A stretch of 64,000 nucleotides of DNA, from IMG/VR virus record IMGVR_UViG_3300027798_006580; one strand, written 5' to 3'. This DNA comes from a virus. Shown here piece after piece: positions 1 to 64,000 of the stretch. The notes under the pieces are model-generated. The model ran no database searches, was not told where the DNA came from, and saw only the letters and a program-made list of their open reading frames with translations. Made by a program: the position numbers and the translations under genes. Positions within the stretch are counted from its first letter, which is position 1; every line of letters starts with the position of its first letter.

Positions 1-2
1 AC

Positions 3-944
3 ATGGCAAAAGTCCAAGAGAGTTTAAGCCCGACAATGGGTTCAACTAAAACCAGTTACCAACAAACTGAAGGTGCTAAACTAATCATTAGACATAACAC
101 TGCTGTCAACGAAGAAGTTCGTGGCAGTCGTAGTCGCAACATCAGCGCATTGTTTATTGAAAACGCACAAGGTGAACGATTCAAATATCCGCACAACCAT
201 TTAACTGGCGCACGTATTATGACTCAACACGTTGCTGAAGGCGGCACGCCCTACGATGAAGTTGGACAAAAAATCATTGGACTAAGTGAAGAACGCAATC
301 AACTTTCACAGGTATCTAAGTACATTAGAAGCCAAGGCCTACAAGAACAAGCCGGTGATGTACAATTTGCAGTTACTCAACGTCTCAGCGAAATTAAAGG
401 CCTATTGGGAAGATATAATCCAACAAGATTTATGGAAGATAAATCGCAGGCCGACGAAACAAATCTGGAAGCACTACAAGAAAAACTAACCAAAAACGTA
501 TTTGACGAAAGCATTGGCTCACTATTACCAAAACTAAATGGCTATGTAAAACAATATCAACAACAAATGGAAGCTCGACAAGAACTCGAAACCCTAAAAC
601 AACAAGTAGAAGAATCAACATCAATCCAAGTTAGTGCTATTCCAGATTTAGAAATGATGAGCATGATGGTCTACGAAAGTCCAACTGTCAATACTACTCA
701 ATTAATCAATACAATTTTACCAGTATTAGAAGACGACGCAGTCAAAACAAGTTTAACTAAGATAGCCGAATATGTCCAAGAAGGCAAATTGGATGCTATG
801 GAAGTTGAAAACTTAACTCGTAGCATTATTGGTAAGAGCGCAGTTAAAGAATCCAATTACAAAATTGTACATCAATTGAATACAGTGGATCAAGTATTTG
901 AATCGGTTATGGCCAGGTTCGAACTAAAAGAAATACTGAAATAA
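3..944 (+). CDS. Phage hypothetical protein, probably 5'-truncated by the window edge
   Basis: 313-aa ORF running from the window start; no motif recognised. Confidence 0.6.
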   Translation: MAKVQESLSPTMGSTKTSYQQTEGAKLIIRHNTAVNEEVRGSRSRNISALFIENAQGERFKYPHNHLTGARIMTQHVAEGGTPYDEVGQKIIGLSEERNQLSQVSKYIRSQGLQEQAGDVQFAVTQRLSEIKGLLGRYNPTRFMEDKSQADETNLEALQEKLTKNVFDESIGSLLPKLNGYVKQYQQQMEARQELETLKQQVEESTSIQVSAIPDLEMMSMMVYESPTVNTTQLINTILPVLEDDAVKTSLTKIAEYVQEGKLDAMEVENLTRSIIGKSAVKESNYKIVHQLNTVDQVFESVMARFELKEILK

Positions 945-992
945 GAATATAAATATTTTCAACAGCAATTCATCCAAAAGGAAAAATTGCTG

Positions 993-1022
993 TTGACATA
1001 GCACTTAATAGAGTGTTATAAT
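993..1022 (+). promoter_or_regulatory. sigma70-type promoter upstream of the SSB gene
   Basis: TTGACA (993-998) and TG-TATAAT (1017-1022); overlaps the inverted repeat CAACAGCAATT...AATTGCTGTTG (960-995). Confidence 0.6.
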
Positions 1023-1098
1023 TGTTCACAAGATGAGAGTATCTTGTGTTCCAGGCAACAAACTTTTTTAACCCTGGCATTTTTAAAGGAAAAACATT

Positions 1099-2115
1099 AT
1101 GGCAACATCACTAGCAGAAATCCGCGCTCGCTTACTTGAGCAAGACACACGTCAAAGCGGCACAAACAATCGCTCACAGGGCGACAATGGAATCTTTCCG
1201 TTCTGGAATATTCCCGAAAACTCAACTACAGTATTACGTTTCCTCCCAGACGGAGATGACACTAACACTTTCCCGTGGAGAGAGCGTCAAATGATCCGAC
1301 TAGAGTTCGCAGGAGTTCTGGGTGGAGACGAAAGTAAGAAAGTAACTGTAACAGTTCCTTGCATGGAAATGTGGAAAGAGACTTGTCCGATTCACGCAGA
1401 GATCCGTCCTTGGTTCAAAGATAAATCTTTGGAAGACTTAGGTCGTAAGTACTGGAAGAAAAAATCTTATGTCTTTCAAGGCTTTGTTGTAGACACAAAG
1501 CTACAAGAAGATGTACAACCGGAAAATCCAATCCGTCGTTTGATTATCAACCCAAGTATCTTTAACATTGTTAAAGGTGCGTTGATGGATCCAGAAATGG
1601 ATAATCTGTTTACAGACTATGAGAATGGCACAGACTTCCGACTAACAAAAACTACAAAAGGTCAATACGCAGACTACAGCACAAGTAGCTTTGCCCGTAA
1701 AGAACGTGGTTTGAACGAAGTAGAACTGCAAGCTATTGCAGATCACAACTTGTTTACTTTGAATGACTTTATGCCTAAAAAGCCTAGTAAAGAAGAAGTT
1801 GACATCATTTATGACATGTTCAAAGCCAGCGTTGATGGCGAGCTGTATGATCCCAAACGTTGGGGTCAGCATTTTAAACCAGCAGGTGTAAACCTTGGTA
1901 ACTTGGTGGCAGCATCAGATGTTGAAGCCGCAGAAGCAAGTTTCAAAGCACCTGCTCCGGCAGCTCGTCCTGCTCCTGTTGTGGCAGCAAAGCCAGCAAT
2001 CGTCAATGACGAAGATGACGCACCTTTTGAAACAGCTGATACAACAGCCGCTCCAGAAGGCAAAAAGAATGTCAATGATATTCTTGCAATGATTCGTAAT
2101 CGTCAGCAAAAGTAA
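1099..2115 (+). CDS. Single-stranded DNA-binding protein, T4 gp32-like
   Basis: LRFLPDG, C..CP, YWKKKSY and G.DF.L.KT.KG.YADYSTS motifs; acidic C-terminal tail; AAGGA RBS. Confidence 0.9.
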   Translation: MATSLAEIRARLLEQDTRQSGTNNRSQGDNGIFPFWNIPENSTTVLRFLPDGDDTNTFPWRERQMIRLEFAGVLGGDESKKVTVTVPCMEMWKETCPIHAEIRPWFKDKSLEDLGRKYWKKKSYVFQGFVVDTKLQEDVQPENPIRRLIINPSIFNIVKGALMDPEMDNLFTDYENGTDFRLTKTTKGQYADYSTSSFARKERGLNEVELQAIADHNLFTLNDFMPKKPSKEEVDIIYDMFKASVDGELYDPKRWGQHFKPAGVNLGNLVAASDVEAAEASFKAPAPAARPAPVVAAKPAIVNDEDDAPFETADTTAAPEGKKNVNDILAMIRNRQQK

Positions 2116-2220
2116 ATACGGCCCGGGCCTCTGCGATAACTAACCGGTAAATGGTTATTGTATCGCCCGGGTTCTTCTATGCAGAAGAAACGTTTACTAT
2201 CACAAAGTAGAGAGTATCAA

Positions 2221-3003
2221 ATGACACTACCAGACGAAAGATATCGTGCTGTATTATGGGCAAGTAGATTCTTGGGTGAAGTTGCTCATGATAAGAAAAA
2301 GTATCCTAGAATTTCCAAAGAAGTTAGACGTGAGGCTTATAGCATACTGCGTCATTATCCCAGTGACTGGGATATGAAACGCATATCGGTTAAGGTACCC
2401 GAAGTCTTCCAAGAAAAAATGGAACCATTAACAAAAATGATTATGACTTATAATCAAGAACAAAAGGAAAATGAAATGAAAAATATACCGAATGTAACTT
2501 TTGCCTTTAGACAAGGCGATGAAGAACCTGAACAAGGTGGCTGTCCAATCGGCGGCGAGTTTGTTTTTAAAACAAGCAATGATTTGTTTGCCAACAAGCG
2601 AGTAATAGTGTTTAGCTTGCCCGGAGCATTTACACCAACGTGCAGTACATATCAATTGCCGGGCTTTGAAGGTCAATTTAATGATTTCAAAGCACAGGGC
2701 ATTGATGATATTTATTGCGTTAGCGTCAATGATGCGTTTGTTATGAACGAATGGAGTCGTGCTCTTAAAATTAAAAACGTTAAAGTTATTCCAGACGGTG
2801 CTGGCACGTTCACAGAAGGCATGGGCATGACAGTTGACATGAGTGCTATTGGATTTGGCAAGCGCAGTCGTCGTTATGCCGCAATCATTGACAACGGCAA
2901 CGTGGAACAAATGTTTGTGGAACCAGAATCAAGTGCTGCCGATCCTGATCCATATAGCGTTTCAAGTCCAGAGAATGTTATGAAACACTTGCAAGGAGAA
3001 TAA
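2221..3003 (+). CDS. Prx5-type peroxiredoxin (internal start 2476), in frame with an upstream ~85-aa phage domain
   Basis: VFSLPGAFTPTCS, SVNDAFVM and RSRRYA motifs; AAGGA at 2464-2468 precedes ATG 2476. Confidence 0.85.
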   Translation: MTLPDERYRAVLWASRFLGEVAHDKKKYPRISKEVRREAYSILRHYPSDWDMKRISVKVPEVFQEKMEPLTKMIMTYNQEQKENEMKNIPNVTFAFRQGDEEPEQGGCPIGGEFVFKTSNDLFANKRVIVFSLPGAFTPTCSTYQLPGFEGQFNDFKAQGIDDIYCVSVNDAFVMNEWSRALKIKNVKVIPDGAGTFTEGMGMTVDMSAIGFGKRSRRYAAIIDNGNVEQMFVEPESSAADPDPYSVSSPENVMKHLQGE

Positions 3004-3004
3004 T

Positions 3005-4078
3005 ATGACTAAACCATTTGACGTAAGTAAATTTAGAAAAGAAATTACCAAGAGCATTGAAGGCCTTAGCATTGGTTTTAATGATCCTACAGATTGGATC
3101 AGTACAGGTAATTATACCTTAAACTATTTGATTAGTGGCGACTTTTTTAAAGGCGTGCCCATGGGCAAGGTCACTGTGTTTGCCGGCGAGTCGGGCGCAG
3201 GCAAAAGTTATATCTGTTCTGGCAATCTAGTTCGTCACGCACAAGAGCAGGGCATTTATGTTGTGCTCATCGACACAGAAAACGCACTAGACGAAGCATG
3301 GCTACATGCACTTGGCGTAGATACAAGCGAACAAAAATTGTTAAAACTTAACATGGCCATGATTGATGACGTGGCCATGACTATTACCAAATTTGTCGCA
3401 GATTACAAAGCCATGGCAGAAGATGCTAGACCCAAGGTATTGTTTGTCATTGACAGTTTAGGCATGTTGCTAACACCCACAGACGTTAATCAGTTCCAAG
3501 CAGGTGATATGAAAGGTGACATGGGTCGTAAGCCCAAAGCACTGACATCGCTGGTTCGTAACACAGTTAATATGTTTGGTAATCTAAACATTGGTATGGT
3601 ATGTACCAACCACACATACGCAAGTCAGGACATGTTTGATCCGGACGATAAGATCTCTGGCGGCCAAGGCTTTATCTATGCCAGCAGTATTGTAGTTGCC
3701 ATGCGTAAATTGAAATTGAAACTGGATGAAGATGGCAATAAGACCACAACAGTCAATGGTATTCGCGCCAGTTGTAAGATCATGAAAACTCGTTATGCTA
3801 AACCATTTGAAAGTGTGCATGTGCAGATTCCTTATGCAACAGGTATGAGTCCTTACAGCGGATTATTTGACTTGCTGGAAGAACGTGGCAGTTTGAAGCG
3901 TGAAGGCAACAGTTATCTTTATACAACTAAAGAAGGCGAAGTCTTTAAAGCAATGCGTAAAGCATGGACCAATGAGCTTTTGGACAAAGTAATGGCAGAT
4001 ATTATGCTTAGAGATCTGACAGCAGATGTAAATATAGCAGATATAACACCTTTGGAGGAGATTGAAGATGCTTCATGA
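3005..4078 (+). CDS. uvsX: RecA/UvsX-like recombinase
   Basis: Walker A GESGAGKS, IDTENA, VIDSLG, SGG.GF.YASS. Confidence 0.92.
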   Translation: MTKPFDVSKFRKEITKSIEGLSIGFNDPTDWISTGNYTLNYLISGDFFKGVPMGKVTVFAGESGAGKSYICSGNLVRHAQEQGIYVVLIDTENALDEAWLHALGVDTSEQKLLKLNMAMIDDVAMTITKFVADYKAMAEDARPKVLFVIDSLGMLLTPTDVNQFQAGDMKGDMGRKPKALTSLVRNTVNMFGNLNIGMVCTNHTYASQDMFDPDDKISGGQGFIYASSIVVAMRKLKLKLDEDGNKTTTVNGIRASCKIMKTRYAKPFESVHVQIPYATGMSPYSGLFDLLEERGSLKREGNSYLYTTKEGEVFKAMRKAWTNELLDKVMADIMLRDLTADVNIADITPLEEIEDAS

Positions 4079-4337
4079 TGAACAAGTTAATTTGATTGTA
4101 GACGTATGGGCCACTGTTAAGACTTACATTGATAAGAAAGAACGCTATGATGCTGCCTGTGCATTACTGCGTAGTTTGGAGAATCACTATGAAATGGATA
4201 GTGTTGCAGAAGAACTTCTCGGCAATGACAGTACATTAGATGCTGTAATTAAAGACTTATACACTGCCAACGACATTGTCGATGATGATGATGACTACGA
4301 AGAAGATAATTACGATTCCGACGCCGACGAAGAATGA
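4068..4337 (+). CDS. Hypothetical protein with acidic tail
   Basis: GGAGGAG RBS before ATG 4068; packed between uvsX and uvsY. Confidence 0.7.
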   Translation: MLHDEQVNLIVDVWATVKTYIDKKERYDAACALLRSLENHYEMDSVAEELLGNDSTLDAVIKDLYTANDIVDDDDDYEEDNYDSDADEE

Positions 4338-4795
4338 GTAATTGGTATAGACGTGTTACTGGCAACTTAGATGAGTTGCCAGGCTCAATAGCCTACTATG
4401 AATCTGAATTACAAGATGCTAGAATAGAAACTAGTATCAAAGGTAACTTGGAAACAAACTCTAGACTTATGCCTGGAATAGTGGAACACAGATTTAACCA
4501 ATTGCAAGAAGTTGAAGCTATACTTGAATTCCTAAACATCCAACTAAGAAAAAAACGAAGTGAGATGTTTAGGAAGTATACCGAAAATTATAATAGAACA
4601 CTCAGTGACCGTAGTGCTGACAAATATGTAGATGGAGACGACGAAGTAATTGAATGGCAAATTCTCGTAAATGAGTTTGCCATGATCCGTAACAAGTACC
4701 TCGGCATTATGAAAGCCATTGACACCAAGCAATGGCAGATTACTAACATTGTCAAACTCCGTGTAGCGGGCATGGATGACACTACTTTGGGTTAA
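4334..4795 (+). CDS. uvsY: UvsY-like recombination mediator
   Basis: Helical 153 aa with KYVDGDDEV and C-terminal W.ITNIVKLR.AG; adjacent to uvsX. Confidence 0.75.
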   Translation: MSNWYRRVTGNLDELPGSIAYYESELQDARIETSIKGNLETNSRLMPGIVEHRFNQLQEVEAILEFLNIQLRKKRSEMFRKYTENYNRTLSDRSADKYVDGDDEVIEWQILVNEFAMIRNKYLGIMKAIDTKQWQITNIVKLRVAGMDDTTLG

Positions 4796-4851
4796 TTGAC
4801 ACAAATTGGATCCTTTGCTATAATACATACATAGCGAAACAAAAAGGAGTC
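4793..4851 (+). repeat. Early promoter/RBS repeat, copy 1
   Basis: TAATTGACACAAATTGG..TATAATACATACATAG..AACAAAAAGGAGT. Confidence 0.85.
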
Positions 4852-4855
4852 CAAA

Positions 4856-5080
4856 ATGGAACTAGCAATCGGAACTAAAATTGTGTATACAAGTGCCGCA
4901 GGTACTCGCAATGCAGAAGTAGTTGGTATCAAAATTACCCCTACAGCAAAGCCTGGATTTCTTAATACTTTTGTTACACTTTTAATACCCGTACAAACAG
5001 GTGTTAAATTTGAGAATAAAATTCAAATCTGTGCTGACAATGCCAGCTTAAAAATGTTCAAAGTAGCAGTCATTAATTGA
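4856..5080 (+). CDS. Hypothetical early protein in a single-gene cassette
   Basis: 74 aa, AGGAG RBS, bracketed by two promoter repeats. Confidence 0.75.
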   Translation: MELAIGTKIVYTSAAGTRNAEVVGIKITPTAKPGFLNTFVTLLIPVQTGVKFENKIQICADNASLKMFKVAVIN

Positions 5081-5134
5081 CACAAATTGGTTTCAGTGCT
5101 ATAATACATACATAGATTAACAAAACAGGAGTTT
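5074..5134 (+). repeat. Early promoter/RBS repeat, copy 2
   Basis: TAATTGACACAAATTGG..TATAATACATACATAG..AACAAAACAGGAGTTT. Confidence 0.85.
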
Positions 5135-5138
5135 ATAA

Positions 5139-6215
5139 ATGGCTAATGTAACTATTTTTGCAGGCGAGTATCGCGGCGTTAAAGTTCGTAACCAAACATT
5201 CCAATTGGTGTCAGACGTTAAGTCTGGTAGCAAAGGTATGTATGTAACAGTTCAAGATGACGGCACCCTAGGTTATCCAGGTAAAGCTATTCGTGTTAAA
5301 GTTAAAACAATGGAGGATATTACAGTGAGTGGTCAAACTATTGCTGACATGACAGATAGTCAGCGCAACAAAGCAAATAAAGACGACAATGTCTTTTCTT
5401 TAGTAACTACTAAAGAGCCAGAAGTGTACACAGAAACAGATGAGCAAGCTATTGAGCGCATCCGTGAACGCTTTGACATCCTAGACCAAATGGCAGAAGG
5501 CACCACAACAGGTGCAGTTCGTGCTATGATTGTCAGCGGCCCTCCAGGCGTAGGTAAGAGCTACGGCGTTGAGAAGGTACTTGAGCAAGCCAGTTTATTT
5601 GACAAAATGGCTAATCGTAAAAACAGATTTGAAGTTGTCAAAGGTGCAATGTCAGCATTGGGTTTGTATGCCAAACTTTACAAGTTCTCCGATGAAGGCA
5701 ACGTGTTAGTGTTTGATGACTGTGACAGCATCTTGCTTGACGACTTGTCGTTGAACATTTTGAAAGCCGCATTAGACAGTTCTAAGAAACGTTATATTTC
5801 TTGGAACACTGATAGTAATATGTTGGGTCGTGAAGGCATTCCGGATCGTTTTGAATTTAAAGGTAGTGTGATTTTTATTACTAACATTAAGTTTGAGCAC
5901 GTTCGCAGTAAGAAATTAAAAGACCATTTGGACGCATTGGAAAGCCGTTGCCACTATTTGGACTTGACAATGGACACCCAACGTGACAAGTTTCTGCGTA
6001 TTAAACAAATTGTGCGTGACGGTATGTTGGACAGTTATGATTTTGAAGAGCATGCCGCACAAGAAATTGTGGACTACATGTGGGAAATGAAAGCTCGTTT
6101 GCGTGAACTGAGTTTGCGTACAGTTTTGAAGATTGCAGACCTGCGTAAGATGAGTGAGCACAATTGGCGTCGTCTTGCAGAGACAACAATTTTGAAACGT
6201 GCAGAAGTGTGCTAA
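5139..6215 (+). CDS. AAA+ family ATPase
   Basis: Walker A GPPGVGKS, Walker B LVFDDCD, sensor IFITN, ALESR arginine finger. Confidence 0.85.
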   Translation: MANVTIFAGEYRGVKVRNQTFQLVSDVKSGSKGMYVTVQDDGTLGYPGKAIRVKVKTMEDITVSGQTIADMTDSQRNKANKDDNVFSLVTTKEPEVYTETDEQAIERIRERFDILDQMAEGTTTGAVRAMIVSGPPGVGKSYGVEKVLEQASLFDKMANRKNRFEVVKGAMSALGLYAKLYKFSDEGNVLVFDDCDSILLDDLSLNILKAALDSSKKRYISWNTDSNMLGREGIPDRFEFKGSVIFITNIKFEHVRSKKLKDHLDALESRCHYLDLTMDTQRDKFLRIKQIVRDGMLDSYDFEEHAAQEIVDYMWEMKARLRELSLRTVLKIADLRKMSEHNWRRLAETTILKRAEVC

Positions 6216-6220
6216 ACTAA

Positions 6221-6264
6221 ACAATGCCTAGTTAATTGACGTTAACTGGGCATTGTGCTATAAT
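6221..6264 (+). promoter_or_regulatory. Hairpin overlapping a sigma70 promoter
   Basis: ACAATGCCTAGTTAA-TTGACG-TTAACTGGGCATTGT followed by TATAAT. Confidence 0.6.
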
Positions 6265-6292
6265 AACTTTTAAAACAACAAAGGGAATTTAA

Positions 6293-8437
6293 ATGAAATT
6301 CAAACCCACTCTAATTACTTTAGCAGTAGCGGCACTAGCAACAAGTGTGCAGGCCCAAGTTCTTACTAAAGAATTTTACAATGTCAAAGGTGCGTTGAAC
6401 ACGACTATGTATAACGCATATACCGGCACTGGTGTTACACTTACATGGGGTCGTAACATTACAGGCCTTGGTGTTAAGGTAGCAGTACTAGACAGCGGAT
6501 TTGACTTGTCTCACACAGACTTAAAAGGGCAAGTTATCGCGGCCAAGAACTTCAGTGAGATTGTTGTAGAAAATACAAAGACTAATCTAAATAACTTTAG
6601 GTCTAATATCCAAGTAGGTACAGACATTACTTGGAGTATGCACGGCACTCAGATGGCAAGTATTATTGCCGGCAAGTCGGATGGTAACGGCGCCGTAGGT
6701 GTTGCACCCGATGCTCGTCTATTGTTGGCACAGGTCGGTCAAGGTGTTACATATAACAGTAAAACAAAAACTTGGACATACAGTGGCACTGGCATTAGTG
6801 CCCCGGCATTGATTAATGCGCTGACTTGGGCAGAAGCCAATGGCGCCACAGTGGCCAATATGAGTCTTGGTAGCAGTTATGACAAGACATTCCAAAAAGG
6901 TGTGACACTATTGGGTAATGGTGTGTACAAGGCTCCTGTGGCATACGGTTCAATGTATGGTAACACTACAAAAGAATTAACAGCATTTGCTGGTGCAAGC
7001 AAGACCATGGCTCTTGTTGCCGCGGCAGGCAATGATGGTTTACCTTACGCACAATTTCCAGGTGCTTATGCTACTCAAGTAGACTCAAAAGGTAATTTGG
7101 TACTTGGTGGCAGAATGCTGATTGTAGGAAGTGTGGGAGATAACAATGTTATCAGTGGCTTCTCAAATCGTGCTGGTAGCTTTTGTACTGCCTTGTCAGG
7201 TACAACGTGTAAAGATCCTTACTATGTCAAAGACTTCTTTGTAGTAGCACCAGGTGAAGGCATTATTAGTGCTATACCCAATCAAGCCAAAGCAGGCAAT
7301 GTAGGCAATGCGGTTAGCGGCACAAGCCCAGCGGCAGCTTTTGTATCGGGCGGCATTGCACTTATGAAACAGGCTTGGCCACAACTTAGTGGTGCTCAAC
7401 TGGTTGATCTAGTTAAGACAACTGCCACAGACTTGGGCGCCAAAGGCGTAGATGAAGTTTATGGCTATGGTCTAGTTAATTTTAACAAAGCTACATTGCC
7501 AACAGGCACAGTAAAATATACAACAAGTTCGTTGTCATCGAGTTCAGTGACAACAGGCACGTCTGTGGTCAATGTTAGTATTAGTGCAACGGGTAGTTTG
7601 AATAGCGTTATGAAAGGTAGTAGTGTGCTGTCTAACGTACAAGTTGTTGACAACATTAATCGCAACTATACCGCAGACTTTACACGGGCAGTTGGTAACA
7701 GTAATCCAGTAAACAGTTTGGCAATGAGTCCTTATCTTGCCATGCAGGGCACAGGCTATCGTGAGTTTACAGTTCCATTTAGTAAAACAGATTCTATGTC
7801 GGTTATGCAAAGTTCAAATGGCGTAGCGGCACAATATGAAACAGCATATGACAATACCAAAGTGTCCTTGCAAGTTGGTTCTATGACAGAAAGTAATGGC
7901 TTTCTAAACAACTATGGTTCTGGACTTACTGCTTTTGGCGACAGTGGTACAACTTGGGCCTTGGTTGGTGGTGAGAAAGATATTGGCTCAAACTTTAGCA
8001 TATTAGGTAACTATGGTGTTGGCATTACAAAAACTGGTAGTGTGCAAAACAGCATGATTGCATTGAGTCCTACTTTGGTCAGTGACACTTGGAAATTTGG
8101 TATTGCCAAAAACAATATCTTCTTTAGCGGCAAGACCAATGACAAGTTGTCGTTAAGTGTACAAGGTCCTGTGGCAGTTCGTCGAGGTCATGCAGACGTT
8201 ACAGCGATTACTGGCTATAACTACAGCACAGACGCAGAAGACAATACAACTGCCACACCAATTAGTTCCTCAGAACGGATGAACTTGGCATCCGGTAAAC
8301 GTGAGACTAACTTAATACTTGGCTATAATGTGCAAGTACAAAACCAAACGTATGTAGGTTTTGCAGTAGGACGCCAGTTTAACGCTAATGGTGTAAATGC
8401 TAACACGGTTGCGTTCACTGCTAGAAGTGTGTTCTAA
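6293..8437 (+). CDS. Secreted subtilisin-like S8 serine protease with a probable C-terminal beta-barrel
   Basis: Signal peptide; catalytic motifs VAVLDSG, HGT.MASII, AAAGN, SGTS.AA; amphipathic strands ending ..FTARSVF. Confidence 0.85.
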   Translation: MKFKPTLITLAVAALATSVQAQVLTKEFYNVKGALNTTMYNAYTGTGVTLTWGRNITGLGVKVAVLDSGFDLSHTDLKGQVIAAKNFSEIVVENTKTNLNNFRSNIQVGTDITWSMHGTQMASIIAGKSDGNGAVGVAPDARLLLAQVGQGVTYNSKTKTWTYSGTGISAPALINALTWAEANGATVANMSLGSSYDKTFQKGVTLLGNGVYKAPVAYGSMYGNTTKELTAFAGASKTMALVAAAGNDGLPYAQFPGAYATQVDSKGNLVLGGRMLIVGSVGDNNVISGFSNRAGSFCTALSGTTCKDPYYVKDFFVVAPGEGIISAIPNQAKAGNVGNAVSGTSPAAAFVSGGIALMKQAWPQLSGAQLVDLVKTTATDLGAKGVDEVYGYGLVNFNKATLPTGTVKYTTSSLSSSSVTTGTSVVNVSISATGSLNSVMKGSSVLSNVQVVDNINRNYTADFTRAVGNSNPVNSLAMSPYLAMQGTGYREFTVPFSKTDSMSVMQSSNGVAAQYETAYDNTKVSLQVGSMTESNGFLNNYGSGLTAFGDSGTTWALVGGEKDIGSNFSILGNYGVGITKTGSVQNSMIALSPTLVSDTWKFGIAKNNIFFSGKTNDKLSLSVQGPVAVRRGHADVTAITGYNYSTDAEDNTTATPISSSERMNLASGKRETNLILGYNVQVQNQTYVGFAVGRQFNANGVNANTVAFTARSVF

Positions 8438-8560
8438 TTGACAGAATTTGAATTTAATGTTATAATTATTGCATAACGTAGAATAAGCTACGTTATGCTT
8501 TATAGGTCGAGTATGACCGAAACCCAGGGCGAGTTTGCCCGCTAAAAAGGAAATTTACTT

Positions 8561-9706
8561 ATGACAACTATTACCCACGCTCAAACTATTAACGGGCGTT
8601 ATCTAAAATCTACCAGCCACTTCGTTTCTTTACAACAACGTCTTGCAGATGCGCTGAAATCTTCTCCAGTATTTGTAAATATGCTGACTGCAATGGTTGA
8701 CGAGTATAAACGTCGACATGCCAGCTGGGCAAAGTTTTCCGACATGAAACTTTGTGAAGCAATCCAAGTTCCAATGGACAAAATCCTAATTGACAGTACT
8801 ATGCAACGTAGTTTGAATCTCCGCCACGTATTGAATATTCTACAGAACTTTAAAAGTAGTATGGTGATGGCAATTCAAGTGTATGTAGACGAAAACAAAC
8901 CTGGTTATTATATTGCATGGGAGGGTCAACATACTGCTATTGCTTTGCATATTATTCTAACAAAAGTATTTGGCGAGCAGACAGCTAACGCCATGATCCC
9001 AGTTGTGATTTACAATGTCAAACAGAAATTGGAAATTCGTCGTAACTTTATTTTGCTTAATGGCGATGCCAAGGAAGAACTAGACTTTATTGACAAGTAT
9101 ATCCAAATGGTATTTGGTGTTAAGATTGATAAGGCAGATGACCAAGAATGGATTGACACAGCCCTTAAGAATGACTACTTTGCCGCCGCAGGATTGTTTG
9201 CCACACATAGTAAGTTTGGGGATGAAGACCAACCAGGCGCATTCACTTTGTTAGCCGATACTCTTATGAGCAAGAGTTTGAAGACACGCAAGCATCCAGA
9301 GGTTACTCGTATGTTTGCACAGTATTGGAGTTTCTTAAATCAACAACGTCCCGTCGAGCCTAAAGAAGCTAGACAGTTATATGAGTACTTTAATTTGTGT
9401 TATGAACAAAAGATTGCAGTTGACGAAAAATATTTGCTAGAGTTTGTAGCATTTACCAAAGACAACTTTGAAGCAGACTTTAGTCCTACAAGTCCATTCT
9501 GGGACAAAGTTAAAGCGTCTTACGAATCGTGGTACGCTAAGGCTAATCCTGAATCATTTGCAGAGTTTGGCTTGAAAGGCTTTACTACAGAAATGCGTAC
9601 AGGTATTCCGTTTTTAATTGCACAACTTAAAAAGAGTACTAAATTAAAAGTGCCCGCATTTACTCCTAACAATGGCTTTACTATTAACAAAAAGGACTTG
9701 TGGTAA
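8561..9706 (+). CDS. ParB/Srx-like (DGQH-type) domain protein
   Basis: ID.TMQR.LN and AWEGQHT resemble ParB/DndB-type NTPase motifs. Confidence 0.55.
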   Translation: MTTITHAQTINGRYLKSTSHFVSLQQRLADALKSSPVFVNMLTAMVDEYKRRHASWAKFSDMKLCEAIQVPMDKILIDSTMQRSLNLRHVLNILQNFKSSMVMAIQVYVDENKPGYYIAWEGQHTAIALHIILTKVFGEQTANAMIPVVIYNVKQKLEIRRNFILLNGDAKEELDFIDKYIQMVFGVKIDKADDQEWIDTALKNDYFAAAGLFATHSKFGDEDQPGAFTLLADTLMSKSLKTRKHPEVTRMFAQYWSFLNQQRPVEPKEARQLYEYFNLCYEQKIAVDEKYLLEFVAFTKDNFEADFSPTSPFWDKVKASYESWYAKANPESFAEFGLKGFTTEMRTGIPFLIAQLKKSTKLKVPAFTPNNGFTINKKDLW

Positions 9707-9707
9707 T

Positions 9708-10160
9708 ATGACTACGTTTAGAAACTCTAACAAAGACAAGCTCAAAAGTCAGAGTATTCTCAAAGAACAGTATAGATTAGAATGTAAATGTAGATTGGAA
9801 GATTGTGATAATGATCTTACAATTTTTGATGGGCCAGGCAGCGATGGTTTCTGCCGTGAACATCAACTTCAACTTACAGACTATGAAGGCGGAATGGGAA
9901 AAGCAGATCGCCCACATACATTTTACAGAGGCTGGCTTTGTGAGAAGTGTGGATATGATCCAAGAGAAGATAGTCAGTTTGATGACATTGAAGATCCATT
10001 CCATAAACTTCGTTGTATGCGTGGCGTAATGCACGGAGATCATTTGGAACGTAAAAGTGACGGTGGCGCAGATACCGCAGAGAACATTCAAACTCTATGT
10101 TGTAGATGCCATATGATTAAAACATACAAAGAAAAGGATTACTTAAAAGGTAATAAATGA
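9708..10160 (+). CDS. HNH endonuclease-like Zn-binding protein
   Basis: CEKCG...GDHLERKSDGG....NIQTLCCRCH. Confidence 0.8.
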   Translation: MTTFRNSNKDKLKSQSILKEQYRLECKCRLEDCDNDLTIFDGPGSDGFCREHQLQLTDYEGGMGKADRPHTFYRGWLCEKCGYDPREDSQFDDIEDPFHKLRCMRGVMHGDHLERKSDGGADTAENIQTLCCRCHMIKTYKEKDYLKGNK

Positions 10161-10167
10161 ACAAATA

Positions 10168-10192
10168 AAGCAACTGAAAGGTTGCTTTTTTG
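10168..10192 (+). terminator. Rho-independent terminator
   Basis: AAGCAACT-GAAA-GGTTGCTT followed by a T run. Confidence 0.7.
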
Positions 10193-10211
10193 TGACTAAA
10201 GATGTTATACT

Positions 10212-11672
10212 ATGTCTATGACATCTTGTACAATACATATTAAAGACGAAGTTAACATTAAGATATCTGACCTTGTAACTGCAACTAGGCGTAAACTAGA
10301 AAAAGAATTAAAATACTTCCAGCCCTGGGCTTACCATAGTCCAGCATATAAGCTAGGACGTTGGGATGGTTGCGTTAGTTACTTTAGTCTAGGCGGTAGC
10401 ACTTACTTTAACTTATTAGACAGAATACTTCCTATCCTAGTAGACGAAGGATACAACATTGAAATTGATGACCAAAGAACTAATCATAACTTTCAATTCC
10501 TTGAAGTAACTGAAACAACTCATGAACAAACTATTTGGCCCAAAGGTCACGTCAACGAAGGACAGCCAGTATTGCTACGTGACTATCAAGTTGATGCTAT
10601 TAATAAGTTTCTAAATAACTTACAATGTGTACAAGAGATTAGTACGGGTGCTGGTAAAACAATTACAACAGCAACGTTATCCGGAAGTGTGCAGGACTAT
10701 GGAAGAACGTTGATTATTGTTCCTAACAAAGATCTAGTCAAACAGACATTAGAAGATTATGAATTGTTAGGACTCGACGTAGGCGTTTACTTTGGCGATA
10801 AAAAAGAACTGGGTAAGACACATACCATCTGCACATGGCAAAGTCTTAATGTATTAGAAAAACGTTTTAAAGATGGACTCAGTCCTTTAAGTTTAGAAGA
10901 GTTTGGTCAAGATCTAGTAGCAATTATTGTTGACGAAGTACATCAAGCCAAGGCAGATGTGCTTAAAGCATTGCTTAGTGGTCCATTCGCCAATGTTCCT
11001 ATTCGTTGGGGATTGACTGGAACTATTCCTAAAGAAGACTTTGAGCGAGTTGGATTGATTGCAACCTTGGGTCCTGTGGTGAATAAGATTGCTGCCAAGG
11101 ATCTACAGGACCAAGGAGTACTAGCCAACTGCACAGTCAACATTGTACAACTACAAGAGACAGCACAATATCAGACATATCAGGAAGAACTAACATTTTT
11201 AACTACCAATGTTCGTCGCATAGATTTCATTGCAGAGTTTGTAAAAAGTCTTGCTTTGTCAGGGAACACATTAGTATTAGTAGATAGAATTAAAGCAGGT
11301 GAATTACTCTGTGAAAGGATTACAGATAGTGTATTCGTCAGCGGCGCAATGAAAACAACAGATAGAAAAGAACACTATGATGAAATTAAAGACAGCGATG
11401 GCAAGGTTATTGTGGCGACTTATGGTGTGGCCTCTGTGGGTATTAATATTCCTCGTATTTTTAATCTGGTTCTTTTGGAGCCCGGAAAGAGCTTTGTCCG
11501 CGTTATACAAAGTATTGGCCGAGGCATTAGACGTGCTCAAGATAAAGACCATGTAGAAATTTGGGACTTGACGTCAAGTGCAAAGTTTAGTAAGAAGCAT
11601 CTTACTACAAGAAAGAAATACTATGAGGAAGCTGGCTATCCTTATAAAATCGAGAAAGTAAAATACCTATGA
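10212..11672 (+). CDS. uvsW: UvsW-like SF2 DNA helicase (start may be 10218)
   Basis: LRDYQ, TGAGKT, DEVH, GLTGT, QSIGRG.R. Confidence 0.9.
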   Translation: MSMTSCTIHIKDEVNIKISDLVTATRRKLEKELKYFQPWAYHSPAYKLGRWDGCVSYFSLGGSTYFNLLDRILPILVDEGYNIEIDDQRTNHNFQFLEVTETTHEQTIWPKGHVNEGQPVLLRDYQVDAINKFLNNLQCVQEISTGAGKTITTATLSGSVQDYGRTLIIVPNKDLVKQTLEDYELLGLDVGVYFGDKKELGKTHTICTWQSLNVLEKRFKDGLSPLSLEEFGQDLVAIIVDEVHQAKADVLKALLSGPFANVPIRWGLTGTIPKEDFERVGLIATLGPVVNKIAAKDLQDQGVLANCTVNIVQLQETAQYQTYQEELTFLTTNVRRIDFIAEFVKSLALSGNTLVLVDRIKAGELLCERITDSVFVSGAMKTTDRKEHYDEIKDSDGKVIVATYGVASVGINIPRIFNLVLLEPGKSFVRVIQSIGRGIRRAQDKDHVEIWDLTSSAKFSKKHLTTRKKYYEEAGYPYKIEKVKYL

Positions 11673-12169
11673 ACATACTAACTTCTAATAATGAAGCATT
11701 TGAGTTAAACTCGTTGCCCGAGGAAGTAGAAGATCTACGTTATGGAGTTCTTGATTGGAATGATCCTAAAAACGTTGACTATCATTTTGTGCCACTTATC
11801 TTCATGGAAACATTTCACGCACCTGCGGCAGTATTAAAAATAGGTGATCATATTATACAAGTGCCCTTGGATTGGTACGTTGTCATTGGCGAAAAAGATC
11901 ATGGAGATCCGGAGATTGTTCCTATCATGAATATCAATGACCGTGGTTTTAGTGCGTTTGCTTTTAATCCTATTAGTAGTTTTAGATTAGATTTTCAACC
12001 ATTAGAAATTATCAACGTGTTTCAAGACATTCGTTGGTATACTCCTAAACTTAAACATGGACATATTCTAGCAGTGCCTTTGGAAACAGGTTTCAAGCCT
12101 TTATGTGCTTACTTTGTCAAAGAAACTACCAAGCTACCGGAAGTATTATCCATAGACAAAATGTATTAA
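11669..12169 (+). CDS. Phage hypothetical protein
   Basis: 166 aa, ATGA-coupled to uvsW. Confidence 0.7.
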   Translation: MNILTSNNEAFELNSLPEEVEDLRYGVLDWNDPKNVDYHFVPLIFMETFHAPAAVLKIGDHIIQVPLDWYVVIGEKDHGDPEIVPIMNINDRGFSAFAFNPISSFRLDFQPLEIINVFQDIRWYTPKLKHGHILAVPLETGFKPLCAYFVKETTKLPEVLSIDKMY

Positions 12170-12186
12170 ACAGCGTATAATACAGT

Positions 12187-12672
12187 ATGGCAACAAAAGC
12201 TCCTATGTTAGATATGTTTAATCGAGTACTTCCAGCTTTGGATACTCGCAACAAAAAACTCTACGAAAATCTCAGTGAAGAAGAACAGAAAGGGTTTAGT
12301 CCCTGGCTTGTTCAACGATATTTGAGCAGTGCCGAAAGTGCTAACAATGCTGTCATTGAACATTACTTGATTATGACCAATGACATTGTTAATGTCAACT
12401 TCAGTGAAGTCAAAGATCCTGAAATGACTTGGAAGTTAATGAGCATGGTGGGCATTGGTAAAAGTCTCAAGCATCCATACATTGCTCCAAGCGGCGGTAA
12501 GAGAAAAAAGAAAAATGCTTTTAGAGCCTGGCTACGTGAACAGTATCCGCACTTAGATGATCAAGAATTAGATATCTGGATCAGTAACTTAGATAAAAAA
12601 TCCGCCAAGGATATGTTGGAACAATACCATGTTAAAGACAAAGATGTTATCTCTAGTGCAAATGACTTATAA
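12187..12672 (+). CDS. Putative clamp-loader small subunit, T4 gp62-like
   Basis: F.PWLVQRYLS motif resembles gp62 N-terminus; size and replication context fit. Confidence 0.5.
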   Translation: MATKAPMLDMFNRVLPALDTRNKKLYENLSEEEQKGFSPWLVQRYLSSAESANNAVIEHYLIMTNDIVNVNFSEVKDPEMTWKLMSMVGIGKSLKHPYIAPSGGKRKKKNAFRAWLREQYPHLDDQELDIWISNLDKKSAKDMLEQYHVKDKDVISSANDL

Positions 12673-13342
12673 ATGTAAATTTTGTAATAAAGATTTTGTG
12701 CGTGAAACTACTCTTATGTCTCACTTATGTGAGAAAAAGCGTAGAATGATGGAAAAAGATTCCAAGCAAAATCGTATTGCTTATCAAAGCTGGCTTATAT
12801 ATCGTAAAATGATTATTGCCAACGTCAAGCACGACAAGCCCTATGAAGACTTTATCAGTGATAGATACTATCTCGACTTCATGAAAGTGTCCAAGCATAT
12901 CATTGATTTGAACTTGGACAAGCCGGAAGAATTTGTTAGATTTGTTTTAAAAAATGCTGTTAAGATTGATGACTGGTGTAAAGCAGTTGTCTACGAAACT
13001 TACGTTAAAGATACAACCAAAAAAGAAACAGTAGAGCGAGCAATTGAGCGAAGTTTGTTAAATATGAAAGCCTGGGCAGAAAAGACTGGATATAATTGGA
13101 GTGAATACTTTGCTAGAGTTAGCACAGTGGATGCAGTACAAGATATCAGAATGGGTCGTATCAGTCCGTGGTGTACCTTTGCTACAGATCAAGGTAGCAG
13201 ATTAATTGATAGGTTTGAACCTGGCCAGGTTCAGACATTGATAGATTACATTGAGCCTTTATCATGGAAGGCCAGAGTAAAACGTCAGCAGGGTGATGCT
13301 GATTGGGTGCAGGAAGTTTTTAACAAGGCGGAAATTAAATGA
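12662..13342 (+). CDS. C2H2-type Zn-finger protein
   Basis: YKCKFCNKDF..E..L..H.C. Confidence 0.65.
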   Translation: MTYKCKFCNKDFVRETTLMSHLCEKKRRMMEKDSKQNRIAYQSWLIYRKMIIANVKHDKPYEDFISDRYYLDFMKVSKHIIDLNLDKPEEFVRFVLKNAVKIDDWCKAVVYETYVKDTTKKETVERAIERSLLNMKAWAEKTGYNWSEYFARVSTVDAVQDIRMGRISPWCTFATDQGSRLIDRFEPGQVQTLIDYIEPLSWKARVKRQQGDADWVQEVFNKAEIK

Positions 13343-13572
13343 ATCAATACAAGCAACGAGCAGTACCAGCATTGCTGAAAAGCAGTACAGTACAAGAAGC
13401 ACGGGTTAGACTAATCAACGACATGGTTGAGATAGAAATGAATGGTTCCAGAGTAGTGGTACCCACTGCTGAGTCATATCAACGCTTGCTCAAAAAGGTT
13501 GCAGTGTTGGAACAAAAACTGTATGCTACTGATAACAAAGCAAACAGAGTCGCCAGGATGAACAATGAGTAA
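13339..13572 (+). CDS. Hypothetical coiled-coil protein
   Basis: 77 aa, overlapping operon packing. Confidence 0.6.
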   Translation: MNQYKQRAVPALLKSSTVQEARVRLINDMVEIEMNGSRVVVPTAESYQRLLKKVAVLEQKLYATDNKANRVARMNNE

Positions 13573-13795
13573 AGAAGATCATAAATTAGAAGATATCTAT
13601 AATGAAGTTATATTAGTTATAGAAAAATTATTAAACAAAGAGCATGATCCGTTGGCAGTGGCCGCAGTATTTGCCAGCCAAGCACTGGGATTATATAAAA
13701 CGGTGTTAAGTGACAAAGACTATAATACTATGGTTGATAGTATTGTTGATAAAAAAGATAGAGTACAGCCTTTTGAATCTAGGAGTTTACATTGA
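13565..13795 (+). CDS. Hypothetical protein
   Basis: 76 aa, overlapping operon packing. Confidence 0.6.
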   Translation: MSKEDHKLEDIYNEVILVIEKLLNKEHDPLAVAAVFASQALGLYKTVLSDKDYNTMVDSIVDKKDRVQPFESRSLH

Positions 13796-14370
13796 GCTTT
13801 GACGTTGACATAGACTTTGCAGATAGAGAACAAATTCTTAAATTAGTAGTGCATACTGCGGCCATGCAAAAAGAAGGCACGAAAGAACGTAAGCATAACA
13901 CAGGCGTTTACTTTCATCACGTACCCACCAATCCGTTCACGGGATTATCTACAATAGATTATAAACAAGCAGAAAACATAGGCTGGTTTAAGATCGACTT
14001 GCTCAACGTTGGTATCTACAGTAACTTTGCCAGTAACGAGCAGATAGATGAGTTATTAGACAAAGAGCCGATGTGGGAATTATTAGAACACAAGGAAGTT
14101 ATTCAACAGTTGTTTCATATTCACAATCACAGTGATACAGTTATTAGAATGAAGCCAAGAAGTATTGAGCAACTTGCCATGGTATTGGCAGTTATACGTC
14201 CTGGTAAGAAACATTTAATTGGACGTAGTTGGAGTGAGATAGAAAAAGAAGTATGGACTAAAACAGAAGATGTTTATAGTTTTAAGAAGAGTCATGCCAT
14301 TGGGTATTCGGCGGCCATTGCATTACAGCTCAATCAATTAGCTTACAGTATTAACAGTGGCAAGTCCTAA
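13792..14370 (+). CDS. Miniature DnaE (Pol III alpha)-like protein
   Basis: DVDIDF, RKH.TGV, FKIDLL, PRSIEQLA..LA.IRPG, YSFKKSHA..Y; AGGAG RBS before TTG. Confidence 0.75.
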   Translation: MSFDVDIDFADREQILKLVVHTAAMQKEGTKERKHNTGVYFHHVPTNPFTGLSTIDYKQAENIGWFKIDLLNVGIYSNFASNEQIDELLDKEPMWELLEHKEVIQQLFHIHNHSDTVIRMKPRSIEQLAMVLAVIRPGKKHLIGRSWSEIEKEVWTKTEDVYSFKKSHAIGYSAAIALQLNQLAYSINSGKS

Positions 14371-15048
14371 TAGACCGAGAGTTTTGATATAGAACCATCC
14401 CATATCAAATTCAAACCAGCGTTTACTTAACTTTGCACTAGCCGGAGTCATGTGGTGGTTGTTGTGCAATTCTTCGCCGCCGATCCATATAGCCCATGGT
14501 ATTAAATTAGTGCTACGGTCTTTTGTGGCACCATTTCTATATCCCCACCAGTGACCCAATCCATTAATAACTCCTGCCGCCCAAAAAGGTATCCATAACA
14601 TCTGTACTGCCCATATGACAAATCCCATCCATCCGAATATCAATACATTAATAGCCATCATTAGAATCACTCCTGCGTAATTATAGGGAGTGTACAATTT
14701 TTGTTCAATCCAGTCATCGGGTGTTCCCCTGCCAAAACTCACTATCATTTTTGCATTTTTCCCCGACAAATAATAATAGTAAACACCTCTGAACAGTATG
14801 TTTAAAATTCCATGTACATGAGGACTATGTGGATCGCCTTCTTTATCAGTTGTGCTGTGATGTTTTCTATGTATTGCTACCCATTGTTTAGTAATCATGC
14901 CAGTGGTTAACCATAGCCATAATCTAAAAAAATGTTCAACAACGGGATGAAATGTAACTGATTTATGTGCTTGACTTCTGTGTAAAAAACAGGTCACAGA
15001 GACAATGGTGATGTGGGTAAGTATAAGAGCATATAGTATTTCTAGCAT
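14338..15048 (-). CDS. Membrane fatty-acid desaturase, delta-9/DesA-like
   Basis: His boxes HRSQAH, HRKHH, HNNHH; transmembrane segments. Confidence 0.9.
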   Translation of the reverse strand: MLEILYALILTHITIVSVTCFLHRSQAHKSVTFHPVVEHFFRLWLWLTTGMITKQWVAIHRKHHSTTDKEGDPHSPHVHGILNILFRGVYYYYLSGKNAKMIVSFGRGTPDDWIEQKLYTPYNYAGVILMMAINVLIFGWMGFVIWAVQMLWIPFWAAGVINGLGHWWGYRNGATKDRSTNLIPWAIWIGGEELHNNHHMTPASAKLSKRWFEFDMGWFYIKTLGLLGLATVNTVS

Positions 15049-15061
15049 ACATGTACTTATC

Positions 15062-15430
15062 TTATAATTTTTGAACTAGCTGGATTTGACGACGTTTGAT
15101 ACGTTTGGTGATAATGTTTTGTAGACTAACTGCTTCACCGTGTAGCAATTCAAAATCCTTGACATTATATGTTCGGAGACTATAGCTAAACTGTTTAAAT
15201 TTAGGGCCTATAAACAAATTAATTGGTAGCTGTCTATTACTTTGCCACCACCATTCTTCTCCGCACTCTAGGAATTCTTGGCGATCTTCGACACAGTTTA
15301 ATACGTTTAACACATATATACTGGTTAGAGTTTGAGTATAGTTCTGTATTATACCTATGACTTCGTCTTCCCCTGCCCTGCATAGGCTTAAGAAAGGGAA
15401 TTTTTCTAATATTTCTTTGTGATCTGACAT
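15062..15430 (-). CDS. Phage hypothetical protein
   Basis: 122 aa; TAAATA box 6 nt upstream of ATG. Confidence 0.65.
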   Translation of the reverse strand: MSDHKEILEKFPFLSLCRAGEDEVIGIIQNYTQTLTSIYVLNVLNCVEDRQEFLECGEEWWWQSNRQLPINLFIGPKFKQFSYSLRTYNVKDFELLHGEAVSLQNIITKRIKRRQIQLVQKL

Positions 15431-15481
15431 TGTCAATATTTAGCAGCCATTTCAATTCAATTAATTTAAATAAATATAACT

Positions 15482-16297
15482 ATGAGCGATACATTCACAT
15501 TACTAGATTATCCGCAACGAAGCGTATTAATATACTCTGATGGATACAGCAGGACAAAAAACATGCCATTTAGCACAACACGAAAAACGGTCTACAAGGG
15601 AGTAGACACCAAGCTGGGTTTTGATATAAAAAATCAAGATCGCAAACCTGTTAACTTACTGGGTAAAACTATCATGGTTAATGTTATGCAGGTTAGACGA
15701 GGCGAGTTAGTATTACAGCGCCGAGCACAGATCAAAGAACCTCAAAATGGTTATTGCGAGTTTAGTATATTTGGTTACGATCTAACCGATCTCGAACCCG
15801 GCATATATCAACTCAGTGCCCAACTATACGAAGATGATGGCATGGCTCGAAGTTTGTATTCTGATTTAAATAGGGCGGCCACCATGGAAATTGAATTAGT
15901 CGATGGCGCATATCCTAAATTCTTTAATAGTACATTGTTGCAATTTACACAAGACGGTAGTTCGTTTGTAAGTCAGCCTGTGGCAAGTAACTTACAGAAA
16001 AATGACAGCAGTACATTACATACTCTTCAAATCGAAACAACTAATTTTAAAGGCAGATTAACTGCTTTTGGTAGTTTAGAATACGGTAGTATGGGCAATT
16101 ACAGTCCTATTAGATTTATCGATGGACAATATTGGCTACCTCTTGATTCATCACCAACCAGCCCAACAATTGGAATAACAGGTACACATCAAACTCAGGG
16201 TTGGAACTGGCGCGGTAGTTTCCGTTGGATAAAAGTGGTATATACACCCGACACTGATAATACCGGAACAGTTGACAAAATACTTTACAGAAGTTAA
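15482..16297 (+). CDS. Putative virion/baseplate protein with an Ig-like (BppU-like) N-terminal domain
   Basis: F.IKNQDRKPVNL...G.Y.L beta-rich pattern; late-type box upstream. Confidence 0.5.
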   Translation: MSDTFTLLDYPQRSVLIYSDGYSRTKNMPFSTTRKTVYKGVDTKLGFDIKNQDRKPVNLLGKTIMVNVMQVRRGELVLQRRAQIKEPQNGYCEFSIFGYDLTDLEPGIYQLSAQLYEDDGMARSLYSDLNRAATMEIELVDGAYPKFFNSTLLQFTQDGSSFVSQPVASNLQKNDSSTLHTLQIETTNFKGRLTAFGSLEYGSMGNYSPIRFIDGQYWLPLDSSPTSPTIGITGTHQTQGWNWRGSFRWIKVVYTPDTDNTGTVDKILYRS

Positions 16298-16308
16298 AAT
16301 AGTAAGGC

Positions 16309-17280
16309 ATGTCAGCCTTACAAACATTATTACAATCACGCATACACGGAAGACCCAGTCCCAAAGGCTGGATTAGCTTTAACTGTCCAATGTGCGTAGT
16401 AAATGGACAGAGTCGTCCAGACACAAAACATCGTGGTGGTATGATGTTTAATCCAGACGGAGCAGTGAGCTATCATTGCTTTAACTGTAATTTTAAAACA
16501 AGTTGGACCACTGGCAGAACACTGAGCTTTAAGATGCGTAAATTTATGCGTCAACTAGGCTTTGATGAAGCAGAAGTACAGCGACTTAACTTAGAACTAT
16601 TAAGCCAAGCAGATGTAGAAATATTAGTACAACGTGAACCAGAGCCAACCTGGACTCCTAATTGGCCCGACTACGAGCTAGGATTTGAAGTAAGACCTTT
16701 AGATACTCCTGAGAAGATAGAATATTTAAAACACAGACAAGTATATGACTTGGCGATATGGTTGGAGACAGACACAGAATATGCTGGCTTAAACAAACGA
16801 GCTATACTACCGCTGACTTATGAAAATAGAATAGTTGGCTTTCAAAGTAGATACGTTGGAGAAATACCAGAGAAGTTTTCTAAGTATTATAAAAAAGCAC
16901 CAGCAGACTATGTGTTTGGTTTAGACAACCAACGAGATAACAGACAGTTTGTTATCGTCACAGAAGGCGAAATGGATGCGCTACTAACTAGTGGATTAAG
17001 TATTGGCAGTAATAATTTAAGTGACCATCAAGCACAACTGATTGAAGACTTAAATATAGAACCTATCGTGATTCCAGACGCAGATAAAGCAGGCAGAGAC
17101 CTAGTAGAACGTGCCGCAGATTACGGCTGGAGTGTGAGTTTTCCTGAATGGGAGAACTGTAAAGATGTCAGCGACGCAGTAATGAAATATGGACGCTTGT
17201 TTGCTATTCACAGCATACTAGAGGCCGCAGAGCACAGTCCAACAAAAATTAGATTAATGGGAAAGAGATATTGTCAATGA
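16309..17280 (+). CDS. DNA primase, gp61/DnaG-like
   Basis: Zn-binding CPMC...HCFNC; TOPRIM VTEGEMDA, PDADKAG, KDV.D. Confidence 0.9.
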   Translation: MSALQTLLQSRIHGRPSPKGWISFNCPMCVVNGQSRPDTKHRGGMMFNPDGAVSYHCFNCNFKTSWTTGRTLSFKMRKFMRQLGFDEAEVQRLNLELLSQADVEILVQREPEPTWTPNWPDYELGFEVRPLDTPEKIEYLKHRQVYDLAIWLETDTEYAGLNKRAILPLTYENRIVGFQSRYVGEIPEKFSKYYKKAPADYVFGLDNQRDNRQFVIVTEGEMDALLTSGLSIGSNNLSDHQAQLIEDLNIEPIVIPDADKAGRDLVERAADYGWSVSFPEWENCKDVSDAVMKYGRLFAIHSILEAAEHSPTKIRLMGKRYCQ

Positions 17281-18767
17281 GTAATGAAGTAAAAGAATAT
17301 AGTACGGACTTGCAAAAGTTATTTTTAGAATTTCTGGTAAGTGACAAGGAGTTGCTGAGTCGTTGCCAAAACGTTTTAGAAGGTAGTTACTTTTCTAGAA
17401 GTTTGCAGACAACAGCAGAGTTCATTAAAGAATATGCGGGCAAGTACAGTGACTGCCCTACAATAGAACAGATCAAAGCAGTAACAGACACAGATCTTAG
17501 AATTATTCCTGGAGAAGCAGCCAGCCATAAGGAATGGTTCTTAACAGAGTTCGAACAGTTTGCCCGCCATAAAGCATTAGAGAAAGCAATTCTAGCCAGT
17601 GCAGATTTGTTGGACAAGCAACGCTACGGGGAAGTAGAAAAGTTAATCAAAGACGCCAGTAGTATAGGTTTGCCAAAGAGTTTTGGCACAGACTACTTTG
17701 CTGATCCTAAAGGTCGACTAGAAGCATTGAGAAGAAACAACGGTCAAATTAGCACAGGCTGGAAAACCATTGATTATAAATTATTTGGCGGATTTAATAG
17801 AGGTGAACTTAATATTTTTGCAGGTGGTTCTGGCGCAGGTAAGAGTTTATTCTTACAGAATCTAGCATTGAATTGGAGTTTACAAGGACTCAACGGTGTT
17901 TACTTTAGTCTAGAACTAAGTGAGGGATTAAGCAGTCAGCGTATGGATGCCATGCTTATGGGCATAGGTACTGCTGATATTTTTAAAGACTTGGATAACG
18001 TTGACTTGAAAATTAGGACGATGGGTAAGAAAGCAGGTAAGTTGCAAATGGTACAACTCACTGCGGGCGTTACAGTAAATGATTTAAAATCATGGTTGAA
18101 AGAATTTCAGATTCAACTTAATAAAAAAGTTGATTATGTTATTGTTGATTATTTAGATTTGATGTCTCCTGTGTCTGTAAAGATATCAGCAGAGAACACG
18201 TTTATTAAAGACAAATACGTTTCGGAAGAACTTAGAGCAATGGCAGTACAAGACAAATACTTGTTCTGTACAGCAAGTCAATTGAATCGTGGAGCTGTGG
18301 AAAGTGTTGAATTTGACCACAGTCATATCAGCGGTGGATTGAGTAAGATTCAAACAGCAGACAATGTGATTGGTATCTTTAACAGTATTACCATGCGTGA
18401 GCGTGGCAGGGTGCAGTTACAGTTTATGAAGACACGTAGTAGTAGTGCAGTAGGCAGTAAGATCGAATTAGAATTTAATACAACTAGTTTACGTATCACT
18501 GACTTAGATGAAGACAGTCCAGAAGCACCCACTACAGCAGATGTGTTACATGATAAACTTCGTCGACAGGCCCGGACAACAGAATCTACTAGTACTTCCG
18601 CAGGATCGACTAAATGGGAAAAGCCAACTGGAACTCATGCATGGGATTATCAAGCCGGCGGAAAAGAATTAAAACCAGGAATTGAACCTACAAATTCAGA
18701 GCCATCTATTTCTATGAGAACAATGGACAGTAACAACAGACTTAATAATCTTCTAAAGAAGAGTTGA
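17277..18767 (+). CDS. Replicative DnaB/gp41-like helicase
   Basis: GGSGAGKS, FSLEL, IVDYLDL, TASQLNR, K.R. Confidence 0.92.
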   Translation: MSNEVKEYSTDLQKLFLEFLVSDKELLSRCQNVLEGSYFSRSLQTTAEFIKEYAGKYSDCPTIEQIKAVTDTDLRIIPGEAASHKEWFLTEFEQFARHKALEKAILASADLLDKQRYGEVEKLIKDASSIGLPKSFGTDYFADPKGRLEALRRNNGQISTGWKTIDYKLFGGFNRGELNIFAGGSGAGKSLFLQNLALNWSLQGLNGVYFSLELSEGLSSQRMDAMLMGIGTADIFKDLDNVDLKIRTMGKKAGKLQMVQLTAGVTVNDLKSWLKEFQIQLNKKVDYVIVDYLDLMSPVSVKISAENTFIKDKYVSEELRAMAVQDKYLFCTASQLNRGAVESVEFDHSHISGGLSKIQTADNVIGIFNSITMRERGRVQLQFMKTRSSSAVGSKIELEFNTTSLRITDLDEDSPEAPTTADVLHDKLRRQARTTESTSTSAGSTKWEKPTGTHAWDYQAGGKELKPGIEPTNSEPSISMRTMDSNNRLNNLLKKS

Positions 18768-19229
18768 TTACTTTAAATCACGAAGAGGTTCTGGTGGCTG
18801 TGTCGGCTCAGCAGTTGTAGGTGCACCGACTTCTGCGTCCGGTTCGCTAGCGGGTTGTTCTTGAGCAGCAGACTCAGAGTCCTTATTCAAGTCCGTTTTC
18901 AGTCTTTGGAATAAGCTGTTATCTTCTGCAACATATGCCAGCACAGTTTCTAATAAATCCATGAGAGCAGTCATTTGATTTAGACTTGGTCTACGATTCA
19001 TGTACATTGAACGGACGCCAGCTTTTAGATCGTTGTAGTGATCTTCGCTTACTGCATCTTTGATAGATGCCAAACGACTCATTGTGCGTGTAAAAGAACT
19101 GCTGTCGATTTCTTTTCCGCTGTGTTCCATGCCTGGATCTATTTCGTTTAACTCTGCTTGTTCTTCGATGGCTCGTAGTTTATTTAGAACTGTGCCCATA
19201 TTAAAATTTGTACTCGACATCATAGTCAT
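18768..19229 (-). CDS. Hypothetical acidic protein, possibly head-associated
   Basis: 153 aa, divergent late-type box. Confidence 0.6.
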   Translation of the reverse strand: MTMMSSTNFNMGTVLNKLRAIEEQAELNEIDPGMEHSGKEIDSSSFTRTMSRLASIKDAVSEDHYNDLKAGVRSMYMNRRPSLNQMTALMDLLETVLAYVAEDNSLFQRLKTDLNKDSESAAQEQPASEPDAEVGAPTTAEPTQPPEPLRDLK

Positions 19230-19298
19230 AATAGTGCTCCACTGTTAAAGTTATTTATCAGTTTGTTGGATAAATACTTTCAAGGATGGACTATAATA

Positions 19299-19559
19299 GT
19301 GCGTAAACATACACGATCTTTACTTGAAGAAATTACAAATATTGTACCGCAAAGAGACAGAGAAAGTTTTGTGGAAAACAAGGCCGTAAATGTCATCGCG
19401 AGTACTCGGTATCTTGTTGAATATATACAAGAAAACTTTAACCAAGAGCAAAGTGAAGATTTATTAAAACGTTTATTCAACAGCTTAAAAACTGGCGATG
19501 AAATGAAATTTCGCAGAGGAATTAAACAAATTAAAGAAGCAAATAATGGAAGAATTTGA
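19299..19559 (+). CDS. Hypothetical protein
   Basis: Probable GTG start; late block. Confidence 0.6.
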   Translation: MRKHTRSLLEEITNIVPQRDRESFVENKAVNVIASTRYLVEYIQENFNQEQSEDLLKRLFNSLKTGDEMKFRRGIKQIKEANNGRI

Positions 19560-20316
19560 ACATTTATCGGGCTGGGATCTACTAGTGGAAAGTAGACAGT
19601 ATCGCTCAAACACAACAGGTCTTAATTTAAGAAATGTCAGCGATTTTGCTTTTTTAGATTTAATTTCATTATTCATACTTCAAAATGAATACGAAACTGC
19701 ACCAGTATCAAAGAACTATGCAGATAAAACCATAGGATATAGAAACTTTTTACGTCCCAGACTCGCTGGAACAGACTTATATACCAGTTTGAATATACTG
19801 TCGAATCCGGACAGTGTTTTCAGCAAAAAGATACGTCAAAATCCAGAAGCTGATGCTTTGCTTAGGTCAAAGCTAAAGGTACATACTCCCACTGTGAAAC
19901 GTTATTTAGATTTATTAGCAGATGGAAATTTAAGAAAAGAAGATGCCGCAGTGCTACTATTGCGTTTAGAAAAACAATTAAACATAACAGATAGTAAATT
20001 AAAAAGTATTCGTAGATTGGCACAGGACTGGCCAGCCATCAATGACATGCAACGAGAATTAGTAGTTACACGTATGCTACAATATTATCGTAAGTTTGCG
20101 AAACGCAGTGAAATGGCAGTGTTCCTAGAAGACTTGGGTAAAACCAAAGGCTACAAGTTAAATGCTCCAGTAGATGCAGAACTTGCCAATCTGGGCTATG
20201 GACAAAAACCGGAGCCTGGTAAAAAAGGATGGCTGGCAACCCTGGCCCCAGCGGCTGGTTTAATAGCAGGATACAAGTTAGGCTATGCACTAACTGGCCC
20301 AAAAAACAAACAGTAG
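19546..20316 (+). CDS. Hypothetical late protein
   Basis: 256 aa with C-terminal hydrophobic helix. Confidence 0.65.
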   Translation: MEEFEHLSGWDLLVESRQYRSNTTGLNLRNVSDFAFLDLISLFILQNEYETAPVSKNYADKTIGYRNFLRPRLAGTDLYTSLNILSNPDSVFSKKIRQNPEADALLRSKLKVHTPTVKRYLDLLADGNLRKEDAAVLLLRLEKQLNITDSKLKSIRRLAQDWPAINDMQRELVVTRMLQYYRKFAKRSEMAVFLEDLGKTKGYKLNAPVDAELANLGYGQKPEPGKKGWLATLAPAAGLIAGYKLGYALTGPKNKQ

Positions 20317-20396
20317 ATAGTATAATATCTTAAAAAGAAGATAAATAAACTTAAGAAAACAAAGTTTTCGAAGAAACAAATTAGGAGAATTTTATT

Positions 20397-20633
20397 ATGG
20401 CAAATGCAGCCCCATTTACAGCGATCGGTCGCGACGTATTCATCAAGTCTTTTGCTAAGACAAACATTACACAATCAGAGTTAGATGCTTTGGTACAGAC
20501 AGTTCAGTTGACAAGTACAATCACAGCTATCGGTGCTTTCACAGCCGGTACAAGTGATGTTGTTAACATGATCATCGAAGGTGCAGACGTTTCAGCGGCT
20601 ACTGGTTACACAGTCGCTAACGTAGCATTCTAA
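20397..20633 (+). CDS. Small putative virion structural protein
   Basis: Ala/Thr-rich 78 aa, strong codon bias, AGGAG RBS, GATAAATA upstream, terminator downstream. Confidence 0.6.
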   Translation: MANAAPFTAIGRDVFIKSFAKTNITQSELDALVQTVQLTSTITAIGAFTAGTSDVVNMIIEGADVSAATGYTVANVAF

Positions 20634-20663
20634 ATCTTAATAATTAACTTTATTCGGGATGGG

Positions 20664-20691
20664 AAGCCGCAGTTTACTGCGGTTTTCTTTT
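20664..20691 (+). terminator. Rho-independent terminator
   Basis: AAGCCGCAG-TTTA-CTGCGGTTT followed by TCTTTT. Confidence 0.75.
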
Positions 20692-20732
20692 GACTGAAAT
20701 AAAAGGTTAAATACGTTAACAGGAGAATTAAC

Positions 20733-21179
20733 ATGGCACAGAGCACAAACAGAACAGGCGAAGTTGTTGGTGGCAACATTGAATTTTTTAGTTGCTACAC
20801 ATTGGTAGATATTACAGATACAGGGGTATATGATCCTAATGCTGGCAACTCATATGAACAAGCACAGAATTTAAATTCTTTACTACAAGCAATCAGTTTA
20901 GGTAGTCAACCTATATTATCCAGCGTGGAAAAAATTACAGCGGCAGATGTCACTGACTATGATTTTGGCACAGATTTTACAGGCAATCACAATATGTGGG
21001 TATTACGATTCGCCAGTGAACGAATCGGAGCCATATCAGTGTCATCTTTAGTTAGAGATATTGATGGCTTACCAGTATACGATGACTTAGATGAAACAGC
21101 TACGTTTGATAATAATGTATTTGAAACCGGCGCCGCCGATCAACTTAATATATACTTTATCCGTAACGATAACTTATAA
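20733..21179 (+). CDS. Putative virion structural protein
   Basis: 148 aa, TLVDIT.TG motif, late box and AGGAG RBS. Confidence 0.55.
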   Translation: MAQSTNRTGEVVGGNIEFFSCYTLVDITDTGVYDPNAGNSYEQAQNLNSLLQAISLGSQPILSSVEKITAADVTDYDFGTDFTGNHNMWVLRFASERIGAISVSSLVRDIDGLPVYDDLDETATFDNNVFETGAADQLNIYFIRNDNL

Positions 21180-21269
21180 TTTAGATAAATACATTACATA
21201 ATTAGGCACCAGTCCATTGGCACAAACTTAGGCATTTGAGATAAGAAGAACACATTTTATAAGGAGTTC

Positions 21270-21581
21270 GTGTTAATGGCAACCACAATAGAGAGACTAG
21301 GAATAGTCGAAACTAAGGTCGAGAATCTCAATGAGAAACTTGACGAGTTAAAAGTAGACGTAAAAGACCTGCACAATTGTCTAGATAAAACTAGAGATAC
21401 CATCGAAGAAAAATTAGAAGAGATGTATCAATCTAGTTGTGCCCAACATGCCGAAATGTCTAAAAAGATTTCTGCCATGGAACGGTTCAAAGACAAATGG
21501 ATGTATACATTTGGTGGCGGCATGATAGTGGTAAGTTGGGCCAGCGCACATGCAGATAGTATTATATCAATATTAAAATGA
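21270..21581 (+). CDS. Coiled-coil protein with C-terminal transmembrane helix (holin/hemolysin-like)
   Basis: Heptad pattern followed by WMYTFGGGMIVVSW. Confidence 0.5.
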   Translation: MLMATTIERLGIVETKVENLNEKLDELKVDVKDLHNCLDKTRDTIEEKLEEMYQSSCAQHAEMSKKISAMERFKDKWMYTFGGGMIVVSWASAHADSIISILK

Positions 21582-21883
21582 TGGAATTTGAAGTCATAGT
21601 CGAAGACACAGAAGAGACTTTAACAGAGGCTAAACGTGTTTGGGCCAAGCGTGGTAAGAAATTAAAACGTATGATTCGTTGCACCAGCGGCAAGAAAAAA
21701 GGCAGAACAGTTGCCAACGTCAGTGCTTGTAGTAAAGCGATAAATATGAAGAAGAGATTTATGATGAGGCGAATTAGAAAACGCTTCAATGCTAAAATCG
21801 TTAGAAAATCAAAGAGAACAAAAGCATTTAATCCTTTGAGTAAACGATTGAAGACAATGAATAAATCAACAAACGCAAGGTAA
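21578..21883 (+). CDS. Highly basic protein, possibly prohead core or DNA-binding
   Basis: Acidic N-terminus ..LTEA followed by a Lys/Arg-rich body. Confidence 0.6.
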   Translation: MMEFEVIVEDTEETLTEAKRVWAKRGKKLKRMIRCTSGKKKGRTVANVSACSKAINMKKRFMMRRIRKRFNAKIVRKSKRTKAFNPLSKRLKTMNKSTNAR

Positions 21884-21890
21884 CAAATAT

Positions 21891-22316
21891 ATGGCAGATG
21901 ATCGAAGTTTAACAGATATAATAAGATTCACAGATCCCAGCGGGGAAATCAGTGATTCTGAAATTGCCGGAATTTCTAATTCACTTAAATTTTCAGAAGT
22001 ATTGGATTTAATATCATCTGTGAGTAAAGATAACATGGATTCTGCTAGAAACATTTTAAGTAAGCACGATCCTCGATTCAGTGTTGCCACAGAATATGCT
22101 GGCGCACAAGGTGCCCAGACCAGCGGATTTAAACCAATCAAGCCTCAGGGCACAGTAGGTGCATTACCTGGCACAGCAAATAAACCAGTCAATCCCAACG
22201 GACCACAAGACAGCGACCAAGGTGATTTAGAAGCCATGGTCACAGACCCAATGAACAAGAATAAACCAGAAGTAAAACAGATTCAAAGTTTACTTCAAAG
22301 GCTACAGAACAGATGA
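21891..22316 (+). CDS. Hypothetical late protein
   Basis: 141-aa ORF in operon. Confidence 0.6.
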   Translation: MADDRSLTDIIRFTDPSGEISDSEIAGISNSLKFSEVLDLISSVSKDNMDSARNILSKHDPRFSVATEYAGAQGAQTSGFKPIKPQGTVGALPGTANKPVNPNGPQDSDQGDLEAMVTDPMNKNKPEVKQIQSLLQRLQNR

Positions 22317-22705
22317 GAATAAAAGATATTGTTTCCGAATCATATAAAGGATATGGTGGCGGCCATATGAAAGATTTTGGTACAGTAAAACGTGGTATAG
22401 ATCAATCTATACCCAATGCTAGAATTGAACCAGAAGTTCGGAATACAGATACGTACATGCAACTGCGCTATGGTATTGCATTGGCCGCGGCCGCTTCCCA
22501 CAGTGCTGACGACTTTGAACAAGAAAGCGCCTGGGCAGAAAACTTGGGTATGGTCGGTTACAGTGATGCTGATGTAGAAATAATGGATGCCGCCGATAAG
22601 CTAATGGGTGTCAAAAGTATTAAGTTAAGTGGAAAAAGTAAAGAACGCGATGACACTGGAACTACAAGTGCTGTAGCCAGTGGATGGAAGAAGTTTGCAA
22701 AATGA
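22313..22705 (+). CDS. Putative internal head protein
   Basis: N-terminal MRIKDIVSE motif. Confidence 0.55.
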   Translation: MRIKDIVSESYKGYGGGHMKDFGTVKRGIDQSIPNARIEPEVRNTDTYMQLRYGIALAAAASHSADDFEQESAWAENLGMVGYSDADVEIMDAADKLMGVKSIKLSGKSKERDDTGTTSAVASGWKKFAK

Positions 22706-22917
22706 AAATAGTTGAACTAGCATCCGGCATCAAAACAATGATTACCAACGAGCAACAAGAACTCGTTAAAGAAATTAAGGAATCTACTCAAATTTCAAGA
22801 GAAGATTTAGATGAACGAAAGCAAAAACTAGCAGAACAAATGACTAGTCTTGGATTATTAGATAGAATATACGATGAAGAAAAACAAGCAATTATCTACA
22901 AACTATTCAGTAGATAA
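22702..22917 (+). CDS. Hypothetical protein
   Basis: MKIVEL start, ATGA-coupled. Confidence 0.6.
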   Translation: MKIVELASGIKTMITNEQQELVKEIKESTQISREDLDERKQKLAEQMTSLGLLDRIYDEEKQAIIYKLFSR

Positions 22918-23365
22918 AAAAGGCGCAGATAGACTATCGTCTAAAGTGGCAGCAATGCTGGATGATGCTATACCTAAAAATATATTAGGTATGATGGTCA
23001 CTATGAAAGAACAGGAACGCAGTCTAGTGTTCTATGACAGATTCAGTTTGAATGTACATAAAAAGAACGACTATTCTATCATTGACTTATATACCAAAGA
23101 AGCAGTCTACGACAATATTGCGCTGTTTTCCAGTGCATTGCATATCATATTTTTCTTACACAAAGGGGTACATAGATCTGCCCCACAAGAAGATGTCATA
23201 TACGAACTAGATCAAGAATACTTTCGATGTTTAGAAAACATCAAATTTTACAGACATAAGATGAACTCGGTTAACTCTGAATTAATCCCACTTTTTGCAG
23301 ACAGATTAACTGATGCCAAGGTGAGATTAGAAGAAACAAAAACCAAATTATCTAAAACATATTGA
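22874..23365 (+). CDS. Hypothetical protein (start uncertain)
   Basis: 163-aa ORF filling the operon gap. Confidence 0.55.
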   Translation: MKKNKQLSTNYSVDKKGADRLSSKVAAMLDDAIPKNILGMMVTMKEQERSLVFYDRFSLNVHKKNDYSIIDLYTKEAVYDNIALFSSALHIIFFLHKGVHRSAPQEDVIYELDQEYFRCLENIKFYRHKMNSVNSELIPLFADRLTDAKVRLEETKTKLSKTY

Positions 23366-23389
23366 TAAATAATCTAAAGGATACCTATT

Positions 23390-24070
23390 ATGAATACCTC
23401 TGAAATTTTTAACCCTACACAACGCAAACAGCGTGTGGTAGAAAACTTCTTGAATAGCCACTATGGCTTGAAATTGGCTGCTCACGGCGATTCAGTCAAA
23501 GTACAGTCACTGATCAGTAAATTGGTTCAGGAAAATCACCAATTTGCCAGTGCAAAAGTTGGCTTTCAAAACGATGCTACTTATGTTAAGAACACTATGA
23601 TCATCGAAGCATTACGTCACATTCTTAAAGAGATTGGTCCAATGCGCTCTACTCGTAGAATGAACGAACAAAGCGGTGAAGATTTAGCTCAAGCTGAATT
23701 GATCCTTGTTGCTCAGAACATGGTCGATGATCTGCAAAAGATGGCAGAAGATGTTGCTCAAATGCAAACAGACGAACTAATGCCATTAGAAGAAAAAATG
23801 AAAACAACATTTGGTCAAGAGCAAGGTACTGCGTTTGGCCAAGCCGCTGATCAATCATTCGGCACATTGTTGGATGCAGTCAAGGCTGCTAAAGACGCTT
23901 TAAGTAATGCAGTTGCAGTTCTTAAAGGTGAAAGCCCAATGGGCGGCATGGGCAATGACCTAAGCGCAGGCATGCCAGCTCCTGCATTGGAACCAACAGG
24001 CGATGAGTTTGGTATGGCCGATGCGGCAAGCGGTGAAGAAGAATTGCCAACTGGGCGCGAGTTGAAGTAA
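23390..24070 (+). CDS. Putative prohead core/scaffold-like protein
   Basis: Acidic helical protein with MNEQ..EDL.QAE.IL.A..MVD.LQKM.ED and C-terminal GRELK; late box and RBS. Confidence 0.5.
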   Translation: MNTSEIFNPTQRKQRVVENFLNSHYGLKLAAHGDSVKVQSLISKLVQENHQFASAKVGFQNDATYVKNTMIIEALRHILKEIGPMRSTRRMNEQSGEDLAQAELILVAQNMVDDLQKMAEDVAQMQTDELMPLEEKMKTTFGQEQGTAFGQAADQSFGTLLDAVKAAKDALSNAVAVLKGESPMGGMGNDLSAGMPAPALEPTGDEFGMADAASGEEELPTGRELK

Positions 24071-24396
24071 TGCGCTTATACGAATTTGTCGACAGCGACG
24101 AACAAGTTTTAGGAATTATCAAGCCTTTGCTGTTACGAGCAAAGGCCGAAGGTGCGGCTGCTATTCCTACTAATCAATTAATTAATGATTTAAATGATTC
24201 CAGCATAACACCTGAACTATTAGTTCACATTCTTAACAAGCATAGAAAAGATTTAAACGATATTATTACAACAGCTACATATGATTCGATTGTGTTAAAC
24301 AACAATGAAATTAAATCGATGACCAGCAATTATGATAAAGATGTTAATAAGATGAAAAGCACGGCACTGAAACAAGCAATGGATAAATTAAAATGA
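24070..24396 (+). CDS. Putative head-associated protein
   Basis: MRLYEF start. Confidence 0.55.
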   Translation: MRLYEFVDSDEQVLGIIKPLLLRAKAEGAAAIPTNQLINDLNDSSITPELLVHILNKHRKDLNDIITTATYDSIVLNNNEIKSMTSNYDKDVNKMKSTALKQAMDKLK

Positions 24397-24713
24397 TAGC
24401 ATCTATTATGTTAACTGCCACCCAAGCTAGAAGTAAAGCTCAAAATGATTTGGTTATTTTCAATGAAGTCAGAGCCATTGAATTAGCCATTTTAACTGCC
24501 AGTGCCGCTGGCAGCTATGATATAACATTAAGTACTACCACTATGTCAACTAGTGTAATATACGCAAATGTCTGGAAGGGTGTAATATCCGACAGAGCAA
24601 AAGAAATCCAAATGTCGAGTATAATTAAGTATTTTACTGATTTGGGTTATAATGTTGAACGCAGATCTAATACAGTTACTGGCACAACATTCGATTGGCA
24701 AATTTACTGGTAA
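24393..24713 (+). CDS. Putative virion protein
   Basis: 106 aa ending F.W.I.W. Confidence 0.55.
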   Translation: MIASIMLTATQARSKAQNDLVIFNEVRAIELAILTASAAGSYDITLSTTTMSTSVIYANVWKGVISDRAKEIQMSSIIKYFTDLGYNVERRSNTVTGTTFDWQIYW

Positions 24714-24757
24714 TATATAACTAGACTATACACTGGAATCAGTGTATAATAGTGTAT

Positions 24758-25423
24758 ATGCTATTAAATCCAATCTACGAATACAAAAAACTCTCCCGTG
24801 ACGAATCCACAGGCAAGCGACTTTATGCTTGCCCTGATGGAACAAAAGTTCCCAGCGTCACAACAGTACTAGACTCGACTAAAGATAAAACATTCTTACT
24901 TGAATGGAGAAAACGTGTTGGTGATGCCGAAGCTACTCGTATCAGTACAGAGTCTGCAGGTCTGGGCACACTGATGCATACTCATTTAGAATATTATGTA
25001 TTAGGCAAAGAACGTCCACAGGGCAACAATCAAGTTCAGATACTGGCTCGTGACATGGCTGATACTATGATTAATCAAGCGTTCTGTGACATCGATGAAG
25101 TATGGGGCATTGAAGCCGCATTATACTATCCAGGCCTATATGCAGGCACTAGTGATATGATTGGAGTACACAAAGGTACACCTGCGATCATCGATCATAA
25201 AACAACTAAGAAGACTAAGAAGAAAGAATGGATTGAAGATTACTTTTTACAATGCTGTGCCTACGCACTGGCCCATAATGAAGTACATGGTACTGATATT
25301 AAAAAATGTGTGATTAATATCATTGACCGAGATGCTAAACTACAACCCTTTATTATAGAAGGCAATGAGTTTGATCATTACAGTGATCTCTGGGCACAGC
25401 GTCTTGATCAATATTATAAATAA
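24758..25423 (+). CDS. PD-(D/E)XK exonuclease, Cas4/RecB/MGME1-like
   Basis: PSVTTVL, GT..H, E..L, YAGTSD, IIDHKT, YFLQ..AY. Confidence 0.85.
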   Translation: MLLNPIYEYKKLSRDESTGKRLYACPDGTKVPSVTTVLDSTKDKTFLLEWRKRVGDAEATRISTESAGLGTLMHTHLEYYVLGKERPQGNNQVQILARDMADTMINQAFCDIDEVWGIEAALYYPGLYAGTSDMIGVHKGTPAIIDHKTTKKTKKKEWIEDYFLQCCAYALAHNEVHGTDIKKCVINIIDRDAKLQPFIIEGNEFDHYSDLWAQRLDQYYK

Positions 25424-25430
25424 GCATCTA

Positions 25431-25883
25431 GTGGAAAACAATTTAAGCATTTGGTATAAGACTACTACAGAAAAAATCCTAGCTTGGAGAGAGTTAAGAC
25501 AAAATGCAATGGGCATGACTGTCGACGACCTAGTCCAAGCAGTTAACACATGGTGGACATTCTCACCATGGGTACGTAAAACAATAGACCCTTACAAGCC
25601 AGAAACATGGCCCAACCCATGGGATATGATCAATCGTGGTGAATTTTGTCGCAGTGCTATTGCATTGGGACAAGCATATACACTTTGGATAACTGCACCC
25701 AATAGCAATGTAGAACTATGGTTAGTGAATAATTTCAGCGAAAAAGATGTACATCTAGTAGCAGTTATTGATGAGAAGACTGTGCTAAATTACACTCTGG
25801 GTCATGTATTACCCATTGAGCAATGTGACTTTGAGACTTTAAACAAGATCGTCAAAAGCGACTTACCACACATTAAAATATAA
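25431..25883 (+). CDS. Transglutaminase-like cysteine proteinase fold protein
   Basis: W..PW.....G.FC...ALG, H.V...D; GTG start 8 nt after TAAATA. Confidence 0.5.
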   Translation: MENNLSIWYKTTTEKILAWRELRQNAMGMTVDDLVQAVNTWWTFSPWVRKTIDPYKPETWPNPWDMINRGEFCRSAIALGQAYTLWITAPNSNVELWLVNNFSEKDVHLVAVIDEKTVLNYTLGHVLPIEQCDFETLNKIVKSDLPHIKI

Positions 25884-25951
25884 CAGAATTATTACAGTAC
25901 AGAGTTAAATAAAATATTAAAATTAAAATAGCAGATAAGGAAAAGAATAAA

Positions 25952-28285
25952 ATGACAACATCGGCGTGGGCCATCACTGTTATCAAGCGCAGTGGAGAAA
26001 AAGAAGAATTGATGATTGAAAAATGGCAGGCACAGATTACTAAAATATGTTCTGGAATTGCTGACGTCAGTCAAAGTATGGTTGAAATCAAAGCTCAACC
26101 ACAGTTTTATGATGGTATTACTACACAAGAAATTGATGAGATTACACTTCGTGCTATTGTTAACCTAATCGATGTAGAAGCTAATCCAGATGTAGGACAC
26201 ACTAATTATCAATATGTAGCAGGCAAGCAACGTTTATCAATGTTGCGAAAAGACGTATATGGTAGCTATACTGTACCTCCGCTGTACGAAATTATCAAAC
26301 GTAATGTAGCAACTGGTCTTTATACAAGTGAACTTCTTGAATGGTATAGTGAAGATGATTGGAACAAGATGAATGACATGCTTGACCATGACAAGGACGA
26401 ACAATACAGTTATGCTGCCATCGAACAACTAATTGAAAAATATTTAGTAAAGAACCGTAGCACTAAAGAAACATACGAAACTCCTCAGATTAGATATATG
26501 GTGGCCGCCGCAACTGTGTTCCATAGTGAAGAACCTAACTCGGCTCGTATGCGTTATATTAAGGAATACTACAATGCGGCATCAGATGGATTATTTACTT
26601 TGGCTACGCCGGTGCTTGCTGGTCTTGGCACTCCTACTAAGCAGTTTAGTAGCTGTGTGCTTATCCGTAGCGATGATGATTTGGATAGTATTTTTGCCAG
26701 TGGGGAAATGATGGCAAAGTATGCCAGCAAACGTGCTGGCATTGGTTTAGAAATTGGGCGACTACGTCCTTTAGGAAGTCCTATTAGGGGCGGCGAAATC
26801 ATGCACACAGGTATGATTCCATTTTTAAAGAAATGGTTTGGTGACCTGCGTTCATGTTCACAGGGAGGAATTCGCAATGCAAGTGCTACTATCTTTTATC
26901 CAATCTGGCATCACCAGTTTGACGACCTTATTGTACTCAAGAACAATCAAGGAACAGAGGAAACCCGAGTCCGTCATATGGATTATGGGGTTGTGCTTTC
27001 CGCTCTATTCTGGAGACGATTCAAAAACAAAGAACAAATAACGTTCTTTGATCCTAACGAAGTACCTGATTTATATCAAGCCTTTTATTCTAACACACAA
27101 CTATTTGAAGAGCTGTATGTCAAGTATGAAAACACCGCAGGGCTTCGTACAAAAACAATGTCGGCCGAAGAAGTATTCAAGGGCGGCATTTTAAAAGAAC
27201 GCACAGATACAGGACGTATCTATCTAGTGTTCATCGACAACGTGATGAATCAAGGACCATTTGATCCTGAGTATCACACCATTTACCAGAGTAACTTATG
27301 CTGTGAAATTCTTTTACCTACTAAATCCTTTAAACGTCTGGATGACAGCGATGGTCGTATCGCACTTTGCACTTTGGGCTCAATCAATTGGGGTGCGTTC
27401 CGTAACCCAGAAGACATGCGCCGTGCTTGCCGCATACTGCATCGTAGCCTCAATAACATTCTTGACTATCAAGACTTTCTTTCCATACAGTCTAAACTAT
27501 CCAACGACGAAATTAGACCACTGGGAATCGGTATCACCAACCTTGCCTACTGGCACGCCAAGCGAAGCCTCAAGTACGGAGAGCGAGACAGCCTGGCTGA
27601 AGTCAAGACGTGGATGGAACATCAAGCCTACTACTTAACTGAAGCCAGCGTCGAGTTAGCTAAAGAACGTGGCCGTTGCGAAGGCAGTGATCGTACACGC
27701 TATGGACAAGGCACATTCCCGTGGGAACTACGTGCCAATGGTGTCAACGAATTGACAAATTTTACTCCCGAATTAGATTGGGAAACTCTACGTTCCAATA
27801 TGAAAGAACACGGAGTTCGCAATGCCACACAAATGGCAGTTGCACCAGTTGAATCTAGTTCAGTTGTTATTAATTCAACAAATGGCATTGAAATGCCCAT
27901 GTCGTTAATTAGTACTAAAGAATCAAAAGCAGGATCCTTCACGCAAGTAGTACCTGAGTATCATAAACTTAAAAACAAATATCAATTAATGTGGGAACAA
28001 AAAGACTGCGATGGCTATTTAAAAACAGCCGCAGTTATTGCTGCCTATGTTGACCAAAGTATCAGTACTAATACGTTTTATAACCCTGCTCATTTTGCAG
28101 ATAGAAAAGTTCCAACAACGTTGATTGCCAAGAACTTGATGCAAAGTCACTACTGGGGATTGAAGACATTCTATTATAGCTTGATCAATAAAGCAGGCAG
28201 TAAAGCAGTTGCAGAAGATGCACCCACTATGTTGGAACCAATTAACTTTGATGACGAAGAAGACTGTGAAAGCTGTAAACTATAA
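25952..28285 (+). CDS. nrdA: Ribonucleotide reductase class Ia alpha subunit
   Basis: ATP cone VIKRSG, QFSSC, SNLCCEI, CTLG, AP.ESSS, LKTFYY, C-terminal CESCKL; no intein. Confidence 0.95.
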   Translation: MTTSAWAITVIKRSGEKEELMIEKWQAQITKICSGIADVSQSMVEIKAQPQFYDGITTQEIDEITLRAIVNLIDVEANPDVGHTNYQYVAGKQRLSMLRKDVYGSYTVPPLYEIIKRNVATGLYTSELLEWYSEDDWNKMNDMLDHDKDEQYSYAAIEQLIEKYLVKNRSTKETYETPQIRYMVAAATVFHSEEPNSARMRYIKEYYNAASDGLFTLATPVLAGLGTPTKQFSSCVLIRSDDDLDSIFASGEMMAKYASKRAGIGLEIGRLRPLGSPIRGGEIMHTGMIPFLKKWFGDLRSCSQGGIRNASATIFYPIWHHQFDDLIVLKNNQGTEETRVRHMDYGVVLSALFWRRFKNKEQITFFDPNEVPDLYQAFYSNTQLFEELYVKYENTAGLRTKTMSAEEVFKGGILKERTDTGRIYLVFIDNVMNQGPFDPEYHTIYQSNLCCEILLPTKSFKRLDDSDGRIALCTLGSINWGAFRNPEDMRRACRILHRSLNNILDYQDFLSIQSKLSNDEIRPLGIGITNLAYWHAKRSLKYGERDSLAEVKTWMEHQAYYLTEASVELAKERGRCEGSDRTRYGQGTFPWELRANGVNELTNFTPELDWETLRSNMKEHGVRNATQMAVAPVESSSVVINSTNGIEMPMSLISTKESKAGSFTQVVPEYHKLKNKYQLMWEQKDCDGYLKTAAVIAAYVDQSISTNTFYNPAHFADRKVPTTLIAKNLMQSHYWGLKTFYYSLINKAGSKAVAEDAPTMLEPINFDDEEDCESCKL

Positions 28286-28935
28286 TGTTGGAAACAATTT
28301 GTGAAGTATTAGAAGACGCTTATAAACGTAATTGGATTACCAGCCGTGATGGTAATGTAAGTATTCGTCATCATGACCGTGACCATTTCTATATCACACC
28401 CAGTGGTGTGCGTAAACAAACACTACAGCCTGATCAGTTTAAAAAGATTGGCATTGAGAAAGGTTACTGGAATCAACCTCCTCGAATTTACTATGCAAGC
28501 AAGGAATTAGAGTACACTGATATTAGTGAAAAGTTAAAACCCAGTGGAGAACTTCCTTTGCACTTTGGCCTACAACGAGAAATGGGTCAACACAGCAACG
28601 ATGTGCGAGTAGTAGTACATGTTCATCCCACTTACTGTATTGCGGCCATGCATGCCGGCATAGATCTTAGTACTATCAGCGATGCGTTCCCAGAACTAAA
28701 TAGATATACCAGAGTAGCACCTAATGTAGGCGATGTACCTCCTATCAGTCAAGAGCTTGCGGATCAATGCCACAAGCAATTACAATTAGACGACAAGGGA
28801 AATATTGCCTACGACATTGTAGGTATTAAAGGGCACGGGGTAGTTGCTATTGATACCAGCCCATGGCGTGCCTACGAACATATAGAACGATTAGAACACA
28901 TTTGCAAGATAGTACTTGCATCAGGAAAATATTAG
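28285..28935 (+). CDS. Class II aldolase/adducin family protein
   Basis: DGNVS, ITPSG, PSGE..LH, VHVHP, GHGV. Confidence 0.85.
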   Translation: MLETICEVLEDAYKRNWITSRDGNVSIRHHDRDHFYITPSGVRKQTLQPDQFKKIGIEKGYWNQPPRIYYASKELEYTDISEKLKPSGELPLHFGLQREMGQHSNDVRVVVHVHPTYCIAAMHAGIDLSTISDAFPELNRYTRVAPNVGDVPPISQELADQCHKQLQLDDKGNIAYDIVGIKGHGVVAIDTSPWRAYEHIERLEHICKIVLASGKY

Positions 28936-28943
28936 GAGATAAC

Positions 28944-29789
28944 ATGAAAAAATTAATTACAATTTTATTAGTAAGCGTCTTGGCTTTTGCCAGTATGAGT
29001 GCGGAAGCCAAACGCATGGGCGGTGGAAAAAGTGTAGGACAACAAAGTTCCAACGTGAGCAAAAAACAAGCCGCGCCGCCAGCACAGTCAACACCGCCAA
29101 TGGCAGCACCTGCACCAAGAGCGCCATGGGGTGCTATGTTGGGGGGCTTGGCAGCAGGTCTTGGACTAGCATGGCTGGCCAGCAGTTTGGGCATGGGAGA
29201 GGCATTTGGTAATATCATGATGGCCTTGTTGATTGGTGCTGTGATATTGGCAGTAATAGGTTGGTTCATGCGTAAGCGTATGAACACAAGCAATGAAAAT
29301 AATCTTGCTTACCAAGGCAACAATGCTCCATCCTCAAATATGTTTAATCCTTACAACCAACCCACACGATTCTCTAGTGGTAGCATGATTGGATCAACAC
29401 TGGCTACAACCACATGGACAATTCCTGCAGGGTTCGATATAGTAGGATTTGAGTCAGCGGCCAAACAAAACTTTGTGCTGTTGCAAGGTGCCTGGGACCG
29501 TGCAGATGTTGCTACTCTTGGTGGTATGATGACAGACGATATGTTGACAGAAATACAACAACAATTAGCTTCACGTGAAGTTGGCCCACATAGAACAGCA
29601 GTTATATCATTGGAAGCAAGACTATTAGGCATAGAAGAAACTGATGTCAATTACATAGCCAGTGTGGAATTTACCGGCACAATACAAGACACTGTGGGAG
29701 CAGAAGCTGAAGCATTTGAAGAAGTATGGAATATGACCAAATCAAAATCTTCTGGCGGCTGGTTATTGGCTGGAATACAAACAAACTAA
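28944..29789 (+). CDS. Tim44-domain membrane protein
   Basis: Signal peptide, AKRMGGG.S.G, GGLAAGLGL, LQ.AWD, F.EVW...W.LAGIQ. Confidence 0.85.
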   Translation: MKKLITILLVSVLAFASMSAEAKRMGGGKSVGQQSSNVSKKQAAPPAQSTPPMAAPAPRAPWGAMLGGLAAGLGLAWLASSLGMGEAFGNIMMALLIGAVILAVIGWFMRKRMNTSNENNLAYQGNNAPSSNMFNPYNQPTRFSSGSMIGSTLATTTWTIPAGFDIVGFESAAKQNFVLLQGAWDRADVATLGGMMTDDMLTEIQQQLASREVGPHRTAVISLEARLLGIEETDVNYIASVEFTGTIQDTVGAEAEAFEEVWNMTKSKSSGGWLLAGIQTN

Positions 29790-29802
29790 AATTATATAAT
29801 AA

Positions 29803-30399
29803 ATGACAGTAATGCCTCAACTTGGTGATGTAGACGTCTTTGATAGTATAGATTTAGATGATCTTTGGTGTGTGGACAAATTAATCTTATCAAAAAAATT
29901 AGGTTATACATGCGGCCTTGCAGGGATACCGCCAACAACTCCCGGTGAGTACATAGTGCGTCCCATTATAAATCTAAAATCCATGAGTGCTGGCGCTTCA
30001 ATACAGTATCTGGACTCTGATACTATTCCAAATGGTTATTTCTGGTGCGAGATATTTACTGGACGTCATTTAAGTTTTGATTACCACTGGGGCAAACAGA
30101 CATTAGCAGTGGAGGGATTTAGAGATGATCCTTCACGTTTAGATAGGTTTAGTCACTGGACGAAAATTGACGATATATTTATATTGCCTGAGATACTGCA
30201 AACTGTTGCGGATAGATACGAATGGTTTAATGTAGAAGTGATAGGCCATCGAGTTATTGAAGTACATTTTAGATACAATGATGACTTTTCCAATCACAAT
30301 GCCAATACTATTATACCGGTTTGGCGTGACGAATTTTACTCTAGTCCAGACGGAGATAGACTAGGATTTGTATTAAAAACAGTTGACACTAATGTTTAA
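29803..30399 (+). CDS. Hypothetical protein, possibly ATP-grasp-like
   Basis: DKLILS..LGY, YIVRP, FW.E.F.G.H.S.D, NVE....IEVH.R. Confidence 0.5.
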   Translation: MTVMPQLGDVDVFDSIDLDDLWCVDKLILSKKLGYTCGLAGIPPTTPGEYIVRPIINLKSMSAGASIQYLDSDTIPNGYFWCEIFTGRHLSFDYHWGKQTLAVEGFRDDPSRLDRFSHWTKIDDIFILPEILQTVADRYEWFNVEVIGHRVIEVHFRYNDDFSNHNANTIIPVWRDEFYSSPDGDRLGFVLKTVDTNV

Positions 30400-30438
30400 A
30401 GACAGTATAATTAATACTTTTAACATTTAAGGACTGTT

Positions 30439-30867
30439 ATGTTTAGTGTACTCAAATTCTTTTGGTTGGTGTCCCGCTCGTCTTGGAACATCATGAATCC
30501 CAATCTAAATCCTCTGCGCCATGCGCCTGTATATATCAAATACTTTCTCAGCATCTTGCTGGGATGTTTCTGGAGTCTGGCATTTGGCCTGTACATTGGT
30601 GAACTGCTGACAATTGGCTACAACATGATTGGACACATTGCCATCATCAGCATGGTGTTTGCTACCGCGGCTGTGTTTCGTTCAGTGGAAAACACCTACA
30701 AGCCACGCACAGGCGTCAACTGGTTGCGAGCCCCAGACTATAGTAGTCGTTGTGACGAATTGACTGAACAAGAACGTCTTGCTAAAGTACAAGAATGGAA
30801 TCGTCGCAATGTGTGGAATGATCCTAAACTGTCTGAAAAAGATAAAGACATCTATTACGGAGCATAA
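30439..30867 (+). CDS. Membrane protein
   Basis: Two to three hydrophobic helices; own sigma70 promoter at ~30383-30411. Confidence 0.65.
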   Translation: MFSVLKFFWLVSRSSWNIMNPNLNPLRHAPVYIKYFLSILLGCFWSLAFGLYIGELLTIGYNMIGHIAIISMVFATAAVFRSVENTYKPRTGVNWLRAPDYSSRCDELTEQERLAKVQEWNRRNVWNDPKLSEKDKDIYYGA

Positions 30868-30869
30868 AT

Positions 30870-30980
30870 ATGACTATTAATGATATAATTGCCATAGTAT
30901 TAATGATAGCCGTAGTAGGAATAGTACTATGGGATATGCACAAGAATAGAGTAAGTAAAGAAGATGAACCAAGAGAATAA
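30870..30980 (+). CDS. 36-aa single-TM protein (not in ORF track)
   Basis: MTINDIIAIVLMIAVVGIVLWDMHKNRVSKEDEPRE; GGAG upstream. Confidence 0.5.
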   Translation: MTINDIIAIVLMIAVVGIVLWDMHKNRVSKEDEPRE

Positions 30981-31095
30981 AGAACCGGAAATAGATCCTG
31001 TAGAAGATGTAGTCAAACACGCACCCGTTGTAATTCCCATCGTAGGAGCAGTATTAAGTTTCATGCTGGCATTTATTGCCATCACTATGACTTGA
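30964..31095 (+). CDS. 43-aa single-TM protein (not in ORF track)
   Basis: MNQENKEPEIDPVEDVVKHAPVVIPIVGAVLSFMLAFIAITMT. Confidence 0.5.
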   Translation: MNQENKEPEIDPVEDVVKHAPVVIPIVGAVLSFMLAFIAITMT

Positions 31096-31096
31096 T

Positions 31097-31315
31097 ATGG
31101 CATTAATTAAATGGATTTGTTTTAGCATCATGTTCGCAGGTGCTATAGTGGTTAGTTTCAATCTGGATCCTATCCTAGGCATCGAATTATTGTTTGTAGG
31201 TAATGCCGCTTGGTTGGTCACTGCTGTACGCAGTAGGGACTGGCCCAGTGCCGCGAACTTTGCCATGCTGGCATCAGTATGGTTTCTGGGTATATTACAA
31301 TATTATAAAGGATAA
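31097..31315 (+). CDS. Small 3-TM membrane protein
   Basis: Hydrophobic 72 aa. Confidence 0.6.
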   Translation: MALIKWICFSIMFAGAIVVSFNLDPILGIELLFVGNAAWLVTAVRSRDWPSAANFAMLASVWFLGILQYYKG

Positions 31316-31318
31316 CAA

Positions 31319-32419
31319 ATGAGTAAAGAACAATATAACTTAACAACAAAAACAGACTACCTAAGTCGCAAGATGTTTCTAGACCCAGCAGGTCCGGTTA
31401 CTATTCAACGATTTGAAGAAGTTAAATATAAAAAGATTGCAGACTATGATGCAACTGCTCGTGGCTTTTTTTGGCAACCAGAAGAAGTAAGTCTTACAAA
31501 AGACAGCAACGATTTTAAAGAAGCTAGTGATGCTGTTAAACATATCTTTACCAGTAACTTGCTACGTCAAACAGCATTGGATAGCTTACAAGGACGCGGT
31601 CCAACACAGGTGTTCACTCCCGTTTGCAGTCTCCCTGAAGTTGAAGCACTGATGTACAACTGGGGATTCTTTGAAACTAACATTCACAGCAAGAGCTACA
31701 GCCATATCATTCGCAATATTTACAATGTGCCCAAAGATGTATTCAACACTATTCACGACACTAAAGAAATTGTTGATATGGCATCAAGTGTAGGCAAGTA
31801 TTATGACGAGTTGCACAGAATTAACTGCATGAAAGAAATAGACGGATCAGTTAATGAAGAAGCGCATATTAGAGCAATTTGGATGGCACTGAATGCCAGC
31901 TATGCACTAGAAGCATTTCGCTTCATGGTATCATTTGCTACAAGTTTGGCTATGGTAGAGAACAAGATCTTTATTGGCAACGGCAACATTATTAGTTTGA
32001 TTTTACAAGACGAATTGTTGCACAAAGGCTGGACTGCATATTTGATCAATCAAGTAGTCAAAGAAGATCCACGCTTTGTAAAAGTCAAAGCAGAGTGCGA
32101 ACAAGAAGTCTATGCATTGTACATGGATGTTATTCGTGAAGAAAAAGATTGGGCAACTTACTTGTTCAAGAAAGGTCCGGTTATTGGATTGAACGCTGCC
32201 ATCTTAAAAGAGTTTGTTGATTACACAGCAGTATCTGCATTAAAGGATATAGGAATTAAATATCAAAGTCCTGCTCCAAAGTCAACACCTATACCTTGGT
32301 TTAACAAACACAGTGACACAAGTAAAAAACAAACTGCATTGCAGGAAAATGAAAGCACCAATTATGTTATTGGTATAATGAGTGACAGCATCGATTATGA
32401 TGCATTGCCAACTTTATAA
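31319..32419 (+). CDS. nrdB: Ribonucleotide reductase class Ia beta subunit
   Basis: FFWQPEEV, LDSLQG, E..IHSKSY (radical Tyr), LEAFRF, DELLH. Confidence 0.95.
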   Translation: MSKEQYNLTTKTDYLSRKMFLDPAGPVTIQRFEEVKYKKIADYDATARGFFWQPEEVSLTKDSNDFKEASDAVKHIFTSNLLRQTALDSLQGRGPTQVFTPVCSLPEVEALMYNWGFFETNIHSKSYSHIIRNIYNVPKDVFNTIHDTKEIVDMASSVGKYYDELHRINCMKEIDGSVNEEAHIRAIWMALNASYALEAFRFMVSFATSLAMVENKIFIGNGNIISLILQDELLHKGWTAYLINQVVKEDPRFVKVKAECEQEVYALYMDVIREEKDWATYLFKKGPVIGLNAAILKEFVDYTAVSALKDIGIKYQSPAPKSTPIPWFNKHSDTSKKQTALQENESTNYVIGIMSDSIDYDALPTL

Positions 32420-32430
32420 AGAAAGACATT

Positions 32431-33033
32431 ATGAAAATCAACGAAATAACACTGAACGAACAGGCAATAACTCAGCAAGAGTTGTCACAATTATATGTAA
32501 AAGGAAAGCCAATGAGTTTTATTAAAAATACTCCTGTGGCTTTAATTCCTTTTGCAAACCTTGAAAAATTATTTGGTCCTGAAAAAGCTCAAGAAGTTGC
32601 CAGCTTGGCTGGATCAGTTGATAAAACCAGTTACAGTCAAGCATATCAACAAAACGGATATGTAGTATTTCAATGGAACAGTAATGAAAATGCCCCTGAC
32701 ATTTATATTGCTAATCCAGAAGTAGTATCCAGTAAATACGAAAAATTCACTGGTCAATTGCCAACTGATCCCAAAGGAAGAAGCAAAGTTCCTTCTTTGG
32801 TTGTGTTAGATAAACTAGGTCTGGATGCCAGCCGTGTGCCTTTCTTCGTTAAGAAAGTCCCCACTGAAATGGTCAGTGCAGACAGTATAGGGCTCTCTGG
32901 AAAAGTTATTCAAACGTCATGGGGCGAGCAAACAGTGCAACAAGGCGGGTTTATTGTAAAAGAACCAAATGGACACATTTATACTGTGGCACCTGATGCA
33001 CAGGGATTGCCTATTGGATATATTCGGGCATAA
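32431..33033 (+). CDS. Putative internal head protein
   Basis: MKINEITLNE start; TSWGEQ motif. Confidence 0.55.
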   Translation: MKINEITLNEQAITQQELSQLYVKGKPMSFIKNTPVALIPFANLEKLFGPEKAQEVASLAGSVDKTSYSQAYQQNGYVVFQWNSNENAPDIYIANPEVVSSKYEKFTGQLPTDPKGRSKVPSLVVLDKLGLDASRVPFFVKKVPTEMVSADSIGLSGKVIQTSWGEQTVQQGGFIVKEPNGHIYTVAPDAQGLPIGYIRA

Positions 33034-33194
33034 TGAAAAAGTTAACAATACAAGAACGCATTGCCCGTGCTAACTATCACAGGAACACAATGTCTAACTT
33101 TAACTATATAAGATTACTAAAAGAAGACTATCCAAATATGACTATCACAGAATCTACTAAAATAGTCATTGATAAAATTAAACAAGGTTTATAA
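33033..33194 (+). CDS. 53-aa hypothetical protein (not in ORF track)
   Basis: MKKLTIQERIAR..KQGL; TAATG-coupled. Confidence 0.45.
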   Translation: MKKLTIQERIARANYHRNTMSNFNYIRLLKEDYPNMTITESTKIVIDKIKQGL

Positions 33195-33195
33195 T

Positions 33196-33435
33196 ATGCA
33201 AGTAGAAATTTACACAAAAGATGCATGTCCATACTGCACACAAGCCAAGAACTTGTTTAAAAGCAAAGGCTGGGAGTTCACAGAACACTATATCACAGCA
33301 GAAACAAGAGAAACATTGTTAGAAAATCTAACAACAAGATTGGGATCGGCACCACGCACAGTGCCTCAAATCTTTATTGACGATCAGGCCATTGGTGGTT
33401 ATACTGATCTAGTCTCATGGTTAAAAACTCACTAA
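33196..33435 (+). CDS. Glutaredoxin
   Basis: CPYC, RTVPQIFI, IGGY.DL. Confidence 0.92.
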   Translation: MQVEIYTKDACPYCTQAKNLFKSKGWEFTEHYITAETRETLLENLTTRLGSAPRTVPQIFIDDQAIGGYTDLVSWLKTH

Positions 33436-33444
33436 ATATATAAT

Positions 33445-33753
33445 ATGTTAAAAGAAAACAAAATCGGACATACAGTCAGTATGAAACTAGCTAACGGTGA
33501 TGAAGTCGTTGGCAAAATCACAGGTCAAACCGCAGAAGGTCTTACTATTAGTAAACCAGTTATTTTAGCGGCCAGCAGGGATGGATTACAAATGATCCCT
33601 TTTATGATGACTGCTGAACCTAACAGTGACTTTGTGTTTAAATCACATACAATTATGTGCGTTGCAGATACTAACGAACAAGTAGCAGATGCTTATCTTG
33701 AAAGTACAACTGGAATTAAACCTGTTAGAAATTCTAGCAGTATTATAATATAA
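33445..33753 (+). CDS. Sm-like fold phage protein
   Basis: VSMKL.NGDEVVG and Y...TTGI pattern. Confidence 0.55.
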   Translation: MLKENKIGHTVSMKLANGDEVVGKITGQTAEGLTISKPVILAASRDGLQMIPFMMTAEPNSDFVFKSHTIMCVADTNEQVADAYLESTTGIKPVRNSSSIII

Positions 33754-33754
33754 T

Positions 33755-34693
33755 ATGCCACAAGTACACAGACTAACTGATCCAAATACTGCTGGTGCAC
33801 CAATCACCGTGGTAATTCAGAATTCTGTGTTTACAAATTATCTATTAACCAGTGTCAACGGAAGTCCGGTGGCAGGACATGGACCCGGTGTTCACGGCGG
33901 CCCAGTGACCGCCAATGGAAGTTCTAATGTATTCATAGAATACATACCTGTAAATAGACAGGGCGATCCGGACACCTGCGGACATCCAAGAGCAACAGGC
34001 AGTCCTGATGTATATGTCGATGACATCAACGGTGACGGTGTAGACACGGCTTCACAGATTGAACCAGGAACAATCGTAGTTGAAGGCAGAGTAATGTATG
34101 AAAATACAACTCGTGGTATTGCTGCCTTAGTCAAAGAAGAAAAGAAAGTTAGTCCCAATCTTCCTACATATCACGAAGACCCACCGACAGTTGATCAAAC
34201 TGCGCCACCACCACAACCTACACCGCCGGAAGGATGTAAAAAAAGCAAATATTTTACATTAGCAGATAGTAAGATGCCAATAGAAGCGCAAATGGGTTTA
34301 ACTAAACAACAAATAGAATGTAATTGGATTGCACTATGCACTAACATACTAGATCCTTTACGTGACGCAGGAGTTAATTTTAACATTAACAGCGCATTTA
34401 GAACATTGGCTTATAACAGAAGCATAGGTAGCTCTGACAAAAGTGATCATACCATTGGCTGTGCTGCCGATTTAACTGTTGGTAGTAGTAGAGCCAATGT
34501 TAAATTATTGAACAACGTATTGAATAAACTTCCTTATTCGCAGTTAATATATGAAGGCAACTGGGTTCATGTGGCATATAGCGGACATGGTCCAAAAGGT
34601 GATGCTAAAGTAATGTATACTTACACTGGAGCAAGACCGATAGCGGCAGGCGCCACTGGTAATAGATTACCTAGAGATTTGAGACTAGCATAA
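33755..34693 (+). CDS. PAAR-like spike-tip protein fused to a peptidase M15 (Zn D,D-peptidase-like) domain
   Basis: N-terminal H..D..H..GS..V...R.GD..CGH...GS.DV; C-terminal SAFR, SDH..G.AAD, WVHV. Confidence 0.8.
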   Translation: MPQVHRLTDPNTAGAPITVVIQNSVFTNYLLTSVNGSPVAGHGPGVHGGPVTANGSSNVFIEYIPVNRQGDPDTCGHPRATGSPDVYVDDINGDGVDTASQIEPGTIVVEGRVMYENTTRGIAALVKEEKKVSPNLPTYHEDPPTVDQTAPPPQPTPPEGCKKSKYFTLADSKMPIEAQMGLTKQQIECNWIALCTNILDPLRDAGVNFNINSAFRTLAYNRSIGSSDKSDHTIGCAADLTVGSSRANVKLLNNVLNKLPYSQLIYEGNWVHVAYSGHGPKGDAKVMYTYTGARPIAAGATGNRLPRDLRLA

Positions 34694-34694
34694 C

Positions 34695-36851
34695 ATGGCA
34701 ACAAGTCCCTTAAAAATAACTTTTCCTACTAACCTTCCTAAGAACGAAAAAGATCTTATCTGTATGCTACTTGCTGGCAGATTAAAAGATCTACTTAATG
34801 GACGCTTGGTATGTGCTCAACTTGCCATAGATGATTTAATCAAAGATGCAACCGGAGTCAGTGCATTGGGCTCACTGCGTGATTCTCTTGTCGGAATGAA
34901 ATCTGCAATTGACAGAATGAAATCTGCAACGGGCTACGACAAGATATTACAAGGTGTGAATCAAGCACTGGGTCAAGTCAATAATGTATTCAGCTTAGGA
35001 GGACTGTGCCCCAGCCCAATTCGTGCTCCGATGATACCAGACTTGTTGGGGCAGTTAAATACAAATCTATTTGGCCAAGGACTTAATATTTTAAATGCAT
35101 TGGGCAAGGTCAGTAACCCTAGCATGTGTTTGGGAGGCGGCCCCGGCGGCTTTGGTATCAATTGGAACAGTATGCCAGGCGACTTAAGAAATCTTAAAAA
35201 TGCAATCAAGCAAGCAGGTAATACACCATCTGCTACTATTAATGCTTTTAATCAAAATTTAAAATCACAGACATCTAGATTAAAATCAGAAGTAAAAAGA
35301 CTAGAACAAAATTTAGCAGATCCATTGGGACTAAACAATAAACTTAATACAGCAAGAAATTTGCAACGTGCTAAGAGTGTCAGCGATGGGTATCCAGTAA
35401 AAGACAGTCGCGGCATTCTTCACGACAACGTTTTGAAAACAATGGTGTCTGCTGACATAGAATCAACAATAGACAATGGAGATCGAACTCCAATTAAGTA
35501 TGTGACTAAACCAATTCTTGATTATTGCGGAGTTGTAATAGGCTATGAAAAAGTAGCAGTCACTGGTGATCCAGCGTATATAGGGTGGGACCCAAATGGA
35601 GATCCTAGTCTCAACACAGATCATCCAACCGTTAATCCCGTTGCAGGTTATGCCAGCTTTAAATATACGTTTAAGCAAGAAGGCAACACAGTCCGGGTCT
35701 ATGATAGCACAGGAACAGTGGTCACCGATTTGTCTTTGTCTAGGGGCGTTGCTTACAGACTTAGTTTTGAATTAACTAACAAAGAAATTCAATTTTATTC
35801 TGACCCTGCTTATACAACAGTATGGACAGAAGGTTTAACTTACAGTAGAAATCCAGAATATGGTACAGACATGGAAATTATAACTCCTGATAGTACAACG
35901 ACGTTTGTCAGAGGAGAACTAGATTGGGCAGTATTAATAGAAAATCCAACAACACCAAATACCGTTTATTGGAAAACTAATAACAATAGTTCTGCCGGCA
36001 GTTTTGTTATCACAGGTGAAACTTCAATCCCATTGGCAGACAGAACATATGACGTATCAATGGCAGTTAAAAAAGCCAGCCTACATTTAGTAAACGTTCC
36101 GGCAAGCTCTGCTATTCCTGTAAACTACGAAAACTTTTTAGGATCATCTACCTCGTTTACTACGACAAGAACATATAACACAGTAACAACAATATATGAT
36201 GTAAATGGTAATTCAACAGGAAGTAGATCATCTTCGATGTCATTTACAGTTAAAGAAGATATAGAAACCAGCGATGAATTAGGAAATACCGATTCAAATA
36301 ATAAAGTAATTAAATCTATAACAAGATTCAACCCTTCGAGATTCGAAACATCGTCTTATTTAATAACCAAACGTTATGTAAGCATAGAAAATGGACTAGA
36401 GTATACACAAATTTATTTTTATATGTCTCCAAGTCAAAACGAAATTGATGCCACATATTGTATTTTATTAAAATTTGATAATCCCATTACCATTTTAAAT
36501 TCTTCTAAATTGCCGTACACTGATAATTATTCATATAAACTGACTAGATTAAAAAAATCTGGCACCGAGTTTATTCCAGCAACCACACCAATTTCAAATT
36601 CAGATGAAACCTCATTTGAATTAGTGCAATCTAATGGGAGAGAATTTATTAGATGGAATCTTACTTCGTTTAATGAATCTGACAAAGCAACTGTTCCTAA
36701 AAATGAATTTATATTTCAAACTGATATAGAAATAGATTCTTCTGATCTTTCACGAACTTTTATTATTTCTAATCCCAGAGAATATAGAACATATTTTTAT
36801 TTTAAATTCGGCGACGGAGCCGCCATTGAATCTACTATCACATTAATATAA
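34695..36851 (+). CDS. Large putative baseplate/tail protein
   Basis: 718 aa, helical Cys-containing N-terminus and Ser/Thr beta-rich C-terminus; follows the PAAR gene. Confidence 0.5.
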   Translation: MATSPLKITFPTNLPKNEKDLICMLLAGRLKDLLNGRLVCAQLAIDDLIKDATGVSALGSLRDSLVGMKSAIDRMKSATGYDKILQGVNQALGQVNNVFSLGGLCPSPIRAPMIPDLLGQLNTNLFGQGLNILNALGKVSNPSMCLGGGPGGFGINWNSMPGDLRNLKNAIKQAGNTPSATINAFNQNLKSQTSRLKSEVKRLEQNLADPLGLNNKLNTARNLQRAKSVSDGYPVKDSRGILHDNVLKTMVSADIESTIDNGDRTPIKYVTKPILDYCGVVIGYEKVAVTGDPAYIGWDPNGDPSLNTDHPTVNPVAGYASFKYTFKQEGNTVRVYDSTGTVVTDLSLSRGVAYRLSFELTNKEIQFYSDPAYTTVWTEGLTYSRNPEYGTDMEIITPDSTTTFVRGELDWAVLIENPTTPNTVYWKTNNNSSAGSFVITGETSIPLADRTYDVSMAVKKASLHLVNVPASSAIPVNYENFLGSSTSFTTTRTYNTVTTIYDVNGNSTGSRSSSMSFTVKEDIETSDELGNTDSNNKVIKSITRFNPSRFETSSYLITKRYVSIENGLEYTQIYFYMSPSQNEIDATYCILLKFDNPITILNSSKLPYTDNYSYKLTRLKKSGTEFIPATTPISNSDETSFELVQSNGREFIRWNLTSFNESDKATVPKNEFIFQTDIEIDSSDLSRTFIISNPREYRTYFYFKFGDGAAIESTITLI

Positions 36852-36852
36852 T

Positions 36853-37269
36853 ATGGCACAAACACCAATTACATCAGCATTTATTCCACCGGGCCCTGAT
36901 AAAGCAAATATAAAAAGTATTGAAAAGAACTTCAATGAGTTATACGATTCATTAAAATGGAAAGAACTTCTCAATACTGCATTTAATGTCAAGATTGCCG
37001 GCGCTACTTTCACATTACCCAACACTTGGAAAGAAATAAAAGATGATTATGCAGAAGTTTATTTTTGTGTCAAAGGACTAAGCGACCGCCAACATACTAT
37101 CATTGTTCCAACTGATATGATTAACAAACTAAATGCCAGTGCTATTTTTAATTTGGCCAGCGGCAGTGATGCTTCGATGTTTGTTACACTGGGTGGATTA
37201 ACTAGTAAAATCGGAACAATCAAATCATCTGTAAATGGATCAACAAGATTGATTATTTTGGCAAGATAA
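36853..37269 (+). CDS. Putative tail/virion protein
   Basis: I..NFNELY motif typical of tail-fibre N-termini. Confidence 0.5.
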   Translation: MAQTPITSAFIPPGPDKANIKSIEKNFNELYDSLKWKELLNTAFNVKIAGATFTLPNTWKEIKDDYAEVYFCVKGLSDRQHTIIVPTDMINKLNASAIFNLASGSDASMFVTLGGLTSKIGTIKSSVNGSTRLIILAR

Positions 37270-37322
37270 TCATTGACATAAAGTCAAACTTAGTATATAA
37301 TTAAGCAATAGGAGTAATTCCA

Positions 37323-37796
37323 ATGCTTGAACAAATTGCCAAATTTCTTACCAAAATTGGTAGACAACGTATTATTTTAGACCGAGAAAGTAATGAACCG
37401 TATTTGGAACGTTACTACATCTTCCTTAAAGATAGAACATGGTTTCCATTCAACATCTTTCTACATAAATTTTTAAAATCTGATCCGGATGATGTTCATG
37501 ATCATCCGTGGCCCTATGCCTCCCTGATACTTAAAGGCGGATATTGGGAATGGATCCCTAATTTTGATACTGTAGGAAGAAAAATCGGAGAAGTTCAAAC
37601 ATGGCGCGGGCCGGGCAGTTTTAGAGTCTGTAAAGCAACAAGCTATCATCGTATTGAACTTGATCCTGACATAACAGCCTGGACCTTGTTTATACCCGGC
37701 CCCCAAAAACGTGAATGGGGATTTTTAGTTAACAATAAATGGATACACAATGACGAATACATTAAACAACGTACTGCTACAGCCTCCAAGCAGTGA
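37323..37796 (+). CDS. Cupin-like protein
   Basis: LHKF..SD.D..HDHPW, HRIEL, WTLF..G. Confidence 0.75.
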   Translation: MLEQIAKFLTKIGRQRIILDRESNEPYLERYYIFLKDRTWFPFNIFLHKFLKSDPDDVHDHPWPYASLILKGGYWEWIPNFDTVGRKIGEVQTWRGPGSFRVCKATSYHRIELDPDITAWTLFIPGPQKREWGFLVNNKWIHNDEYIKQRTATASKQ

Positions 37797-38091
37797 ATGG
37801 ACAGAAAAACAAGTAGCTACATTTCGTAGTTGGTTAGTGGGAATGTTACAGACAGGTCCAGTAACTGTTACTTTTAATAAAAAAGATGGTGCAGAACGTG
37901 TAATGACTTGCAGTCTGCAACCAGAATTATTGCCACCTGTGCCTGTACGCGAATCTAATACCAACAATCCCATTGACTTTACAAAAGTTAAAAAAGAAAA
38001 TCTAAATATTATTTCAGTATATGATTTAGAAGCAACGGCTTGGCGGAGTTTTACAGTTAAGAACGTTACTAATGTGACATTAAAATTATGA
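37750..38091 (+). CDS. WYL-like (SH3/Sm-fold) domain protein
   Basis: VTF.KKDG.ER.M.C, V.D....WRSF. Confidence 0.7.
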   Translation: MTNTLNNVLLQPPSSEWTEKQVATFRSWLVGMLQTGPVTVTFNKKDGAERVMTCSLQPELLPPVPVRESNTNNPIDFTKVKKENLNIISVYDLEATAWRSFTVKNVTNVTLKL

Positions 38092-38540
38092 AAAGATATT
38101 ATTTTGCCTACGGCATGAACACTAACATTGGCGAAATGACAAGTCGTTGTCCCCAGGCCATCAATCTCGGTCGTTGTACATTAGCTGGCTTTGAATTAAA
38201 GTTTCGACTTCACGCTGACATTGACGAAGTTGTGGGCAGTGAAATGGAAGGTGTGCTTTGGGATATCACTGAAGAATGTGAACAAGCACTGGATCGTTTG
38301 GAAGGATATCCTTTTTACTATGATAAAATTGAAGTCGTAGTTATACCAGACATGCCAGTTAATACCAATACACTTATTTGTGCCATGGCTTATATTATGA
38401 GCACTAAAGGTGCAGAAGAAGCTCCTAGTACTGGCTACGAAGATTGTTTGATTGAGGGCTATACAGCAAATGGATTAGATGTCAAAAGGTTGACAAAAAA
38501 GGTCGATTCCCTTATAATTAATCAAATAGGCTATGTATAA
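38088..38540 (+). CDS. Gamma-glutamylcyclotransferase family protein
   Basis: YFAYG.N, GVLW, LD.LEG.P..Y. Confidence 0.85.
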   Translation: MKRYYFAYGMNTNIGEMTSRCPQAINLGRCTLAGFELKFRLHADIDEVVGSEMEGVLWDITEECEQALDRLEGYPFYYDKIEVVVIPDMPVNTNTLICAMAYIMSTKGAEEAPSTGYEDCLIEGYTANGLDVKRLTKKVDSLIINQIGYV

Positions 38541-38835
38541 ACAAGACAGCGTCCGTCAAGTGTTAATGGATTATAAGATAACTATTACTGGCAATAAAGT
38601 AAAGCGTCAGTACAATGCAAATCCATTTACACATATTACAAGTTGGGATGATCCTGTTTTTTATAAACAAGAAGAAGAAGAACATGTTCCTATGATTATT
38701 ACAGAGATGCCAGAACGAGAATTTACAACAATGGCAGATACATTGTGTGAATTTAAAGATTTGATGAGAGATCCAGAAACAGCTAAACTGTTAATGGAAG
38801 CAAGATTTATAAATAGATTAAAAGGAAACAGATAA
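38533..38835 (+). CDS. Hypothetical protein
   Basis: 100 aa in operon. Confidence 0.6.
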   Translation: MYKQDSVRQVLMDYKITITGNKVKRQYNANPFTHITSWDDPVFYKQEEEEHVPMIITEMPEREFTTMADTLCEFKDLMRDPETAKLLMEARFINRLKGNR

Positions 38836-38836
38836 T

Positions 38837-39679
38837 ATGGCACAACATTCACGCTACTGGAGTTGCACTCCTTTTGCAGATTGGATTCGCGGCACTAAAA
38901 AACTCAGCGCAGGCACAGCAGAAGAATGGGATGACTGGACAACAGCCGCACAGATGAAGCACAATTTTCGCTATTGGTTAGCGGAAGAAGCACTTGGGCA
39001 CATCCAAGATTTTGTAACATGGCCTATAAGGAAAATTTATGATATTAAGTACTACATTAACAACCGTTTTGTTACCCGCACTCATAGCCTTACCGCTCAT
39101 CCCCGGGATATTAAGCCTGGCCAGTGGCAAGACGTGGGGAACCGCTTTTTGCCTTGCTTATTCAATGAGCTTGTTGATTTTGTTGAAGTAGAATCAGCAT
39201 GGAGTCATATTGCGTGGGGAGACAAAGAAGCCCGTGCCAAGTACGATCCTCCGTTTTGGGCCAGTGGTTGGTGGCGTTGGCGTACATGGCGTTGCCCACA
39301 AGCAGGCGTAGATCATCTTGACTGGGCTATGACTTTGACCAACAGCGATTGGTGTAAGCCGGAAGATCCTGAATACGGCAAGCCAACTGGTCAAGCAATA
39401 CGTGCCAAAGAGATTAAAGAGCTTTACATATGGTGGACCACCGTGTATCCTAATCGTCCTGATCCACATGATGCCAGTGGGTGGAGTGACTATTGCGAAG
39501 CAAGTCGTATTGCCAACGGCGGCAAGTTAAGTTGGTCGGGTACTGACAAGAGTCCTGAGCTCAAAGCTATGAGCGATAAATCACACAAGCTTCTACAGGA
39601 AATAGAGTCAGCCTACGAAGCAGAAGACGAAGCCATGATGATCCGTTTGATTAAAGCAAGAGATAGTCTATGGACATAA
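38837..39679 (+). CDS. Trp-rich phage hypothetical protein
   Basis: 280 aa, AAGGA RBS. Confidence 0.7.
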   Translation: MAQHSRYWSCTPFADWIRGTKKLSAGTAEEWDDWTTAAQMKHNFRYWLAEEALGHIQDFVTWPIRKIYDIKYYINNRFVTRTHSLTAHPRDIKPGQWQDVGNRFLPCLFNELVDFVEVESAWSHIAWGDKEARAKYDPPFWASGWWRWRTWRCPQAGVDHLDWAMTLTNSDWCKPEDPEYGKPTGQAIRAKEIKELYIWWTTVYPNRPDPHDASGWSDYCEASRIANGGKLSWSGTDKSPELKAMSDKSHKLLQEIESAYEAEDEAMMIRLIKARDSLWT

Positions 39680-39843
39680 ATCCAAATTATTGTAAGTGCG
39701 GTAATAAAAGGAAATATTCCGATCAATATGATGCATACTACTGTGATTCTTGTAATAAATGGCTAGAAGCAAAATGTAACCATTCAGAATGCGAATATTG
39801 TCCAAATCGACCTGAAAAACCTGTCAACGAAACTATAACCTAA
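39670..39843 (+). CDS. 57-aa Cys-rich putative Zn-binding protein (not in ORF track)
   Basis: MDINPNYCKCG..YDAYYCDSCNKWLEAKC...CEYCPNRP. Confidence 0.6.
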   Translation: MDINPNYCKCGNKRKYSDQYDAYYCDSCNKWLEAKCNHSECEYCPNRPEKPVNETIT

Positions 39844-39872
39844 AACGTTAAATATATAACAAGGAGATAATT

Positions 39873-40187
39873 ATGAAAAAATTATTCATCACTCTGGCAT
39901 TGGCCTGTGCTACATTGCCCGCATTGGCACAACATCATGGCCACGGCTTTCGTCACCATGGACATCACAATCACCACTACAGACATCCTGGATATGGCAA
40001 CTGGGTAGCACCGTTAATTATTGGCGGCGCCATTGGTTATACATTGACTAGACCAGAACCTGTGATCATACAGCAACCAATATATATCGAACAGCAACCA
40101 ATGCCATTAAATCAAAATTGTGGACCGTGGAAAGAAGTCTGGACTTCTGATGGTAAAATATATAGAGAAAGAACTTGCACTAACTAA
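39873..40187 (+). CDS. Secreted His-rich / Pro-rich protein
   Basis: Signal peptide, HHGHGFRHHGHH, GG.IGY, AAGGAG RBS. Confidence 0.7.
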   Translation: MKKLFITLALACATLPALAQHHGHGFRHHGHHNHHYRHPGYGNWVAPLIIGGAIGYTLTRPEPVIIQQPIYIEQQPMPLNQNCGPWKEVWTSDGKIYRERTCTN

Positions 40188-40225
40188 TACTGATGTATAA
40201 CTAAACTATCCTCTAAGAACATTTT

Positions 40226-40471
40226 ATGAAAACAATTATTTTACTAACAGCAATTTTACTATCGGGGTGTAGTTCACTGAACGCAGTACTGTATAACAGT
40301 GCCAATGCTTGTTTAGAAGCACAGAAATCAATTAGTAAAGATTCTGCGATGACAGAAATTGCAAGATTAAATGCAATACAAGAAATAGCAAAAACTGCCA
40401 ACGACGAAACTAAAAGAACACTGTCGTCTCTAATAAATAATAAACGACAAACTGATATTATATGTAAATAA
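40226..40471 (+). CDS. Small lipoprotein
   Basis: Lipobox LLSGC. Confidence 0.65.
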   Translation: MKTIILLTAILLSGCSSLNAVLYNSANACLEAQKSISKDSAMTEIARLNAIQEIAKTANDETKRTLSSLINNKRQTDIICK

Positions 40472-40473
40472 TA

Positions 40474-40815
40474 GTTAAGACTGTATGAAGTAGATTGAAA
40501 CGTGTCCTGGACGGGGGTGCGAGTCCCCCCAGGTCCACCATAAGGAGACTGTATGGATCCTGAAGTAAAATACCAATATGTATGTGGAATATTGAGTGTG
40601 ATTATTTTGGTATTTTTTATATTCTTTTTATGATGGGCCTGACATAGATTCGACAGGGCAAAGAGTAATGAAATGGACAGTCCGGCAATGTAGAAGCCGT
40701 TAGGATTGGGGCGACCCGGTCGAAGAAGCAAAACAAAGTAAACGCAAACGACTCACAGTTCGCATTAGCTGCCTAAACTCAGCTTAGGGTAAGACATACC
40801 TCGTAACAGAAAATC
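40474..40815 (+). ncRNA. ssrA: Circularly permuted two-piece tmRNA: acceptor piece ~40474-40540, coding piece 40635-~40815
   Basis: T-arm and CAGGTCC-A-CCA come first; downstream GGGCCTG-ACATAGATTCGAC pairs with it, giving a G3:U70 Ala determinant; tag ORF 40744-40776 encodes ANDSQFALAA*. Confidence 0.92.
40553..40633 (+). CDS. 26-aa single-TM peptide inside the tmRNA intervening segment
   Basis: TAAGGAG at 40541 then MDPEVKYQYVCGILSVIILVFFIFFL*. Confidence 0.6.
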   Translation: MDPEVKYQYVCGILSVIILVFFIFFL

Positions 40816-40845
40816 AGAAACCCGCTTCGGCGGGTTTTCTTTTCT
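40815..40845 (+). terminator. Terminator after tmRNA
   Basis: AAACCCGC-TTCG-GCGGGTTT followed by a T-rich tail. Confidence 0.85.
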
Positions 40846-40894
40846 AATTAATTATAAAAATTTTAAAGAGTTCTTCACTGAGGCAGATGTATTG

Positions 40895-41779
40895 TCAGTT
40901 CGGGGAATCGTTGATTATCTCACTACTGCAATAGTATTTGCCACCGGTGGTCAGCAAATCGCTGATTAACTGATCCAAAGGTACACTAATGAAATCTTTT
41001 CTGTAAGTATGTCTTGGACCTTGTATTACATAGTCTATGTTTTCTGCACCAGACATTTTTGGAAAATATATTAAATCTTTACCCCAATACTTTCCATAAT
41101 ACATGCCCTTGATAAAAGAGTCCCACCAACTGATATTACGTACTCCCTGTTTTGTGTATAGTCCATGAGCATTAATAAATGCTGTCATTATATCATCTTT
41201 AACTGTACTTACAACAACTTCGCTGGTTTTGTCAAATAATATATATTCAGCGGTTCTACCCAAAGTGTCTCCTGCACGTTTTCGTGACATTTCAAAAGTA
41301 TGATAACCTTCATAAAAATGTGCAATACCTTTAACAAAGGTTATAAAAGGGCCGTCTCCGCCTTGCAAAAAGTTTACATCAGGTAATTGGCTGAGAAACT
41401 TACTATGAATTATTTGAAATGGCGGAATATTTAAATTTTTACTGATGTCAAGTATTTCTTCTTTACAGGCCATGGGATCAATGTCAATGATATGTGATTT
41501 AAACTGCCAAGCACGTTCCAATTTTTTTAAATTATTAAACTCAATATCATTGTAACCTGGCATATAAAGAAATGCAGTTTCAATTTTAATACCTTGATCC
41601 ATAAAACTTCTCAACGCGGCTTGACTATCAACACCAGAGCTAATACCTAATATAAGTTTGTCACCAAGGGCAATTATGTCTCTGGCTCGACGATTATACT
41701 CTTCTCGAAGATTGCCCACTTCCCACTGACATTGGTCGTATTCGATGTAAAATCCTTCACTGTCTGTGTTGAATTGCAT
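40895..41779 (-). CDS. Adenine-nucleotide alpha-hydrolase (PP-loop) family protein
   Basis: LGISSGVDS motif. Confidence 0.6.
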   Translation of the reverse strand: MQFNTDSEGFYIEYDQCQWEVGNLREEYNRRARDIIALGDKLILGISSGVDSQAALRSFMDQGIKIETAFLYMPGYNDIEFNNLKKLERAWQFKSHIIDIDPMACKEEILDISKNLNIPPFQIIHSKFLSQLPDVNFLQGGDGPFITFVKGIAHFYEGYHTFEMSRKRAGDTLGRTAEYILFDKTSEVVVSTVKDDIMTAFINAHGLYTKQGVRNISWWDSFIKGMYYGKYWGKDLIYFPKMSGAENIDYVIQGPRHTYRKDFISVPLDQLISDLLTTGGKYYCSSEIINDSPN

Positions 41780-41793
41780 ATTGTATATTGCCT

Positions 41794-41813
41794 TAATAAA
41801 TACATATTTATTA
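41794..41813. promoter_or_regulatory. Palindromic bidirectional late-type promoter
   Basis: TAATAAATA-CA-TATTTATTA between two divergent genes. Confidence 0.6.
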
Positions 41814-41815
41814 CT

Positions 41816-42964
41816 ATGACAAACAAAAAATTAGGGTATTATACATGTGCTGGTCTAGAATTCGAATCTAAAATTCAAGCATGTCTACATGCAGTCGCCA
41901 CAGGCATGGAAGTTCAATGGCATTTCAACGATGAGATTTTTTCAAAACACAATTGGAGTATAGAGCCAGAATTAAGTCTTGACGCACTATATAATTTAAG
42001 AAGCAGACAGATTAGAGAAAAGTACGACTACGTTGTATTAAGTTATAGCGGTGGCGCAGACAGTCATAATATCTTAATGAGCTTTATCCGTCAAGGTCTA
42101 CACATAGACGAAATTGTTGTAAACAACATGGAAAAAGCCAACCGGCAATTCACGGATCTCAATATAAACAATACAGATCCGACTAATACTCCTGCCGAGT
42201 TTAGATTACAAACTGTGCCTAGATTAAAGGAAATCGCAGTACTAATTCCTAGAACAAAAATTACAGTCTGTGATCTCAGTGATCACTTGTTTGACTACAT
42301 GAACTCGGCCAAGGATGCCAGTTGGGTACTGGGCCGCAAGGAAGGCCTTAACGCTGCCAATGCCACTAGATATAATTATTTGGCCATGACTGAAATTAGA
42401 AAACAGTTTGATAAAAACAAGTCCATGGTCATTATTGTGGGTGTAGACAAACCACGTTGTTTTATACGCAATGGTGATTTTTATATTAGATTTGCAGATC
42501 GTGCTGCCAACGTCGTGCCAATTCCCAATCACTTGAACGAGTACACAAACAGTACAGTAGAACTATACTATTGGAGTCCGGACAGTATAGATATTTTAAC
42601 CAAGCAAGCACATGTTGTTCGGCGCTGGCTAAAATTTAAACCTGAAATGCAAAAATTGTTTGACAGTGATGTAATGGCGGATCCCAAGATATTTAGAATT
42701 TACCACGAGCAACTTCTTAAAAATATTGTATATACGACATGGAATGAAAATTGGTTTCAAACAGATAAGGCAGTCAAAGACTGGACCAGTGAATTTGATC
42801 AATGGTTTGAAGATGGATACAGTGATACAAGAGCATATGGTATTTGGCTTGAGGGGGTTAATTTTGTCAAGGACAAACTACACACATTTGCCAATCATCG
42901 CAATGGTGATCTTGACGGATTAAAATTATTTGGCAAAAATTATCGAGTGGGCCCACTTTTATAA
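41816..42964 (+). CDS. Adenine-nucleotide alpha-hydrolase (PP-loop) family protein
   Basis: VLSYSGGADS, G.DKP. Confidence 0.65.
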   Translation: MTNKKLGYYTCAGLEFESKIQACLHAVATGMEVQWHFNDEIFSKHNWSIEPELSLDALYNLRSRQIREKYDYVVLSYSGGADSHNILMSFIRQGLHIDEIVVNNMEKANRQFTDLNINNTDPTNTPAEFRLQTVPRLKEIAVLIPRTKITVCDLSDHLFDYMNSAKDASWVLGRKEGLNAANATRYNYLAMTEIRKQFDKNKSMVIIVGVDKPRCFIRNGDFYIRFADRAANVVPIPNHLNEYTNSTVELYYWSPDSIDILTKQAHVVRRWLKFKPEMQKLFDSDVMADPKIFRIYHEQLLKNIVYTTWNENWFQTDKAVKDWTSEFDQWFEDGYSDTRAYGIWLEGVNFVKDKLHTFANHRNGDLDGLKLFGKNYRVGPLL

Positions 42965-42976
42965 TCTAATACTTTA

Positions 42977-43085
42977 ATTTGTGACTCATAAGACTATATA
43001 ATAGTTTGTATACGCATAGGAAGAAATATTATGAGCACAAATAGATATGAAATTCGTCTTGAACTACTTGAGATGTCAAAAGAAA
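42977..43085 (+). repeat. Degenerate copy of the promoter and 5' end of the 43803 gene (second copy 43731-43857)
   Basis: ATTTGTGA(C/G)TCATAAGACTATATAATAGT and ATGAGCACAAAT.G.TATGAAATTCGTCTTGAACTACT shared. Confidence 0.85.
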
Positions 43086-43102
43086 CTTTAATAAATATAT
43101 GA
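43031..43102 (+). pseudogene. 23-codon remnant of the 43803 gene
   Basis: MSTNRYEIRLELLEMSKE versus MSTNGYEIRLELLKMAKE. Confidence 0.7.
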
Positions 43103-43716
43103 CGAACAGTAAGTTTACTATAATAGAAGATTGCAGTCCTTATTATATAAGATTTACGCACAGTAATATAGACGACATCATAAAATTAGCCAATGATGCA
43201 ATAGCAGAATATACGTTTTCTGAAAAATGGACAGTTCAAAATCTTGACTATACTGTAGTAAAAAAAATAAAAAATCTCTGTCCGTTATTCGACGTCTTTG
43301 ATTTATCGCAACAGCGTGTTAGTATGTTTGTTTCCCAACCCGGACTTTATTATAGAGCACATAAAGATGGTCCCAATCATAGATTTAGTATAAACTATAC
43401 AGTTAAGATTTTAGACAATAAATGTGTTACTAGCTGGTACAGCGATGAAGACTTACAAAAATATCCAATAGATCATCTAGCTGGTAGATCAAGGGAATGT
43501 ATAGATTTTGATAAATCTGCTCACACGCCGTTGAAAAGTATGATTGCAGTTCCAGGGGAATGTATATTATTCAACACTGATATATTTCATGCTTGGGATA
43601 ATCAAACCAGTAAAAATGAAAGAATGGTGTTGACATTAAGATTGAAAGATTATAGTCAGCCTAATTCTTTTTTTGAAGATGCAAGAGATGTATTATTAAA
43701 ATTAGCAGACAAATAA
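43099..43716 (+). CDS. Cupin / 2OG-Fe(II) oxygenase-like protein
   Basis: HKDG...FSINY, LFNT...H...N...R..LTLR. Confidence 0.65.
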   Translation: MTNSKFTIIEDCSPYYIRFTHSNIDDIIKLANDAIAEYTFSEKWTVQNLDYTVVKKIKNLCPLFDVFDLSQQRVSMFVSQPGLYYRAHKDGPNHRFSINYTVKILDNKCVTSWYSDEDLQKYPIDHLAGRSRECIDFDKSAHTPLKSMIAVPGECILFNTDIFHAWDNQTSKNERMVLTLRLKDYSQPNSFFEDARDVLLKLADK

Positions 43717-43802
43717 GAAGATATCCATTGATTTGTGAGTCATAAGACTATATAATAGTGTACAGACAATAGTTTGTACATTACACACATAGAGAGAAAA
43801 TT

Positions 43803-44063
43803 ATGAGCACAAATGGCTATGAAATTCGTCTTGAACTACTCAAGATGGCAAAAGAAATGCTAGAGCAAGACTGGCATGCAAATCGCGAGACGCTTCAGCG
43901 TCAATGGGAACAAGAAGTTAATCTGGTCCAGATCCGAGCCCATGCGGTAGATCAACCAGTTGAATCAGTTCCTACACAACCAACCTTCCGACCTTTTCCT
44001 ACAGAAGAAGAGATCATTAAGAAGGCCAAGGTCCTAAATGAGTTTGTTGCCCAACGAGCATAA
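43803..44063 (+). CDS. Phage hypothetical protein
   Basis: YEIRLELLKMAKEML...P.EEEII.KA..L..FV. Confidence 0.7.
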   Translation: MSTNGYEIRLELLKMAKEMLEQDWHANRETLQRQWEQEVNLVQIRAHAVDQPVESVPTQPTFRPFPTEEEIIKKAKVLNEFVAQRA

Positions 44064-44185
44064 ACGGTTAAATTGACCACTAAAACGGAGAAATGCACTA
44101 TTGCTTTCTCCGTTTTTTTGTTATATAATAGTAACACGCTGTTAAGGTTAACAGCGACGATTTAACATTTAAAGGAAATTTAAAA

Positions 44186-44455
44186 ATGAAACATTTCAAT
44201 TCTGAAACAAAAACTTTCAAGTTGTTCAATGCATTGTACAACGGCGAAAGCGTTACTGCTAGTCAAGCAGAAAAGCGTTTTGGTATCAAAAATATCAGCG
44301 CAGAAGTAAGCCGCATCCGTCAAAACGGTTATGCAGTTTATGCTAACACTCGTCTTGCCGGTAACAATGTTACGGTAACTGAGTATGTAATCGGTAAGCC
44401 CAGCCGTAAGGTTGTTGCCGCTGGTTATAAAGCCCTGTCAATGGGTCTAGTCTAA
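44186..44455 (+). CDS. Winged HTH DNA-binding protein
   Basis: T..QA..RFGIKN..A.VS.IR..G; own promoter, RBS and terminator. Confidence 0.65.
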   Translation: MKHFNSETKTFKLFNALYNGESVTASQAEKRFGIKNISAEVSRIRQNGYAVYANTRLAGNNVTVTEYVIGKPSRKVVAAGYKALSMGLV

Positions 44456-44476
44456 TTTAGACTAGGGTTAGTAAAT

Positions 44477-44504
44477 AAAAGGATACAGAGATGTATCCTT
44501 TTTT
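44477..44504 (+). terminator. Rho-independent terminator
   Basis: AAAAGGATACA-GAGA-TGTATCCTTTT. Confidence 0.75.
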
Positions 44505-44516
44505 CACGAGTGCAGT

Positions 44517-45044
44517 ATGGATTTAAAAAATATAATTAGAACAGTGGATAATTTTCCTAAACCAGGAATACAATTTTTGGATGTTACCAGCATACTAGAA
44601 AATCCAGAAGCATTTAGACGCACAGTAAATTGGCTGATAAAATTGACAGCGGCACATCAAATAGAAAGTATAGTTGCCATAGACGCTCGTGGATTTATCT
44701 GGGGCGGAGCAGTAGCCAGCGAATTACGAATTCCATTATACCTTGCAAGAAAACCAGGTAAACTTCCTGGCAATATAATTACTCAAACATATGATACGGA
44801 ATATAGCACGGCCAGTTTAAGTATGTTAAAGGATGTGTATATTCAAGGGCCAGTACTGGTTATTGATGATATTCTTGCCACAGGTGGCACATTGAATGCT
44901 GTGGGTAAACTCTTAGAACTTGGCTGGAAAATTAAACCCATTGATCAAATTCATGCTGTAATTGCTAATTTGGATTTCTTACCAGGTAAAAAGTTCTTAA
45001 CTGATAACGGTTATACGGTTGAACATTTACTTAACTTTGATTAA
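44517..45044 (+). CDS. apt: Adenine phosphoribosyltransferase
   Basis: FPKPGI.F.D, ARGF, RKPGKLP, VIDDILATGGT. Confidence 0.92.
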   Translation: MDLKNIIRTVDNFPKPGIQFLDVTSILENPEAFRRTVNWLIKLTAAHQIESIVAIDARGFIWGGAVASELRIPLYLARKPGKLPGNIITQTYDTEYSTASLSMLKDVYIQGPVLVIDDILATGGTLNAVGKLLELGWKIKPIDQIHAVIANLDFLPGKKFLTDNGYTVEHLLNFD

Positions 45045-45882
45045 CCCTGATTAGTTGTCTATCATTATGTGACCTGCACCAAAGCATAGGACAAGAAAAT
45101 GGTCCATCTGGAGCTGTCCATCCTTCTTCGAATACATTACCAGACGATCGACCCCCACATTCACTGGCAACAACAAACCCTTTATGGTCAATACTTAATA
45201 TGTCTATACCAGCATAACATAATTTGCCAGTATAGCTAGGACTATCATCCTTTGGCGGTTCATTTAATGGAATATACGGAGGTGCCACGTACGGCGGATC
45301 TTCATAGTCTTCGGGCAATCCTCTAATTAAATTTTTATCTTTTTTACTGTATTTAGGCCACATTTTACCGTCAGCAGTTTTTAATGTTTGGGGTTCAGCA
45401 TCCACATCTTGACTAATTAATTCCGCTACTTTATCTTTTCCTTCTAGGATTTTACCAGGAAGTAAAGGTATTATTACTTTTATTATTTTCTTATTTTCTT
45501 TGCAGTGATCTATAATAAAATCTAACACACTAACGTTTTGCCAACTGTGATGTGTAAGCCTAAATCGATCTACATAATTGATAATTTCCATGACATTAAA
45601 CCAACTATCTCCACCTGACGTATCTAGCCTAACCTGTGATGGTTTGCTTTTTATTTTTTGTAACAGTAGATTTAAGTTTGGAAAATTTAAAGGTTCACCA
45701 CCACCCAACATCCATTTAATTCTATCACCGTGTGGGTATCTTGTTTGTTGTAATTGTTCGACAACATTCAAGTATTGATCTAAAGTTTTATCTAAACTAC
45801 CTTTGCTCCATTTTCCGTGACAGTATTCACATCCATACTCACAATAACTATTGAGTTTCCAGTTTATTTCTAGTGTTTTCAT
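45031..45882 (-). CDS. Radical SAM protein with a C-terminal Cys-rich (SPASM/twitch-like) region
   Basis: CEYGCEYC, GGEP, C-terminal C.AG...C...C...C. Confidence 0.85.
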   Translation of the reverse strand: MKTLEINWKLNSYCEYGCEYCHGKWSKGSLDKTLDQYLNVVEQLQQTRYPHGDRIKWMLGGGEPLNFPNLNLLLQKIKSKPSQVRLDTSGGDSWFNVMEIINYVDRFRLTHHSWQNVSVLDFIIDHCKENKKIIKVIIPLLPGKILEGKDKVAELISQDVDAEPQTLKTADGKMWPKYSKKDKNLIRGLPEDYEDPPYVAPPYIPLNEPPKDDSPSYTGKLCYAGIDILSIDHKGFVVASECGGRSSGNVFEEGWTAPDGPFSCPMLWCRSHNDRQLIRVNQS

Positions 45883-45995
45883 ACACTTATTTAACCGTTA
45901 CCGTTGACACATGTGGTTTAAACAGTGTATAATACATATTGATAACATTAAAGCAGTAGTAAGAACTTTTCTTTTATCCACTAAATATAAGCTAC

Positions 45996-47378
45996 ATGAC
46001 ATTTTTATTATTTTTTACAGCATTTATACTTAGCGGAATTGCGGCTTACTACAGCGTTATCGGTATTATTGCGATCTTTTCAGCGGCAGTAATTCCTGTG
46101 GCCATTATGGCCAGTAGCCTTGAAGTGGCTAAACTAGTTGTGGCTAGTTGGCTATATCGTTATTGGAAACATATTCCAATTTTGATGAAAACTTATTTTA
46201 CTTTATCATTAATAGTCCTTATGCTGATTACCAGCATGGGCATTTTTGGTTTCTTAAGTAAAGCACACAGCGATCAAAGTTTGGTCAGTGGCGACGTAAC
46301 TGCAAAAATTGCAATCTACGATGAAAAAATTAAAACAGCGAAAGAGAACATAGATGCAAACCGCAAGGCTCTTAAACAAATGGATGAGGCAGTGGACCAA
46401 GTCATGGGTCGCAGTACAGACGAAAAAGGTGCCGATAAGGCAGTGGCTCTACGTAGGGTACAACAAAAGGAACGTGGACGTCTCATTGCTGAAATCGAAA
46501 CCTACCAGAAAACAGTTGGCGTACTTGCTGAACAGCGAGCGCCTATTGCCGCCGAAGTTAGAAAAGTCGAAGCTGAAGTAGGCCCTATCAAATATATTGC
46601 GGCATTCATCTACGGAGATGATCCTGATGAAAATACGTTAGAGCGTAGTGTTCGTTGGTTGATTGTTTTATTGATCTGTGTGTTTGATCCATTGGCAGTA
46701 TTAATGCTTATAGCCGCAAACTTAACACAGATTAAATCCAAAGAGTGGCGCAAACAAAAAATAGAACCTGCCTACGAAAAAGACGATGGACCTCTAACCG
46801 ATGAACAAATCAATCAGGTTAAAGAATCTGCCAGCAATGATTTACCCGCAGGCGAATTGATCTCTAAAGATGAATTATTCCCAGAAAAATCGATGCAGGA
46901 TACACATCCTTACTTATACAAGCCGTTTGTTCATTTTAGAGATACCACACCCATAGTAGCTAAAAAAATAATAGAAGAGCCAATACCAACAATAGAGGAA
47001 ATTTCTCATGATGATATGGAACCAAATAAAGATACAACTAACGAAGTTGAGCTGCCAGTGGTTATTGAAACACCAGACAGAACACCAGAAGCTGATAAAC
47101 AAGATGCTAGTTCCGGCTTTACTCCCAATCCAGCAGTGGAAACAATGGGAATAGAAGCCTCAGTTAAAAAACCTCGGGCCTCCAAAAAAAAAGTTGACGT
47201 AGAACAGGTCAATGAAGATAAATCTAATAGTGTCAGTGTAAAGAATCAAGTTAACTCAATGATTGAAAATAATGACACCAATGGATTAGAATCTATATAT
47301 AAACAAATAGTAAAAGAGCTAGCAACAAAAAACCGCAGTAAAAGTACACACTGGGGACCTTTGAAAACTAAAAAATGA
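45996..47378 (+). CDS. Multi-TM coiled-coil membrane protein
   Basis: N-terminal TMs, long coiled coil, VFDPLAV..L, acidic tail. Confidence 0.7.
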   Translation: MTFLLFFTAFILSGIAAYYSVIGIIAIFSAAVIPVAIMASSLEVAKLVVASWLYRYWKHIPILMKTYFTLSLIVLMLITSMGIFGFLSKAHSDQSLVSGDVTAKIAIYDEKIKTAKENIDANRKALKQMDEAVDQVMGRSTDEKGADKAVALRRVQQKERGRLIAEIETYQKTVGVLAEQRAPIAAEVRKVEAEVGPIKYIAAFIYGDDPDENTLERSVRWLIVLLICVFDPLAVLMLIAANLTQIKSKEWRKQKIEPAYEKDDGPLTDEQINQVKESASNDLPAGELISKDELFPEKSMQDTHPYLYKPFVHFRDTTPIVAKKIIEEPIPTIEEISHDDMEPNKDTTNEVELPVVIETPDRTPEADKQDASSGFTPNPAVETMGIEASVKKPRASKKKVDVEQVNEDKSNSVSVKNQVNSMIENNDTNGLESIYKQIVKELATKNRSKSTHWGPLKTKK

Positions 47379-47803
47379 CAGACGAAACACAACATTATTA
47401 CATTACTCCGCCTACTTTATTTTTACCTCCTGCGGGACTTAGAGTATCATTAATTGGTGTCGACGAAGAGTGGATTGACAATATGAGTGACGAACTAGAA
47501 GATACTTTGCCCAGTATTCCTATGACGTTTTATCATTTAGATACCAAAACATCGGATCAATGGCAATGGCAGTTTCATATGATGGATCACAGCAATCTTA
47601 TTGTGGTTAATGTCGCACGTAGCGTTACCATTGATTTGTTATTATCTTTTTTACACATGGGTGACAATAAAATTTGGTTCTTTGTCAACCCCGAAGAAGT
47701 AGACAAAAATATTATAATACTGTTAAATACTATTAATGCAAATGTATTTTCTAGTTCAGATGAGTTTCATAGTATGTTAACAGCGTTTATTGGTAATGCC
47801 TAA
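47375..47803 (+). CDS. Hypothetical protein
   Basis: ITPP motif; operon packing. Confidence 0.6.
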
Positions 47804-49028
47804 TCAACCATTAATGAAATGCAGTTTCTGTGAAAAATCGCAGAACGAAGTAAAAAAACTTGTTGCTGGCGCCACTGGTTACATCTGCGATGAATGCATT
47901 GTATTGTGCAACGAAGTCATCAAAGATGATTTAATCAAGTCGTCTGCCAAAGATAATAAACTTCCTACTCCGCGAGAAATATTCGAACATCTTGATCAGT
48001 ATGTTATTGGACAAGAACTTCCCAAGTTAACACTGAGCGTGGCAGTATATAATCACTACAAGCGATTGTTTAACAAAAGCGATGTGGAGATTGAAAAAAG
48101 TAATGTACTGCTAATCGGTCCAACTGGTAGTGGTAAAACATTATTAGCAAAGAGTATTGCTAGATTTCTCGATGTGCCTTTTGCTATTACAGATGCTACA
48201 AGTTTAACTGAAGCAGGTTATGTCGGCGAAGATGTAGAAAACGTTATTCATAAATTATATCAGGCCGCAGATCAAAACATCGAACGTTGTGAACGGGGTA
48301 TTATCTACATTGACGAAATAGATAAAAAAGGACGTAAGAGTGAAGGTACCAGTATTACTCGTGATGTCAGTGGCGAAGGCGTTCAACAAGCATTGTTAAA
48401 GATCATTGAAGGCACAGAATGTCGTGTGCCCAGCGGCGGCGGCAGAAAACACCCAGGTGGCGATACATTAACTATCAACACTAAAAATATTTTGTTTATT
48501 CTGGGTGGTGCATTTGTAGGCTTAGACGAAATTATCAACAAACGTGTCAATACAAAATCTACCATGGGCTTTGCAGGAAATCCTGTGAAAGAAAAAACAT
48601 CGTTAGTAGGTACTACATCCAGTGATGTTATCAAATGGGGCATGATTCCAGAACTAGTGGGACGTATGCCTCAGATTGCTGTATTAGAAGAACTTACAGA
48701 AGAACAACTAGTGAGAGCAATGACCGAACCAAAGAACAACTTGGTCAGTCAATATCAAAGTTTATTCAAAATGGACAATGTCGAATTGTCCATCGATGAT
48801 CGAGCGGCCATGGCTATTGCCGCTAAATGCACTGAAATGAAATTAGGAGCACGTGGTCTACGTGCAGAACTAGAAAGTATACTGCTTAAAACGCAGTTTG
48901 TATTACCTGACTTGGCAGCAGAGAATGTCACGAAAGTTACAATAACAGAGGAAACAGTAACACATGGTAAAGAACCACTATTAATATATGGCAAACGAAA
49001 GACAAAACGAGAACAGAATTCTCAGTAA
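47796..49028 (+). CDS. clpX: ClpX ATPase
   Basis: Zn domain [44 protein letters not shown]; MGF at the IGF-loop position. Confidence 0.95.
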
Positions 49029-49518
49029 TCGCGAAATAAGAAGTCGCGATGTTCGTCTAATCAACGAAGATGGAAGTAACGGAGGTGTTGTGCCGTTCTT
49101 CACAGCATTGAACCTAGCACAGAATCAAGAACTTGATTTGATTCAAATCAATGGTGCGACTAATCCTCCAGTTTGCAAAATAGGTGACTTAGGTAAGTAC
49201 AAATACGAAGCGCAAAAGAAACAACACGATCAAGATAAAAAGAATCGTGAAAATCGTGTAGATATTAAAGAGGTGCAATTACGCCCGGCCATTGATATAC
49301 ATGATTTGGATATTAAAGTAAATAAGATCAAGGAATGGATTGCCGACGGAGATAAAGTCAAAGTTGTAATTCGTTTCCGTGGTAGAGAAATGGCTAACCA
49401 AGCAGTTGGTTTTAAATTAATCGAACACATAATAGCAACAGTACCGAGTGCTAAAGTTGAAGGCCGTAGCGAAATGCAGGGCAATAGACTTACTGCTATA
49501 ATTAGTCAAGCAAAGTGA
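48988..49518 (+). CDS. infC: Translation initiation factor IF-3
   Basis: N..I...VRLI, LDL....PPVCKI.D..KYKY, KEVQLRP.I..HD, GDKVKV..RFRGRE. Confidence 0.92.
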
Positions 49519-49525
49519 GATAAAC

Positions 49526-49762
49526 ATGGCAAGAAAAGATGGCCCATTAATGGGCAGTAAAGTTATTGTACAACACGATAACTGGGAAAAAGCATTACGC
49601 ACCTTTAAGAAAAAGATTCTCGAAAGCGGTAAACTAATTGAACTTAAAGAAAAAGAGTTCTACGAAAAGCCCAGTATGACAAAACGTAAAACTAAAAATC
49701 AACAAACTCGTCGGGCACAAAAGAAACGCGAAGCAGATTCATTACCTAAAAAACTTTATTAA
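49526..49762 (+). CDS. rpsU: Ribosomal protein bS21
   Basis: EKALR.FKKK, E.YEKPS..R. Confidence 0.85.
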   Translation: MARKDGPLMGSKVIVQHDNWEKALRTFKKKILESGKLIELKEKEFYEKPSMTKRKTKNQQTRRAQKKREADSLPKKLY

Positions 49763-49763
49763 A

Positions 49764-50132
49764 ATGAACGAAGATACTATTACTATTGATCTAAGCACTA
49801 TTGATTTAAGTGGTACTGAACCAATAGAATTTTCGTGGAACGAAAACAATATGAATGTTGCCATGCAAGCCAGTTCAATGTCAGGACCAAATACAGTTAC
49901 ATTAGGTAGCGGAGTTAATATTACAACCGCTAGTCTTGCTGCCAGCGGCAGTTATACCATTTCCTCACCATATGATGATATGGAACAGCGTTTAGCGAGA
50001 TTGGAAAAGATCATAGCCGAGGAAGATGAAGTTCGTAGAACTCATCCCGCTGTACAAATGGCCTATGATGAATATCGATTGTTATACATTTTGGCAAAGA
50101 AGAATGCTGGTGATTGCTTGACAGAAGACTAA
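49764..50132 (+). CDS. Hypothetical protein
   Basis: C-terminal HPAV..AY..Y motif. Confidence 0.6.
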   Translation: MNEDTITIDLSTIDLSGTEPIEFSWNENNMNVAMQASSMSGPNTVTLGSGVNITTASLAASGSYTISSPYDDMEQRLARLEKIIAEEDEVRRTHPAVQMAYDEYRLLYILAKKNAGDCLTED

Positions 50133-50162
50133 TGTTCTTGTATAATAAAAGATAAATAATAT

Positions 50163-50237
50163 TGTACAGCGCCAAGAGGGTTGTACAGTTAGGGCAATAG
50201 CCCAAAACGTTCTTGCTTATTAAAGGAGAAAATTATG
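50163..50237 (+). promoter_or_regulatory. ROSE-like RNA thermometer in the hsp20 leader
   Basis: Two hairpins then TTCTTGCT-TATTAA-AGGAGAA, with a bulged G opposite the SD. Confidence 0.75.
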
Positions 50238-50675
50238 AACGCATTAACACGATTTGACACAACAGCTTTGAATCAATTGAACAGAGCACTTATAGGATTT
50301 GACCGCTTGTTTACAGAACGAGCTTACACTACAAATCCAACTTACCCTCCATACAACGTAATTAAGAAAACTGAAAACGACTACGAAATTGAAGTAGCAG
50401 TTGCAGGTTTTACTCTTGATGAAATTGATGTAGAAGTCAATCAAAACCAACTTGTTATCCGTGGCCACAGCAAACATGAAGCTGACACCGATGTTGAATA
50501 CTTACATAGAGGTCTTGCTTACAGAGACTTTGAAAAAGTATTAACATTAGCAGAGCACATGCAAGTGGGCGAAGCTAGTATCAAGGATGGTGTTCTTAGA
50601 GTGGAAATAACTAGGATTATACCAGAGGCATTAAAACCTCGTAAAATCAACGTTATTAGCATCGACAAGAACTAA
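50235..50675 (+). CDS. Small heat-shock protein, Hsp20/IbpA-like
   Basis: YPPYNV, IE.AVAGF, YLHRG.A.R.F, DG.L, PE..KPRKI. Confidence 0.93.
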   Translation: MNALTRFDTTALNQLNRALIGFDRLFTERAYTTNPTYPPYNVIKKTENDYEIEVAVAGFTLDEIDVEVNQNQLVIRGHSKHEADTDVEYLHRGLAYRDFEKVLTLAEHMQVGEASIKDGVLRVEITRIIPEALKPRKINVISIDKN

Positions 50676-50730
50676 AGCGTAAGATGGGGGACATTTTGTC
50701 CCCCTGATAAATATCTATATAAGGAAAAAC

Positions 50731-51033
50731 ATGACTTTAATGGCAACAGAAACTTCTCAATCAACAAAAATTGTTATCACAAAACCAAATATGTATAAAG
50801 TGATTTTTAACAATGATAATGCAACTCCATCCGACTTTGTCAAAGAAGTTTTAAAAGCAATTTTCCATCATGACGATGCAAGGGCAGAAAGCATTACTAC
50901 AGAAATTCACGAACAAGGCAAAGGCATTGCCGGCGTTTATACTTTTGAAGTAGCTGAACAAAAGCATCAAGAAGCCACGTATGTAGCCCGTACAAACGGG
51001 CACCCGCTGAACATTAATTTAGAGTCAGAATAA
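50731..51033 (+). CDS. clpS: ClpS adaptor
   Basis: P.MYKVI..ND..TP.DFV, IH..G.G.AG.Y..EVAE.K, HPL. Confidence 0.9.
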   Translation: MTLMATETSQSTKIVITKPNMYKVIFNNDNATPSDFVKEVLKAIFHHDDARAESITTEIHEQGKGIAGVYTFEVAEQKHQEATYVARTNGHPLNINLESE

Positions 51034-51308
51034 TGGATCCCAAAACAAAAGAAGCATTGGACATTCTCCAAGAAGAATGTGCCGAGGTCATCCAAGCCGT
51101 GAGTAAAATTAGCCGCTTTGGATTAGATAACTTAAAACCCGGTAAACCTAAAACTAATAAAGAACACTTAGAAGAAGAACTGGGTGACTTATTGGCCATG
51201 GTAGATATCTTGCTAGAAAAAGGCATTGTTTCTAAAGTATCTTTAGATTCTGCTAATAAAGCTAAAATAGAAAAACTTAAAAAGTGGAGTAATATCTTTA
51301 CAGATTAG
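51033..51308 (+). CDS. MazG-like NTP pyrophosphohydrolase
   Basis: EECAEV.Q, LEEELGDL. Confidence 0.8.
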   Translation: MDPKTKEALDILQEECAEVIQAVSKISRFGLDNLKPGKPKTNKEHLEEELGDLLAMVDILLEKGIVSKVSLDSANKAKIEKLKKWSNIFTD

Positions 51309-51414
51309 GATATATTAGTATAAACGTTATTAGTGTTTATACTGAGTAAATGTTGCATTGCCGCATAAATAGTATTAGTAGAAACCATGAGTTTCTCATA
51401 CAAAAGGAAATGCA

Positions 51415-51579
51415 ATGACAGCAACAATAGCAAAACTAGTTGAGCGTCTGGCTGAAATGTTCCCAAAAGAGAACTATCAAAGTAAATTAGATGCTTATCT
51501 AAACAGTAAAAACATAAGAGACGTTAGTGAAGTAGAACACTGGACAAAAGAATTTGACCGTAAAGGAAATTATCTATGA
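51415..51579 (+). CDS. 54-aa small protein (not in ORF track)
   Basis: AAGGA RBS; MTATIAKLVERLAEMFP..LDAYL....D..EVEHW...FD. Confidence 0.6.
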   Translation: MTATIAKLVERLAEMFPKENYQSKLDAYLNSKNIRDVSEVEHWTKEFDRKGNYL

Positions 51580-51692
51580 AAAATATTTTAAACTCAATCT
51601 GGTCAGTACTAGAAGCATTTGGACAAGCCCGTGCTGCCGCAAGCCTAGCACGAATGGGCGACATTGAAGGCGCTAAGGCAGTATACAAGTGA
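51576..51692 (+). CDS. 38-aa small protein (not in ORF track)
   Basis: AAGGA RBS, ATGA-coupled; MKNILNSIWSVLEAFGQARAAASLARMG. Confidence 0.55.
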   Translation: MKNILNSIWSVLEAFGQARAAASLARMGDIEGAKAVYK

Positions 51693-51784
51693 TTACTACA
51701 TTACTAATGTTGATGCGCTGGCATCGAGATGGTTGGGAAGTACATCCCATCAATCTAGACGATGAATTTACTGGTTGGATTTGA
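51689..51784 (+). CDS. 31-aa small protein (not in ORF track)
   Basis: GTGA-coupled; MITTLLMLMRWHRDGWEVHPI. Confidence 0.4.
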   Translation: MITTLLMLMRWHRDGWEVHPINLDDEFTGWI

Positions 51785-51850
51785 AATATAGCAAAGTTTA
51801 ATTAGTTGATAACATTGGATATATAGTGCTATTCTACCCAAGGAGACTGC

Positions 51851-52276
51851 ATGCCTAAGAAGGACATTACCAGAACCAAATTATTTAAAATGGTTCAAAG
51901 TTTTGACGAACATGATGCTAAATTTAGACCTACAATTTCCGATTGCAGGGAAGCATTTAGAAACATTAATCGCAATGTCTTTAACGGCGAACTCAAAATG
52001 CCCAGTTTTAGATTAGTTTATACAAAAGCATTTTGGGGTGAATGCCAAGGTGTTTTGGAAGATCAAACTCAAGTTAAAATGAAAATTAATAAGAGTTTTC
52101 TAAGTAAACGATTATTCATTAATACCATGGCGCACGAAATGGTACATCAGTGGGAATGGCTAGTTAATGAGAATATGACACATGGCCCGCAATTCTTTTT
52201 GTGGCGTGATCAATTAGCCAACTATAATATCACATTAAGTCGATGTTATAGAATGAAACATTATAGATTAGATTAA
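51851..52276 (+). CDS. SprT-like Zn metalloprotease
   Basis: N...F.G.L, HEMVH, HG..F..W. Confidence 0.8.
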   Translation: MPKKDITRTKLFKMVQSFDEHDAKFRPTISDCREAFRNINRNVFNGELKMPSFRLVYTKAFWGECQGVLEDQTQVKMKINKSFLSKRLFINTMAHEMVHQWEWLVNENMTHGPQFFLWRDQLANYNITLSRCYRMKHYRLD

Positions 52277-52361
52277 TAATATTATCTAGATAATTAATGA
52301 TTATCTATATTATCAAATTTAATTGACATAAATTAATTTCTCTGTTATAATAATACATCAA

Positions 52362-52439
52362 GCAACGGTGGCAGAGCGGCCCAATGCAACGGATTGCAAA
52401 TCCGTAAAACCGGGGGTTCAAATCCCTCCCGTTGTTCCA
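52362..52439 (+). tRNA. tRNA-Cys(GCA)
   Basis: Acceptor GCAACGG/CCGTTGT, U73 and encoded CCA; anticodon arm ACGGA-TTGCAAA-TCCGT; TTCAAAT T-loop; TTGACA/TATAAT promoter at 52323-52351. Confidence 0.92.
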
Positions 52440-52482
52440 ATTTTAAATTGGCACAAATTGGTTTCTGTGTTATAATTAATAC

Positions 52483-52797
52483 ATGATGAAACGCAAAACA
52501 CGTACAGACAGAAACCATGCAGTATATGTTATCACTAACACTGTGACAGCAGAACAGTATGTTGGTGTTACAGTTTGCAGTGGTAACGTTAAAAAAGCAC
52601 TTAAAGTTCGTATGCAAAAACACGTTCGTCGTGCGCTGACAGAGAACAAAGATTGGGCACTATGCAAGAGCATTCGTGCTCATGGCGTAGATGCTTTTAC
52701 ATATGGTTTGTTAGAGACACTTCGCGGCAAGGCACCGGCTCATGTACGCGAACGTGAATTGACCAAGATCCACAATCCAGTTCTTAACACGCTCTAA
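52483..52797 (+). CDS. GIY-YIG nuclease-like protein
   Basis: VY.ITN.....YVG.T, R...H, G...F, E......P.LN. Confidence 0.75.
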   Translation: MMKRKTRTDRNHAVYVITNTVTAEQYVGVTVCSGNVKKALKVRMQKHVRRALTENKDWALCKSIRAHGVDAFTYGLLETLRGKAPAHVRERELTKIHNPVLNTL

Positions 52798-52798
52798 A

Positions 52799-54190
52799 TT
52801 AAGGCGGGCCGTGTCTTGCTAGATAATTAAGAGGTTGCTCTAACATTATATCAGGGCAATGTCTTGCCAAGATGTCATGTACTTCTGGCAAGACCTTTCG
52901 CCAGTTGGTGCCCCTGATTTTATCTAGTTTGTCCATCACTGTTACAAATTCTTGATATTTTGTTGAATTTTCTTGGTCTATATATTTTTCTAAGAATTTA
53001 ATAATTGCTTTATACCACTTAGTGCGATTTTCGGTATGATGCATTAAACTTTTATAATGTTCGATAATTTCTTCTTTGGCCGGCCTTGGCAGAGATCGCA
53101 AATCTAACCAAGGCGGACCTTCTAAAAATCTAAATTCTGCAGGGACGTCCAGTTCTTCGGCAACTTCGACTATTCGTTCTATAGAATATATAGACGCGAT
53201 TCCTATGCAACATGAGAGATAATGTATATTCAGGCCATTTTCTTTAATAGTTTTTATATTTTTAACAATATTATTATAATTTCCCGGAAAACGAATAAGA
53301 TTGTATCGTTCTTCGATGTCGTCGAGACTAACACAAAAGTCAATTTTCTTAAAATGTTTAAATTTTTCAATAATTTTATTATTGATCACCGTTAAATTTG
53401 TATCGTAACGGAGTGTGATATTTTTTGCAAATCCTCTGTCTATTAGTATAGTCAGTATTTTATTCATAGCAGGAGAAATCAACGGCTCGCCACCGGAAAA
53501 ATAAATGTATCTCAAGTCGGGTGCAATCTTATCAAAACGTTCCCACCAAATATCACTTTCCCACCATTTCGAATAATCTAAAATCTCTCGACCTTTGGTA
53601 TCTGTGGTCATCCTATAATCTTTGTCACCCCACTCAGTGCCCGCTGGCGTAACTGGGACATCGCCCCAAAGTTTACTCCAATCTTCATACCAAAGACTGC
53701 TGTATTCGGGACTGCACATTATACATTTTTGATTGCATAAATTGCTCAATCGAAGACCTAAATTTACAACCTTGGCAGTCGAAGTACCATCTGGCAATGT
53801 ATATTGATCGGCCTGATTCCAACGGACATATTCTGGAATTATTTGAGTCATGTGCCTATTGACTCGTTGTCTTTTACTCTTGCCCCATTTTTTAACATCT
53901 TCGTTGTCCCATTCATTAAGGCCTTTAGTGCTATGCTCCGAGTCATAACAATTACGGCATCTTTTTACTTGAATATTTTCTTTAAGGTGTAATCGATGAT
54001 TTTTATGAGTTACACTATTAATAGCCTCTTCTATCGAATGGGTCATGACATTCATTACATTGCCATTCTCATCATGCGCCATTCCATAATCTTTATTATA
54101 ATTTGCTAGGCAACATATTTTATAGTCACCGAGTGTATTGATTTCTATTTGGCTCCACAACTCGCCACAAAAACTTTCTAAATTAAACAT
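52799..54190 (-). CDS. Radical SAM protein with an N-terminal twitch/SPASM-like domain
   Basis: N-terminal C...G...CC...CRNCY..E; CNQKCIMC; FSGGEP; Y.TN. Confidence 0.85.
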   Translation of the reverse strand: MFNLESFCGELWSQIEINTLGDYKICCLANYNKDYGMAHDENGNVMNVMTHSIEEAINSVTHKNHRLHLKENIQVKRCRNCYDSEHSTKGLNEWDNEDVKKWGKSKRQRVNRHMTQIIPEYVRWNQADQYTLPDGTSTAKVVNLGLRLSNLCNQKCIMCSPEYSSLWYEDWSKLWGDVPVTPAGTEWGDKDYRMTTDTKGREILDYSKWWESDIWWERFDKIAPDLRYIYFSGGEPLISPAMNKILTILIDRGFAKNITLRYDTNLTVINNKIIEKFKHFKKIDFCVSLDDIEERYNLIRFPGNYNNIVKNIKTIKENGLNIHYLSCCIGIASIYSIERIVEVAEELDVPAEFRFLEGPPWLDLRSLPRPAKEEIIEHYKSLMHHTENRTKWYKAIIKFLEKYIDQENSTKYQEFVTVMDKLDKIRGTNWRKVLPEVHDILARHCPDIMLEQPLNYLARHGPP

Positions 54191-54292
54191 AGCAATATTT
54201 ATTCTATAATTCCGGAAATACAGACTTATAAATTAAATTGACATAAATTTAAATTGACTGTATAATACATTATCGTAACTAGGAGAATTTAC

Positions 54293-54466
54293 ATGGCAGG
54301 CAAAGCAAAATCAATCTATCTCACAATACTACCTAAAGGTCAGCATATGAGCGTTTTTAAGAAAGTATTCTTTGAAGCCAAGTCTTACAATGAATACATC
54401 AAGTCAGAAGAGTTCAAAGCCAAGTGGCCCAGTGATCAATTTGACATTGTTAAAGAAACCTATTAA
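54293..54466 (+). CDS. 57-aa early protein (not in ORF track)
   Basis: AGGAG RBS; MAGKAKSIYL..KETY; bracketed by promoter repeats. Confidence 0.7.
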   Translation: MAGKAKSIYLTILPKGQHMSVFKKVFFEAKSYNEYIKSEEFKAKWPSDQFDIVKETY

Positions 54467-54525
54467 TTGACACAAATTAGTTTTGATGTTATAATACAAT
54501 ACATAGTTTAACAAAACAGGAGTTT
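54464..54525 (+). repeat. Early promoter/RBS repeat
   Basis: TAATTGACACAAATT..TATAATACAATACATAG..AACAAAACAGGAGTTT. Confidence 0.85.
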
Positions 54526-54528
54526 GAA

Positions 54529-54990
54529 ATGGGAACACGTAGTCGTATAGGTGTTATGCATGGCAGTGTCTGCAAGTCAGTTTACTGTCATTGGGATGGC
54601 TATTTGGAACATAATGGTGCCATACTGCAAGAACATTATGACAGCGCCAAGGCTAATAACTTGGTAGCACTGGGTGACTTGTCTAGCCTGAAGCCCGAGA
54701 TTGGTGAGAAGCATGCCTTTAGCCAGTTTGAACTACGGGCTGAAGAAGTCGCAGGCTACAAACTGTTGACTGAGAACATGTGTACCTTTTACGGTCGTGA
54801 CCGTGGCGAAGAAGGCGTAGAGTTTAAGTCAGACATGACCTTTGCAAACTTCCTGGATCGTGTAGAAAACTGTGGTGCAGAGTATTACTATATCATGCAG
54901 GATGGTGTATGGTATACAGGTTGCCCCGGCAAAGGTTCTAAGTTAGTGCCTTTGGCAGAAGCACTTGCCGCAGTCAAGGAAACAGCATAA
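54529..54990 (+). CDS. Phage early hypothetical protein
   Basis: MGTRSRIG...YCHWDGY...EYYY. Confidence 0.75.
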   Translation: MGTRSRIGVMHGSVCKSVYCHWDGYLEHNGAILQEHYDSAKANNLVALGDLSSLKPEIGEKHAFSQFELRAEEVAGYKLLTENMCTFYGRDRGEEGVEFKSDMTFANFLDRVENCGAEYYYIMQDGVWYTGCPGKGSKLVPLAEALAAVKETA

Positions 54991-55097
54991 TGTTTATCTT
55001 ACTGGGAATGTGCGTTGGAGTTTGTTTAGGTATAGCGATACATCTTTATTATAAGAACAAAGAATAACTAATGTAGAAGTTGCGTAAAGGATTTAAA

Positions 55098-55418
55098 ATG
55101 GAATATCAACGACGTTATGATGACCAAGGTTTAGTTGCAGTATTGATCTCCTCTGGCTTTGGTGCCGGTTGGAGCACTTGGGCTCACGAAGGTGAACGAG
55201 AAGGCTTGTTGTTTGACAGCCGACTGGTTGATTATGTATTGCAGACCGGCACAGAAGGTTTGGCAGACTATGCCGAGTCCTTGGGTTATACAAGCTACAC
55301 CGGTGGCGCCCAAGAAGTTCGAGTAGAATGGTTGGAACAAGGCACACGCTTCTATGTAGAAGAATATGACGGCAGCGAAAGCATCCGTACATTCGACCAC
55401 TTGAGTCACGTGGCATAA
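55098..55418 (+). CDS. Phage hypothetical protein
   Basis: VAVL.S.GFGAGWSTW...EYDG.E. Confidence 0.75.
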   Translation: MEYQRRYDDQGLVAVLISSGFGAGWSTWAHEGEREGLLFDSRLVDYVLQTGTEGLADYAESLGYTSYTGGAQEVRVEWLEQGTRFYVEEYDGSESIRTFDHLSHVA

Positions 55419-55427
55419 GGAAATAAA

Positions 55428-55805
55428 ATGGCAGGATATCAATCAGTATTGGCGCTTCGCCGCCTTGAAGAGGAAATCGATGCACTTGGTTTCATACTCT
55501 GCGATCCTAAAACGGGATGGGGCGGCGATGACTTTAATAACTTAGTGGGCATTAGACCCAAAACCATTGATGCCCTGCCAATTTATGCCCGTGACGCAGA
55601 AATCTTTAGAGGCACACTAGAAGAACTTCGAGTATGGGTTCGTGGCGTTCATTGGGCTCGAGAGTATGACCGTATGCTCAAAGTCAGTGATGACAAAACA
55701 CGAGCAAAGAAAGAAGATGCTGAACGTGCTCGCCAGTTTAGTACTAAACAAAAACAGTTGCTTGAAGAACTTAAAAAGGATCACACCGATGACCAAACAA
55801 AATAG
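55428..55805 (+). CDS. Hypothetical protein
   Basis: AAGGA RBS, 125 aa. Confidence 0.65.
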   Translation: MAGYQSVLALRRLEEEIDALGFILCDPKTGWGGDDFNNLVGIRPKTIDALPIYARDAEIFRGTLEELRVWVRGVHWAREYDRMLKVSDDKTRAKKEDAERARQFSTKQKQLLEELKKDHTDDQTK

Positions 55806-56124
55806 ATTTCTTGCCATGTGGGACTGCAACGGGCTCGAGTGTTTGTTTGACATCACAGATTTGGAAGGCGATAACTTTATGGCAACGCTGAAAGGACAAC
55901 CACATAAAACTCCTTTTAACATCGGAATGATGATGATACGGGCACGAGCAAATAGTCAACGTAGTTATGAAATTTATGCATTTAGCACAGATGAAACCAT
56001 GGACTATGATTTTGTCAAAGATATGTTTGAATCCGATCCACAGGTCATTGTTAATTCTATTCGTGAGAATGGTAGAGAACTTTACAGTGATTATAAACCA
56101 AATACCAAAAAGGTCATTGCTTGA
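55789..56124 (+). CDS. Hypothetical protein
   Basis: MWDC.GLE..F motif; AAGGA RBS. Confidence 0.65.
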   Translation: MTKQNRFLAMWDCNGLECLFDITDLEGDNFMATLKGQPHKTPFNIGMMMIRARANSQRSYEIYAFSTDETMDYDFVKDMFESDPQVIVNSIRENGRELYSDYKPNTKKVIA

Positions 56125-56169
56125 CTTTACTTGTAAAAGAGTATAATATATGCAAAGCAATAGCAAAAT

Positions 56170-56379
56170 ATGAATAAAAAACTTAGACAATTTGAAAAAC
56201 AAAGTGGTCTTGATATCTACGGACTTGGTGCTAGAAGAGAAATCTGGGACAAGGCCATGGAAAAATACGCCAAGTTGATTATACAAGACTGTATTGAAAT
56301 CAACAAGCAAGAACTTTCATTTACAGCGTTTGAGCGATTGATGAACAAGTATCAAGAAAACTTCGGAGTCGAAGAATGA
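56170..56379 (+). CDS. Small protein, KFA.LIV.EC family
   Basis: EKYAKLIIQDC...FGVEE. Confidence 0.65.
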   Translation: MNKKLRQFEKQSGLDIYGLGARREIWDKAMEKYAKLIIQDCIEINKQELSFTAFERLMNKYQENFGVEE

Positions 56380-56579
56380 ACGAACAATTAATTGGTGATT
56401 TATTTGCAGGAGCAATGCGCCAAATGACTGGCAGCACCAGCAGAGAGTTTAGTCAAAAGTTCGCCGAGTTGATTGTGCGGGAATGTGCTAATATTGATTT
56501 TAGACGCGAGGTTGGATTAACTGCTGATGATGATTACGAAATCAGCAAGGTTATAAAAGTACATTTCGGAGTTGAATAA
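56376..56579 (+). CDS. Small protein, KFA.LIV.EC family
   Basis: QKFAELIVREC...HFGVE. Confidence 0.65.
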   Translation: MNEQLIGDLFAGAMRQMTGSTSREFSQKFAELIVRECANIDFRREVGLTADDDYEISKVIKVHFGVE

Positions 56580-56821
56580 TGGACATAGATAAATCAGCGG
56601 CGTTCTTAGCAGGCAGTGTATTAATTATGCTTGGGTTTGTTATAATTGTTGCAGGCTGTGCAGTAATCAACAACATCATACACAAATACTGGAAACCTGT
56701 TAAAATATTTACAGCAGACAGTTGGCAACCTTTTGGGGGAACATCGCTTCCACGTTATGCAACGGAGGAAGAACTTGCAAAGATTGCACCTCGCCTTAAC
56801 GAAGAGAAGAATAAATCATGA
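56579..56821 (+). CDS. Single-TM membrane protein
   Basis: N-terminal hydrophobic helix. Confidence 0.6.
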   Translation: MDIDKSAAFLAGSVLIMLGFVIIVAGCAVINNIIHKYWKPVKIFTADSWQPFGGTSLPRYATEEELAKIAPRLNEEKNKS

Positions 56822-57054
56822 GTGCTACACCGGCCGGCAACGGCCCGGGTATAACAGGTTTCATTGAAATCTTTGAGGGTAGGCTTAACAAAATGAAGCT
56901 ACACCTTAAAGAAGAATTGGGCAAGGCCAAACATGATAGAGACCGTAAGAAAATTAAAAGTCAGTTATCCGATGCACGTAAACTAAACCGGACACTAAAA
57001 GAAATGCGTAATGCTAATACTAAACTGTGTCCGCATTGTGGAGAGAAACTATGA
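56818..57054 (+). CDS. Coiled-coil protein with CPHCG Zn-ribbon half-site
   Basis: C-terminal CPHCGEKL. Confidence 0.6.
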   Translation: MSATPAGNGPGITGFIEIFEGRLNKMKLHLKEELGKAKHDRDRKKIKSQLSDARKLNRTLKEMRNANTKLCPHCGEKL

Positions 57055-57302
57055 TAATTAAAGACCTTATTGCTAAACTGGAAGAACTACGTGAAAAAGA
57101 AATGCATTACTTCGACGTGATGGGAGAGCCATCCATTGAACTCGATGTATTCAAATGTGTAGATGAAGAAGAAAAACTTTATCAATATGCCGGTCTACAC
57201 ACAGGTGAAATTATATTTGACCGCAGTAGTGATGGAGTATATAATATCATTACTTCATTCGCTGAAGTATATAACAAGGAAAAAAATGAACTCACGAATT
57301 AA
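57051..57302 (+). CDS. Hypothetical protein
   Basis: ATGA-coupled ORF. Confidence 0.55.
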   Translation: MIIKDLIAKLEELREKEMHYFDVMGEPSIELDVFKCVDEEEKLYQYAGLHTGEIIFDRSSDGVYNIITSFAEVYNKEKNELTN

Positions 57303-57483
57303 ACAACTTGCTGAACAAGCTACCACCTATATTGACCCATCAGCCAATGATGGGGCGTGTTGGGACTTTGATAAAGAAAAGTTCGCCCAATTGATTGTAC
57401 AAGAATGTGCCGAGATTGCCGATACTGCGGAACCATTCCTTGCCTCGGATTTGATTAAACAACATTTTGGAGTCAAATTATGA
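57286..57483 (+). CDS. Small protein, KFA.LIV.EC family
   Basis: MNSRIKQLAEQA..EKFAQLIVQEC..HFGV. Confidence 0.65.
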   Translation: MNSRIKQLAEQATTYIDPSANDGACWDFDKEKFAQLIVQECAEIADTAEPFLASDLIKQHFGVKL

Positions 57484-57953
57484 AAAAAATATTCTATGAA
57501 AAAGTCGGTCGAAGATATAAACCTGTGGCAGAATACGACAATGACTATCTTGACAGTTTTCCTAAAGGTGCCCATTTAGTCTTGGTTAACCCTGGTATCA
57601 GTAGTCGTAGGTTTCGCATTGATCCAGCTCTTGCTCCAATGATTGCCGCGGGACATTATGCCGAAGATGCTATCTGTGATGCACTTCGCAGAGCCAGCGA
57701 AATGAAACCGCAACGCACACCTATTACTACAGGTCAACTCAAGGCTTGGAAAAAACTAGCCAAAGAGTTTGGTGATGAATTATGTCCATTGATGCAGGCC
57801 AGTGCCAGAGATTTAGCAGAAGCTGGAGTCAATGCCATGCAGGTAGAAGCAGATAAACTCATGCAAAATGCCGCAGTAAAAGAAGCCTATGATCATTTTA
57901 TGTTCTTGGCCAAGTTGACCTACGATGAAAATCAAAACAAAGCCCAACGGTAA
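57480..57953 (+). CDS. Hypothetical protein
   Basis: YEKVGRRYKPV motif, 157 aa. Confidence 0.65.
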   Translation: MKKIFYEKVGRRYKPVAEYDNDYLDSFPKGAHLVLVNPGISSRRFRIDPALAPMIAAGHYAEDAICDALRRASEMKPQRTPITTGQLKAWKKLAKEFGDELCPLMQASARDLAEAGVNAMQVEADKLMQNAAVKEAYDHFMFLAKLTYDENQNKAQR

Positions 57954-58137
57954 ATGTATTTTAGAGTTTGAAGAATTCTACAGCATCCACTTAACTGAAA
58001 CAGTGGATGCTGTCGTTGCCTTGGCCAAAGAACATCAATCAAGACGCACTGCATACAACATGTGGGAATTCAAAGATCAAAAAACAGCAGAAGAATTTAT
58101 ATTTTTATATAGACTGACACATGAAAATAAAAATTAA
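57925..58137 (+). CDS. Small protein, F-x-L-x-W/Y family
   Basis: WEFKDQKTAEEFIFLYRL. Confidence 0.55.
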   Translation: MKIKTKPNGKCILEFEEFYSIHLTETVDAVVALAKEHQSRRTAYNMWEFKDQKTAEEFIFLYRLTHENKN

Positions 58138-58423
58138 GCGCACGGACAAGCGGCACACTGCTCACAACAGATTTAAATACTACGTTGAAGTCAAGTATGA
58201 TGGCCGGCCGCAAAGAATTGATGTACACGAAAAGTTTTTTGAATTGAGACTATGGTGCTGGGAAACTTGGGGACCCAGTCGAGAAGTTGATCAATATAGT
58301 TTAGATTATAAAGATACACCTGACAAAAATAACCATTGGTCTTGGATCAATGACCAATATCGAGCAAGACTGTACTTAGCTGAACCAGAAGATGCTGCCT
58401 TTTTTACATTAAAATGGTCATGA
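58121..58423 (+). CDS. Small protein, F-x-L-K-W family
   Basis: LYLAEPEDAAFFTLKWS. Confidence 0.65.
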   Translation: MKIKIKRTDKRHTAHNRFKYYVEVKYDGRPQRIDVHEKFFELRLWCWETWGPSREVDQYSLDYKDTPDKNNHWSWINDQYRARLYLAEPEDAAFFTLKWS

Positions 58424-58638
58424 CTGAATTTAAAATATACCGTAGTCTTGACAAAGTATTGGATATAGTTTATACCTTACGTAGTCAAGGAATACAGCAG
58501 GGCAAGGACTTCGATTTCACGTGGATTCCAGAAAACAACCACGGATTTTATCACGAAGAACAATATAAGAAACATGTCGTCTTTACTTTTTACAATGACG
58601 AACAAGCAATGATGTTTGCGCTGAAATATGGATCATAA
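58420..58638 (+). CDS. Small protein, F-x-L-K-W family
   Basis: FTFYNDEQAMMFALKYGS. Confidence 0.65.
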   Translation: MTEFKIYRSLDKVLDIVYTLRSQGIQQGKDFDFTWIPENNHGFYHEEQYKKHVVFTFYNDEQAMMFALKYGS

Positions 58639-58993
58639 ATTATACCCTTACCAACAGCAAATCTTAAAAGATATTACATCAGGCGGTATCAAACCAGGTG
58701 AGATGACTATTATTTCTTCAGGCAGACAACTAGGAAAAAGCCGTGTAAATCAGTGGATACAATGGCTTCCGGATGATGCTACGAACTATCGAGTCCACAG
58801 ACAAGCCTTGGTAGATAATAAACCTTGGTATACGGTTCACTGTGGCAAAGATGTGTCCGCTTGGATCAGGCAACAACCATGCGAAGACAAAGAATGGCAT
58901 CAGCACATCGATGCTAGGTGGGATATGTATGTGTATGCATTCGATATTACCGAAGAACTTTATATGTTGTTAGTGCTAAAGTTTGGAAAATGA
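58628..58993 (+). CDS. Terminase-like N-terminal fragment fused to an F-x-L-K-W family domain
   Basis: KLYPYQ...SGRQLGKS; C-terminal EELYMLLVLKFG. Confidence 0.6.
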   Translation: MDHKLYPYQQQILKDITSGGIKPGEMTIISSGRQLGKSRVNQWIQWLPDDATNYRVHRQALVDNKPWYTVHCGKDVSAWIRQQPCEDKEWHQHIDARWDMYVYAFDITEELYMLLVLKFGK

Positions 58994-59439
58994 AAACCAC
59001 AGACATAAAAAATCTCATAGACAATGTAACCGAAAATTTAAAAAGTCGGTGGGACTTCTATCGTCATGCCGCTTACTTAAAAGAAAAGAACTGGACTGAA
59101 GAGCAATATCAAGACTATAAAGATCCTGATAGAAATCTACGTGCCTCCCGTATTAAAGATTACTATCACGGATATCCACATATTGTGGTATTCGAAAGTT
59201 CCCGTGGCGATCCATGGACAAGATATCCCAGTTGGGTAGAAGGCTACCAGGCTTTATCAAGGTGGTGTCAAAAAAACTGTAAAGATAAATTCCGCAGTGA
59301 TATTCATAGAGTTATTCGAGCACCAAGTACTGGCAACGAATGGGAGTTGAATGACATTGGCGGTGGTGATGCATTGTTTTTCGTGTTTAAGAGCCAAGAA
59401 GATTGTTTTATGTTTACATTAAAGTGGGGCGGAGGATGA
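58990..59439 (+). CDS. Small protein, F-x-L-K-W family
   Basis: FFVFKSQEDCFMFTLKWG. Confidence 0.65.
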   Translation: MKTTDIKNLIDNVTENLKSRWDFYRHAAYLKEKNWTEEQYQDYKDPDRNLRASRIKDYYHGYPHIVVFESSRGDPWTRYPSWVEGYQALSRWCQKNCKDKFRSDIHRVIRAPSTGNEWELNDIGGGDALFFVFKSQEDCFMFTLKWGGG

Positions 59440-59624
59440 CTGCAATGAAAATTAAAGGGCATGGCCCAGCAGTTGCCGCCGCCACTTGGCTAAAAAACAA
59501 AGGATGGCACTACACAATGAAGTTATCTAATAATCGTCCATTCAGTGCAATCTACGACATAAGTATATCAAACAGAGAACAAGCGATGATATTTAAATTA
59601 ACCTTTGGAGCCGAAATTGTTTAA
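59436..59624 (+). CDS. Small protein, F-x-L family
   Basis: ISNREQAMIFKLTFG. Confidence 0.55.
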   Translation: MTAMKIKGHGPAVAAATWLKNKGWHYTMKLSNNRPFSAIYDISISNREQAMIFKLTFGAEIV

Positions 59625-60384
59625 ACGAATTATATTAACATTTTGTTTGCTATTTGCAAACAGCGTATATGCCAACAGCTACGGGCTCTACGACTTTGAC
59701 AACGTTCGATATGAGCACAGCAGAAATACCACAGACGTCCGCAGTATTGCCAGCATAACAAAACTATTCACAGCTTACGCAGTTGTAATGAGTTTAGTAG
59801 ATTTAGATGAAAAAGTCAAAGTACAGGGGAAATCTTCTGGCAGATTTGCTCGTGGCTCTTATCTACAACGCAGTGAATTGATGCGGGCCATGTTAATGAG
59901 CAGTGATAATTTAGCCGCAGAAACATTGGCTCACGCCCACCCCGGAGGTTATGACAAGTTTATTGCAGACATCAATTGGCATCTCGGACTCAACGGGTTT
60001 AAAGAAACTAAAATTGTAGATCCCACAGGCTTACTGGCAGGCAATGTCAGCACAGTGGATGAACTAAAAGAGTTTTTGTTTATATTACGCAGGATAGATA
60101 TCATTAGATATTATAGCAGTGACAAAATATATTCGGTTAAATATCAACCACCAAAGAGTAAACGTACAATAACTATTCAATTAAGGAATACTAATCCACA
60201 GATTTTTACCTATGACAGTATTGTACTGACTAAAACAGGATTTACCAACGCCGCTGGCCGCTGTTTGGCCATGCTAGTAGAAAAGAATGGTGTGCTGTAT
60301 GCCATGATCACATTGGGTAACAAAGATGTCAGACAGCGCACCGGTGTCATCAACGAAATGTTCAACGTACATGTACATGACTGA
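59605..60384 (+). CDS. D-Ala-D-Ala carboxy/endopeptidase (peptidase S11, PBP7-like)
   Basis: Signal peptide; ASITK (SxxK), SDN (SxN), KTGFT..AG.C. Confidence 0.88.
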   Translation: MEPKLFKRIILTFCLLFANSVYANSYGLYDFDNVRYEHSRNTTDVRSIASITKLFTAYAVVMSLVDLDEKVKVQGKSSGRFARGSYLQRSELMRAMLMSSDNLAAETLAHAHPGGYDKFIADINWHLGLNGFKETKIVDPTGLLAGNVSTVDELKEFLFILRRIDIIRYYSSDKIYSVKYQPPKSKRTITIQLRNTNPQIFTYDSIVLTKTGFTNAAGRCLAMLVEKNGVLYAMITLGNKDVRQRTGVINEMFNVHVHD

Positions 60385-60568
60385 AGTACGAGTGGATTGG
60401 CAAGCCGGAGACGATGTTCCCCTTTGGGATAAAAAATGTATCAGTGTGTTAGAACGTTTTGGATTGCCTGGCAACAAATACGAAACTCAACTTACTGAAG
60501 ATTATATGATTTTTCATTTCATCGATCCTGAAGATGCACTAGTAGCAAAGTTAATGCTGGGCGGTTAA
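60371..60568 (+). CDS. Small protein, F-x-L family
   Basis: FGLPG.KY...MIFHFIDPEDALVAKL. Confidence 0.6.
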   Translation: MYMTEVRVDWQAGDDVPLWDKKCISVLERFGLPGNKYETQLTEDYMIFHFIDPEDALVAKLMLGG

Positions 60569-61204
60569 TTCATTGACAAACTCTAACAAGAGATTGTGAT
60601 GATGTCCTTGATGCCAATATTCTTTAATATATTGTCTAGGCTCTTCATACCAGTACTGTTGACTCTCTGGATGGCATCCAATTACACCAATTCTGTTTTG
60701 TATGATAGCCATGGCATCTCCGTTGGCATAAGTGGCAACAGTTTTGAATTTACTAGTATCACCGACTAAGGCACATCCATCATAAAAGAACATTTTTTCT
60801 TGTTGGCCTTTCCAATTCACTGTGGCCACAGTTGAATAACTTCTACGAACATCTGCATTGGGTCTAGTGATATATTGTTTAGGTTCGACGCCGTCTAAAA
60901 TATCAAAGTAATTGCTACCTGCCCAATAAGCACCCATGCAAATTCCAAGATAGTATCCACCAGCGGCAACAAAGTCTGCTACTAGATTTTCCTTTTTTCG
61001 TTTAAAAAAGTTGTTATAACTTTCACTGTCCCCAATGCCTCCGGGAAAGGCTATGACGTCGGCGTTATCGAGCAAGTCTTGATTAAGTTCGTTTTCAGAG
61101 AATAAAGTGACATTATAATTATTACCCAGCGATTGTATGATTCCATCACAGCAGTCTTGCGAACATTCTGGATGATGCCTGAACAATACTATATTCTGCT
61201 TCAT
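60551..61204 (-). CDS. BPL_N / class I glutamine-amidotransferase-like protein
   Basis: FPGG.G, GG.YLGICMGAY, HPE. Confidence 0.8.
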   Translation of the reverse strand: MKQNIVLFRHHPECSQDCCDGIIQSLGNNYNVTLFSENELNQDLLDNADVIAFPGGIGDSESYNNFFKRKKENLVADFVAAGGYYLGICMGAYWAGSNYFDILDGVEPKQYITRPNADVRRSYSTVATVNWKGQQEKMFFYDGCALVGDTSKFKTVATYANGDAMAIIQNRIGVIGCHPESQQYWYEEPRQYIKEYWHQGHHHNLLLEFVNELTAQH

Positions 61205-61235
61205 ACCAATATTTATTAGCACAAATTCTTTTAGC

Positions 61236-61253
61236 CTGTAATCTTATTGTAAT
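61236..61253 (+). promoter_or_regulatory. Putative Pho box
   Basis: CTGTAAT-CTTA-TTGTAAT, 7-4-7 direct repeat with 11-bp period. Confidence 0.55.
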
Positions 61254-61316
61254 AGCATTTCTATTAAATATAACATCGCTGGTCAGCGGCGTATAATGTG
61301 ATAAATGGCTGACACT

Positions 61317-61341
61317 AAGAGCCCCATGGGCTCTTTTTTTA
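61317..61341 (+). terminator. Rho-independent terminator
   Basis: AAGAGCCC-CAT-GGGCTCTT followed by a T run. Confidence 0.75.
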
Positions 61342-61382
61342 TGGTTAACAGCGTTCTAATCGAATTTTGGTTAAATATTACT

Positions 61383-62174
61383 ATGACGACTAAAACATAT
61401 CGCAGTATTTTTATCAGTGACATACATTTAGGTACAAGAGATTGTAAAGCAGAAAAACTAAATAACTTTTTAAAACATAATACCTGCGATACCTTATATC
61501 TAGTGGGTGATATAATAGATGCATGGCGAATACAACAAAATAAATGGCGTTGGAAACAAAGTCATACCAATGTTGTTCGTAGAATACTAGGACATGCAAA
61601 AAGAGGCACACGAGTTATATATGTAGCAGGCAATCATGATGAATTTCTTAGACCAATGATACCCTATGGATTTAGCTTTGGATCAATTGAGATTTGTAAT
61701 CAAACAAATCACACCGGTGTGGATGGACTAAAATATCTTGTTGTTCATGGTGATTTGTTTGATGGTATTACAAGACTGGCACCTTGGTTATCATTTTTAG
61801 GAGACAGGGCATATGATTTCATTTTATCGCTTAATAGCAAGTTCAATTGGATACGCCATCGCTTTGGTTTTGGGTATTTTAGTCTTAGTAAATATCTCAA
61901 ACATAGAGTAAAAAAAGCCATAGACTTTATGTTCAAGTTCGAACAAAATCTTGCTGGCTATTGTAAGAAGCGTGGCTTTGACGGAGTTATTTGCGGACAT
62001 ATACATCACGCAGAAATCAAAGACATTGACGGGGTTAAATATATGAATGATGGTGACTGGGTCGAAAGTTGTACTGCTTTAGTAGAACATCACAGCGGTC
62101 ACTGGGAAATCATTACATGGACCAAGGAGAAAGACAATGTGGTTATTGATCCTATTAGCAATTCACAGCAATGA
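61383..62174 (+). CDS. LpxH-like metallophosphoesterase, PlcP (phospholipase C) type
   Basis: FISDIHLG, LVGDIID.W, W..SH..V, GNHD, HGD.FD, CGHIH, N.GDWVES. Confidence 0.85.
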   Translation: MTTKTYRSIFISDIHLGTRDCKAEKLNNFLKHNTCDTLYLVGDIIDAWRIQQNKWRWKQSHTNVVRRILGHAKRGTRVIYVAGNHDEFLRPMIPYGFSFGSIEICNQTNHTGVDGLKYLVVHGDLFDGITRLAPWLSFLGDRAYDFILSLNSKFNWIRHRFGFGYFSLSKYLKHRVKKAIDFMFKFEQNLAGYCKKRGFDGVICGHIHHAEIKDIDGVKYMNDGDWVESCTALVEHHSGHWEIITWTKEKDNVVIDPISNSQQ

Positions 62175-62307
62175 TCCAAAAGATGTTCCGGGACGAATAG
62201 AACTAACATTCCAAGATAAGGTATCCTGTGAACAAAGTTTACAAACTATGACTTATTGGTTAAAGTTTAATCAATTCAAAATTGAAGGAAGGTGTATAAA
62301 AAAATGA
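62137..62307 (+). CDS. 56-aa exported small protein (not in ORF track)
   Basis: AAGGAG RBS; MWLLILLAI..F....SC.....C. Confidence 0.55.
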   Translation: MWLLILLAIHSNDPKDVPGRIELTFQDKVSCEQSLQTMTYWLKFNQFKIEGRCIKK

Positions 62308-63014
62308 AAATCAGTGATAAAATTACCATTGTAGTACCCTGCAAGAATGAAGAAAACTACATCGCACATTTATTAGTGCATTTGCGCCAGCAATCAATTG
62401 GCAATACTAGAATTATCATTGCAGATTGTAGTACGGACAATACACGAGAAGTTATAGAAATAATGAAAGGCGAATTGAATGTTGAAGTCATCGACGGAGG
62501 CCCTGTGTCTTTGGCCAAGAACAATGGAGCCGCAATGGTCACTACTCCTTATATCTTATTCATCGATGCTGATGTTCGATTCTTCAAGGACTCAGTAATA
62601 CAAGACGCTGTTAATATTATCGAATCAAAGAATTTAGATTTAGTTGGATTGAAAATCAAATGTTATGATCGTGATCCAAGAGCCCATCTTGGATTCATTA
62701 TTTTTAATACTATAAACCATGCCATGAAGTATTTTTCACCTTTTGCAGTTGGAGCTTTCATGCTGACACGCAGAGACAGGTTTCAAGAATATGGCGGCTT
62801 CCCTGAAAACTTTTCAACCAGCGAAGACTACTTCTTGAGCCGCAAGTACAGCCCACGAAAGTTTAGAATTGTCCGACATCATTTTGGACAAGATAGTCGC
62901 AGGTTCAAGAAGATGGGTTATATGGGCATGGCCAAGTATCTTGTAAAAAACTTTGTCAACCGCAACAATAAAGCATACTGGGACAGTTTAGACTCTTCAA
63001 AATATTGGAGTTAA
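62304..63014 (+). CDS. Glycosyltransferase family 2
   Basis: IVVP.KNEE, D..STD.T, N.GA, FIDAD, GGF, ED. Confidence 0.88.
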   Translation: MKISDKITIVVPCKNEENYIAHLLVHLRQQSIGNTRIIIADCSTDNTREVIEIMKGELNVEVIDGGPVSLAKNNGAAMVTTPYILFIDADVRFFKDSVIQDAVNIIESKNLDLVGLKIKCYDRDPRAHLGFIIFNTINHAMKYFSPFAVGAFMLTRRDRFQEYGGFPENFSTSEDYFLSRKYSPRKFRIVRHHFGQDSRRFKKMGYMGMAKYLVKNFVNRNNKAYWDSLDSSKYWS

Positions 63015-63066
63015 TTGACACAAATTCATTTTGGTAATATAATACTATTTTACGAAAGGAAATAGT

Positions 63067-63261
63067 ATGACTGTTACTGTAGCAAGAATGAACGACAGAG
63101 TTGTCGAAGTTGTCAGAGTCGCAGACACTGTTTCCTTTTCCACCGAGCGTGGCTGGGTCATGGTCTGTTTCGACTTTGAAAAAGCAGAACGCAAGAAAAG
63201 CGAATTCCGTTGGGTACCTGCAAGCACCCGATTTGACTGGGTTCGCACGTTTGCTTTCTAA
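63067..63261 (+). CDS. Hypothetical early protein in a single-gene cassette
   Basis: AAGGA RBS; bracketed by promoter repeats at 63012 and 63269. Confidence 0.65.
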   Translation: MTVTVARMNDRVVEVVRVADTVSFSTERGWVMVCFDFEKAERKKSEFRWVPASTRFDWVRTFAF

Positions 63262-63268
63262 ACCCAAT

Positions 63269-63326
63269 TAATTGACACAAATTGGGTTTGGCTTTATAAT
63301 ACATACATAGTAAACAAAAAGGAGTT
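63269..63326 (+). repeat. Early promoter/RBS repeat
   Basis: TAATTGACACAAATTGG..TATAATACATACATAG..AACAAAAAGGAGT, nearly identical to 4793-4851. Confidence 0.85.
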
Positions 63327-63331
63327 CGAAA

Positions 63332-63622
63332 ATGGGTTTAAGATACGACACATTGGGTGAGATGATTACTTTGAACGAACAAGAAAAACGTGAAGTTCGT
63401 ATGTATGGCGTCACTGAAAAGGGTATGCGTGAAGCAGTTGAAAGTTCAATTACTTTCAAACTTTCTGGACCTATGATGATGGCCGCAGGCATTCTCAGCG
63501 ATGCACAAGAAATGATTAACACAGAGTACGGCGAAGTTGATTATATGCGAGCTGAAGATGCTCGTCAAGCGATTAATCGTGCTAAGTGGATCATGTTTGA
63601 ATACATGGACAAACCACGTTAA
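63332..63622 (+). CDS. Phage early hypothetical protein
   Basis: MYG...M....ILSDAQE....ARQ.IN.AK. Confidence 0.7.
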   Translation: MGLRYDTLGEMITLNEQEKREVRMYGVTEKGMREAVESSITFKLSGPMMMAAGILSDAQEMINTEYGEVDYMRAEDARQAINRAKWIMFEYMDKPR

Positions 63623-63631
63623 GTAACTGTC

Positions 63632-63868
63632 ATGGGTTTTGTAGTTTATAACAAAGAAAACGGCCGAGGAGAACGGTATTACAAAACCGAATCCGTGGCC
63701 AAGTCACAGGTCACTCGTCATAACAAAGAATTGAATTGGCGCGGCCGACCTGTGCCAGAATGGGCACATTGCTCATACCTTGAATATGAAGGTATTCTAA
63801 TGGGAATGAATGATTCTACTTGGTGTATGTGGAAGTTCTTCCAACAAGGAAAATTTGCCAATAATTGA
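63632..63868 (+). CDS. Hypothetical protein
   Basis: 78 aa; stop codon overlaps the next TTGAC. Confidence 0.6.
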   Translation: MGFVVYNKENGRGERYYKTESVAKSQVTRHNKELNWRGRPVPEWAHCSYLEYEGILMGMNDSTWCMWKFFQQGKFANN

Positions 63869-64000
63869 CTATGAACATCGAAAAATGTTGCAATATGATA
63901 AATATAATGTTAGGAGAAACAAACATGGCAACATTTAAAGAATGGCAAGCGGCAAATTTGACGGAACAAGAGCAAGAAGAGTGCAATCAATTGGGCGTGG

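Follow-up and report, generated by a model that had tools for sequence, protein, structure and literature searches.

An uncultured freshwater phage lineage encodes the C-terminal unit of a split minimal DNA polymerase III alpha

Introduction

A split minimal DNA polymerase III alpha (Pol III alpha) has been described from sequence in the group 2.2 (RaK2/PA5oct-like) jumbo phages, where it occurs beside a family B polymerase, with its role left undecided between strand synthesis and repair and with the suggestion that it may be a relic close to the ancestral core of the family C polymerases (Iyer, Anantharaman, Krishnan, Burroughs, Aravind 2021, Viruses 13:63, PMC7824862). The known members comprise a C-terminal unit (C-unit; phrog_11778), represented by PA5oct gp264 and RaK2 ORF124, and an N-terminal unit (N-unit; phrog_11127), represented by PA5oct gp196 and RaK2 ORF162. 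In our searches of the literature, we came across no biochemical or genetic work on the split enzyme. Here we examine a 192-amino-acid protein encoded in a 64,000-nucleotide stretch of viral DNA, IMG/VR record IMGVR_UViG_3300027798_006580 (hereafter the window), and show that it belongs to this system, which is already known from Iyer et al. 2021, with the window copy adding another lineage only.

The locus in the window resembles the described system in several respects. The protein belongs to the same family over its full length, the split point is the same, just before the catalytic DxD strand, and the gene order is shared, with an SF2 helicase, three conserved small genes, the C-unit, a convergent small gene, a structural gene, primase and DnaB. 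In the lineage, moreover, a family B polymerase occurs and the N-unit gene appears to lie at a distance from the C-unit. However, the C-unit in the window is only 36–51% identical to those of the cultured members and comes from an uncultured freshwater lineage, a desaturase gene has been inserted after the C-unit and two small ORFs before it, and the N-unit of the lineage is shorter (153–160 aa).

In cyanobacteria, a family C polymerase is also produced from two distant genes, with the DnaE-n and DnaE-c products being joined by protein trans-splicing. The phage system is similar in that its family C polymerase lies on two distant genes, but both phage pieces are drastically minimised and there is no intein, with the N-unit ending at ..EFLK and the C-unit starting 3 residues before DxDxD. 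These junction sequences leave no room for intein halves, and the pieces would therefore have to associate non-covalently. In agreement with the initial annotation of the window, which had noted no intein, we found no match to any intein/Hint family.

Among known family C polymerases, this family has the smallest version of the active site; the split passes through the catalytic sheet and involves no intein. Strong selection maintains the family in thousands of large phages that already have a family B replicase. The role of the split enzyme could bear on the origin of family C polymerases and on the division of labour at the jumbo-phage replication fork.

Results and Discussion

The C-unit gene retains the catalytic and finger motifs of DnaE

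The C-unit gene (13792..14370, + strand) encodes a 192-aa protein from a TTG start, and contains palm strands 2–5 with three catalytic aspartates, followed by a shortened finger domain. A Shine-Dalgarno sequence, GGAG (13782..13785, +), can be read directly from the sequence 6 nt before the TTG, and the start overlaps the stop of an upstream 76-aa ORF (TTGA, 13792-13795). In relatives the start codon is either TTG or ATG, at the same codon position. The N-terminus reads MSF-DVDIDF, such that the catalytic strand begins after 3 residues, and this is followed by KHNTGV (residues 34–39), KIDLL (67–71), LAVIRPG (132–138) and YSFKKSHAIGY (162–172). The ribosome-binding site, the intact frame, the start at DVDIDF and the retained motifs that had initially been annotated are all present in this sequence.

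We mapped these motifs onto E. coli DnaE, using the dnaE product from NC_000913.3 as reference. The metal-binding DxDxD strand, D4-V-D6-I-D8 (codons 13801..13815, +), corresponds to E. coli D401/D403/D405, and K67-I-D69 (codons 13990..13998, +), which holds the third catalytic aspartate, corresponds to K553 and D555. Within the finger domain, R136-P137-G138 (codons 14197..14205, +) is equivalent to E. coli RPG 639–641, and the finger motif Y162-S-F-K-K-S-H168 (codons 14275..14295, +) is equivalent to Y754 and FNKSH 756–760. Over longer stretches, the RPG region was aligned to E. coli DnaE 595–641, the YxFKKSH region to 753–767, and the KxD region, by profile, to Mycobacterium DnaE1 566–663. 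Residues D4, D6, D8, K67, D69, R136, P137, Y162, F164, K165 and H168 are invariant across 17–18 homologues, down to 42% identity, and because these key residues are both invariant and fall on the E. coli DnaE motifs, the motifs in the C-unit are not due to chance.

At the family level, the C-unit matched phrog_11778 ('DNA polymerase') with an E-value of 9e-65, covering protein residues 3–185 on profile positions 7–193 of 197, while the full-length DnaE-type family phrog_405 matched only weakly. A Pfam search gave a score of 14.1 bits for PF17657 (Pol III finger domain), which is below the gathering cut-off of 22, and no match for PF07733.

The C-unit has a Pol III alpha fold but holds only half of an active site

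An alignment-based AlphaFold2 model of the C-unit had a mean pLDDT of 84, and when it was searched against the PDB with Foldseek the top 15 matches were all Pol III alpha or PolC. Using VIA-align, the model superposed on Thermus (Taq) Pol III alpha (3e0d_A, residues 460–838) with a Z-score of 9.8 and an rmsd of 4.0 Å over 188 residues, on Mycobacterium DnaE1 (5lew, 418–811) with Z 9.2 and 4.1 Å over 187 residues, and on the E. coli enzyme (2hnh, 399–781) with Z 8.6 and 4.5 Å over 184 residues, whereas the best unrelated chain (319–390) reached Z 3.5 and 3.1 Å over 61 residues. The model therefore aligns solely to Pol III alpha, with the palm strands and their aspartates present, which bears out the comparison with DnaE that had been proposed as a check. 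By sequence, a profile search against solved structures gave an E-value of 0.01 to Mycobacterium DnaE1, in four collinear pieces, and a phmmer search of the PDB found nothing relevant.

The C-unit shares with bacterial DnaE (2HNH, 2HPI/3E0D, 5LEW) the Pol-beta-like palm, the aspartate triad, the KxD strand and the RPG and YxFNKSH motifs, with the fold aligning over nearly all 192 residues (Z 8.6–9.8). Unlike these enzymes, it does not reach Pfam gathering scores, it is without the PHP, thumb, clamp-binding, HhH, OB and tau-binding parts, and the first half of its palm is contributed by a second polypeptide. Its 192 residues cover a span of 383 residues in E. coli DnaE (399–781), with 59 residues separating DxDxD from KxD compared with 148 in E. 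coli, from which it follows that the thumb is missing, and with 24 residues separating RPG from YxF compared with 113. The initial annotation had described PHP, HhH and OB as absent, and we likewise found no PHP match and a protein that stops at the equivalent of residue ~781 of E. coli's 1160; more broadly, nothing in the C-unit matches the PHP, first palm half, clamp-binding, HhH or OB parts.

The C-unit starts at the equivalent of E. coli DnaE residue 398–401, and lacks the first palm strand and the GRGS nucleotide-binding helix. The earlier description of the 192-aa protein as a minimal polymerase core by itself must accordingly be revised, as it holds half an active site. We conclude that it represents the C-terminal part of a split minimal Pol III alpha, the unit that binds metal and template, and that the previous view of it as a compacted family C piece with catalytic aspartates and finger motifs is borne out by the phrog_11778 match, the Pol III alpha fold and the invariant residues.

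The missing palm half is encoded by a separate, distant gene

The missing half of the palm, which contains the nucleotide-binding GRGS motif, is a separate gene of ~150–177 aa belonging to phrog_11127. In Sinorhizobium phage Phosso, the phrog_405 profile also finds a 177-aa ORF, about 224 kb from the C-unit, with the match at profile positions 361–436, and this N-unit matches phrog_11127 with an E-value of 2e-50 and ends with ..VWGVGRGSSVASY..LIG.H.V.S..Y.LD..EFL. An HMM built from 84 N-unit proteins aligns to E. coli DnaE 321–392, with GRGS (361–364) inside the aligned region and the stop at FERFL (388–392), shortly ahead of the DFDVD motif at which the C-unit begins. As the N-unit stops at 392 and the C-unit begins at ~398–401, the split falls within the loop that leads into the catalytic strand, with no intein.

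We detected the N-unit in 101 phage records. Their tally by host is the same as for the C-unit, and both genes are carried by about 100 cultured jumbo phages. In cultured phages the N-unit sits between structural genes and a gp31-like co-chaperonin. Both units are also present in three complete IMG/VR genomes (G009, G010, G011), about 98–120 kb apart by the shorter way round, as applies to terminally repeated genomes.

The lineage of the window contains an N-unit

No N-unit was found in the window, either by tblastn with a phage N-unit or with the HMM of 84 N-units in six frames, and the positive controls for this HMM gave E-values of 1e-65 to 1e-70. This is consistent with the initial annotation, which had recorded no other part of DnaE in the window. 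A regular-expression search of the window for GRGS/FERF returned a single chance GKGS.

We extended the search to related records, of which G001, G002 and G003 have C-units that are 91%, 86% and 73% identical to that of the window, respectively. The nearest record, G001, gave nothing with PF07733, searches of G001–G004 with the Phosso N-unit and phrog_11127 gave nothing, and the N-unit HMM gave nothing against the window, G002, G003 and parts of G001. In total, about 290 kb of G001–G003, spanning about -201 to +77 kb around the C-unit, contain no N-unit. The clamp loader, co-chaperonin and PhoH genes are also absent from the same stretches, which suggests that all four lie together in one unsampled block. 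The C-unit closest to that of the window (P0016) is borne by a 335-kb contig. A contig walk downstream through a radical-SAM gene reached a contig end with no N-unit. Two N-unit contigs from the same samples as lineage members (G006, G007) were set aside as belonging to other phages, being only 30–65% related.

Contig walking identified a 349,206-bp JGI contig, Ga0492765_0000001, with a family B polymerase that shares 93% identity with its G002 counterpart. An N-unit of 153 aa (L182 8757-9218), with a stored PF07733 match and an HMM E-value of 1.6e-47, lies on this contig about 45 kb upstream of the polymerase gene. The gene order is SUF genes, three small ORFs, the 153-aa N-unit, a 126-aa ORF, a gp31-like co-chaperonin, the clamp loader and PhoH, and the N-unit falls in a 65-member cluster whose members are mostly named 'DNA polymerase III alpha subunit'. 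The C-unit of the 349-kb contig was not found among the 10 C-unit clusters that we looked through. Judged by sequence similarity, the lineage of the window has an N-unit partner, and it is very probable that the window's own genome also carries one.

Several other genes were observed on contigs of this lineage. The genes just upstream of the N-unit in Ga0492765_0000001 form a SUF-type gene cluster for iron-sulfur assembly (L182 3536-7907), encoding a SufB/D-like protein, a SufC-like ABC ATPase, a cysteine desulfurase, SufE and an FeS_assembly_P protein. Lineage contigs also encode a ClpB-like double-AAA chaperone of 733 aa (L181 10001-12202) and a 76-aa RNA polymerase omega-like protein of the Rpb6 family (L174 15100-15330).

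The two units occur as a natural fusion and are predicted to fit together

We identified a natural 375-aa fusion, P0474, in which the N-unit, a linker of ~10 residues and the C-unit are contained in one ORF (L186 1066-2193; ENA scaffold_211374) on a 2.4-kb metagenomic contig. The convergent ORF downstream of P0474 has its homologue at window 15062-15436, where the C-unit's usual neighbour is encoded, and the fusion is therefore at the C-unit locus. Among the best 150 representatives P0474 alone had the fused form and, unlike the system in the window, it is a single chain rather than split and is known from one contig only.

We also predicted a complex between the lineage N-unit (alignment A4) and the window C-unit (alignment A2). 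This gave an ipSAE of 0.88 (0.87, 0.88 and 0.88 in individual runs) against a best of three of 0.00 for the controls, although this score may reflect the model's memory of solved single-chain DnaE structures and speaks for a DnaE-like fit, not for binding. In calibration, 58 of 80 solved complexes reached this ipSAE mark, as did 2 of 110 mismatched pairs. The runs shared at least 86% of their contacts, and the partner pLDDT was at least 84. The predicted interface places N-unit residues 114–127, the strand before GRGS, against C-unit residues 2–11, the DVDIDF strand. Together with the single-chain fusion and the conserved position of the N-unit by the co-chaperonin and clamp loader, this predicted strand-to-strand interface provides a handle for work at the bench.

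An auxiliary DNA polymerase is the likely role of the assembled enzyme

We consider it likely that the gene in the window is the C-unit of a split minimal Pol III alpha that is completed by the distant N-unit and acts as an auxiliary polymerase. The C-unit would contribute the strands with DxDxD and KxD to a Pol-beta-like nucleotidyltransferase palm, together with shortened fingers carrying RPG and YxFKKSH. The N-unit (~150–177 aa, phrog_11127), encoded far from the C-unit beside the gp31-like co-chaperonin and the clamp loader, would supply the first strand and the GRGS triphosphate-binding helix. The halves most likely join through pairing of an N-unit strand (..IVYGVGRGSS..) with a C-unit strand (..DVDIDF..), which would create one active site of about 350 residues. 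Such an enzyme would work alongside the family B replicase as an auxiliary DNA polymerase that depends on a template and is probably distributive. Binding and activity of the pair, like its function in infection, are inferred here.

The surroundings of the C-unit are those of a T4-type replication module, with genes for gp32-like and UvsX/RecA-like proteins, an SF2 helicase, a Toprim primase and DnaB in the window, and with the family B polymerase (PF00136, PF03104) found in the related contigs G002, G003 and L177.

The same two-protein enzyme could instead be another nucleotidyltransferase of the Pol-beta fold rather than a DNA polymerase, with candidate activities that include tailing without a template, the filling of gaps or priming at recombination intermediates, and the production of a nucleotide signal or decoy. 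About half of DnaE 399–781 is deleted, the enzyme has no thumb, clamp binding or proofreading, a family B replicase is already present in the phage, and Iyer et al. 2021 (PMC7824862) did not choose between strand synthesis and repair. Without the thumb and clamp-binding parts, efficient DNA synthesis by the pair is not assured. However, the invariant RPG and YxFKKSH motifs are typical of Pol III alpha and are hard to explain without DnaE-type binding of template and dNTP. Furthermore, genes for helicase, primase, DnaB and SSB surround the C-unit, and the clamp loader gene is next to the N-unit. We regard it as unlikely that the ~350-residue pair of N-unit and C-unit is, rather than a helper of the replicase, a new DnaE-derived nucleotidyltransferase, acting in tailing, priming or as the source of an anti-defence signal or decoy, or a relic near the ancestral family C core.

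The neighbouring small proteins are not parts of DnaE

As one half of an active site the C-unit would require a partner, and the initial annotation had suggested that the 192-aa protein might work as a split enzyme with the small proteins encoded next to it (12187-13795). The idea of a split enzyme was sound, but the choice of the neighbours as its other part was not, as they have no DnaE or N-unit match and the partner is the distant phrog_11127 protein. It is very unlikely that the 192-aa protein is self-sufficient or is completed by these adjacent ORFs. All three catalytic aspartates are present in the C-unit, and three neighbours, with lengths of 166, 161 and about 230 aa (phrog_11279, phrog_11758 and phrog_11058), are conserved upstream of it throughout the phage group. 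However, the C-unit is without the hG[GS] strand-helix, an element required by all transferases of the Pol-beta fold. This element resides on a different conserved gene, which co-occurs with the C-unit and, in P0474, is joined to it. ORFs in the interval 11669-13795 matched neither DnaE families nor the N-unit HMM, and the 76- and 77-aa ORFs that precede the C-unit in the window are absent from this position in PA5oct and RaK2.

One of these neighbours is a 226-aa protein of the phrog_11058 family (12662-13342, +), with its start refined from a 237-aa ORF, the upstream ATG at 12629 probably not being the true start. Its model (pLDDT 91) shows an N-terminal C2H2-like zinc finger followed by an all-helical body and has no palm. 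A Foldseek search of the PDB gave no match with an E-value below 0.47, while a wide structural search gave Z-scores of 4.4 or less, including T4 gp59 (Z 4.2 over 95 residues) and HMG boxes (Z 3–4). These weak structural resemblances would fit a helicase loader, which the 226-aa protein may be.

The 76-aa ORF (13565..13795, +), whose stop overlaps the start of the C-unit, is considered here as context only. It also precedes the C-unit in the 335-kb relative (L053), and a homologue (36% identical) is present in G007 (8238-8507), where it directly precedes the clamp loader and follows the pair of N-unit and co-chaperonin at a distance of 0.8 kb. It is a small replication-module protein that is linked to either half of the enzyme in different phages.

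The C-unit is a conserved and complete gene

By tblastn, full-length C-unit homologues with 36–51% identity were found in 96 cultured jumbo-phage records, and the phages with a homologue were all jumbo phages of the RaK2, PA5oct, Atu_ph07, XacN1 and 121Q type. A large protein collection contained 4284 near-length homologues, and an exhaustive profile search over 1.8 billion representatives gave 530 clusters at 50% clustering, in which complete proteins are 183–219 aa in length and match from residue 1–10. In every homologue that was inspected, the DxDxD motif lies no more than 10 residues after the start. Pairwise comparison of the C-unit gene with nine relatives gave dN/dS values of 0.02–0.08. 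The low dN/dS together with the constant length and start therefore indicates a conserved, selected and complete gene with no decay, and the length conservation in related phages that had been proposed as a check on the gene extends to thousands of homologues, which have lengths of about 185–200 aa. Although the C-unit spans about a third of the DnaE length, as a fragment might, the selection and constancy just described, an intact frame with a ribosome-binding site and the lack of flanking DnaE remnants in the window by the N-unit HMM in six frames make a decaying piece of a once full-length phage dnaE exceedingly improbable.

Additional genes near the C-unit and in related phages

The gene inserted after the C-unit encodes a fatty-acid desaturase (window 14338-15048, −; PF00487, E 7e-14) and is located between the C-unit and its usual convergent neighbour, with its 3′ end overlapping the 3′ end of the C-unit by 33 nt. 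The same gene is present in L053, and is absent at the same place in PA5oct, RaK2 and Phosso. Further upstream in the window, an HNH endonuclease gene (9672-10160, +; PF01844, E 7e-9) is found directly upstream of the gene for the SF2 (UvsW-like) helicase.

We also observed a second type of reduced family C polymerase in a related record, G005 (L052, IMGVR_UViG_3300020442_002661). Here an unsplit, PHP-less DnaE-like protein is encoded on the minus strand (2-1261) right after DnaB, and this protein is at least 420 aa, as it runs off the contig end, with GSAGS, DVDIDF, KVD, IRP and GFGLCRAH all in one chain. G005 also has a mini C-unit, 48% identical, such that two different reduced family C polymerases are present in one phage.

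Follow-up and report, generated by a model that had tools for sequence, protein, structure and literature searches.

Known Phage Genes for Translation and Proteolysis

Each gene of the block described below is already known from phages. IF3, S21, tmRNA, ClpS, ClpX, ClpP, Hsp20, and SprT-like proteins have been listed among phage genes (Al-Shayeb et al. 2020, PMC7162821; Iyer et al. 2021, PMC7824862). The roles proposed for such genes in huge and jumbo phages include an "interception of host translation" and the delivery of targets by ClpS to host ClpAP (PMC7162821; PMC7824862); a phage ClpS feeding host ClpAP is thus a published idea (PMC7824862). A 2022 survey has tabulated how often Hsp20 and Clp genes neighbour the bS21 gene of phages: out of 900 phage genomes, 127 have Hsp20 at most 10 genes away, and about 50 have Clp families in that range (Chen et al. 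2022, PMC9723584). The bS21 gene of Bacteroidetes phages sits with the structural genes of the late phase, and its expression is late as well (PMC9723584). The bS21 of Pelagibacter phage HTVC008M enters ribosomes (Mizuno et al. 2019, PMC6375957), and a study of pelagimyophages placed S21 outside any cluster (Zaragoza-Solas et al. 2020, PMC7029224). Both ClpA and ClpB are encoded by Agrobacterium phage Atu_ph07 itself (Attai et al. 2018, PMC6102473).

Organization of the Block

In a freshwater T4-like phage, bS21, IF3, a small chaperone, and parts of the Clp protease are encoded in a 3.5-kb block. Within the window (the whole stretch of 64,000 nucleotides that was analysed), positions 47796-51308 carry, head to tail, the genes of ClpX, IF3, bS21, a 122-residue ORF (orf122), Hsp20, ClpS, and a small MazG-like protein. 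With a rough probability of 0.55, we consider it to be an old, vertically inherited, modular accessory block of large, aquatic T4-like phages, providing phage-made IF3 and bS21 together with a nearly self-sufficient quality control; it would be neither a recent capture from a host nor a single cassette. An earlier, sequence-only reading had described these genes as contiguous, in agreement with the Pfam gene calls: all are on the + strand, and neighbours overlap or are at most 102 nt apart. That reading omitted orf122. It also pointed to a nearby tmRNA, which ARAGORN indeed locates 7 kb upstream, outside the block and of interest as context only. All the block proteins assigned to a family display intact family motifs and keep the family-defining residues. 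The flanking genes encode a phosphoribosyltransferase, radical-SAM enzymes, and a carboxypeptidase. The features are as follows:

40448-40867, +: phage tmRNA (ARAGORN; tag ANDSQFALAA)
45904-45933, +: sigma70-type promoter before orf460 (TTGACA-18-TATAAT, 12/12 matches)
45996-47378, +: orf460, with a membrane N-terminus and a long charged region
47375-47803, +: orf142, predicted nucleoside 2-deoxyribosyltransferase / DNPH1-like fold (AlphaFold model and Foldseek)
47796-49028, +: clpX, full-length AAA+ unfoldase (Pfam zf-C4_ClpX 1e-16, AAA_2 2e-28)
48988-49518, +: IF3 gene, infC-like (Pfam IF3_N 9e-26, IF3_C 3e-25)
49526-49762, +: bS21 gene, rpsU (Pfam 2e-10; PHROG 21469)
49764-50132, +: orf122, no family by Pfam or PHROG
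50118-50158, +: hsp20 promoters, a perfect sigma70 promoter (50118-50146) followed by a T4-late-type motif GATAAATA (50151-50158)
50163-50234, +: ROSE-like hsp20 5' leader, two covarying hairpins, then an imperfect anti-SD pairing
50235-50675, +: hsp20 (Pfam 5e-18; PHROG 432, 4e-39)
50686-50713, +: hairpin (GGGGGAC/GTCCCCC, 50686-50704) and late-type motif GATAAATA (50706-50713) before clpS
50731-51033, +: clpS, N-degron adaptor for ClpA-type unfoldases (Pfam 1e-25)
51033-51308, +: MazG-like gene (Pfam 2e-7; PHROG 4856, 5e-24)

Conservation of the Gene Order

The order (orf460-orf142)-[ClpX]-[IF3]-bS21-(variable slot)-Hsp20-ClpS is found in about 60 distinct IMG/VR phage contigs, a recurrence showing that the grouping is not due to chance. 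About 12 close contigs share it, as do three cultured phages, Pseudomonas phage PA5oct, Agrobacterium phage Atu_ph07, and Sinorhizobium phage Phosso, in which the block was previously undescribed as such. Among 69 distinct ClpS loci, Hsp20 is directly upstream of ClpS in 62 of 67. In the 49 loci with enough flank, the genes upstream of ClpS keep a constant order and comprise bS21 (42 loci), ClpX (18), and IF3 (17). The backbone bS21...Hsp20-ClpS is therefore near-constant, with ClpX and IF3 as optional inserts in one fixed slot; bS21 itself is missing in one relative (L015). In most related loci orf460 lies upstream of bS21, and orf142 directly precedes clpX, or bS21 where clpX and infC are missing. 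The slot after bS21 holds orf122 here and other genes, including dnaK, in other phages. The MazG-like gene directly follows clpS in only 11 of the 69 loci.

The N-terminal half of orf122 is variable and Ser/Thr-rich, its C-terminus is conserved and helical, and its homologues are confined to the close freshwater clade. For orf122 there is no Pfam or PHROG match, and for orf460 none that reaches the threshold. The AlphaFold model of orf142 (pLDDT 85.6) matches 4mcj in Foldseek (E 6e-6, TM 0.73), which suggests a nucleoside 2-deoxyribosyltransferase / DNPH1-like fold. The MazG-like protein is a small single-domain NTP pyrophosphohydrolase with no match among PDB sequences.

Transcription Units

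The genes had been presented as a single cluster; promoters and a hairpin, with promoters and late motifs called as consensus matches only, divide the stretch instead into three transcription units. The first would be orf460-orf142-clpX-infC-rpsU-orf122, tightly packed (genes overlap or are separated by 1-7 nt) behind the sigma70-type promoter at 45904-45933, which is likely its early promoter; no comparable promoter is found within the unit. The second would consist of hsp20 alone, preceded by a sigma70 promoter of its own, a motif of the late-promoter type, and a ROSE-like leader with predicted structure. The -35 box of its promoter is encoded in the last codons of orf122, and in many relatives the -10 box is TATAAATA itself. 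The third would be clpS-mazG, downstream of the GC-rich hairpin and GATAAATA (50686-50713), which probably separate the hsp20 unit from a unit of late type. In relatives, the hairpin stem varies via paired substitutions, and the motif [GT]ATAAATA before clpS is kept across the entire freshwater clade. The clpS ATG lies 17 nt downstream of GATAAATA, and the clpS stop and the MazG-like start overlap in TAATG. Across the window, KATAAATA shows no enrichment, with 13 occurrences against 10.8 expected.

IF3 and bS21

IF3 aligns with PDB IF3 sequences over both domains and the linker (E 5e-30), and bS21, which has about 10 additional N-terminal residues, aligns with bacterial bS21 chains (E 2e-8). 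The IF3 gene overlaps the last 41 nt of clpX; its ATG sits in the clpX codons Ile-Tyr-Gly, and no SD precedes it. An in-frame TAA two codons upstream makes an upstream AUU start impossible, and the ATG and the N-terminal peptide are conserved in 12 relatives. The ATG start claimed previously is thus confirmed, which excludes the autoregulation that bacterial infC owes to its AUU start. The mix of SD-led and leaderless starts noticed earlier is also real: only 24 of 70 large ORFs possess an SD-like 4-mer, and a conserved gene with a leaderless start, orf104, lies 1.2 kb downstream, its -10 box ending exactly 6 nt before the ATG in about 11 relatives.

Clp Proteins and Hsp20

Phage ClpX aligns with E. 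coli ClpX (466 bits), including the C4 zinc finger, GYVG, RKH, the IGF-loop segment, and GARGLR. Its ClpP-docking loop is kept as MGF, as first read, and the tmRNA tag found by ARAGORN ends in LAA. Among the phage ClpX clade, GYVG and the zinc finger are present in 25/25 and (I/M)GF in 24/25. A single branch (SH-aLRT 100) separates these 25 phage ClpX from 78 bacterial ones, in a tree from a quick search with no mixture model, with long phage branches (PA5oct 2.1) and a bacterial sample made only of the 78 ClpX most similar to the query. The most similar bacterial ClpX reach just 53-58% identity.

The window lacks ClpP by tblastn, as had been stated, but this absence does not extend to the lineage. 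Three related contigs (G001, G003, and G004) encode a true ClpP (209-264 bits) with Ser-His-Asp aligned, and in relatives the gene lies 5-23 kb downstream. The closest relative, G001, with 88% DNA identity, stays collinear as far as the window reaches and has ClpP about 5 kb past the window's end; in the present genome, it is expected at the same place. ClpP is also encoded by PA5oct, Atu_ph07, and Phosso. Since the lineage has its own ClpP, the phage most likely brings its own ClpXP, and a redirection of host ClpP, as had been proposed, becomes unlikely. A T4 gp21-type prohead protease is present in relative G002, so ClpP would be unneeded for head maturation.

ClpS was assigned as an N-degron adaptor, and alignment to E. 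coli ClpS supports this at the residue level: the N-degron pocket and the ClpA-contact residues are kept, and at least 71 of 74 phage ClpS conserve N34, D35, T38, H66, E79, E82, and K84. Ser takes the place of the gate residue Met40 and is found only here; position 40 is Met in 58 of the 74 and Ala in close relatives, varying among M, A, S, I, and V in phages. ClpA N-domain and SmpB are absent from collinear G001 and from four other related contigs, the contigs in the ClpA search being only 11-65% complete. The use of host ClpA by phage ClpS is plausible. Hsp20 displays an alpha-crystallin domain and a C-terminal I-x-V motif. In its leader, UUGCUU faces the SD AAGGAG with a G-G mismatch, and the predicted fold can pair with the gene's own ribosome-binding site; the leader has no Rfam match.

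Possible Functions of the Block

In an inherited accessory block, phage-made IF3 and bS21 would both be small, replaceable components of the 30S initiation site. The AUG-started IF3 would escape the start-codon feedback of bacterial infC, and both proteins may keep, perhaps bias, initiation on host ribosomes after host gene expression fails. Substrates with a tmRNA tag (…LAA), among others, would be cleared by phage ClpX together with phage ClpP, unfolded proteins would be held by Hsp20, and ClpS would direct host ClpA-ClpP to proteins that are aggregated or bear an N-degron, drawing it away from its other substrates. Against this explanation, T4-like gene order can persist through descent alone, and the backbone includes genes unrelated to translation or proteolysis (MazG, orf142, and the thymidine kinase of Atu_ph07 and Phosso). 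These same unrelated genes favour a reading, doubtful though worth weighing, in which the block consists only of inherited neighbours: independent accessory genes of the early or hyperplastic T4-like region, passed on as a block and with no joint function, each acting alone or nearly neutral. The dispensability of ClpX, IF3, bS21 (absent in L015), and MazG in some relatives, the three separate transcription units, the ~16 kb of other genes between the Phosso members, and the lack of a cluster around S21 in the pelagimyophage study (PMC7029224) all agree with it. However, six of the seven named genes in 3.5 kb deal with initiation or protein quality control, unlike the flanking genes, further genes of this theme have joined at the same position in other phages (dnaK in the bS21/hsp20 interval, FtsH in PA5oct, RRF in Phosso), and Hsp20 and ClpS are adjacent in 62 of 67 loci.

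The sequence-only reading held that IF3 and bS21 retune the choice between leaderless and SD starts, and that tmRNA, ClpX, and ClpS redirect host ClpP and ClpA. Excess IF3 reportedly disfavours leaderless initiation, and the fixed IF3 ATG, leaderless orf104, the scarcity of SD-like motifs (24/70), the conserved ClpA contacts of ClpS, and the absence of the ClpA N-domain in the relatives searched are consistent with it. This proposal is nevertheless improbable: recruitment of host ClpP is unnecessary for a lineage with its own, many relatives possess bS21, Hsp20, and ClpS without IF3 or ClpX, and the module is present in phages of very different hosts. Lambda O and MuA are known targets of ClpXP, and the Clp parts could likewise serve phage development or counter-defence, with ClpXP remodelling or destroying specific regulators of the phage or the host (replication, assembly, defence) and ClpS mainly inhibiting host ClpAP, thereby protecting phage proteins. 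The authors of the Atu_ph07 genome proposed a ClpXP role of the lambda O/MuA kind (PMC6102473). Topoisomerase genes adjoin clpX in Atu_ph07 and Phosso, a late-type motif stands ahead of clpS, and the M/A/S/I/V variation of the ClpS gate is expected if substrate range is under selection. Yet the analysis yielded no candidate substrate, the constant ClpS partners Hsp20 and, in many phages, DnaK point to folding stress, and the lineage has its gp21-type prohead protease. This is the least probable of the readings.

Comparison with Known Systems

PA5oct genes EST35_0255 to EST35_0260 (MK797984) encode ClpX, bS21, two hypothetical proteins, a heat-shock protein, and ClpS, on the same strand and in the same order as here (ClpX - bS21 - variable slot - Hsp20 - ClpS). 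ClpP is found about 8 kb downstream, with FtsH also a few kb on, the hsp20 leader carries a U(U/C)GC-type anti-SD, and ClpX falls on the phage side of the tree. In contrast, IF3 and the orf460/orf142 backbone are missing, a QueD-like gene occupies the slot, ClpX lacks RKH, protein identities are just 29-52%, and PA5oct is a 287-kb jumbo phage with a gammaproteobacterial host. Our literature search found no paper describing these genes as a cluster. Atu_ph07 (gp2 ClpX, gp1 IF3, gp708 ClpS) and Phosso share ClpX - IF3 - bS21 - (slot) - Hsp20 - (thymidine kinase) - ClpS, with ClpP elsewhere, and Phosso has an orf142 homologue before ClpX. Their IF3, however, starts at GTG with a strong SD. In Phosso, insertions stretch the block over 16 kb; in Atu_ph07, it spans the record ends and bS21 is labelled 'hypothetical', which explains why it was never recognised as a block.

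HTVC008M resembles the present phage in having a large aquatic myovirus bS21 and the order bS21-x-Hsp20. Compared to Bacteroidetes phages, bS21 belongs here to a sigma70-driven unit with ClpX and IF3. The papers on huge and jumbo phages treat the genes singly, without the fixed order, the optional ClpX/IF3 slot, or the single phage ClpX clade. The hsp20 leader is similar in predicted structure to the ROSE-like RNA thermometers of proteobacterial sHsp genes (Krajewski et al. 2013, PMC3669281): both are sHsp 5' leaders with two or three hairpins, the last one pairing U(U/C)GCU imperfectly with the SD. Unlike them, the phage leader matches no Rfam ROSE model, starts from a late-type phage promoter rather than a sigma32 promoter, and precedes phage dnaK too.

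The bacterial tmRNA-ClpXP, ClpS-ClpAP, and IbpA-type sHsp systems comprise the same families, with the same defining residues and an LAA-ending tag. In bacteria, however, the genes are dispersed over the clpP-clpX, clpS-clpA, ibpAB, and infC operons, and infC controls its own expression through a non-AUG start. In this phage lineage, with no ClpA or SmpB found in G001 and four other related contigs, IF3 starts at AUG, ClpX is coupled to IF3 and bS21, and ClpS to Hsp20.

Gene content and flanking genes

The block had been described, in a sequence-only reading, as a translation-initiation and proteostasis cluster, and the ORF listing and Pfam searches agree with its gene list and coordinates while adding one gene, orf122, that had been left out. 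The features of the block and its surroundings are as follows.

Features of the block and its surroundings (protein genes of the block from the ORF listing and Pfam)
40448-40867: tmRNA, tag ANDSQFALAA (ARAGORN)
within 44517-45882, + strand: phosphoribosyltransferase
45031-45882, - strand: radical-SAM protein
45904-45933, + strand: perfect sigma70-type promoter upstream of orf460 (unit 1)
47375-47803: orf142
47796-49028, + strand: ClpX
48988-49518, + strand: IF3
49526-49762, + strand: bS21
49764-50132, + strand: orf122 (ORF listing; family-less)
50118-50146, + strand: perfect sigma70 promoter inside the last orf122 codons (unit 2)
50235-50675, + strand: Hsp20
50686-50704, + strand: GC hairpin 3' of hsp20 (unit 3)
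50731-51033, + strand: ClpS
51033-51308, + strand: MazG-like protein, 91 aa
51851-52276: SprT-like metallopeptidase, which follows the block in almost every close relative
at 52362: tRNA-Cys (ARAGORN)
52448-52797: promoter and gene (at 52483) of orf104, GIY-YIG homing-endonuclease-like, PHROG 5123
52799-54190, - strand: radical-SAM/SPASM protein
59605-60384: D-Ala-D-Ala carboxypeptidase (Peptidase_S11)

The genes on either side (44517-45882 and 52799-54190) are thematically unrelated to the block. SprT-like genes do appear in the published peptidase list of jumbo phages (PMC7824862). The MazG-like protein scores 31.7 bits against Pfam MazG (cut-off 22) and matches PHROG 4856 (5e-24); it has a single domain, of a family that is all-alpha, carries the metal-binding motifs ExxE...ExxD as EECAE and EEELGD, and has no sequence match in the PDB. 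Three further ORFs are without a family: orf460 in Pfam and PHROG, orf122 in the same two collections, and orf142 at the level of sequence. The confident model of orf142 (pLDDT 85.6) displays a nucleoside 2-deoxyribosyltransferase/DNPH1/MilB-like fold. Across about 50 loci, no other gene stands as constantly to the left of clpX or bS21, and Sinorhizobium phage Phosso has orf142 too.

Conservation of the gene order

The nearest record, a 111-kb IMG/VR contig (G001), shares 88% DNA identity over the block, and about 12 contigs keep the order orf460-orf142-ClpX-IF3-bS21-orf122-Hsp20-ClpS-MazG-SprT-orf104, with protein identities of 40-97%. A ClpS profile matched more than 521 viral stretches, the best 80 of which were analysed with custom HMMs and yielded 69 distinct ClpS loci. 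Within these best 80 of more than 521 stretches, Hsp20 lies immediately 5' of ClpS in 62/67 loci, and among the 49 whose upstream flank reaches 6 kb or more, bS21 is encoded in 42, ClpX in 18 and IF3 in 17. Among the loci analysed, ClpX and IF3 are always located between orf142 and bS21, where both, ClpX only, IF3 only, or neither may be found.

What lies between bS21 and Hsp20 varies: orf122 in the window, various small ORFs in other genomes, and in many contigs a complete DnaK. The full-length DnaK (Hsp70, 865 bits) sits between bS21/MazG and Hsp20 at L103:4489-6432, at L100:4492-6438 and in 14 more related loci, and these dnaK genes are preceded by [GT]ATAAATA and a three-part leader of the hsp20 type. 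An HMM built from 11 orf122 homologues found nothing in Pseudomonas phage PA5oct, Agrobacterium phage Atu_ph07, Phosso or Pelagibacter phage HTVC008M; orf122, rejected as a conserved partner of bS21, fills the variable slot in its own clade only.

The order extends to cultured phages. PA5oct displays ClpX-bS21-two ORFs-Hsp-ClpS, followed by FtsH, and in Phosso the matching order is spread over 16 kb, with RRF nearby. HTVC008M harbors bS21-x-Hsp20. In Atu_ph07, ClpX-IF3 opens the record and bS21-two ORFs-Hsp-thymidine kinase-ClpS closes it; the record is circular, and both parts lie on one strand. The bS21 of this phage is AUZ95452, annotated as "hypothetical" (L024:9097-9348, - strand, corresponding to MF403008 489096-489347), and its recognition as a bS21 homologue completes the ClpX-IF3-bS21-Hsp20-ClpS order across the record ends.

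Transcription units and promoters

The genes of the cluster had been noted as contiguous, and all are on the + strand. Two perfect sigma70 promoters, a conserved hairpin after hsp20 and late-type motifs divide the stretch into three probable transcription units, the boundaries of which are consensus matches and not mapped transcripts. Unit 1 comprises orf460, orf142, clpX, infC, rpsU and orf122; three of its junctions are overlaps (4, 8 and 41 nt), and the other two are spacers of 7 and 1 nt. In unit 2, GATAAATA, a T4-late-type motif, comes after the promoter and is succeeded by an 80-nt structured leader and hsp20. In unit 3, a second GATAAATA stands 17 nt upstream of clpS, 3' of the GC hairpin, and mazG begins within the clpS stop codon. 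Across relatives, substitutions in the stem of the post-hsp20 hairpin are paired, and [GT]ATAAATA is retained.

The GATAAATA motif looks like the late-promoter motif of the phage, present also ahead of hsp20 and clpS. KATAAATA is not enriched over the whole window, so that this assignment is one of position and conservation only. Five copies of GATAAATA are found on the + strand of a 4-kb stretch (19269-23371), e.g., one 19 nt upstream of the ATG at 23390. The window also possesses 15 perfect (12/12) TTGACA-N17/18-TATAAT promoters on the + strand, between 993 and 63300. An initial transcribed sequence, ACATACATAG, is common to the promoters at 4824, 5105 and 63300, and ACAATACATAG follows that at 54495.

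IF3, bS21 and start sites

Both Pfam domains of IF3 (IF3_N and IF3_C) score above cut-off, and residues 12-172 align to ribosome-bound IF3 chains, spanning both domains and the linker. The ATG start noted earlier is confirmed: an in-frame TAA two codons upstream makes an upstream AUU start impossible. This ATG arises from the Tyr-Gly codons of clpX, at the conserved ClpX terminus ...LLIYGK, hence the 41-nt overlap of infC and clpX; no SD is found upstream of it. Twelve relatives share both this ATG and the peptide that begins with it, and the start is GTG in Atu_ph07 and Phosso. In many bacteria, an AUU-type non-AUG start of infC is a device of autoregulation; its lack is a regulatory trait, which the identity of IF3 does not depend upon. 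The bS21 protein (Pfam 40.8 bits, cut-off 27) can be aligned with the bS21 chains of known ribosome structures, has about 10 additional N-terminal residues, and its two-helix core assigns it, by sequence, to the family.

The premise that the phage mixes leaderless and SD-led starts is supported, though the proposed retuning of start-site choice is not: an SD-like 4-mer precedes only 24/70 large ORFs, and the distance from the end of the sigma70 -10 box to the ATG of orf104 is exactly 6 nt in about 11 relatives. This constant spacing identifies orf104 as a conserved leaderless gene. Further candidate leaderless starts are located at 12187, 16309 and 61305.

ClpX and ClpP

Phage ClpX aligns with E. 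coli ClpX at 466 bits across residues 6-404. It harbors the N-terminal C4 zinc-binding domain (Pfam zf-C4_ClpX, 1e-16), in which CxxC-N18-CxxC is aligned to the E. coli protein, and the Walker A and B motifs, the pore-1 GYVG, the RKH loop and the sensor-2 GARGLR are identical between the two. The MGF loop pointed out earlier is present at the aligned position of the E. coli IGF loop that docks ClpP, from which docking is predicted. GYVG and the zinc finger are found in 25/25 members of the phage ClpX clade, and (I/M)GF in 24/25.

The closest bacterial ClpX reach 53-58% identity at best and are scattered across Beta- and Gammaproteobacteria and Firmicutes, for which reason ClpX similarity was dropped as a guide to the host. 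In trees with 37, then 78 bacterial sequences, Pseudomonas and three alphaproteobacterial ones included, a single branch (SH-aLRT 100) separates the whole set of 25 phage ClpX from the bacterial ones, in a quick search without a mixture model, with long phage branches and a bacterial sample biased towards the query. This split and the low bacterial identity fit one old phage ClpX lineage rather than recurrent acquisition from today's hosts.

ClpX and ClpP form a textbook pair. The window was correctly said to encode no ClpP, as a search of it confirmed. A true ClpP is present downstream of clpX in 3/5 related contigs, with 209-264 bits and aligned Ser-His-Asp triad residues. The G001 contig, whose ClpP scores 209 bits, is collinear with the window up to the window's last base; by this collinearity, a ClpP would be expected some 4.8-5.4 kb further on. 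ClpP is likewise encoded by PA5oct, Atu_ph07 and Phosso. Given these phage-encoded copies in relatives and cultured phages, the proposed hijacking of host ClpP is unlikely. A role of ClpP as head protease was rejected, since a related contig (G002) encodes a gp21-type prohead protease.

ClpS

In the alignment with E. coli ClpS, the pocket residues N34, D35, T38 and H66, which hold the alpha-amino group of the substrate, are all kept, as they are in at least 73/74 phage ClpS. E79, E82 and K84, which contact the ClpA N-domain in ClpS-ClpA structures, are kept in this phage and in at least 71/74. Neither a ClpA N-domain nor SmpB was found in the five related contigs (11-65% complete), and the partner of ClpS would therefore be host ClpA.

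The adaptor fold of ClpS is not in doubt; its substrate range may differ. The Met40 gate restricts the pocket to Leu, Phe, Tyr and Trp, and the M40A mutant of E. coli ClpS has a wider specificity. The residue at this gate is Ser here; the closest relatives have Ala, and 58/74 phage ClpS have Met. Position 36 is Asn instead of Asp, as in 28/74 phage ClpS overall. Together, the Ser gate and the Asp36-to-Asn change may broaden the range of N-degrons.

Hsp20 and its leader

Hsp20 (Pfam HSP20, 65 bits) possesses an alpha-crystallin domain and a C-terminus, ...KINVIS..., with the I-x-V motif. The consensus fold of 17 hsp20 leaders comprises two covarying hairpins (I and II), followed by UUGCUU, which faces AAGGAG and leaves a G-G mismatch. 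ROSE-like thermometers are located in the 5' UTR of small heat-shock genes and consist of 2-4 hairpins, the 3' one of which holds an imperfect pairing between U(U/C)GCU and the SD (PMC3669281); the predicted hsp20 leader has this structure.

The U(U/C)GCU-SD-AUG motif, a hallmark of such thermometers, occurs in 60/72 hsp20 leaders vs 19/2033 control ORFs, and is also found in Atu_ph07, HTVC008M and Phosso, and as UUGCG in PA5oct. A covariance model gave 68 matches in 857 kb: 51 before hsp20, 16 before dnaK, and one before a small ORF adjoining hsp20. Covariation is seen at 12/18 pairs in 66 sequences. Neither the whole region nor the leader alone matched the Rfam ROSE family (E up to 10) or any other Rfam family. 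Temperature scans by nearest-neighbour folding, a model that cannot score ROSE non-canonical pairs, predict a modest masking of the SD (unpaired fraction of 0.35-0.48 in leaders vs 0.49-0.60 in controls); this masking being weak and variable, the scans were set aside as support for heat sensing. A lower stem enclosing the AUG is only moderately supported: 32/56 leaders have it, and the controls average 21.8 and reach 30 at most.

Possible roles and comparison with known phages

Beyond the demonstrated gene identities, order and modularity, probable unit boundaries and ClpP of relatives, a function may be sketched. The early unit would deliver exchangeable 30S initiation parts and ClpX, with an IF3 free of start-codon feedback. 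The lineage's own ClpP would provide a complete ClpXP acting on LAA-tagged proteins, while Hsp20, or DnaK elsewhere, would hold unfolded proteins under control of the leader. ClpS, probably a late product, would redirect or restrain host ClpA-ClpP.

Taken jointly, these parts may constitute a conserved phage takeover programme for initiation and proteostasis, an unlikely reading to which we give a probability of about 15%. In such a programme, bS21 and the non-autoregulated IF3 would turn host 30S subunits into phage-biased ribosomes, and the rise of IF3 would switch off leaderless early genes of the phage such as orf104, acting as a translational timer. What stalled or failed translation leaves behind, from host and phage alike, would be removed by a hybrid Clp system (phage ClpXP, and phage ClpS on host ClpA) together with the leader-controlled Hsp20, joined by DnaK in relatives. 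The main rival of the function sketched first above is that the gene order reflects descent only.

These components have all been documented in phages before. Phage bS21 is known to enter ribosomes (PMC6375957), IF1, IF3, S21 and tmRNA are known from huge phages (PMC7162821), and ClpS, ClpX, ClpP, Hsp20 and IF3 from jumbo phages, in which ClpS was proposed to feed host ClpAP (PMC7824862). Among 900 phage genomes, Hsp20 lies at most ten genes from bS21 in 127, and Clp families do so in about 50 (PMC9723584). Seven Clp proteins were listed in Atu_ph07, the cluster going unremarked (PMC6102473), and S21 was placed outside any cluster in pelagimyophages (PMC7029224). Our literature search found no published description of the ordered block.

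Phage ribosomal and initiation proteins are often cited for viral ribosome reprogramming. Here, bS21, IF3, ClpX, Hsp20 and ClpS are neighbours in a fixed but modular order in many aquatic phages, and this arrangement had gone unnoticed in three cultured ones with the tractable hosts Pseudomonas aeruginosa, Agrobacterium tumefaciens and Sinorhizobium meliloti. Its role can therefore be tested in PA5oct or Atu_ph07 instead of an uncultured lake phage, and the ClpP encoded by relatives and cultured phages corrects the picture of a hijacked host enzyme. As a system, the block is not of a new kind: it exemplifies, in well-preserved form, a known phage accessory gene set, and what is new and useful is its link to cultured phages.

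Follow-up and report, generated by a model that had tools for sequence, protein, structure and literature searches.

A PlcP-type phospholipase paired with a GT2 glycosyltransferase in a large lake phage: a probable viral version of bacterial phosphate-stress lipid renovation

Organization of the locus

The window, as the whole stretch of 64,000 nucleotides of viral DNA analysed here is called, has a GC content of approximately 38% and the gene content of a replication and nucleotide-metabolism region from a large uncultured lake phage, encoding a UvsX-like recombinase, a DnaB-like helicase, and the alpha and beta subunits of RNR. The closest related record (G001) has a length of 111 kb at a rated completeness of 32%, from which a full genome of approximately 350 kb is estimated. 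A megablast search of the region against cultured phages returned no match.

On the plus strand, a gene for a PlcP-type (LpxH-like) metallophosphoesterase (MPE; 61383-62174, 263 aa), which lacks a Shine-Dalgarno sequence, is followed by a 56-aa ORF (62137-62307), whose product has two conserved Cys residues and a hydrophobic N-terminal stretch, and by a gene for a GT2 glycosyltransferase of GT-A fold (62304-63014, 236 aa), which contains a DAD motif and, at its C-terminus, a basic helix, RRFKK, that is conserved. The 56-aa ORF overlaps the MPE gene by 38 nt, and its stop codon and the start codon of GT2 share the sequence ATGA. Upstream, also on the plus strand, the direct repeat CTGTAAT-CTTA-TTGTAAT forms a Pho-box-like site (61236-61253; half-sites 61236-61242 and 61247-61253, 11-bp period), exactly 11 nt 3' of which stands the -10-like element TAAATA (61265-61270). 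These are followed by a stem-loop, termed SL1, with the 6-bp stem GTCAGC/GCTGAC and a conserved 20-nt loop (61282-61313), by an intrinsic terminator (61317-61341) composed of a hairpin with an 8-bp GC-rich stem (61317-61335) and a T run, and by a decayed gene-proximal promoter (61354-61377), in which the half-site TTCTAAT is separated by 11 nt from a second TAAATA (61372-61377), located 5 nt ahead of the ATG at 61383. All of the repeat, terminator, TAAATA, MPE, 56-aa ORF, and GT2 were recovered where the original prediction had placed them, as were the ATGA coupling at 62304 and the arrangement of a terminator between the repeat and genes that have a TAAATA box of their own.

Two alternative delimitations of the MPE gene were rejected: a longer frame of 289 aa starting at 61305, because relatives carry stop codons in that stretch, and a 30-aa C-terminal run-on present in many database proteins, because the position of the stop varies while the overlapping 56-aa frame is conserved. 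On the minus strand, a BPL_N / class-I glutamine-amidotransferase-like gene (60551-61204), recognized by its Pfam match, is a loose neighbour of the module, lying within 4 kb in approximately 17 of the best 80 IMG/VR loci with varying order and orientation. It is absent from G001, the boundary of this indel coinciding exactly with the repeat; a PDB sequence search was empty, and no function emerged from the ESM Atlas.

The metallophosphoesterase

The MPE matches the Pfam family Metallophos (2e-12), and the metal-binding motifs DxH, GDxxD, GNH(D/E), H, and GHxH are invariant in an alignment of 35 sequences. Its scores lie below the NCBIfam equivalog cut-offs for LpxH (NF003743, 44.3 versus 134 bits; TIGR01854, 33.5 versus 190 bits). 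PLSDB records supplied the named anchors for comparison; among these records is a 3.7-Mb S. meliloti replicon that bears the label pSymB. The P. aeruginosa anchor shares 55.6% identity with the window MPE, and its gene overlaps a family-1 (GT4) glycosyltransferase gene, adjoining an adenylate cyclase-domain gene; this is the arrangement of the PA3219-PA3218 plcP-agt1 operon, which has been validated by mutants and enzyme assays (PMC8528852). The sole homologue in S. meliloti shares 47% identity with the window MPE.

In a maximum-likelihood tree, true LpxH (from E. coli, SAR86, and Aliikangiella) splits off with a support of 100/100, and the window MPE belongs to a phage clade of 14 rows (100/100) nested in a larger clade that contains the P. 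aeruginosa and S. meliloti anchors together with the Mosig, S-SRM01, and SAR86 copies. SAR86 and Aliikangiella each possess a true LpxH (approximately 281 bits) plus a low-scoring paralogue that is the homologue of the window MPE. Homologues are also present in 109 of 301 sampled Alphaproteobacteria, a count that takes in one unpublished genome (G245) and on which no further claim depends, at 29-57% identity and mostly above 45%. A GT4 gene comes after the Kordiimonas homologue, and Kordiimonas appears in Table S2 of PMC4796936 with a PlcP-Agt arrangement.

The structural model of the MPE (pLDDT 81) finds its closest solved fold in LpxH, at 17-21% identity. Identification as LpxH is nevertheless ruled out by the sub-cut-off score (44 versus 134 bits) and the placement in the tree. 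The PlcP-like character claimed for the enzyme is thus borne out by its identity to P. aeruginosa PlcP and by an LpxH score far under the cut-off, and also by the phylogeny against PlcP and LpxH that had been suggested as a check, in which the MPE falls with the P. aeruginosa and S. meliloti PlcP and away from LpxH. That the window MPE would be a PlcP-type phospholipase C, not LpxH, is well supported; from orthology, it is predicted to cleave the head group of phospholipids, leaving diacylglycerol.

The GT2 glycosyltransferase and its linkage to the metallophosphoesterase

The GT2 protein matches PF00535 (3.9e-19) and, weakly, the Pfam family Glyco_transf_21 (29.7 bits). Its model (pLDDT 95.7) shows a simple GT-A fold without transmembrane (TM) segments, for which the PDB returns generic matches that are uninformative as to the acceptor, namely TarS, PcManGT, and TarP, with PcManGT giving the top TM-score of 0.72. 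The PHROG matches are to GtrB-like O-antigen conversion families, and both the PHROG and the NCBIfam matches lie far below family level. Agt, the GT4 partner of bacterial PlcP, was considered as an identity and rejected, as the protein has neither a GT-B fold nor a Glyco_transf_4 or Glycos_transf_1 match, showing PF00535 and the GT-A fold instead.

Matches to GT2 occur in 384 IMG/VR contigs, and several of the best of these measure 345-353 kb. In every locus that reaches upstream among the best 80 of the 384 contigs, the MPE and GT2 genes directly adjoin in the order MPE to GT2; for matches in records of 350-513 kb, the context was read from the IMG/VR and metagenome loci. Among cellular genomes, no GT2 orthologue was found in 301 Alphaproteobacteria, and among 301 Gammaproteobacteria orthologues are confined to SAR86. 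Within the SAR86 order, GT2 is present in 2 of 121 genomes, abutting an MPE homologue both times, and at one SAR86 locus (L017) the GT2-MPE pair is divergent from a PhoX alkaline phosphatase gene. Distant relatives of GT2 (29-41% identity), obtained by profile search, come from lake, soil, peat, and marine contigs, and 36 of the 43 distant loci for which both flanks are available contain an adjacent MPE homologue, in either gene order. The pairing therefore spans 29-99% identity, and the stop and start codons often overlap.

The partner of the PlcP-type enzyme in these phages is accordingly an always-adjacent glycosyltransferase from a GT2 family without a characterised member. The recurrence of the pair in distant bacteria points to an uncharacterised family of glycosyltransferases for glycolipids, or for other lipids, working with PlcP. 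Since GT2 is unrelated to Agt, the proposal that it acts on diacylglycerol derives from gene linkage, which makes such an acceptor plausible. Of the proposed phospholipase and glycosyltransferase module, the conserved set of MPE, GT2, and small ORF stands, whereas the proposed backfilling of the membrane with glycolipid is plausible, its acceptor being deduced from the constant MPE-GT2 linkage.

The 56-aa protein

For the 56-aa protein, 29 distinct homologues with conservative substitutions were found, all sharing the succession MW, a stretch of hydrophobic residues, H, NP.D.PGR.E, CE, LKF, FK, and C. The ORF is present in approximately two thirds of the phage loci, the MPE gene abutting GT2 directly in the remaining third or so, and the MPE frame continues for variable lengths over it. 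Clusters in the ESM Atlas are exclusively viral and provided no function. On these data, the 56-aa ORF is a true gene, conserved and confined to viruses. Its earlier description as an exported peptide holds in regard to the gene being genuine and conserved and is not supported in regard to export: the hydrophobic start of approximately 9 residues has neither a charged n-region nor an AxA cleavage site.

A composite promoter shared by phage loci

In a Pho box promoter, a pair of 7-bp direct repeats, 4 bp apart, is located approximately 10-11 bp 5' of the -10 element, replacing the -35 element, and PhoB requires sigma-70. Many phage MPE loci contain a conserved composite that consists of nTGTAAy-N4-nTGTAAy, exactly 11 nt, TAAATA, and an ATG 4-7 nt further on; a Shine-Dalgarno sequence is lacking. 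The phage loci, 570 kb in all, contain 49 composites, all on the same strand, of which 31 are situated just 5' of the MPE gene, in 28 of 69 loci. Among the other 18, 12 (seven distinct loci) precede a phage pstS gene, in L029, L032, L041/42, L044, L077, L086-type loci, and L092, while four precede a gene for a coiled-coil protein of approximately 215 aa, one the stem-loop unit (SL1 in the window), and one another gene. In 12 of the 80 best IMG/VR phage loci, a pstS gene is no more than 4 kb away from the module, and in the pelagiphage Mosig it is the divergent neighbour of the MPE homologue. Cellular PlcP genes have canonical CTGTCAy boxes with an 11-bp period upstream, and two AT-rich alphaproteobacterial genomes of approximately 1.2-1.4 Mb carry TTTAAy/TGTAAC repeats 5' of their own PlcP; no clear Pho box was readable in the phoX/GT2 intergenic region of SAR86.

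Because the repeat, the 11-nt distance, and TAAATA are common to MPE and phage pstS, the composite is interpreted as a Pho-type promoter, and because its geometry is that of a PhoB-activated promoter, expression of the operon would probably be switched on by host PhoBR. Control of cyanophage pstS by host PhoBR has been established, and the same source cautions that predicted phage Pho boxes are unreliable and often fail experimentally (PMC10976474). At the level of the phage family, Pho control of the module is supported as a prediction by the distribution of the composites. Two elements of the original prediction are strengthened in consequence: the Pho-box-like repeat, which matches a conserved composite also preceding phage pstS, and the link to phosphate, the module adjoining pstS (in the 12 of 80 phage loci and in Mosig) and phoX (in SAR86).

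Control elements in the window

In the window itself, the repeat matches CTGTCAT-N4-CTGTCAT at 11 of 14 positions, with half-sites that read TGTAAy, not TGTCAy. With up to 2 mismatches, the repeat alone has 4 matches against 1.55 expected, a number reached by 6 of 100 shuffles, and by itself it is weak evidence for a Pho site. Only one composite (repeat, 11-nt distance, TAAATA) is present across the 64 kb, compared with an expectation of 0.24, and this single occurrence rules out the repeat as a general promoter of the window phage. The intact composite (61236-61270) is followed, after approximately 11 nt, by SL1 and the strong terminator, with no ORF in between.

SL1 is a conserved unit: all 66 cells (100%) pair across 11 distinct copies, against at most 59% in slid controls, compensatory changes occur in 5 of the 6 pairs, and the 20-nt loop is conserved. 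Rfam has no family for the stem-loop unit. It is located 3' of the pstS stop codon in L032 and 3' of the GT2 stop in five other loci, on which grounds the window may hold either a pstS promoter joined to the old 3' end of pstS after a deletion or the source of a small RNA of approximately 65 nt made from the stem-loop unit. Neither the window nor G001 yielded a pstS gene.

The gene-proximal promoter copy has lost its distal half-site, while L062 keeps a full repeat at the same position, and its proximal half-site reads TTCTAAT (G to C) compared with TTGTAAT in L026 and L097. Elsewhere in the window, the box-free arrangement TAAATA-N5-9-ATG is found at seven ORF starts, at six loci, including that of the divergent BPL_N-like gene, with 0.5 expected for the whole count. 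The occurrence of box-free TAAATA-N5-ATG at other genes raises the possibility of a phage promoter independent of sigma-70, by which the window operon may be expressed without PhoB. Taken together, the terminator, the mutated proximal half-site, and the box-free TAAATA elsewhere render phosphate control of the operon doubtful in the window phage. The claim of a Pho-box-linked operon consequently survives in part, as the box appears real and family-wide, whereas at this locus SL1 and the terminator intervene and the proximal half-site is mutated.

Proposed mechanism and alternative explanations

The reading favoured here, to which a probability of roughly 0.6 is assigned, is that the module represents a phage-borne copy of the pathway by which bacteria renovate their lipids under phosphate stress, with a Pho-type promoter family-wide that has partly decayed in the window. 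The PlcP-type MPE would strip phosphorylated head groups off host membrane phospholipids, yielding diacylglycerol, to which GT2, expressed from the same transcript, would most likely add a sugar; the resulting phosphorus-free glycolipid would refill the membrane, and host phosphatases would release the phosphate. The 56-aa protein would be a dispensable accessory, perhaps, speculatively, a membrane tether for the TM-less GT2. At the family level, host PhoBR would switch on the operon and phage pstS in phosphorus-starved cells. In the window phage, with Pho control partly decayed, the intact promoter would feed only the stem-loop/terminator unit, and the operon would be read from behind a half-site and a TAAATA of the kind that is also used box-free before other genes. 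Through the MPE-GT2 genes and a control site common with phage pstS, the phage would probably tap the phosphorus of the host membrane.

Other explanations have to be weighed against this reading. The repeat could be the site not of PhoB, but of a phage-encoded or other OmpR-family regulator, or an upstream element of the phage TAAATA promoter, in which case expression would follow the phage programme. This is unlikely, though the likeliest of the alternatives: the half-site is TGTAAy instead of TGTCAy, box-free TAAATA-N5-ATG stands before other genes of the window, and most loci may stem from related phages of approximately 350 kb sharing one transcription system. It is opposed by the narrow distribution of the composite (in 570 kb, 49 copies limited to MPE, pstS, and two further small units; in the window, one), by the TTTAAy/TGTAAC repeats before PlcP in the two AT-rich alphaproteobacterial genomes, and by a composite geometry equal to that of PhoB class II promoters. 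With a lower probability still, the MPE could be a PlcP serving phosphate scavenging only, with GT2 glycosylating another lipid or envelope acceptor such as polyprenyl phosphate, on which GT2 enzymes of the DPM1, GtrB, and ArnC types act. The top structural match, PcManGT (0.72), is a mannosyltransferase of the polyprenyl-phosphate type, GT2 is similar to DPM1-type enzymes in its size and in having no TM segments, and the PHROG matches are GtrB-like; these matches, like those in NCBIfam, are however far below family level, and the very tight GT2-MPE pairing over 29-99% identity, with its stop/start overlaps, argues for consecutive steps on one substrate.

A change of the envelope or receptor, in which an LpxH-like pyrophosphatase and GT2 would alter lipid A, LPS, or a surface glycolipid against superinfection or for lysis, is very improbable. 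LpxH is the closest solved fold of the MPE, and virus surveys and a phage paper class such genes as lpxH or LPS genes (PMC9611531, PMC13384950); nevertheless, the MPE scores too low for LpxH and clusters with PlcPs of validated function, cells with the MPE paralogue retain their own LpxH, and the neighbours are pstS and phoX, with no LPS genes among the neighbours examined. Lipid renovation in response to phosphate stress thus remains the preferred reading. An extended form of it is more tentative and carries less than even odds: large freshwater phages would practise a lipid renovation switched by host PhoB, with an unrecognised GT2 glycolipid synthase and its 56-aa partner, the pair occurring also in SAR86 and many soil and lake bacteria, and would in addition make a phosphate-stress small RNA of approximately 65 nt from the orphan promoter.

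Significance

In lakes and oceans alike, the supply of phosphorus sets a limit on phage production, and the known phage responses consist of uptake genes (pstS, phoA). If the preferred reading is true, a phage PlcP with a glycosyltransferase would constitute a second strategy, in which host phospholipid serves as a phosphorus store for phage DNA; by rough estimate, the phospholipid phosphorus of one cell corresponds to several to tens of genomes of 350 kb. Literature searches found no published description of a viral PlcP or of an MPE-GT2 module in a virus, and in the literature searched, phage 'lpxH' appears only within KEGG-style lists of auxiliary genes. As the module (384 IMG/VR contigs) is filed under 'lpxH' and 'cell wall glycosyltransferase', surveys of auxiliary genes would misread it as LPS biosynthesis.

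Comparison with known systems

The module is predicted to be a phage version of a known bacterial lipid-renovation pathway in which the GT2 partner is new. The nearest counterparts are the bacterial PlcP-Agt operons, represented by PA3219-PA3218 of P. aeruginosa, SMc00171 of S. meliloti, MED193_17359 of Phaeobacter, and PB7211_983/960 of SAR11 HTCC7211. An enzyme of the PlcP clade, a downstream glycosyltransferase, an upstream repeat box with an 11-bp period, and a link to phosphate stress are common to both, whereas the window module differs in its partner, a 236-aa GT2 enzyme of GT-A fold in place of a GT4 Agt of approximately 350 aa, and in the 56-aa gene between the two, carriage by a phage, and the TGTAAy half-site. 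LpxH has a fold with a helical lid in common with the window MPE and gives the top PDB matches, but the two share only 17-21% identity, form separate clades, and are both present in SAR86 and Aliikangiella.

Among viral systems, cyanophages place pstS and phoA under host PhoBR (Zeng and Chisholm 2012, as cited in PMC10976474). The phage loci described here resemble these phosphorus-stress genes in their host-type Pho boxes, which are predictions in the present case, and in the presence of pstS in the same island of related phages; they differ in that the cargo is a putative lipid-remodelling pair and the contigs are freshwater and non-cyanophage. Gene 120 of the Pelagibacter phage Mosig, annotated as 'putative UDP-2,3-diacylglucosamine hydrolase', shares 50% identity with the window MPE, is divergent from pstS, and is overlapped at its 3' end by a small ORF over 38 nt, as in the window; Mosig is without GT2, and its 72-aa ORF is unrelated to the window 56-aa protein.

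For the GT2 partner, parallels are provided by the GT2 glycolipid synthases MG517 of Mycoplasma and MgdA of cyanobacteria. A further case is Pgt, the GT21 processive glycosyltransferase (Mesorhizobium mlr5650), which adjoins PlcP in types 3 and 5 of Sebastian et al. (PMC4796936). Pgt, MG517, and MgdA are larger than the window GT2 and have membrane segments; as GT-A-fold enzymes that glycosylate diacylglycerol, they offer a precedent for a partner of the GT2 type.

Putative promoter elements in and around the module

Within the 64-kb window, the hexamer TAAATA is located 5-9 nt 5' of an ATG, without a Shine-Dalgarno sequence, at nine sites against 0.5 expected, and these sites, which precede eight different ORFs no shorter than 50 aa, occur on the plus strand at 15467 and 15471 (which share one ATG), 33433, 45982, and 61372, and on the minus strand at 15442, 45893, 54201, and 61215. 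Judged from this placement, TAAATA looks like a general promoter of the phage that would yield leaderless mRNAs. Immediately past the glycosyltransferase (GT2) gene, upstream of small ORFs, two sigma-70 promoters with the perfect consensus TTGACA-17-TATAAT are observed (63015-63043 and 63272-63300), and their position indicates that the module is situated in a putative early-type region.

A conserved stem-loop and terminator unit (61277-61341), in which the 6-bp stem covaries and the 20-nt loop is invariant, follows an orphan Pho-type promoter in the window. Its counterpart in other loci is the 3' end of either the phosphate-uptake gene pstS or GT2, and Rfam contains no family for it. The unit is a candidate for either a small RNA of about 65 nt or the leftover of a deleted pstS.

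Neighboring genes

In four phage loci, a gene for a coiled-coil protein of approximately 215-230 aa (L059:4743-5441, L079:4795-5451, L098:4802-5449, and L100:4309-4953) is positioned immediately 3' of GT2 and preceded by its own composite of repeat and TAAATA, representing a candidate additional member of the phage phosphate island. The BPL_N/class-I glutamine-amidotransferase-like gene of the window (60551-61204, minus strand), which carries GICMG and HPE motifs, is missing from the nearest record, G001; of 80 phage loci, about 17 have such a gene no more than 4 kb away from the module, in varying order and strand.

Occurrence of the gene pair elsewhere

Among metagenome loci L133-L206, derived from lake, soil, peat, and marine contigs, a GT2 family of 230-245 aa is almost always adjoined by an LpxH-like metallophosphoesterase, which is 35-45% identical to the window enzyme where GT2 comes first and about 25% identical where it follows. 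In the SAR86 locus L017, the GT2-PlcP pair is flanked by genes for a PhoX alkaline phosphatase and a cyclopropane-fatty-acyl-phospholipid-synthase-like methyltransferase (L017:5755-7101 and 8918-9970).
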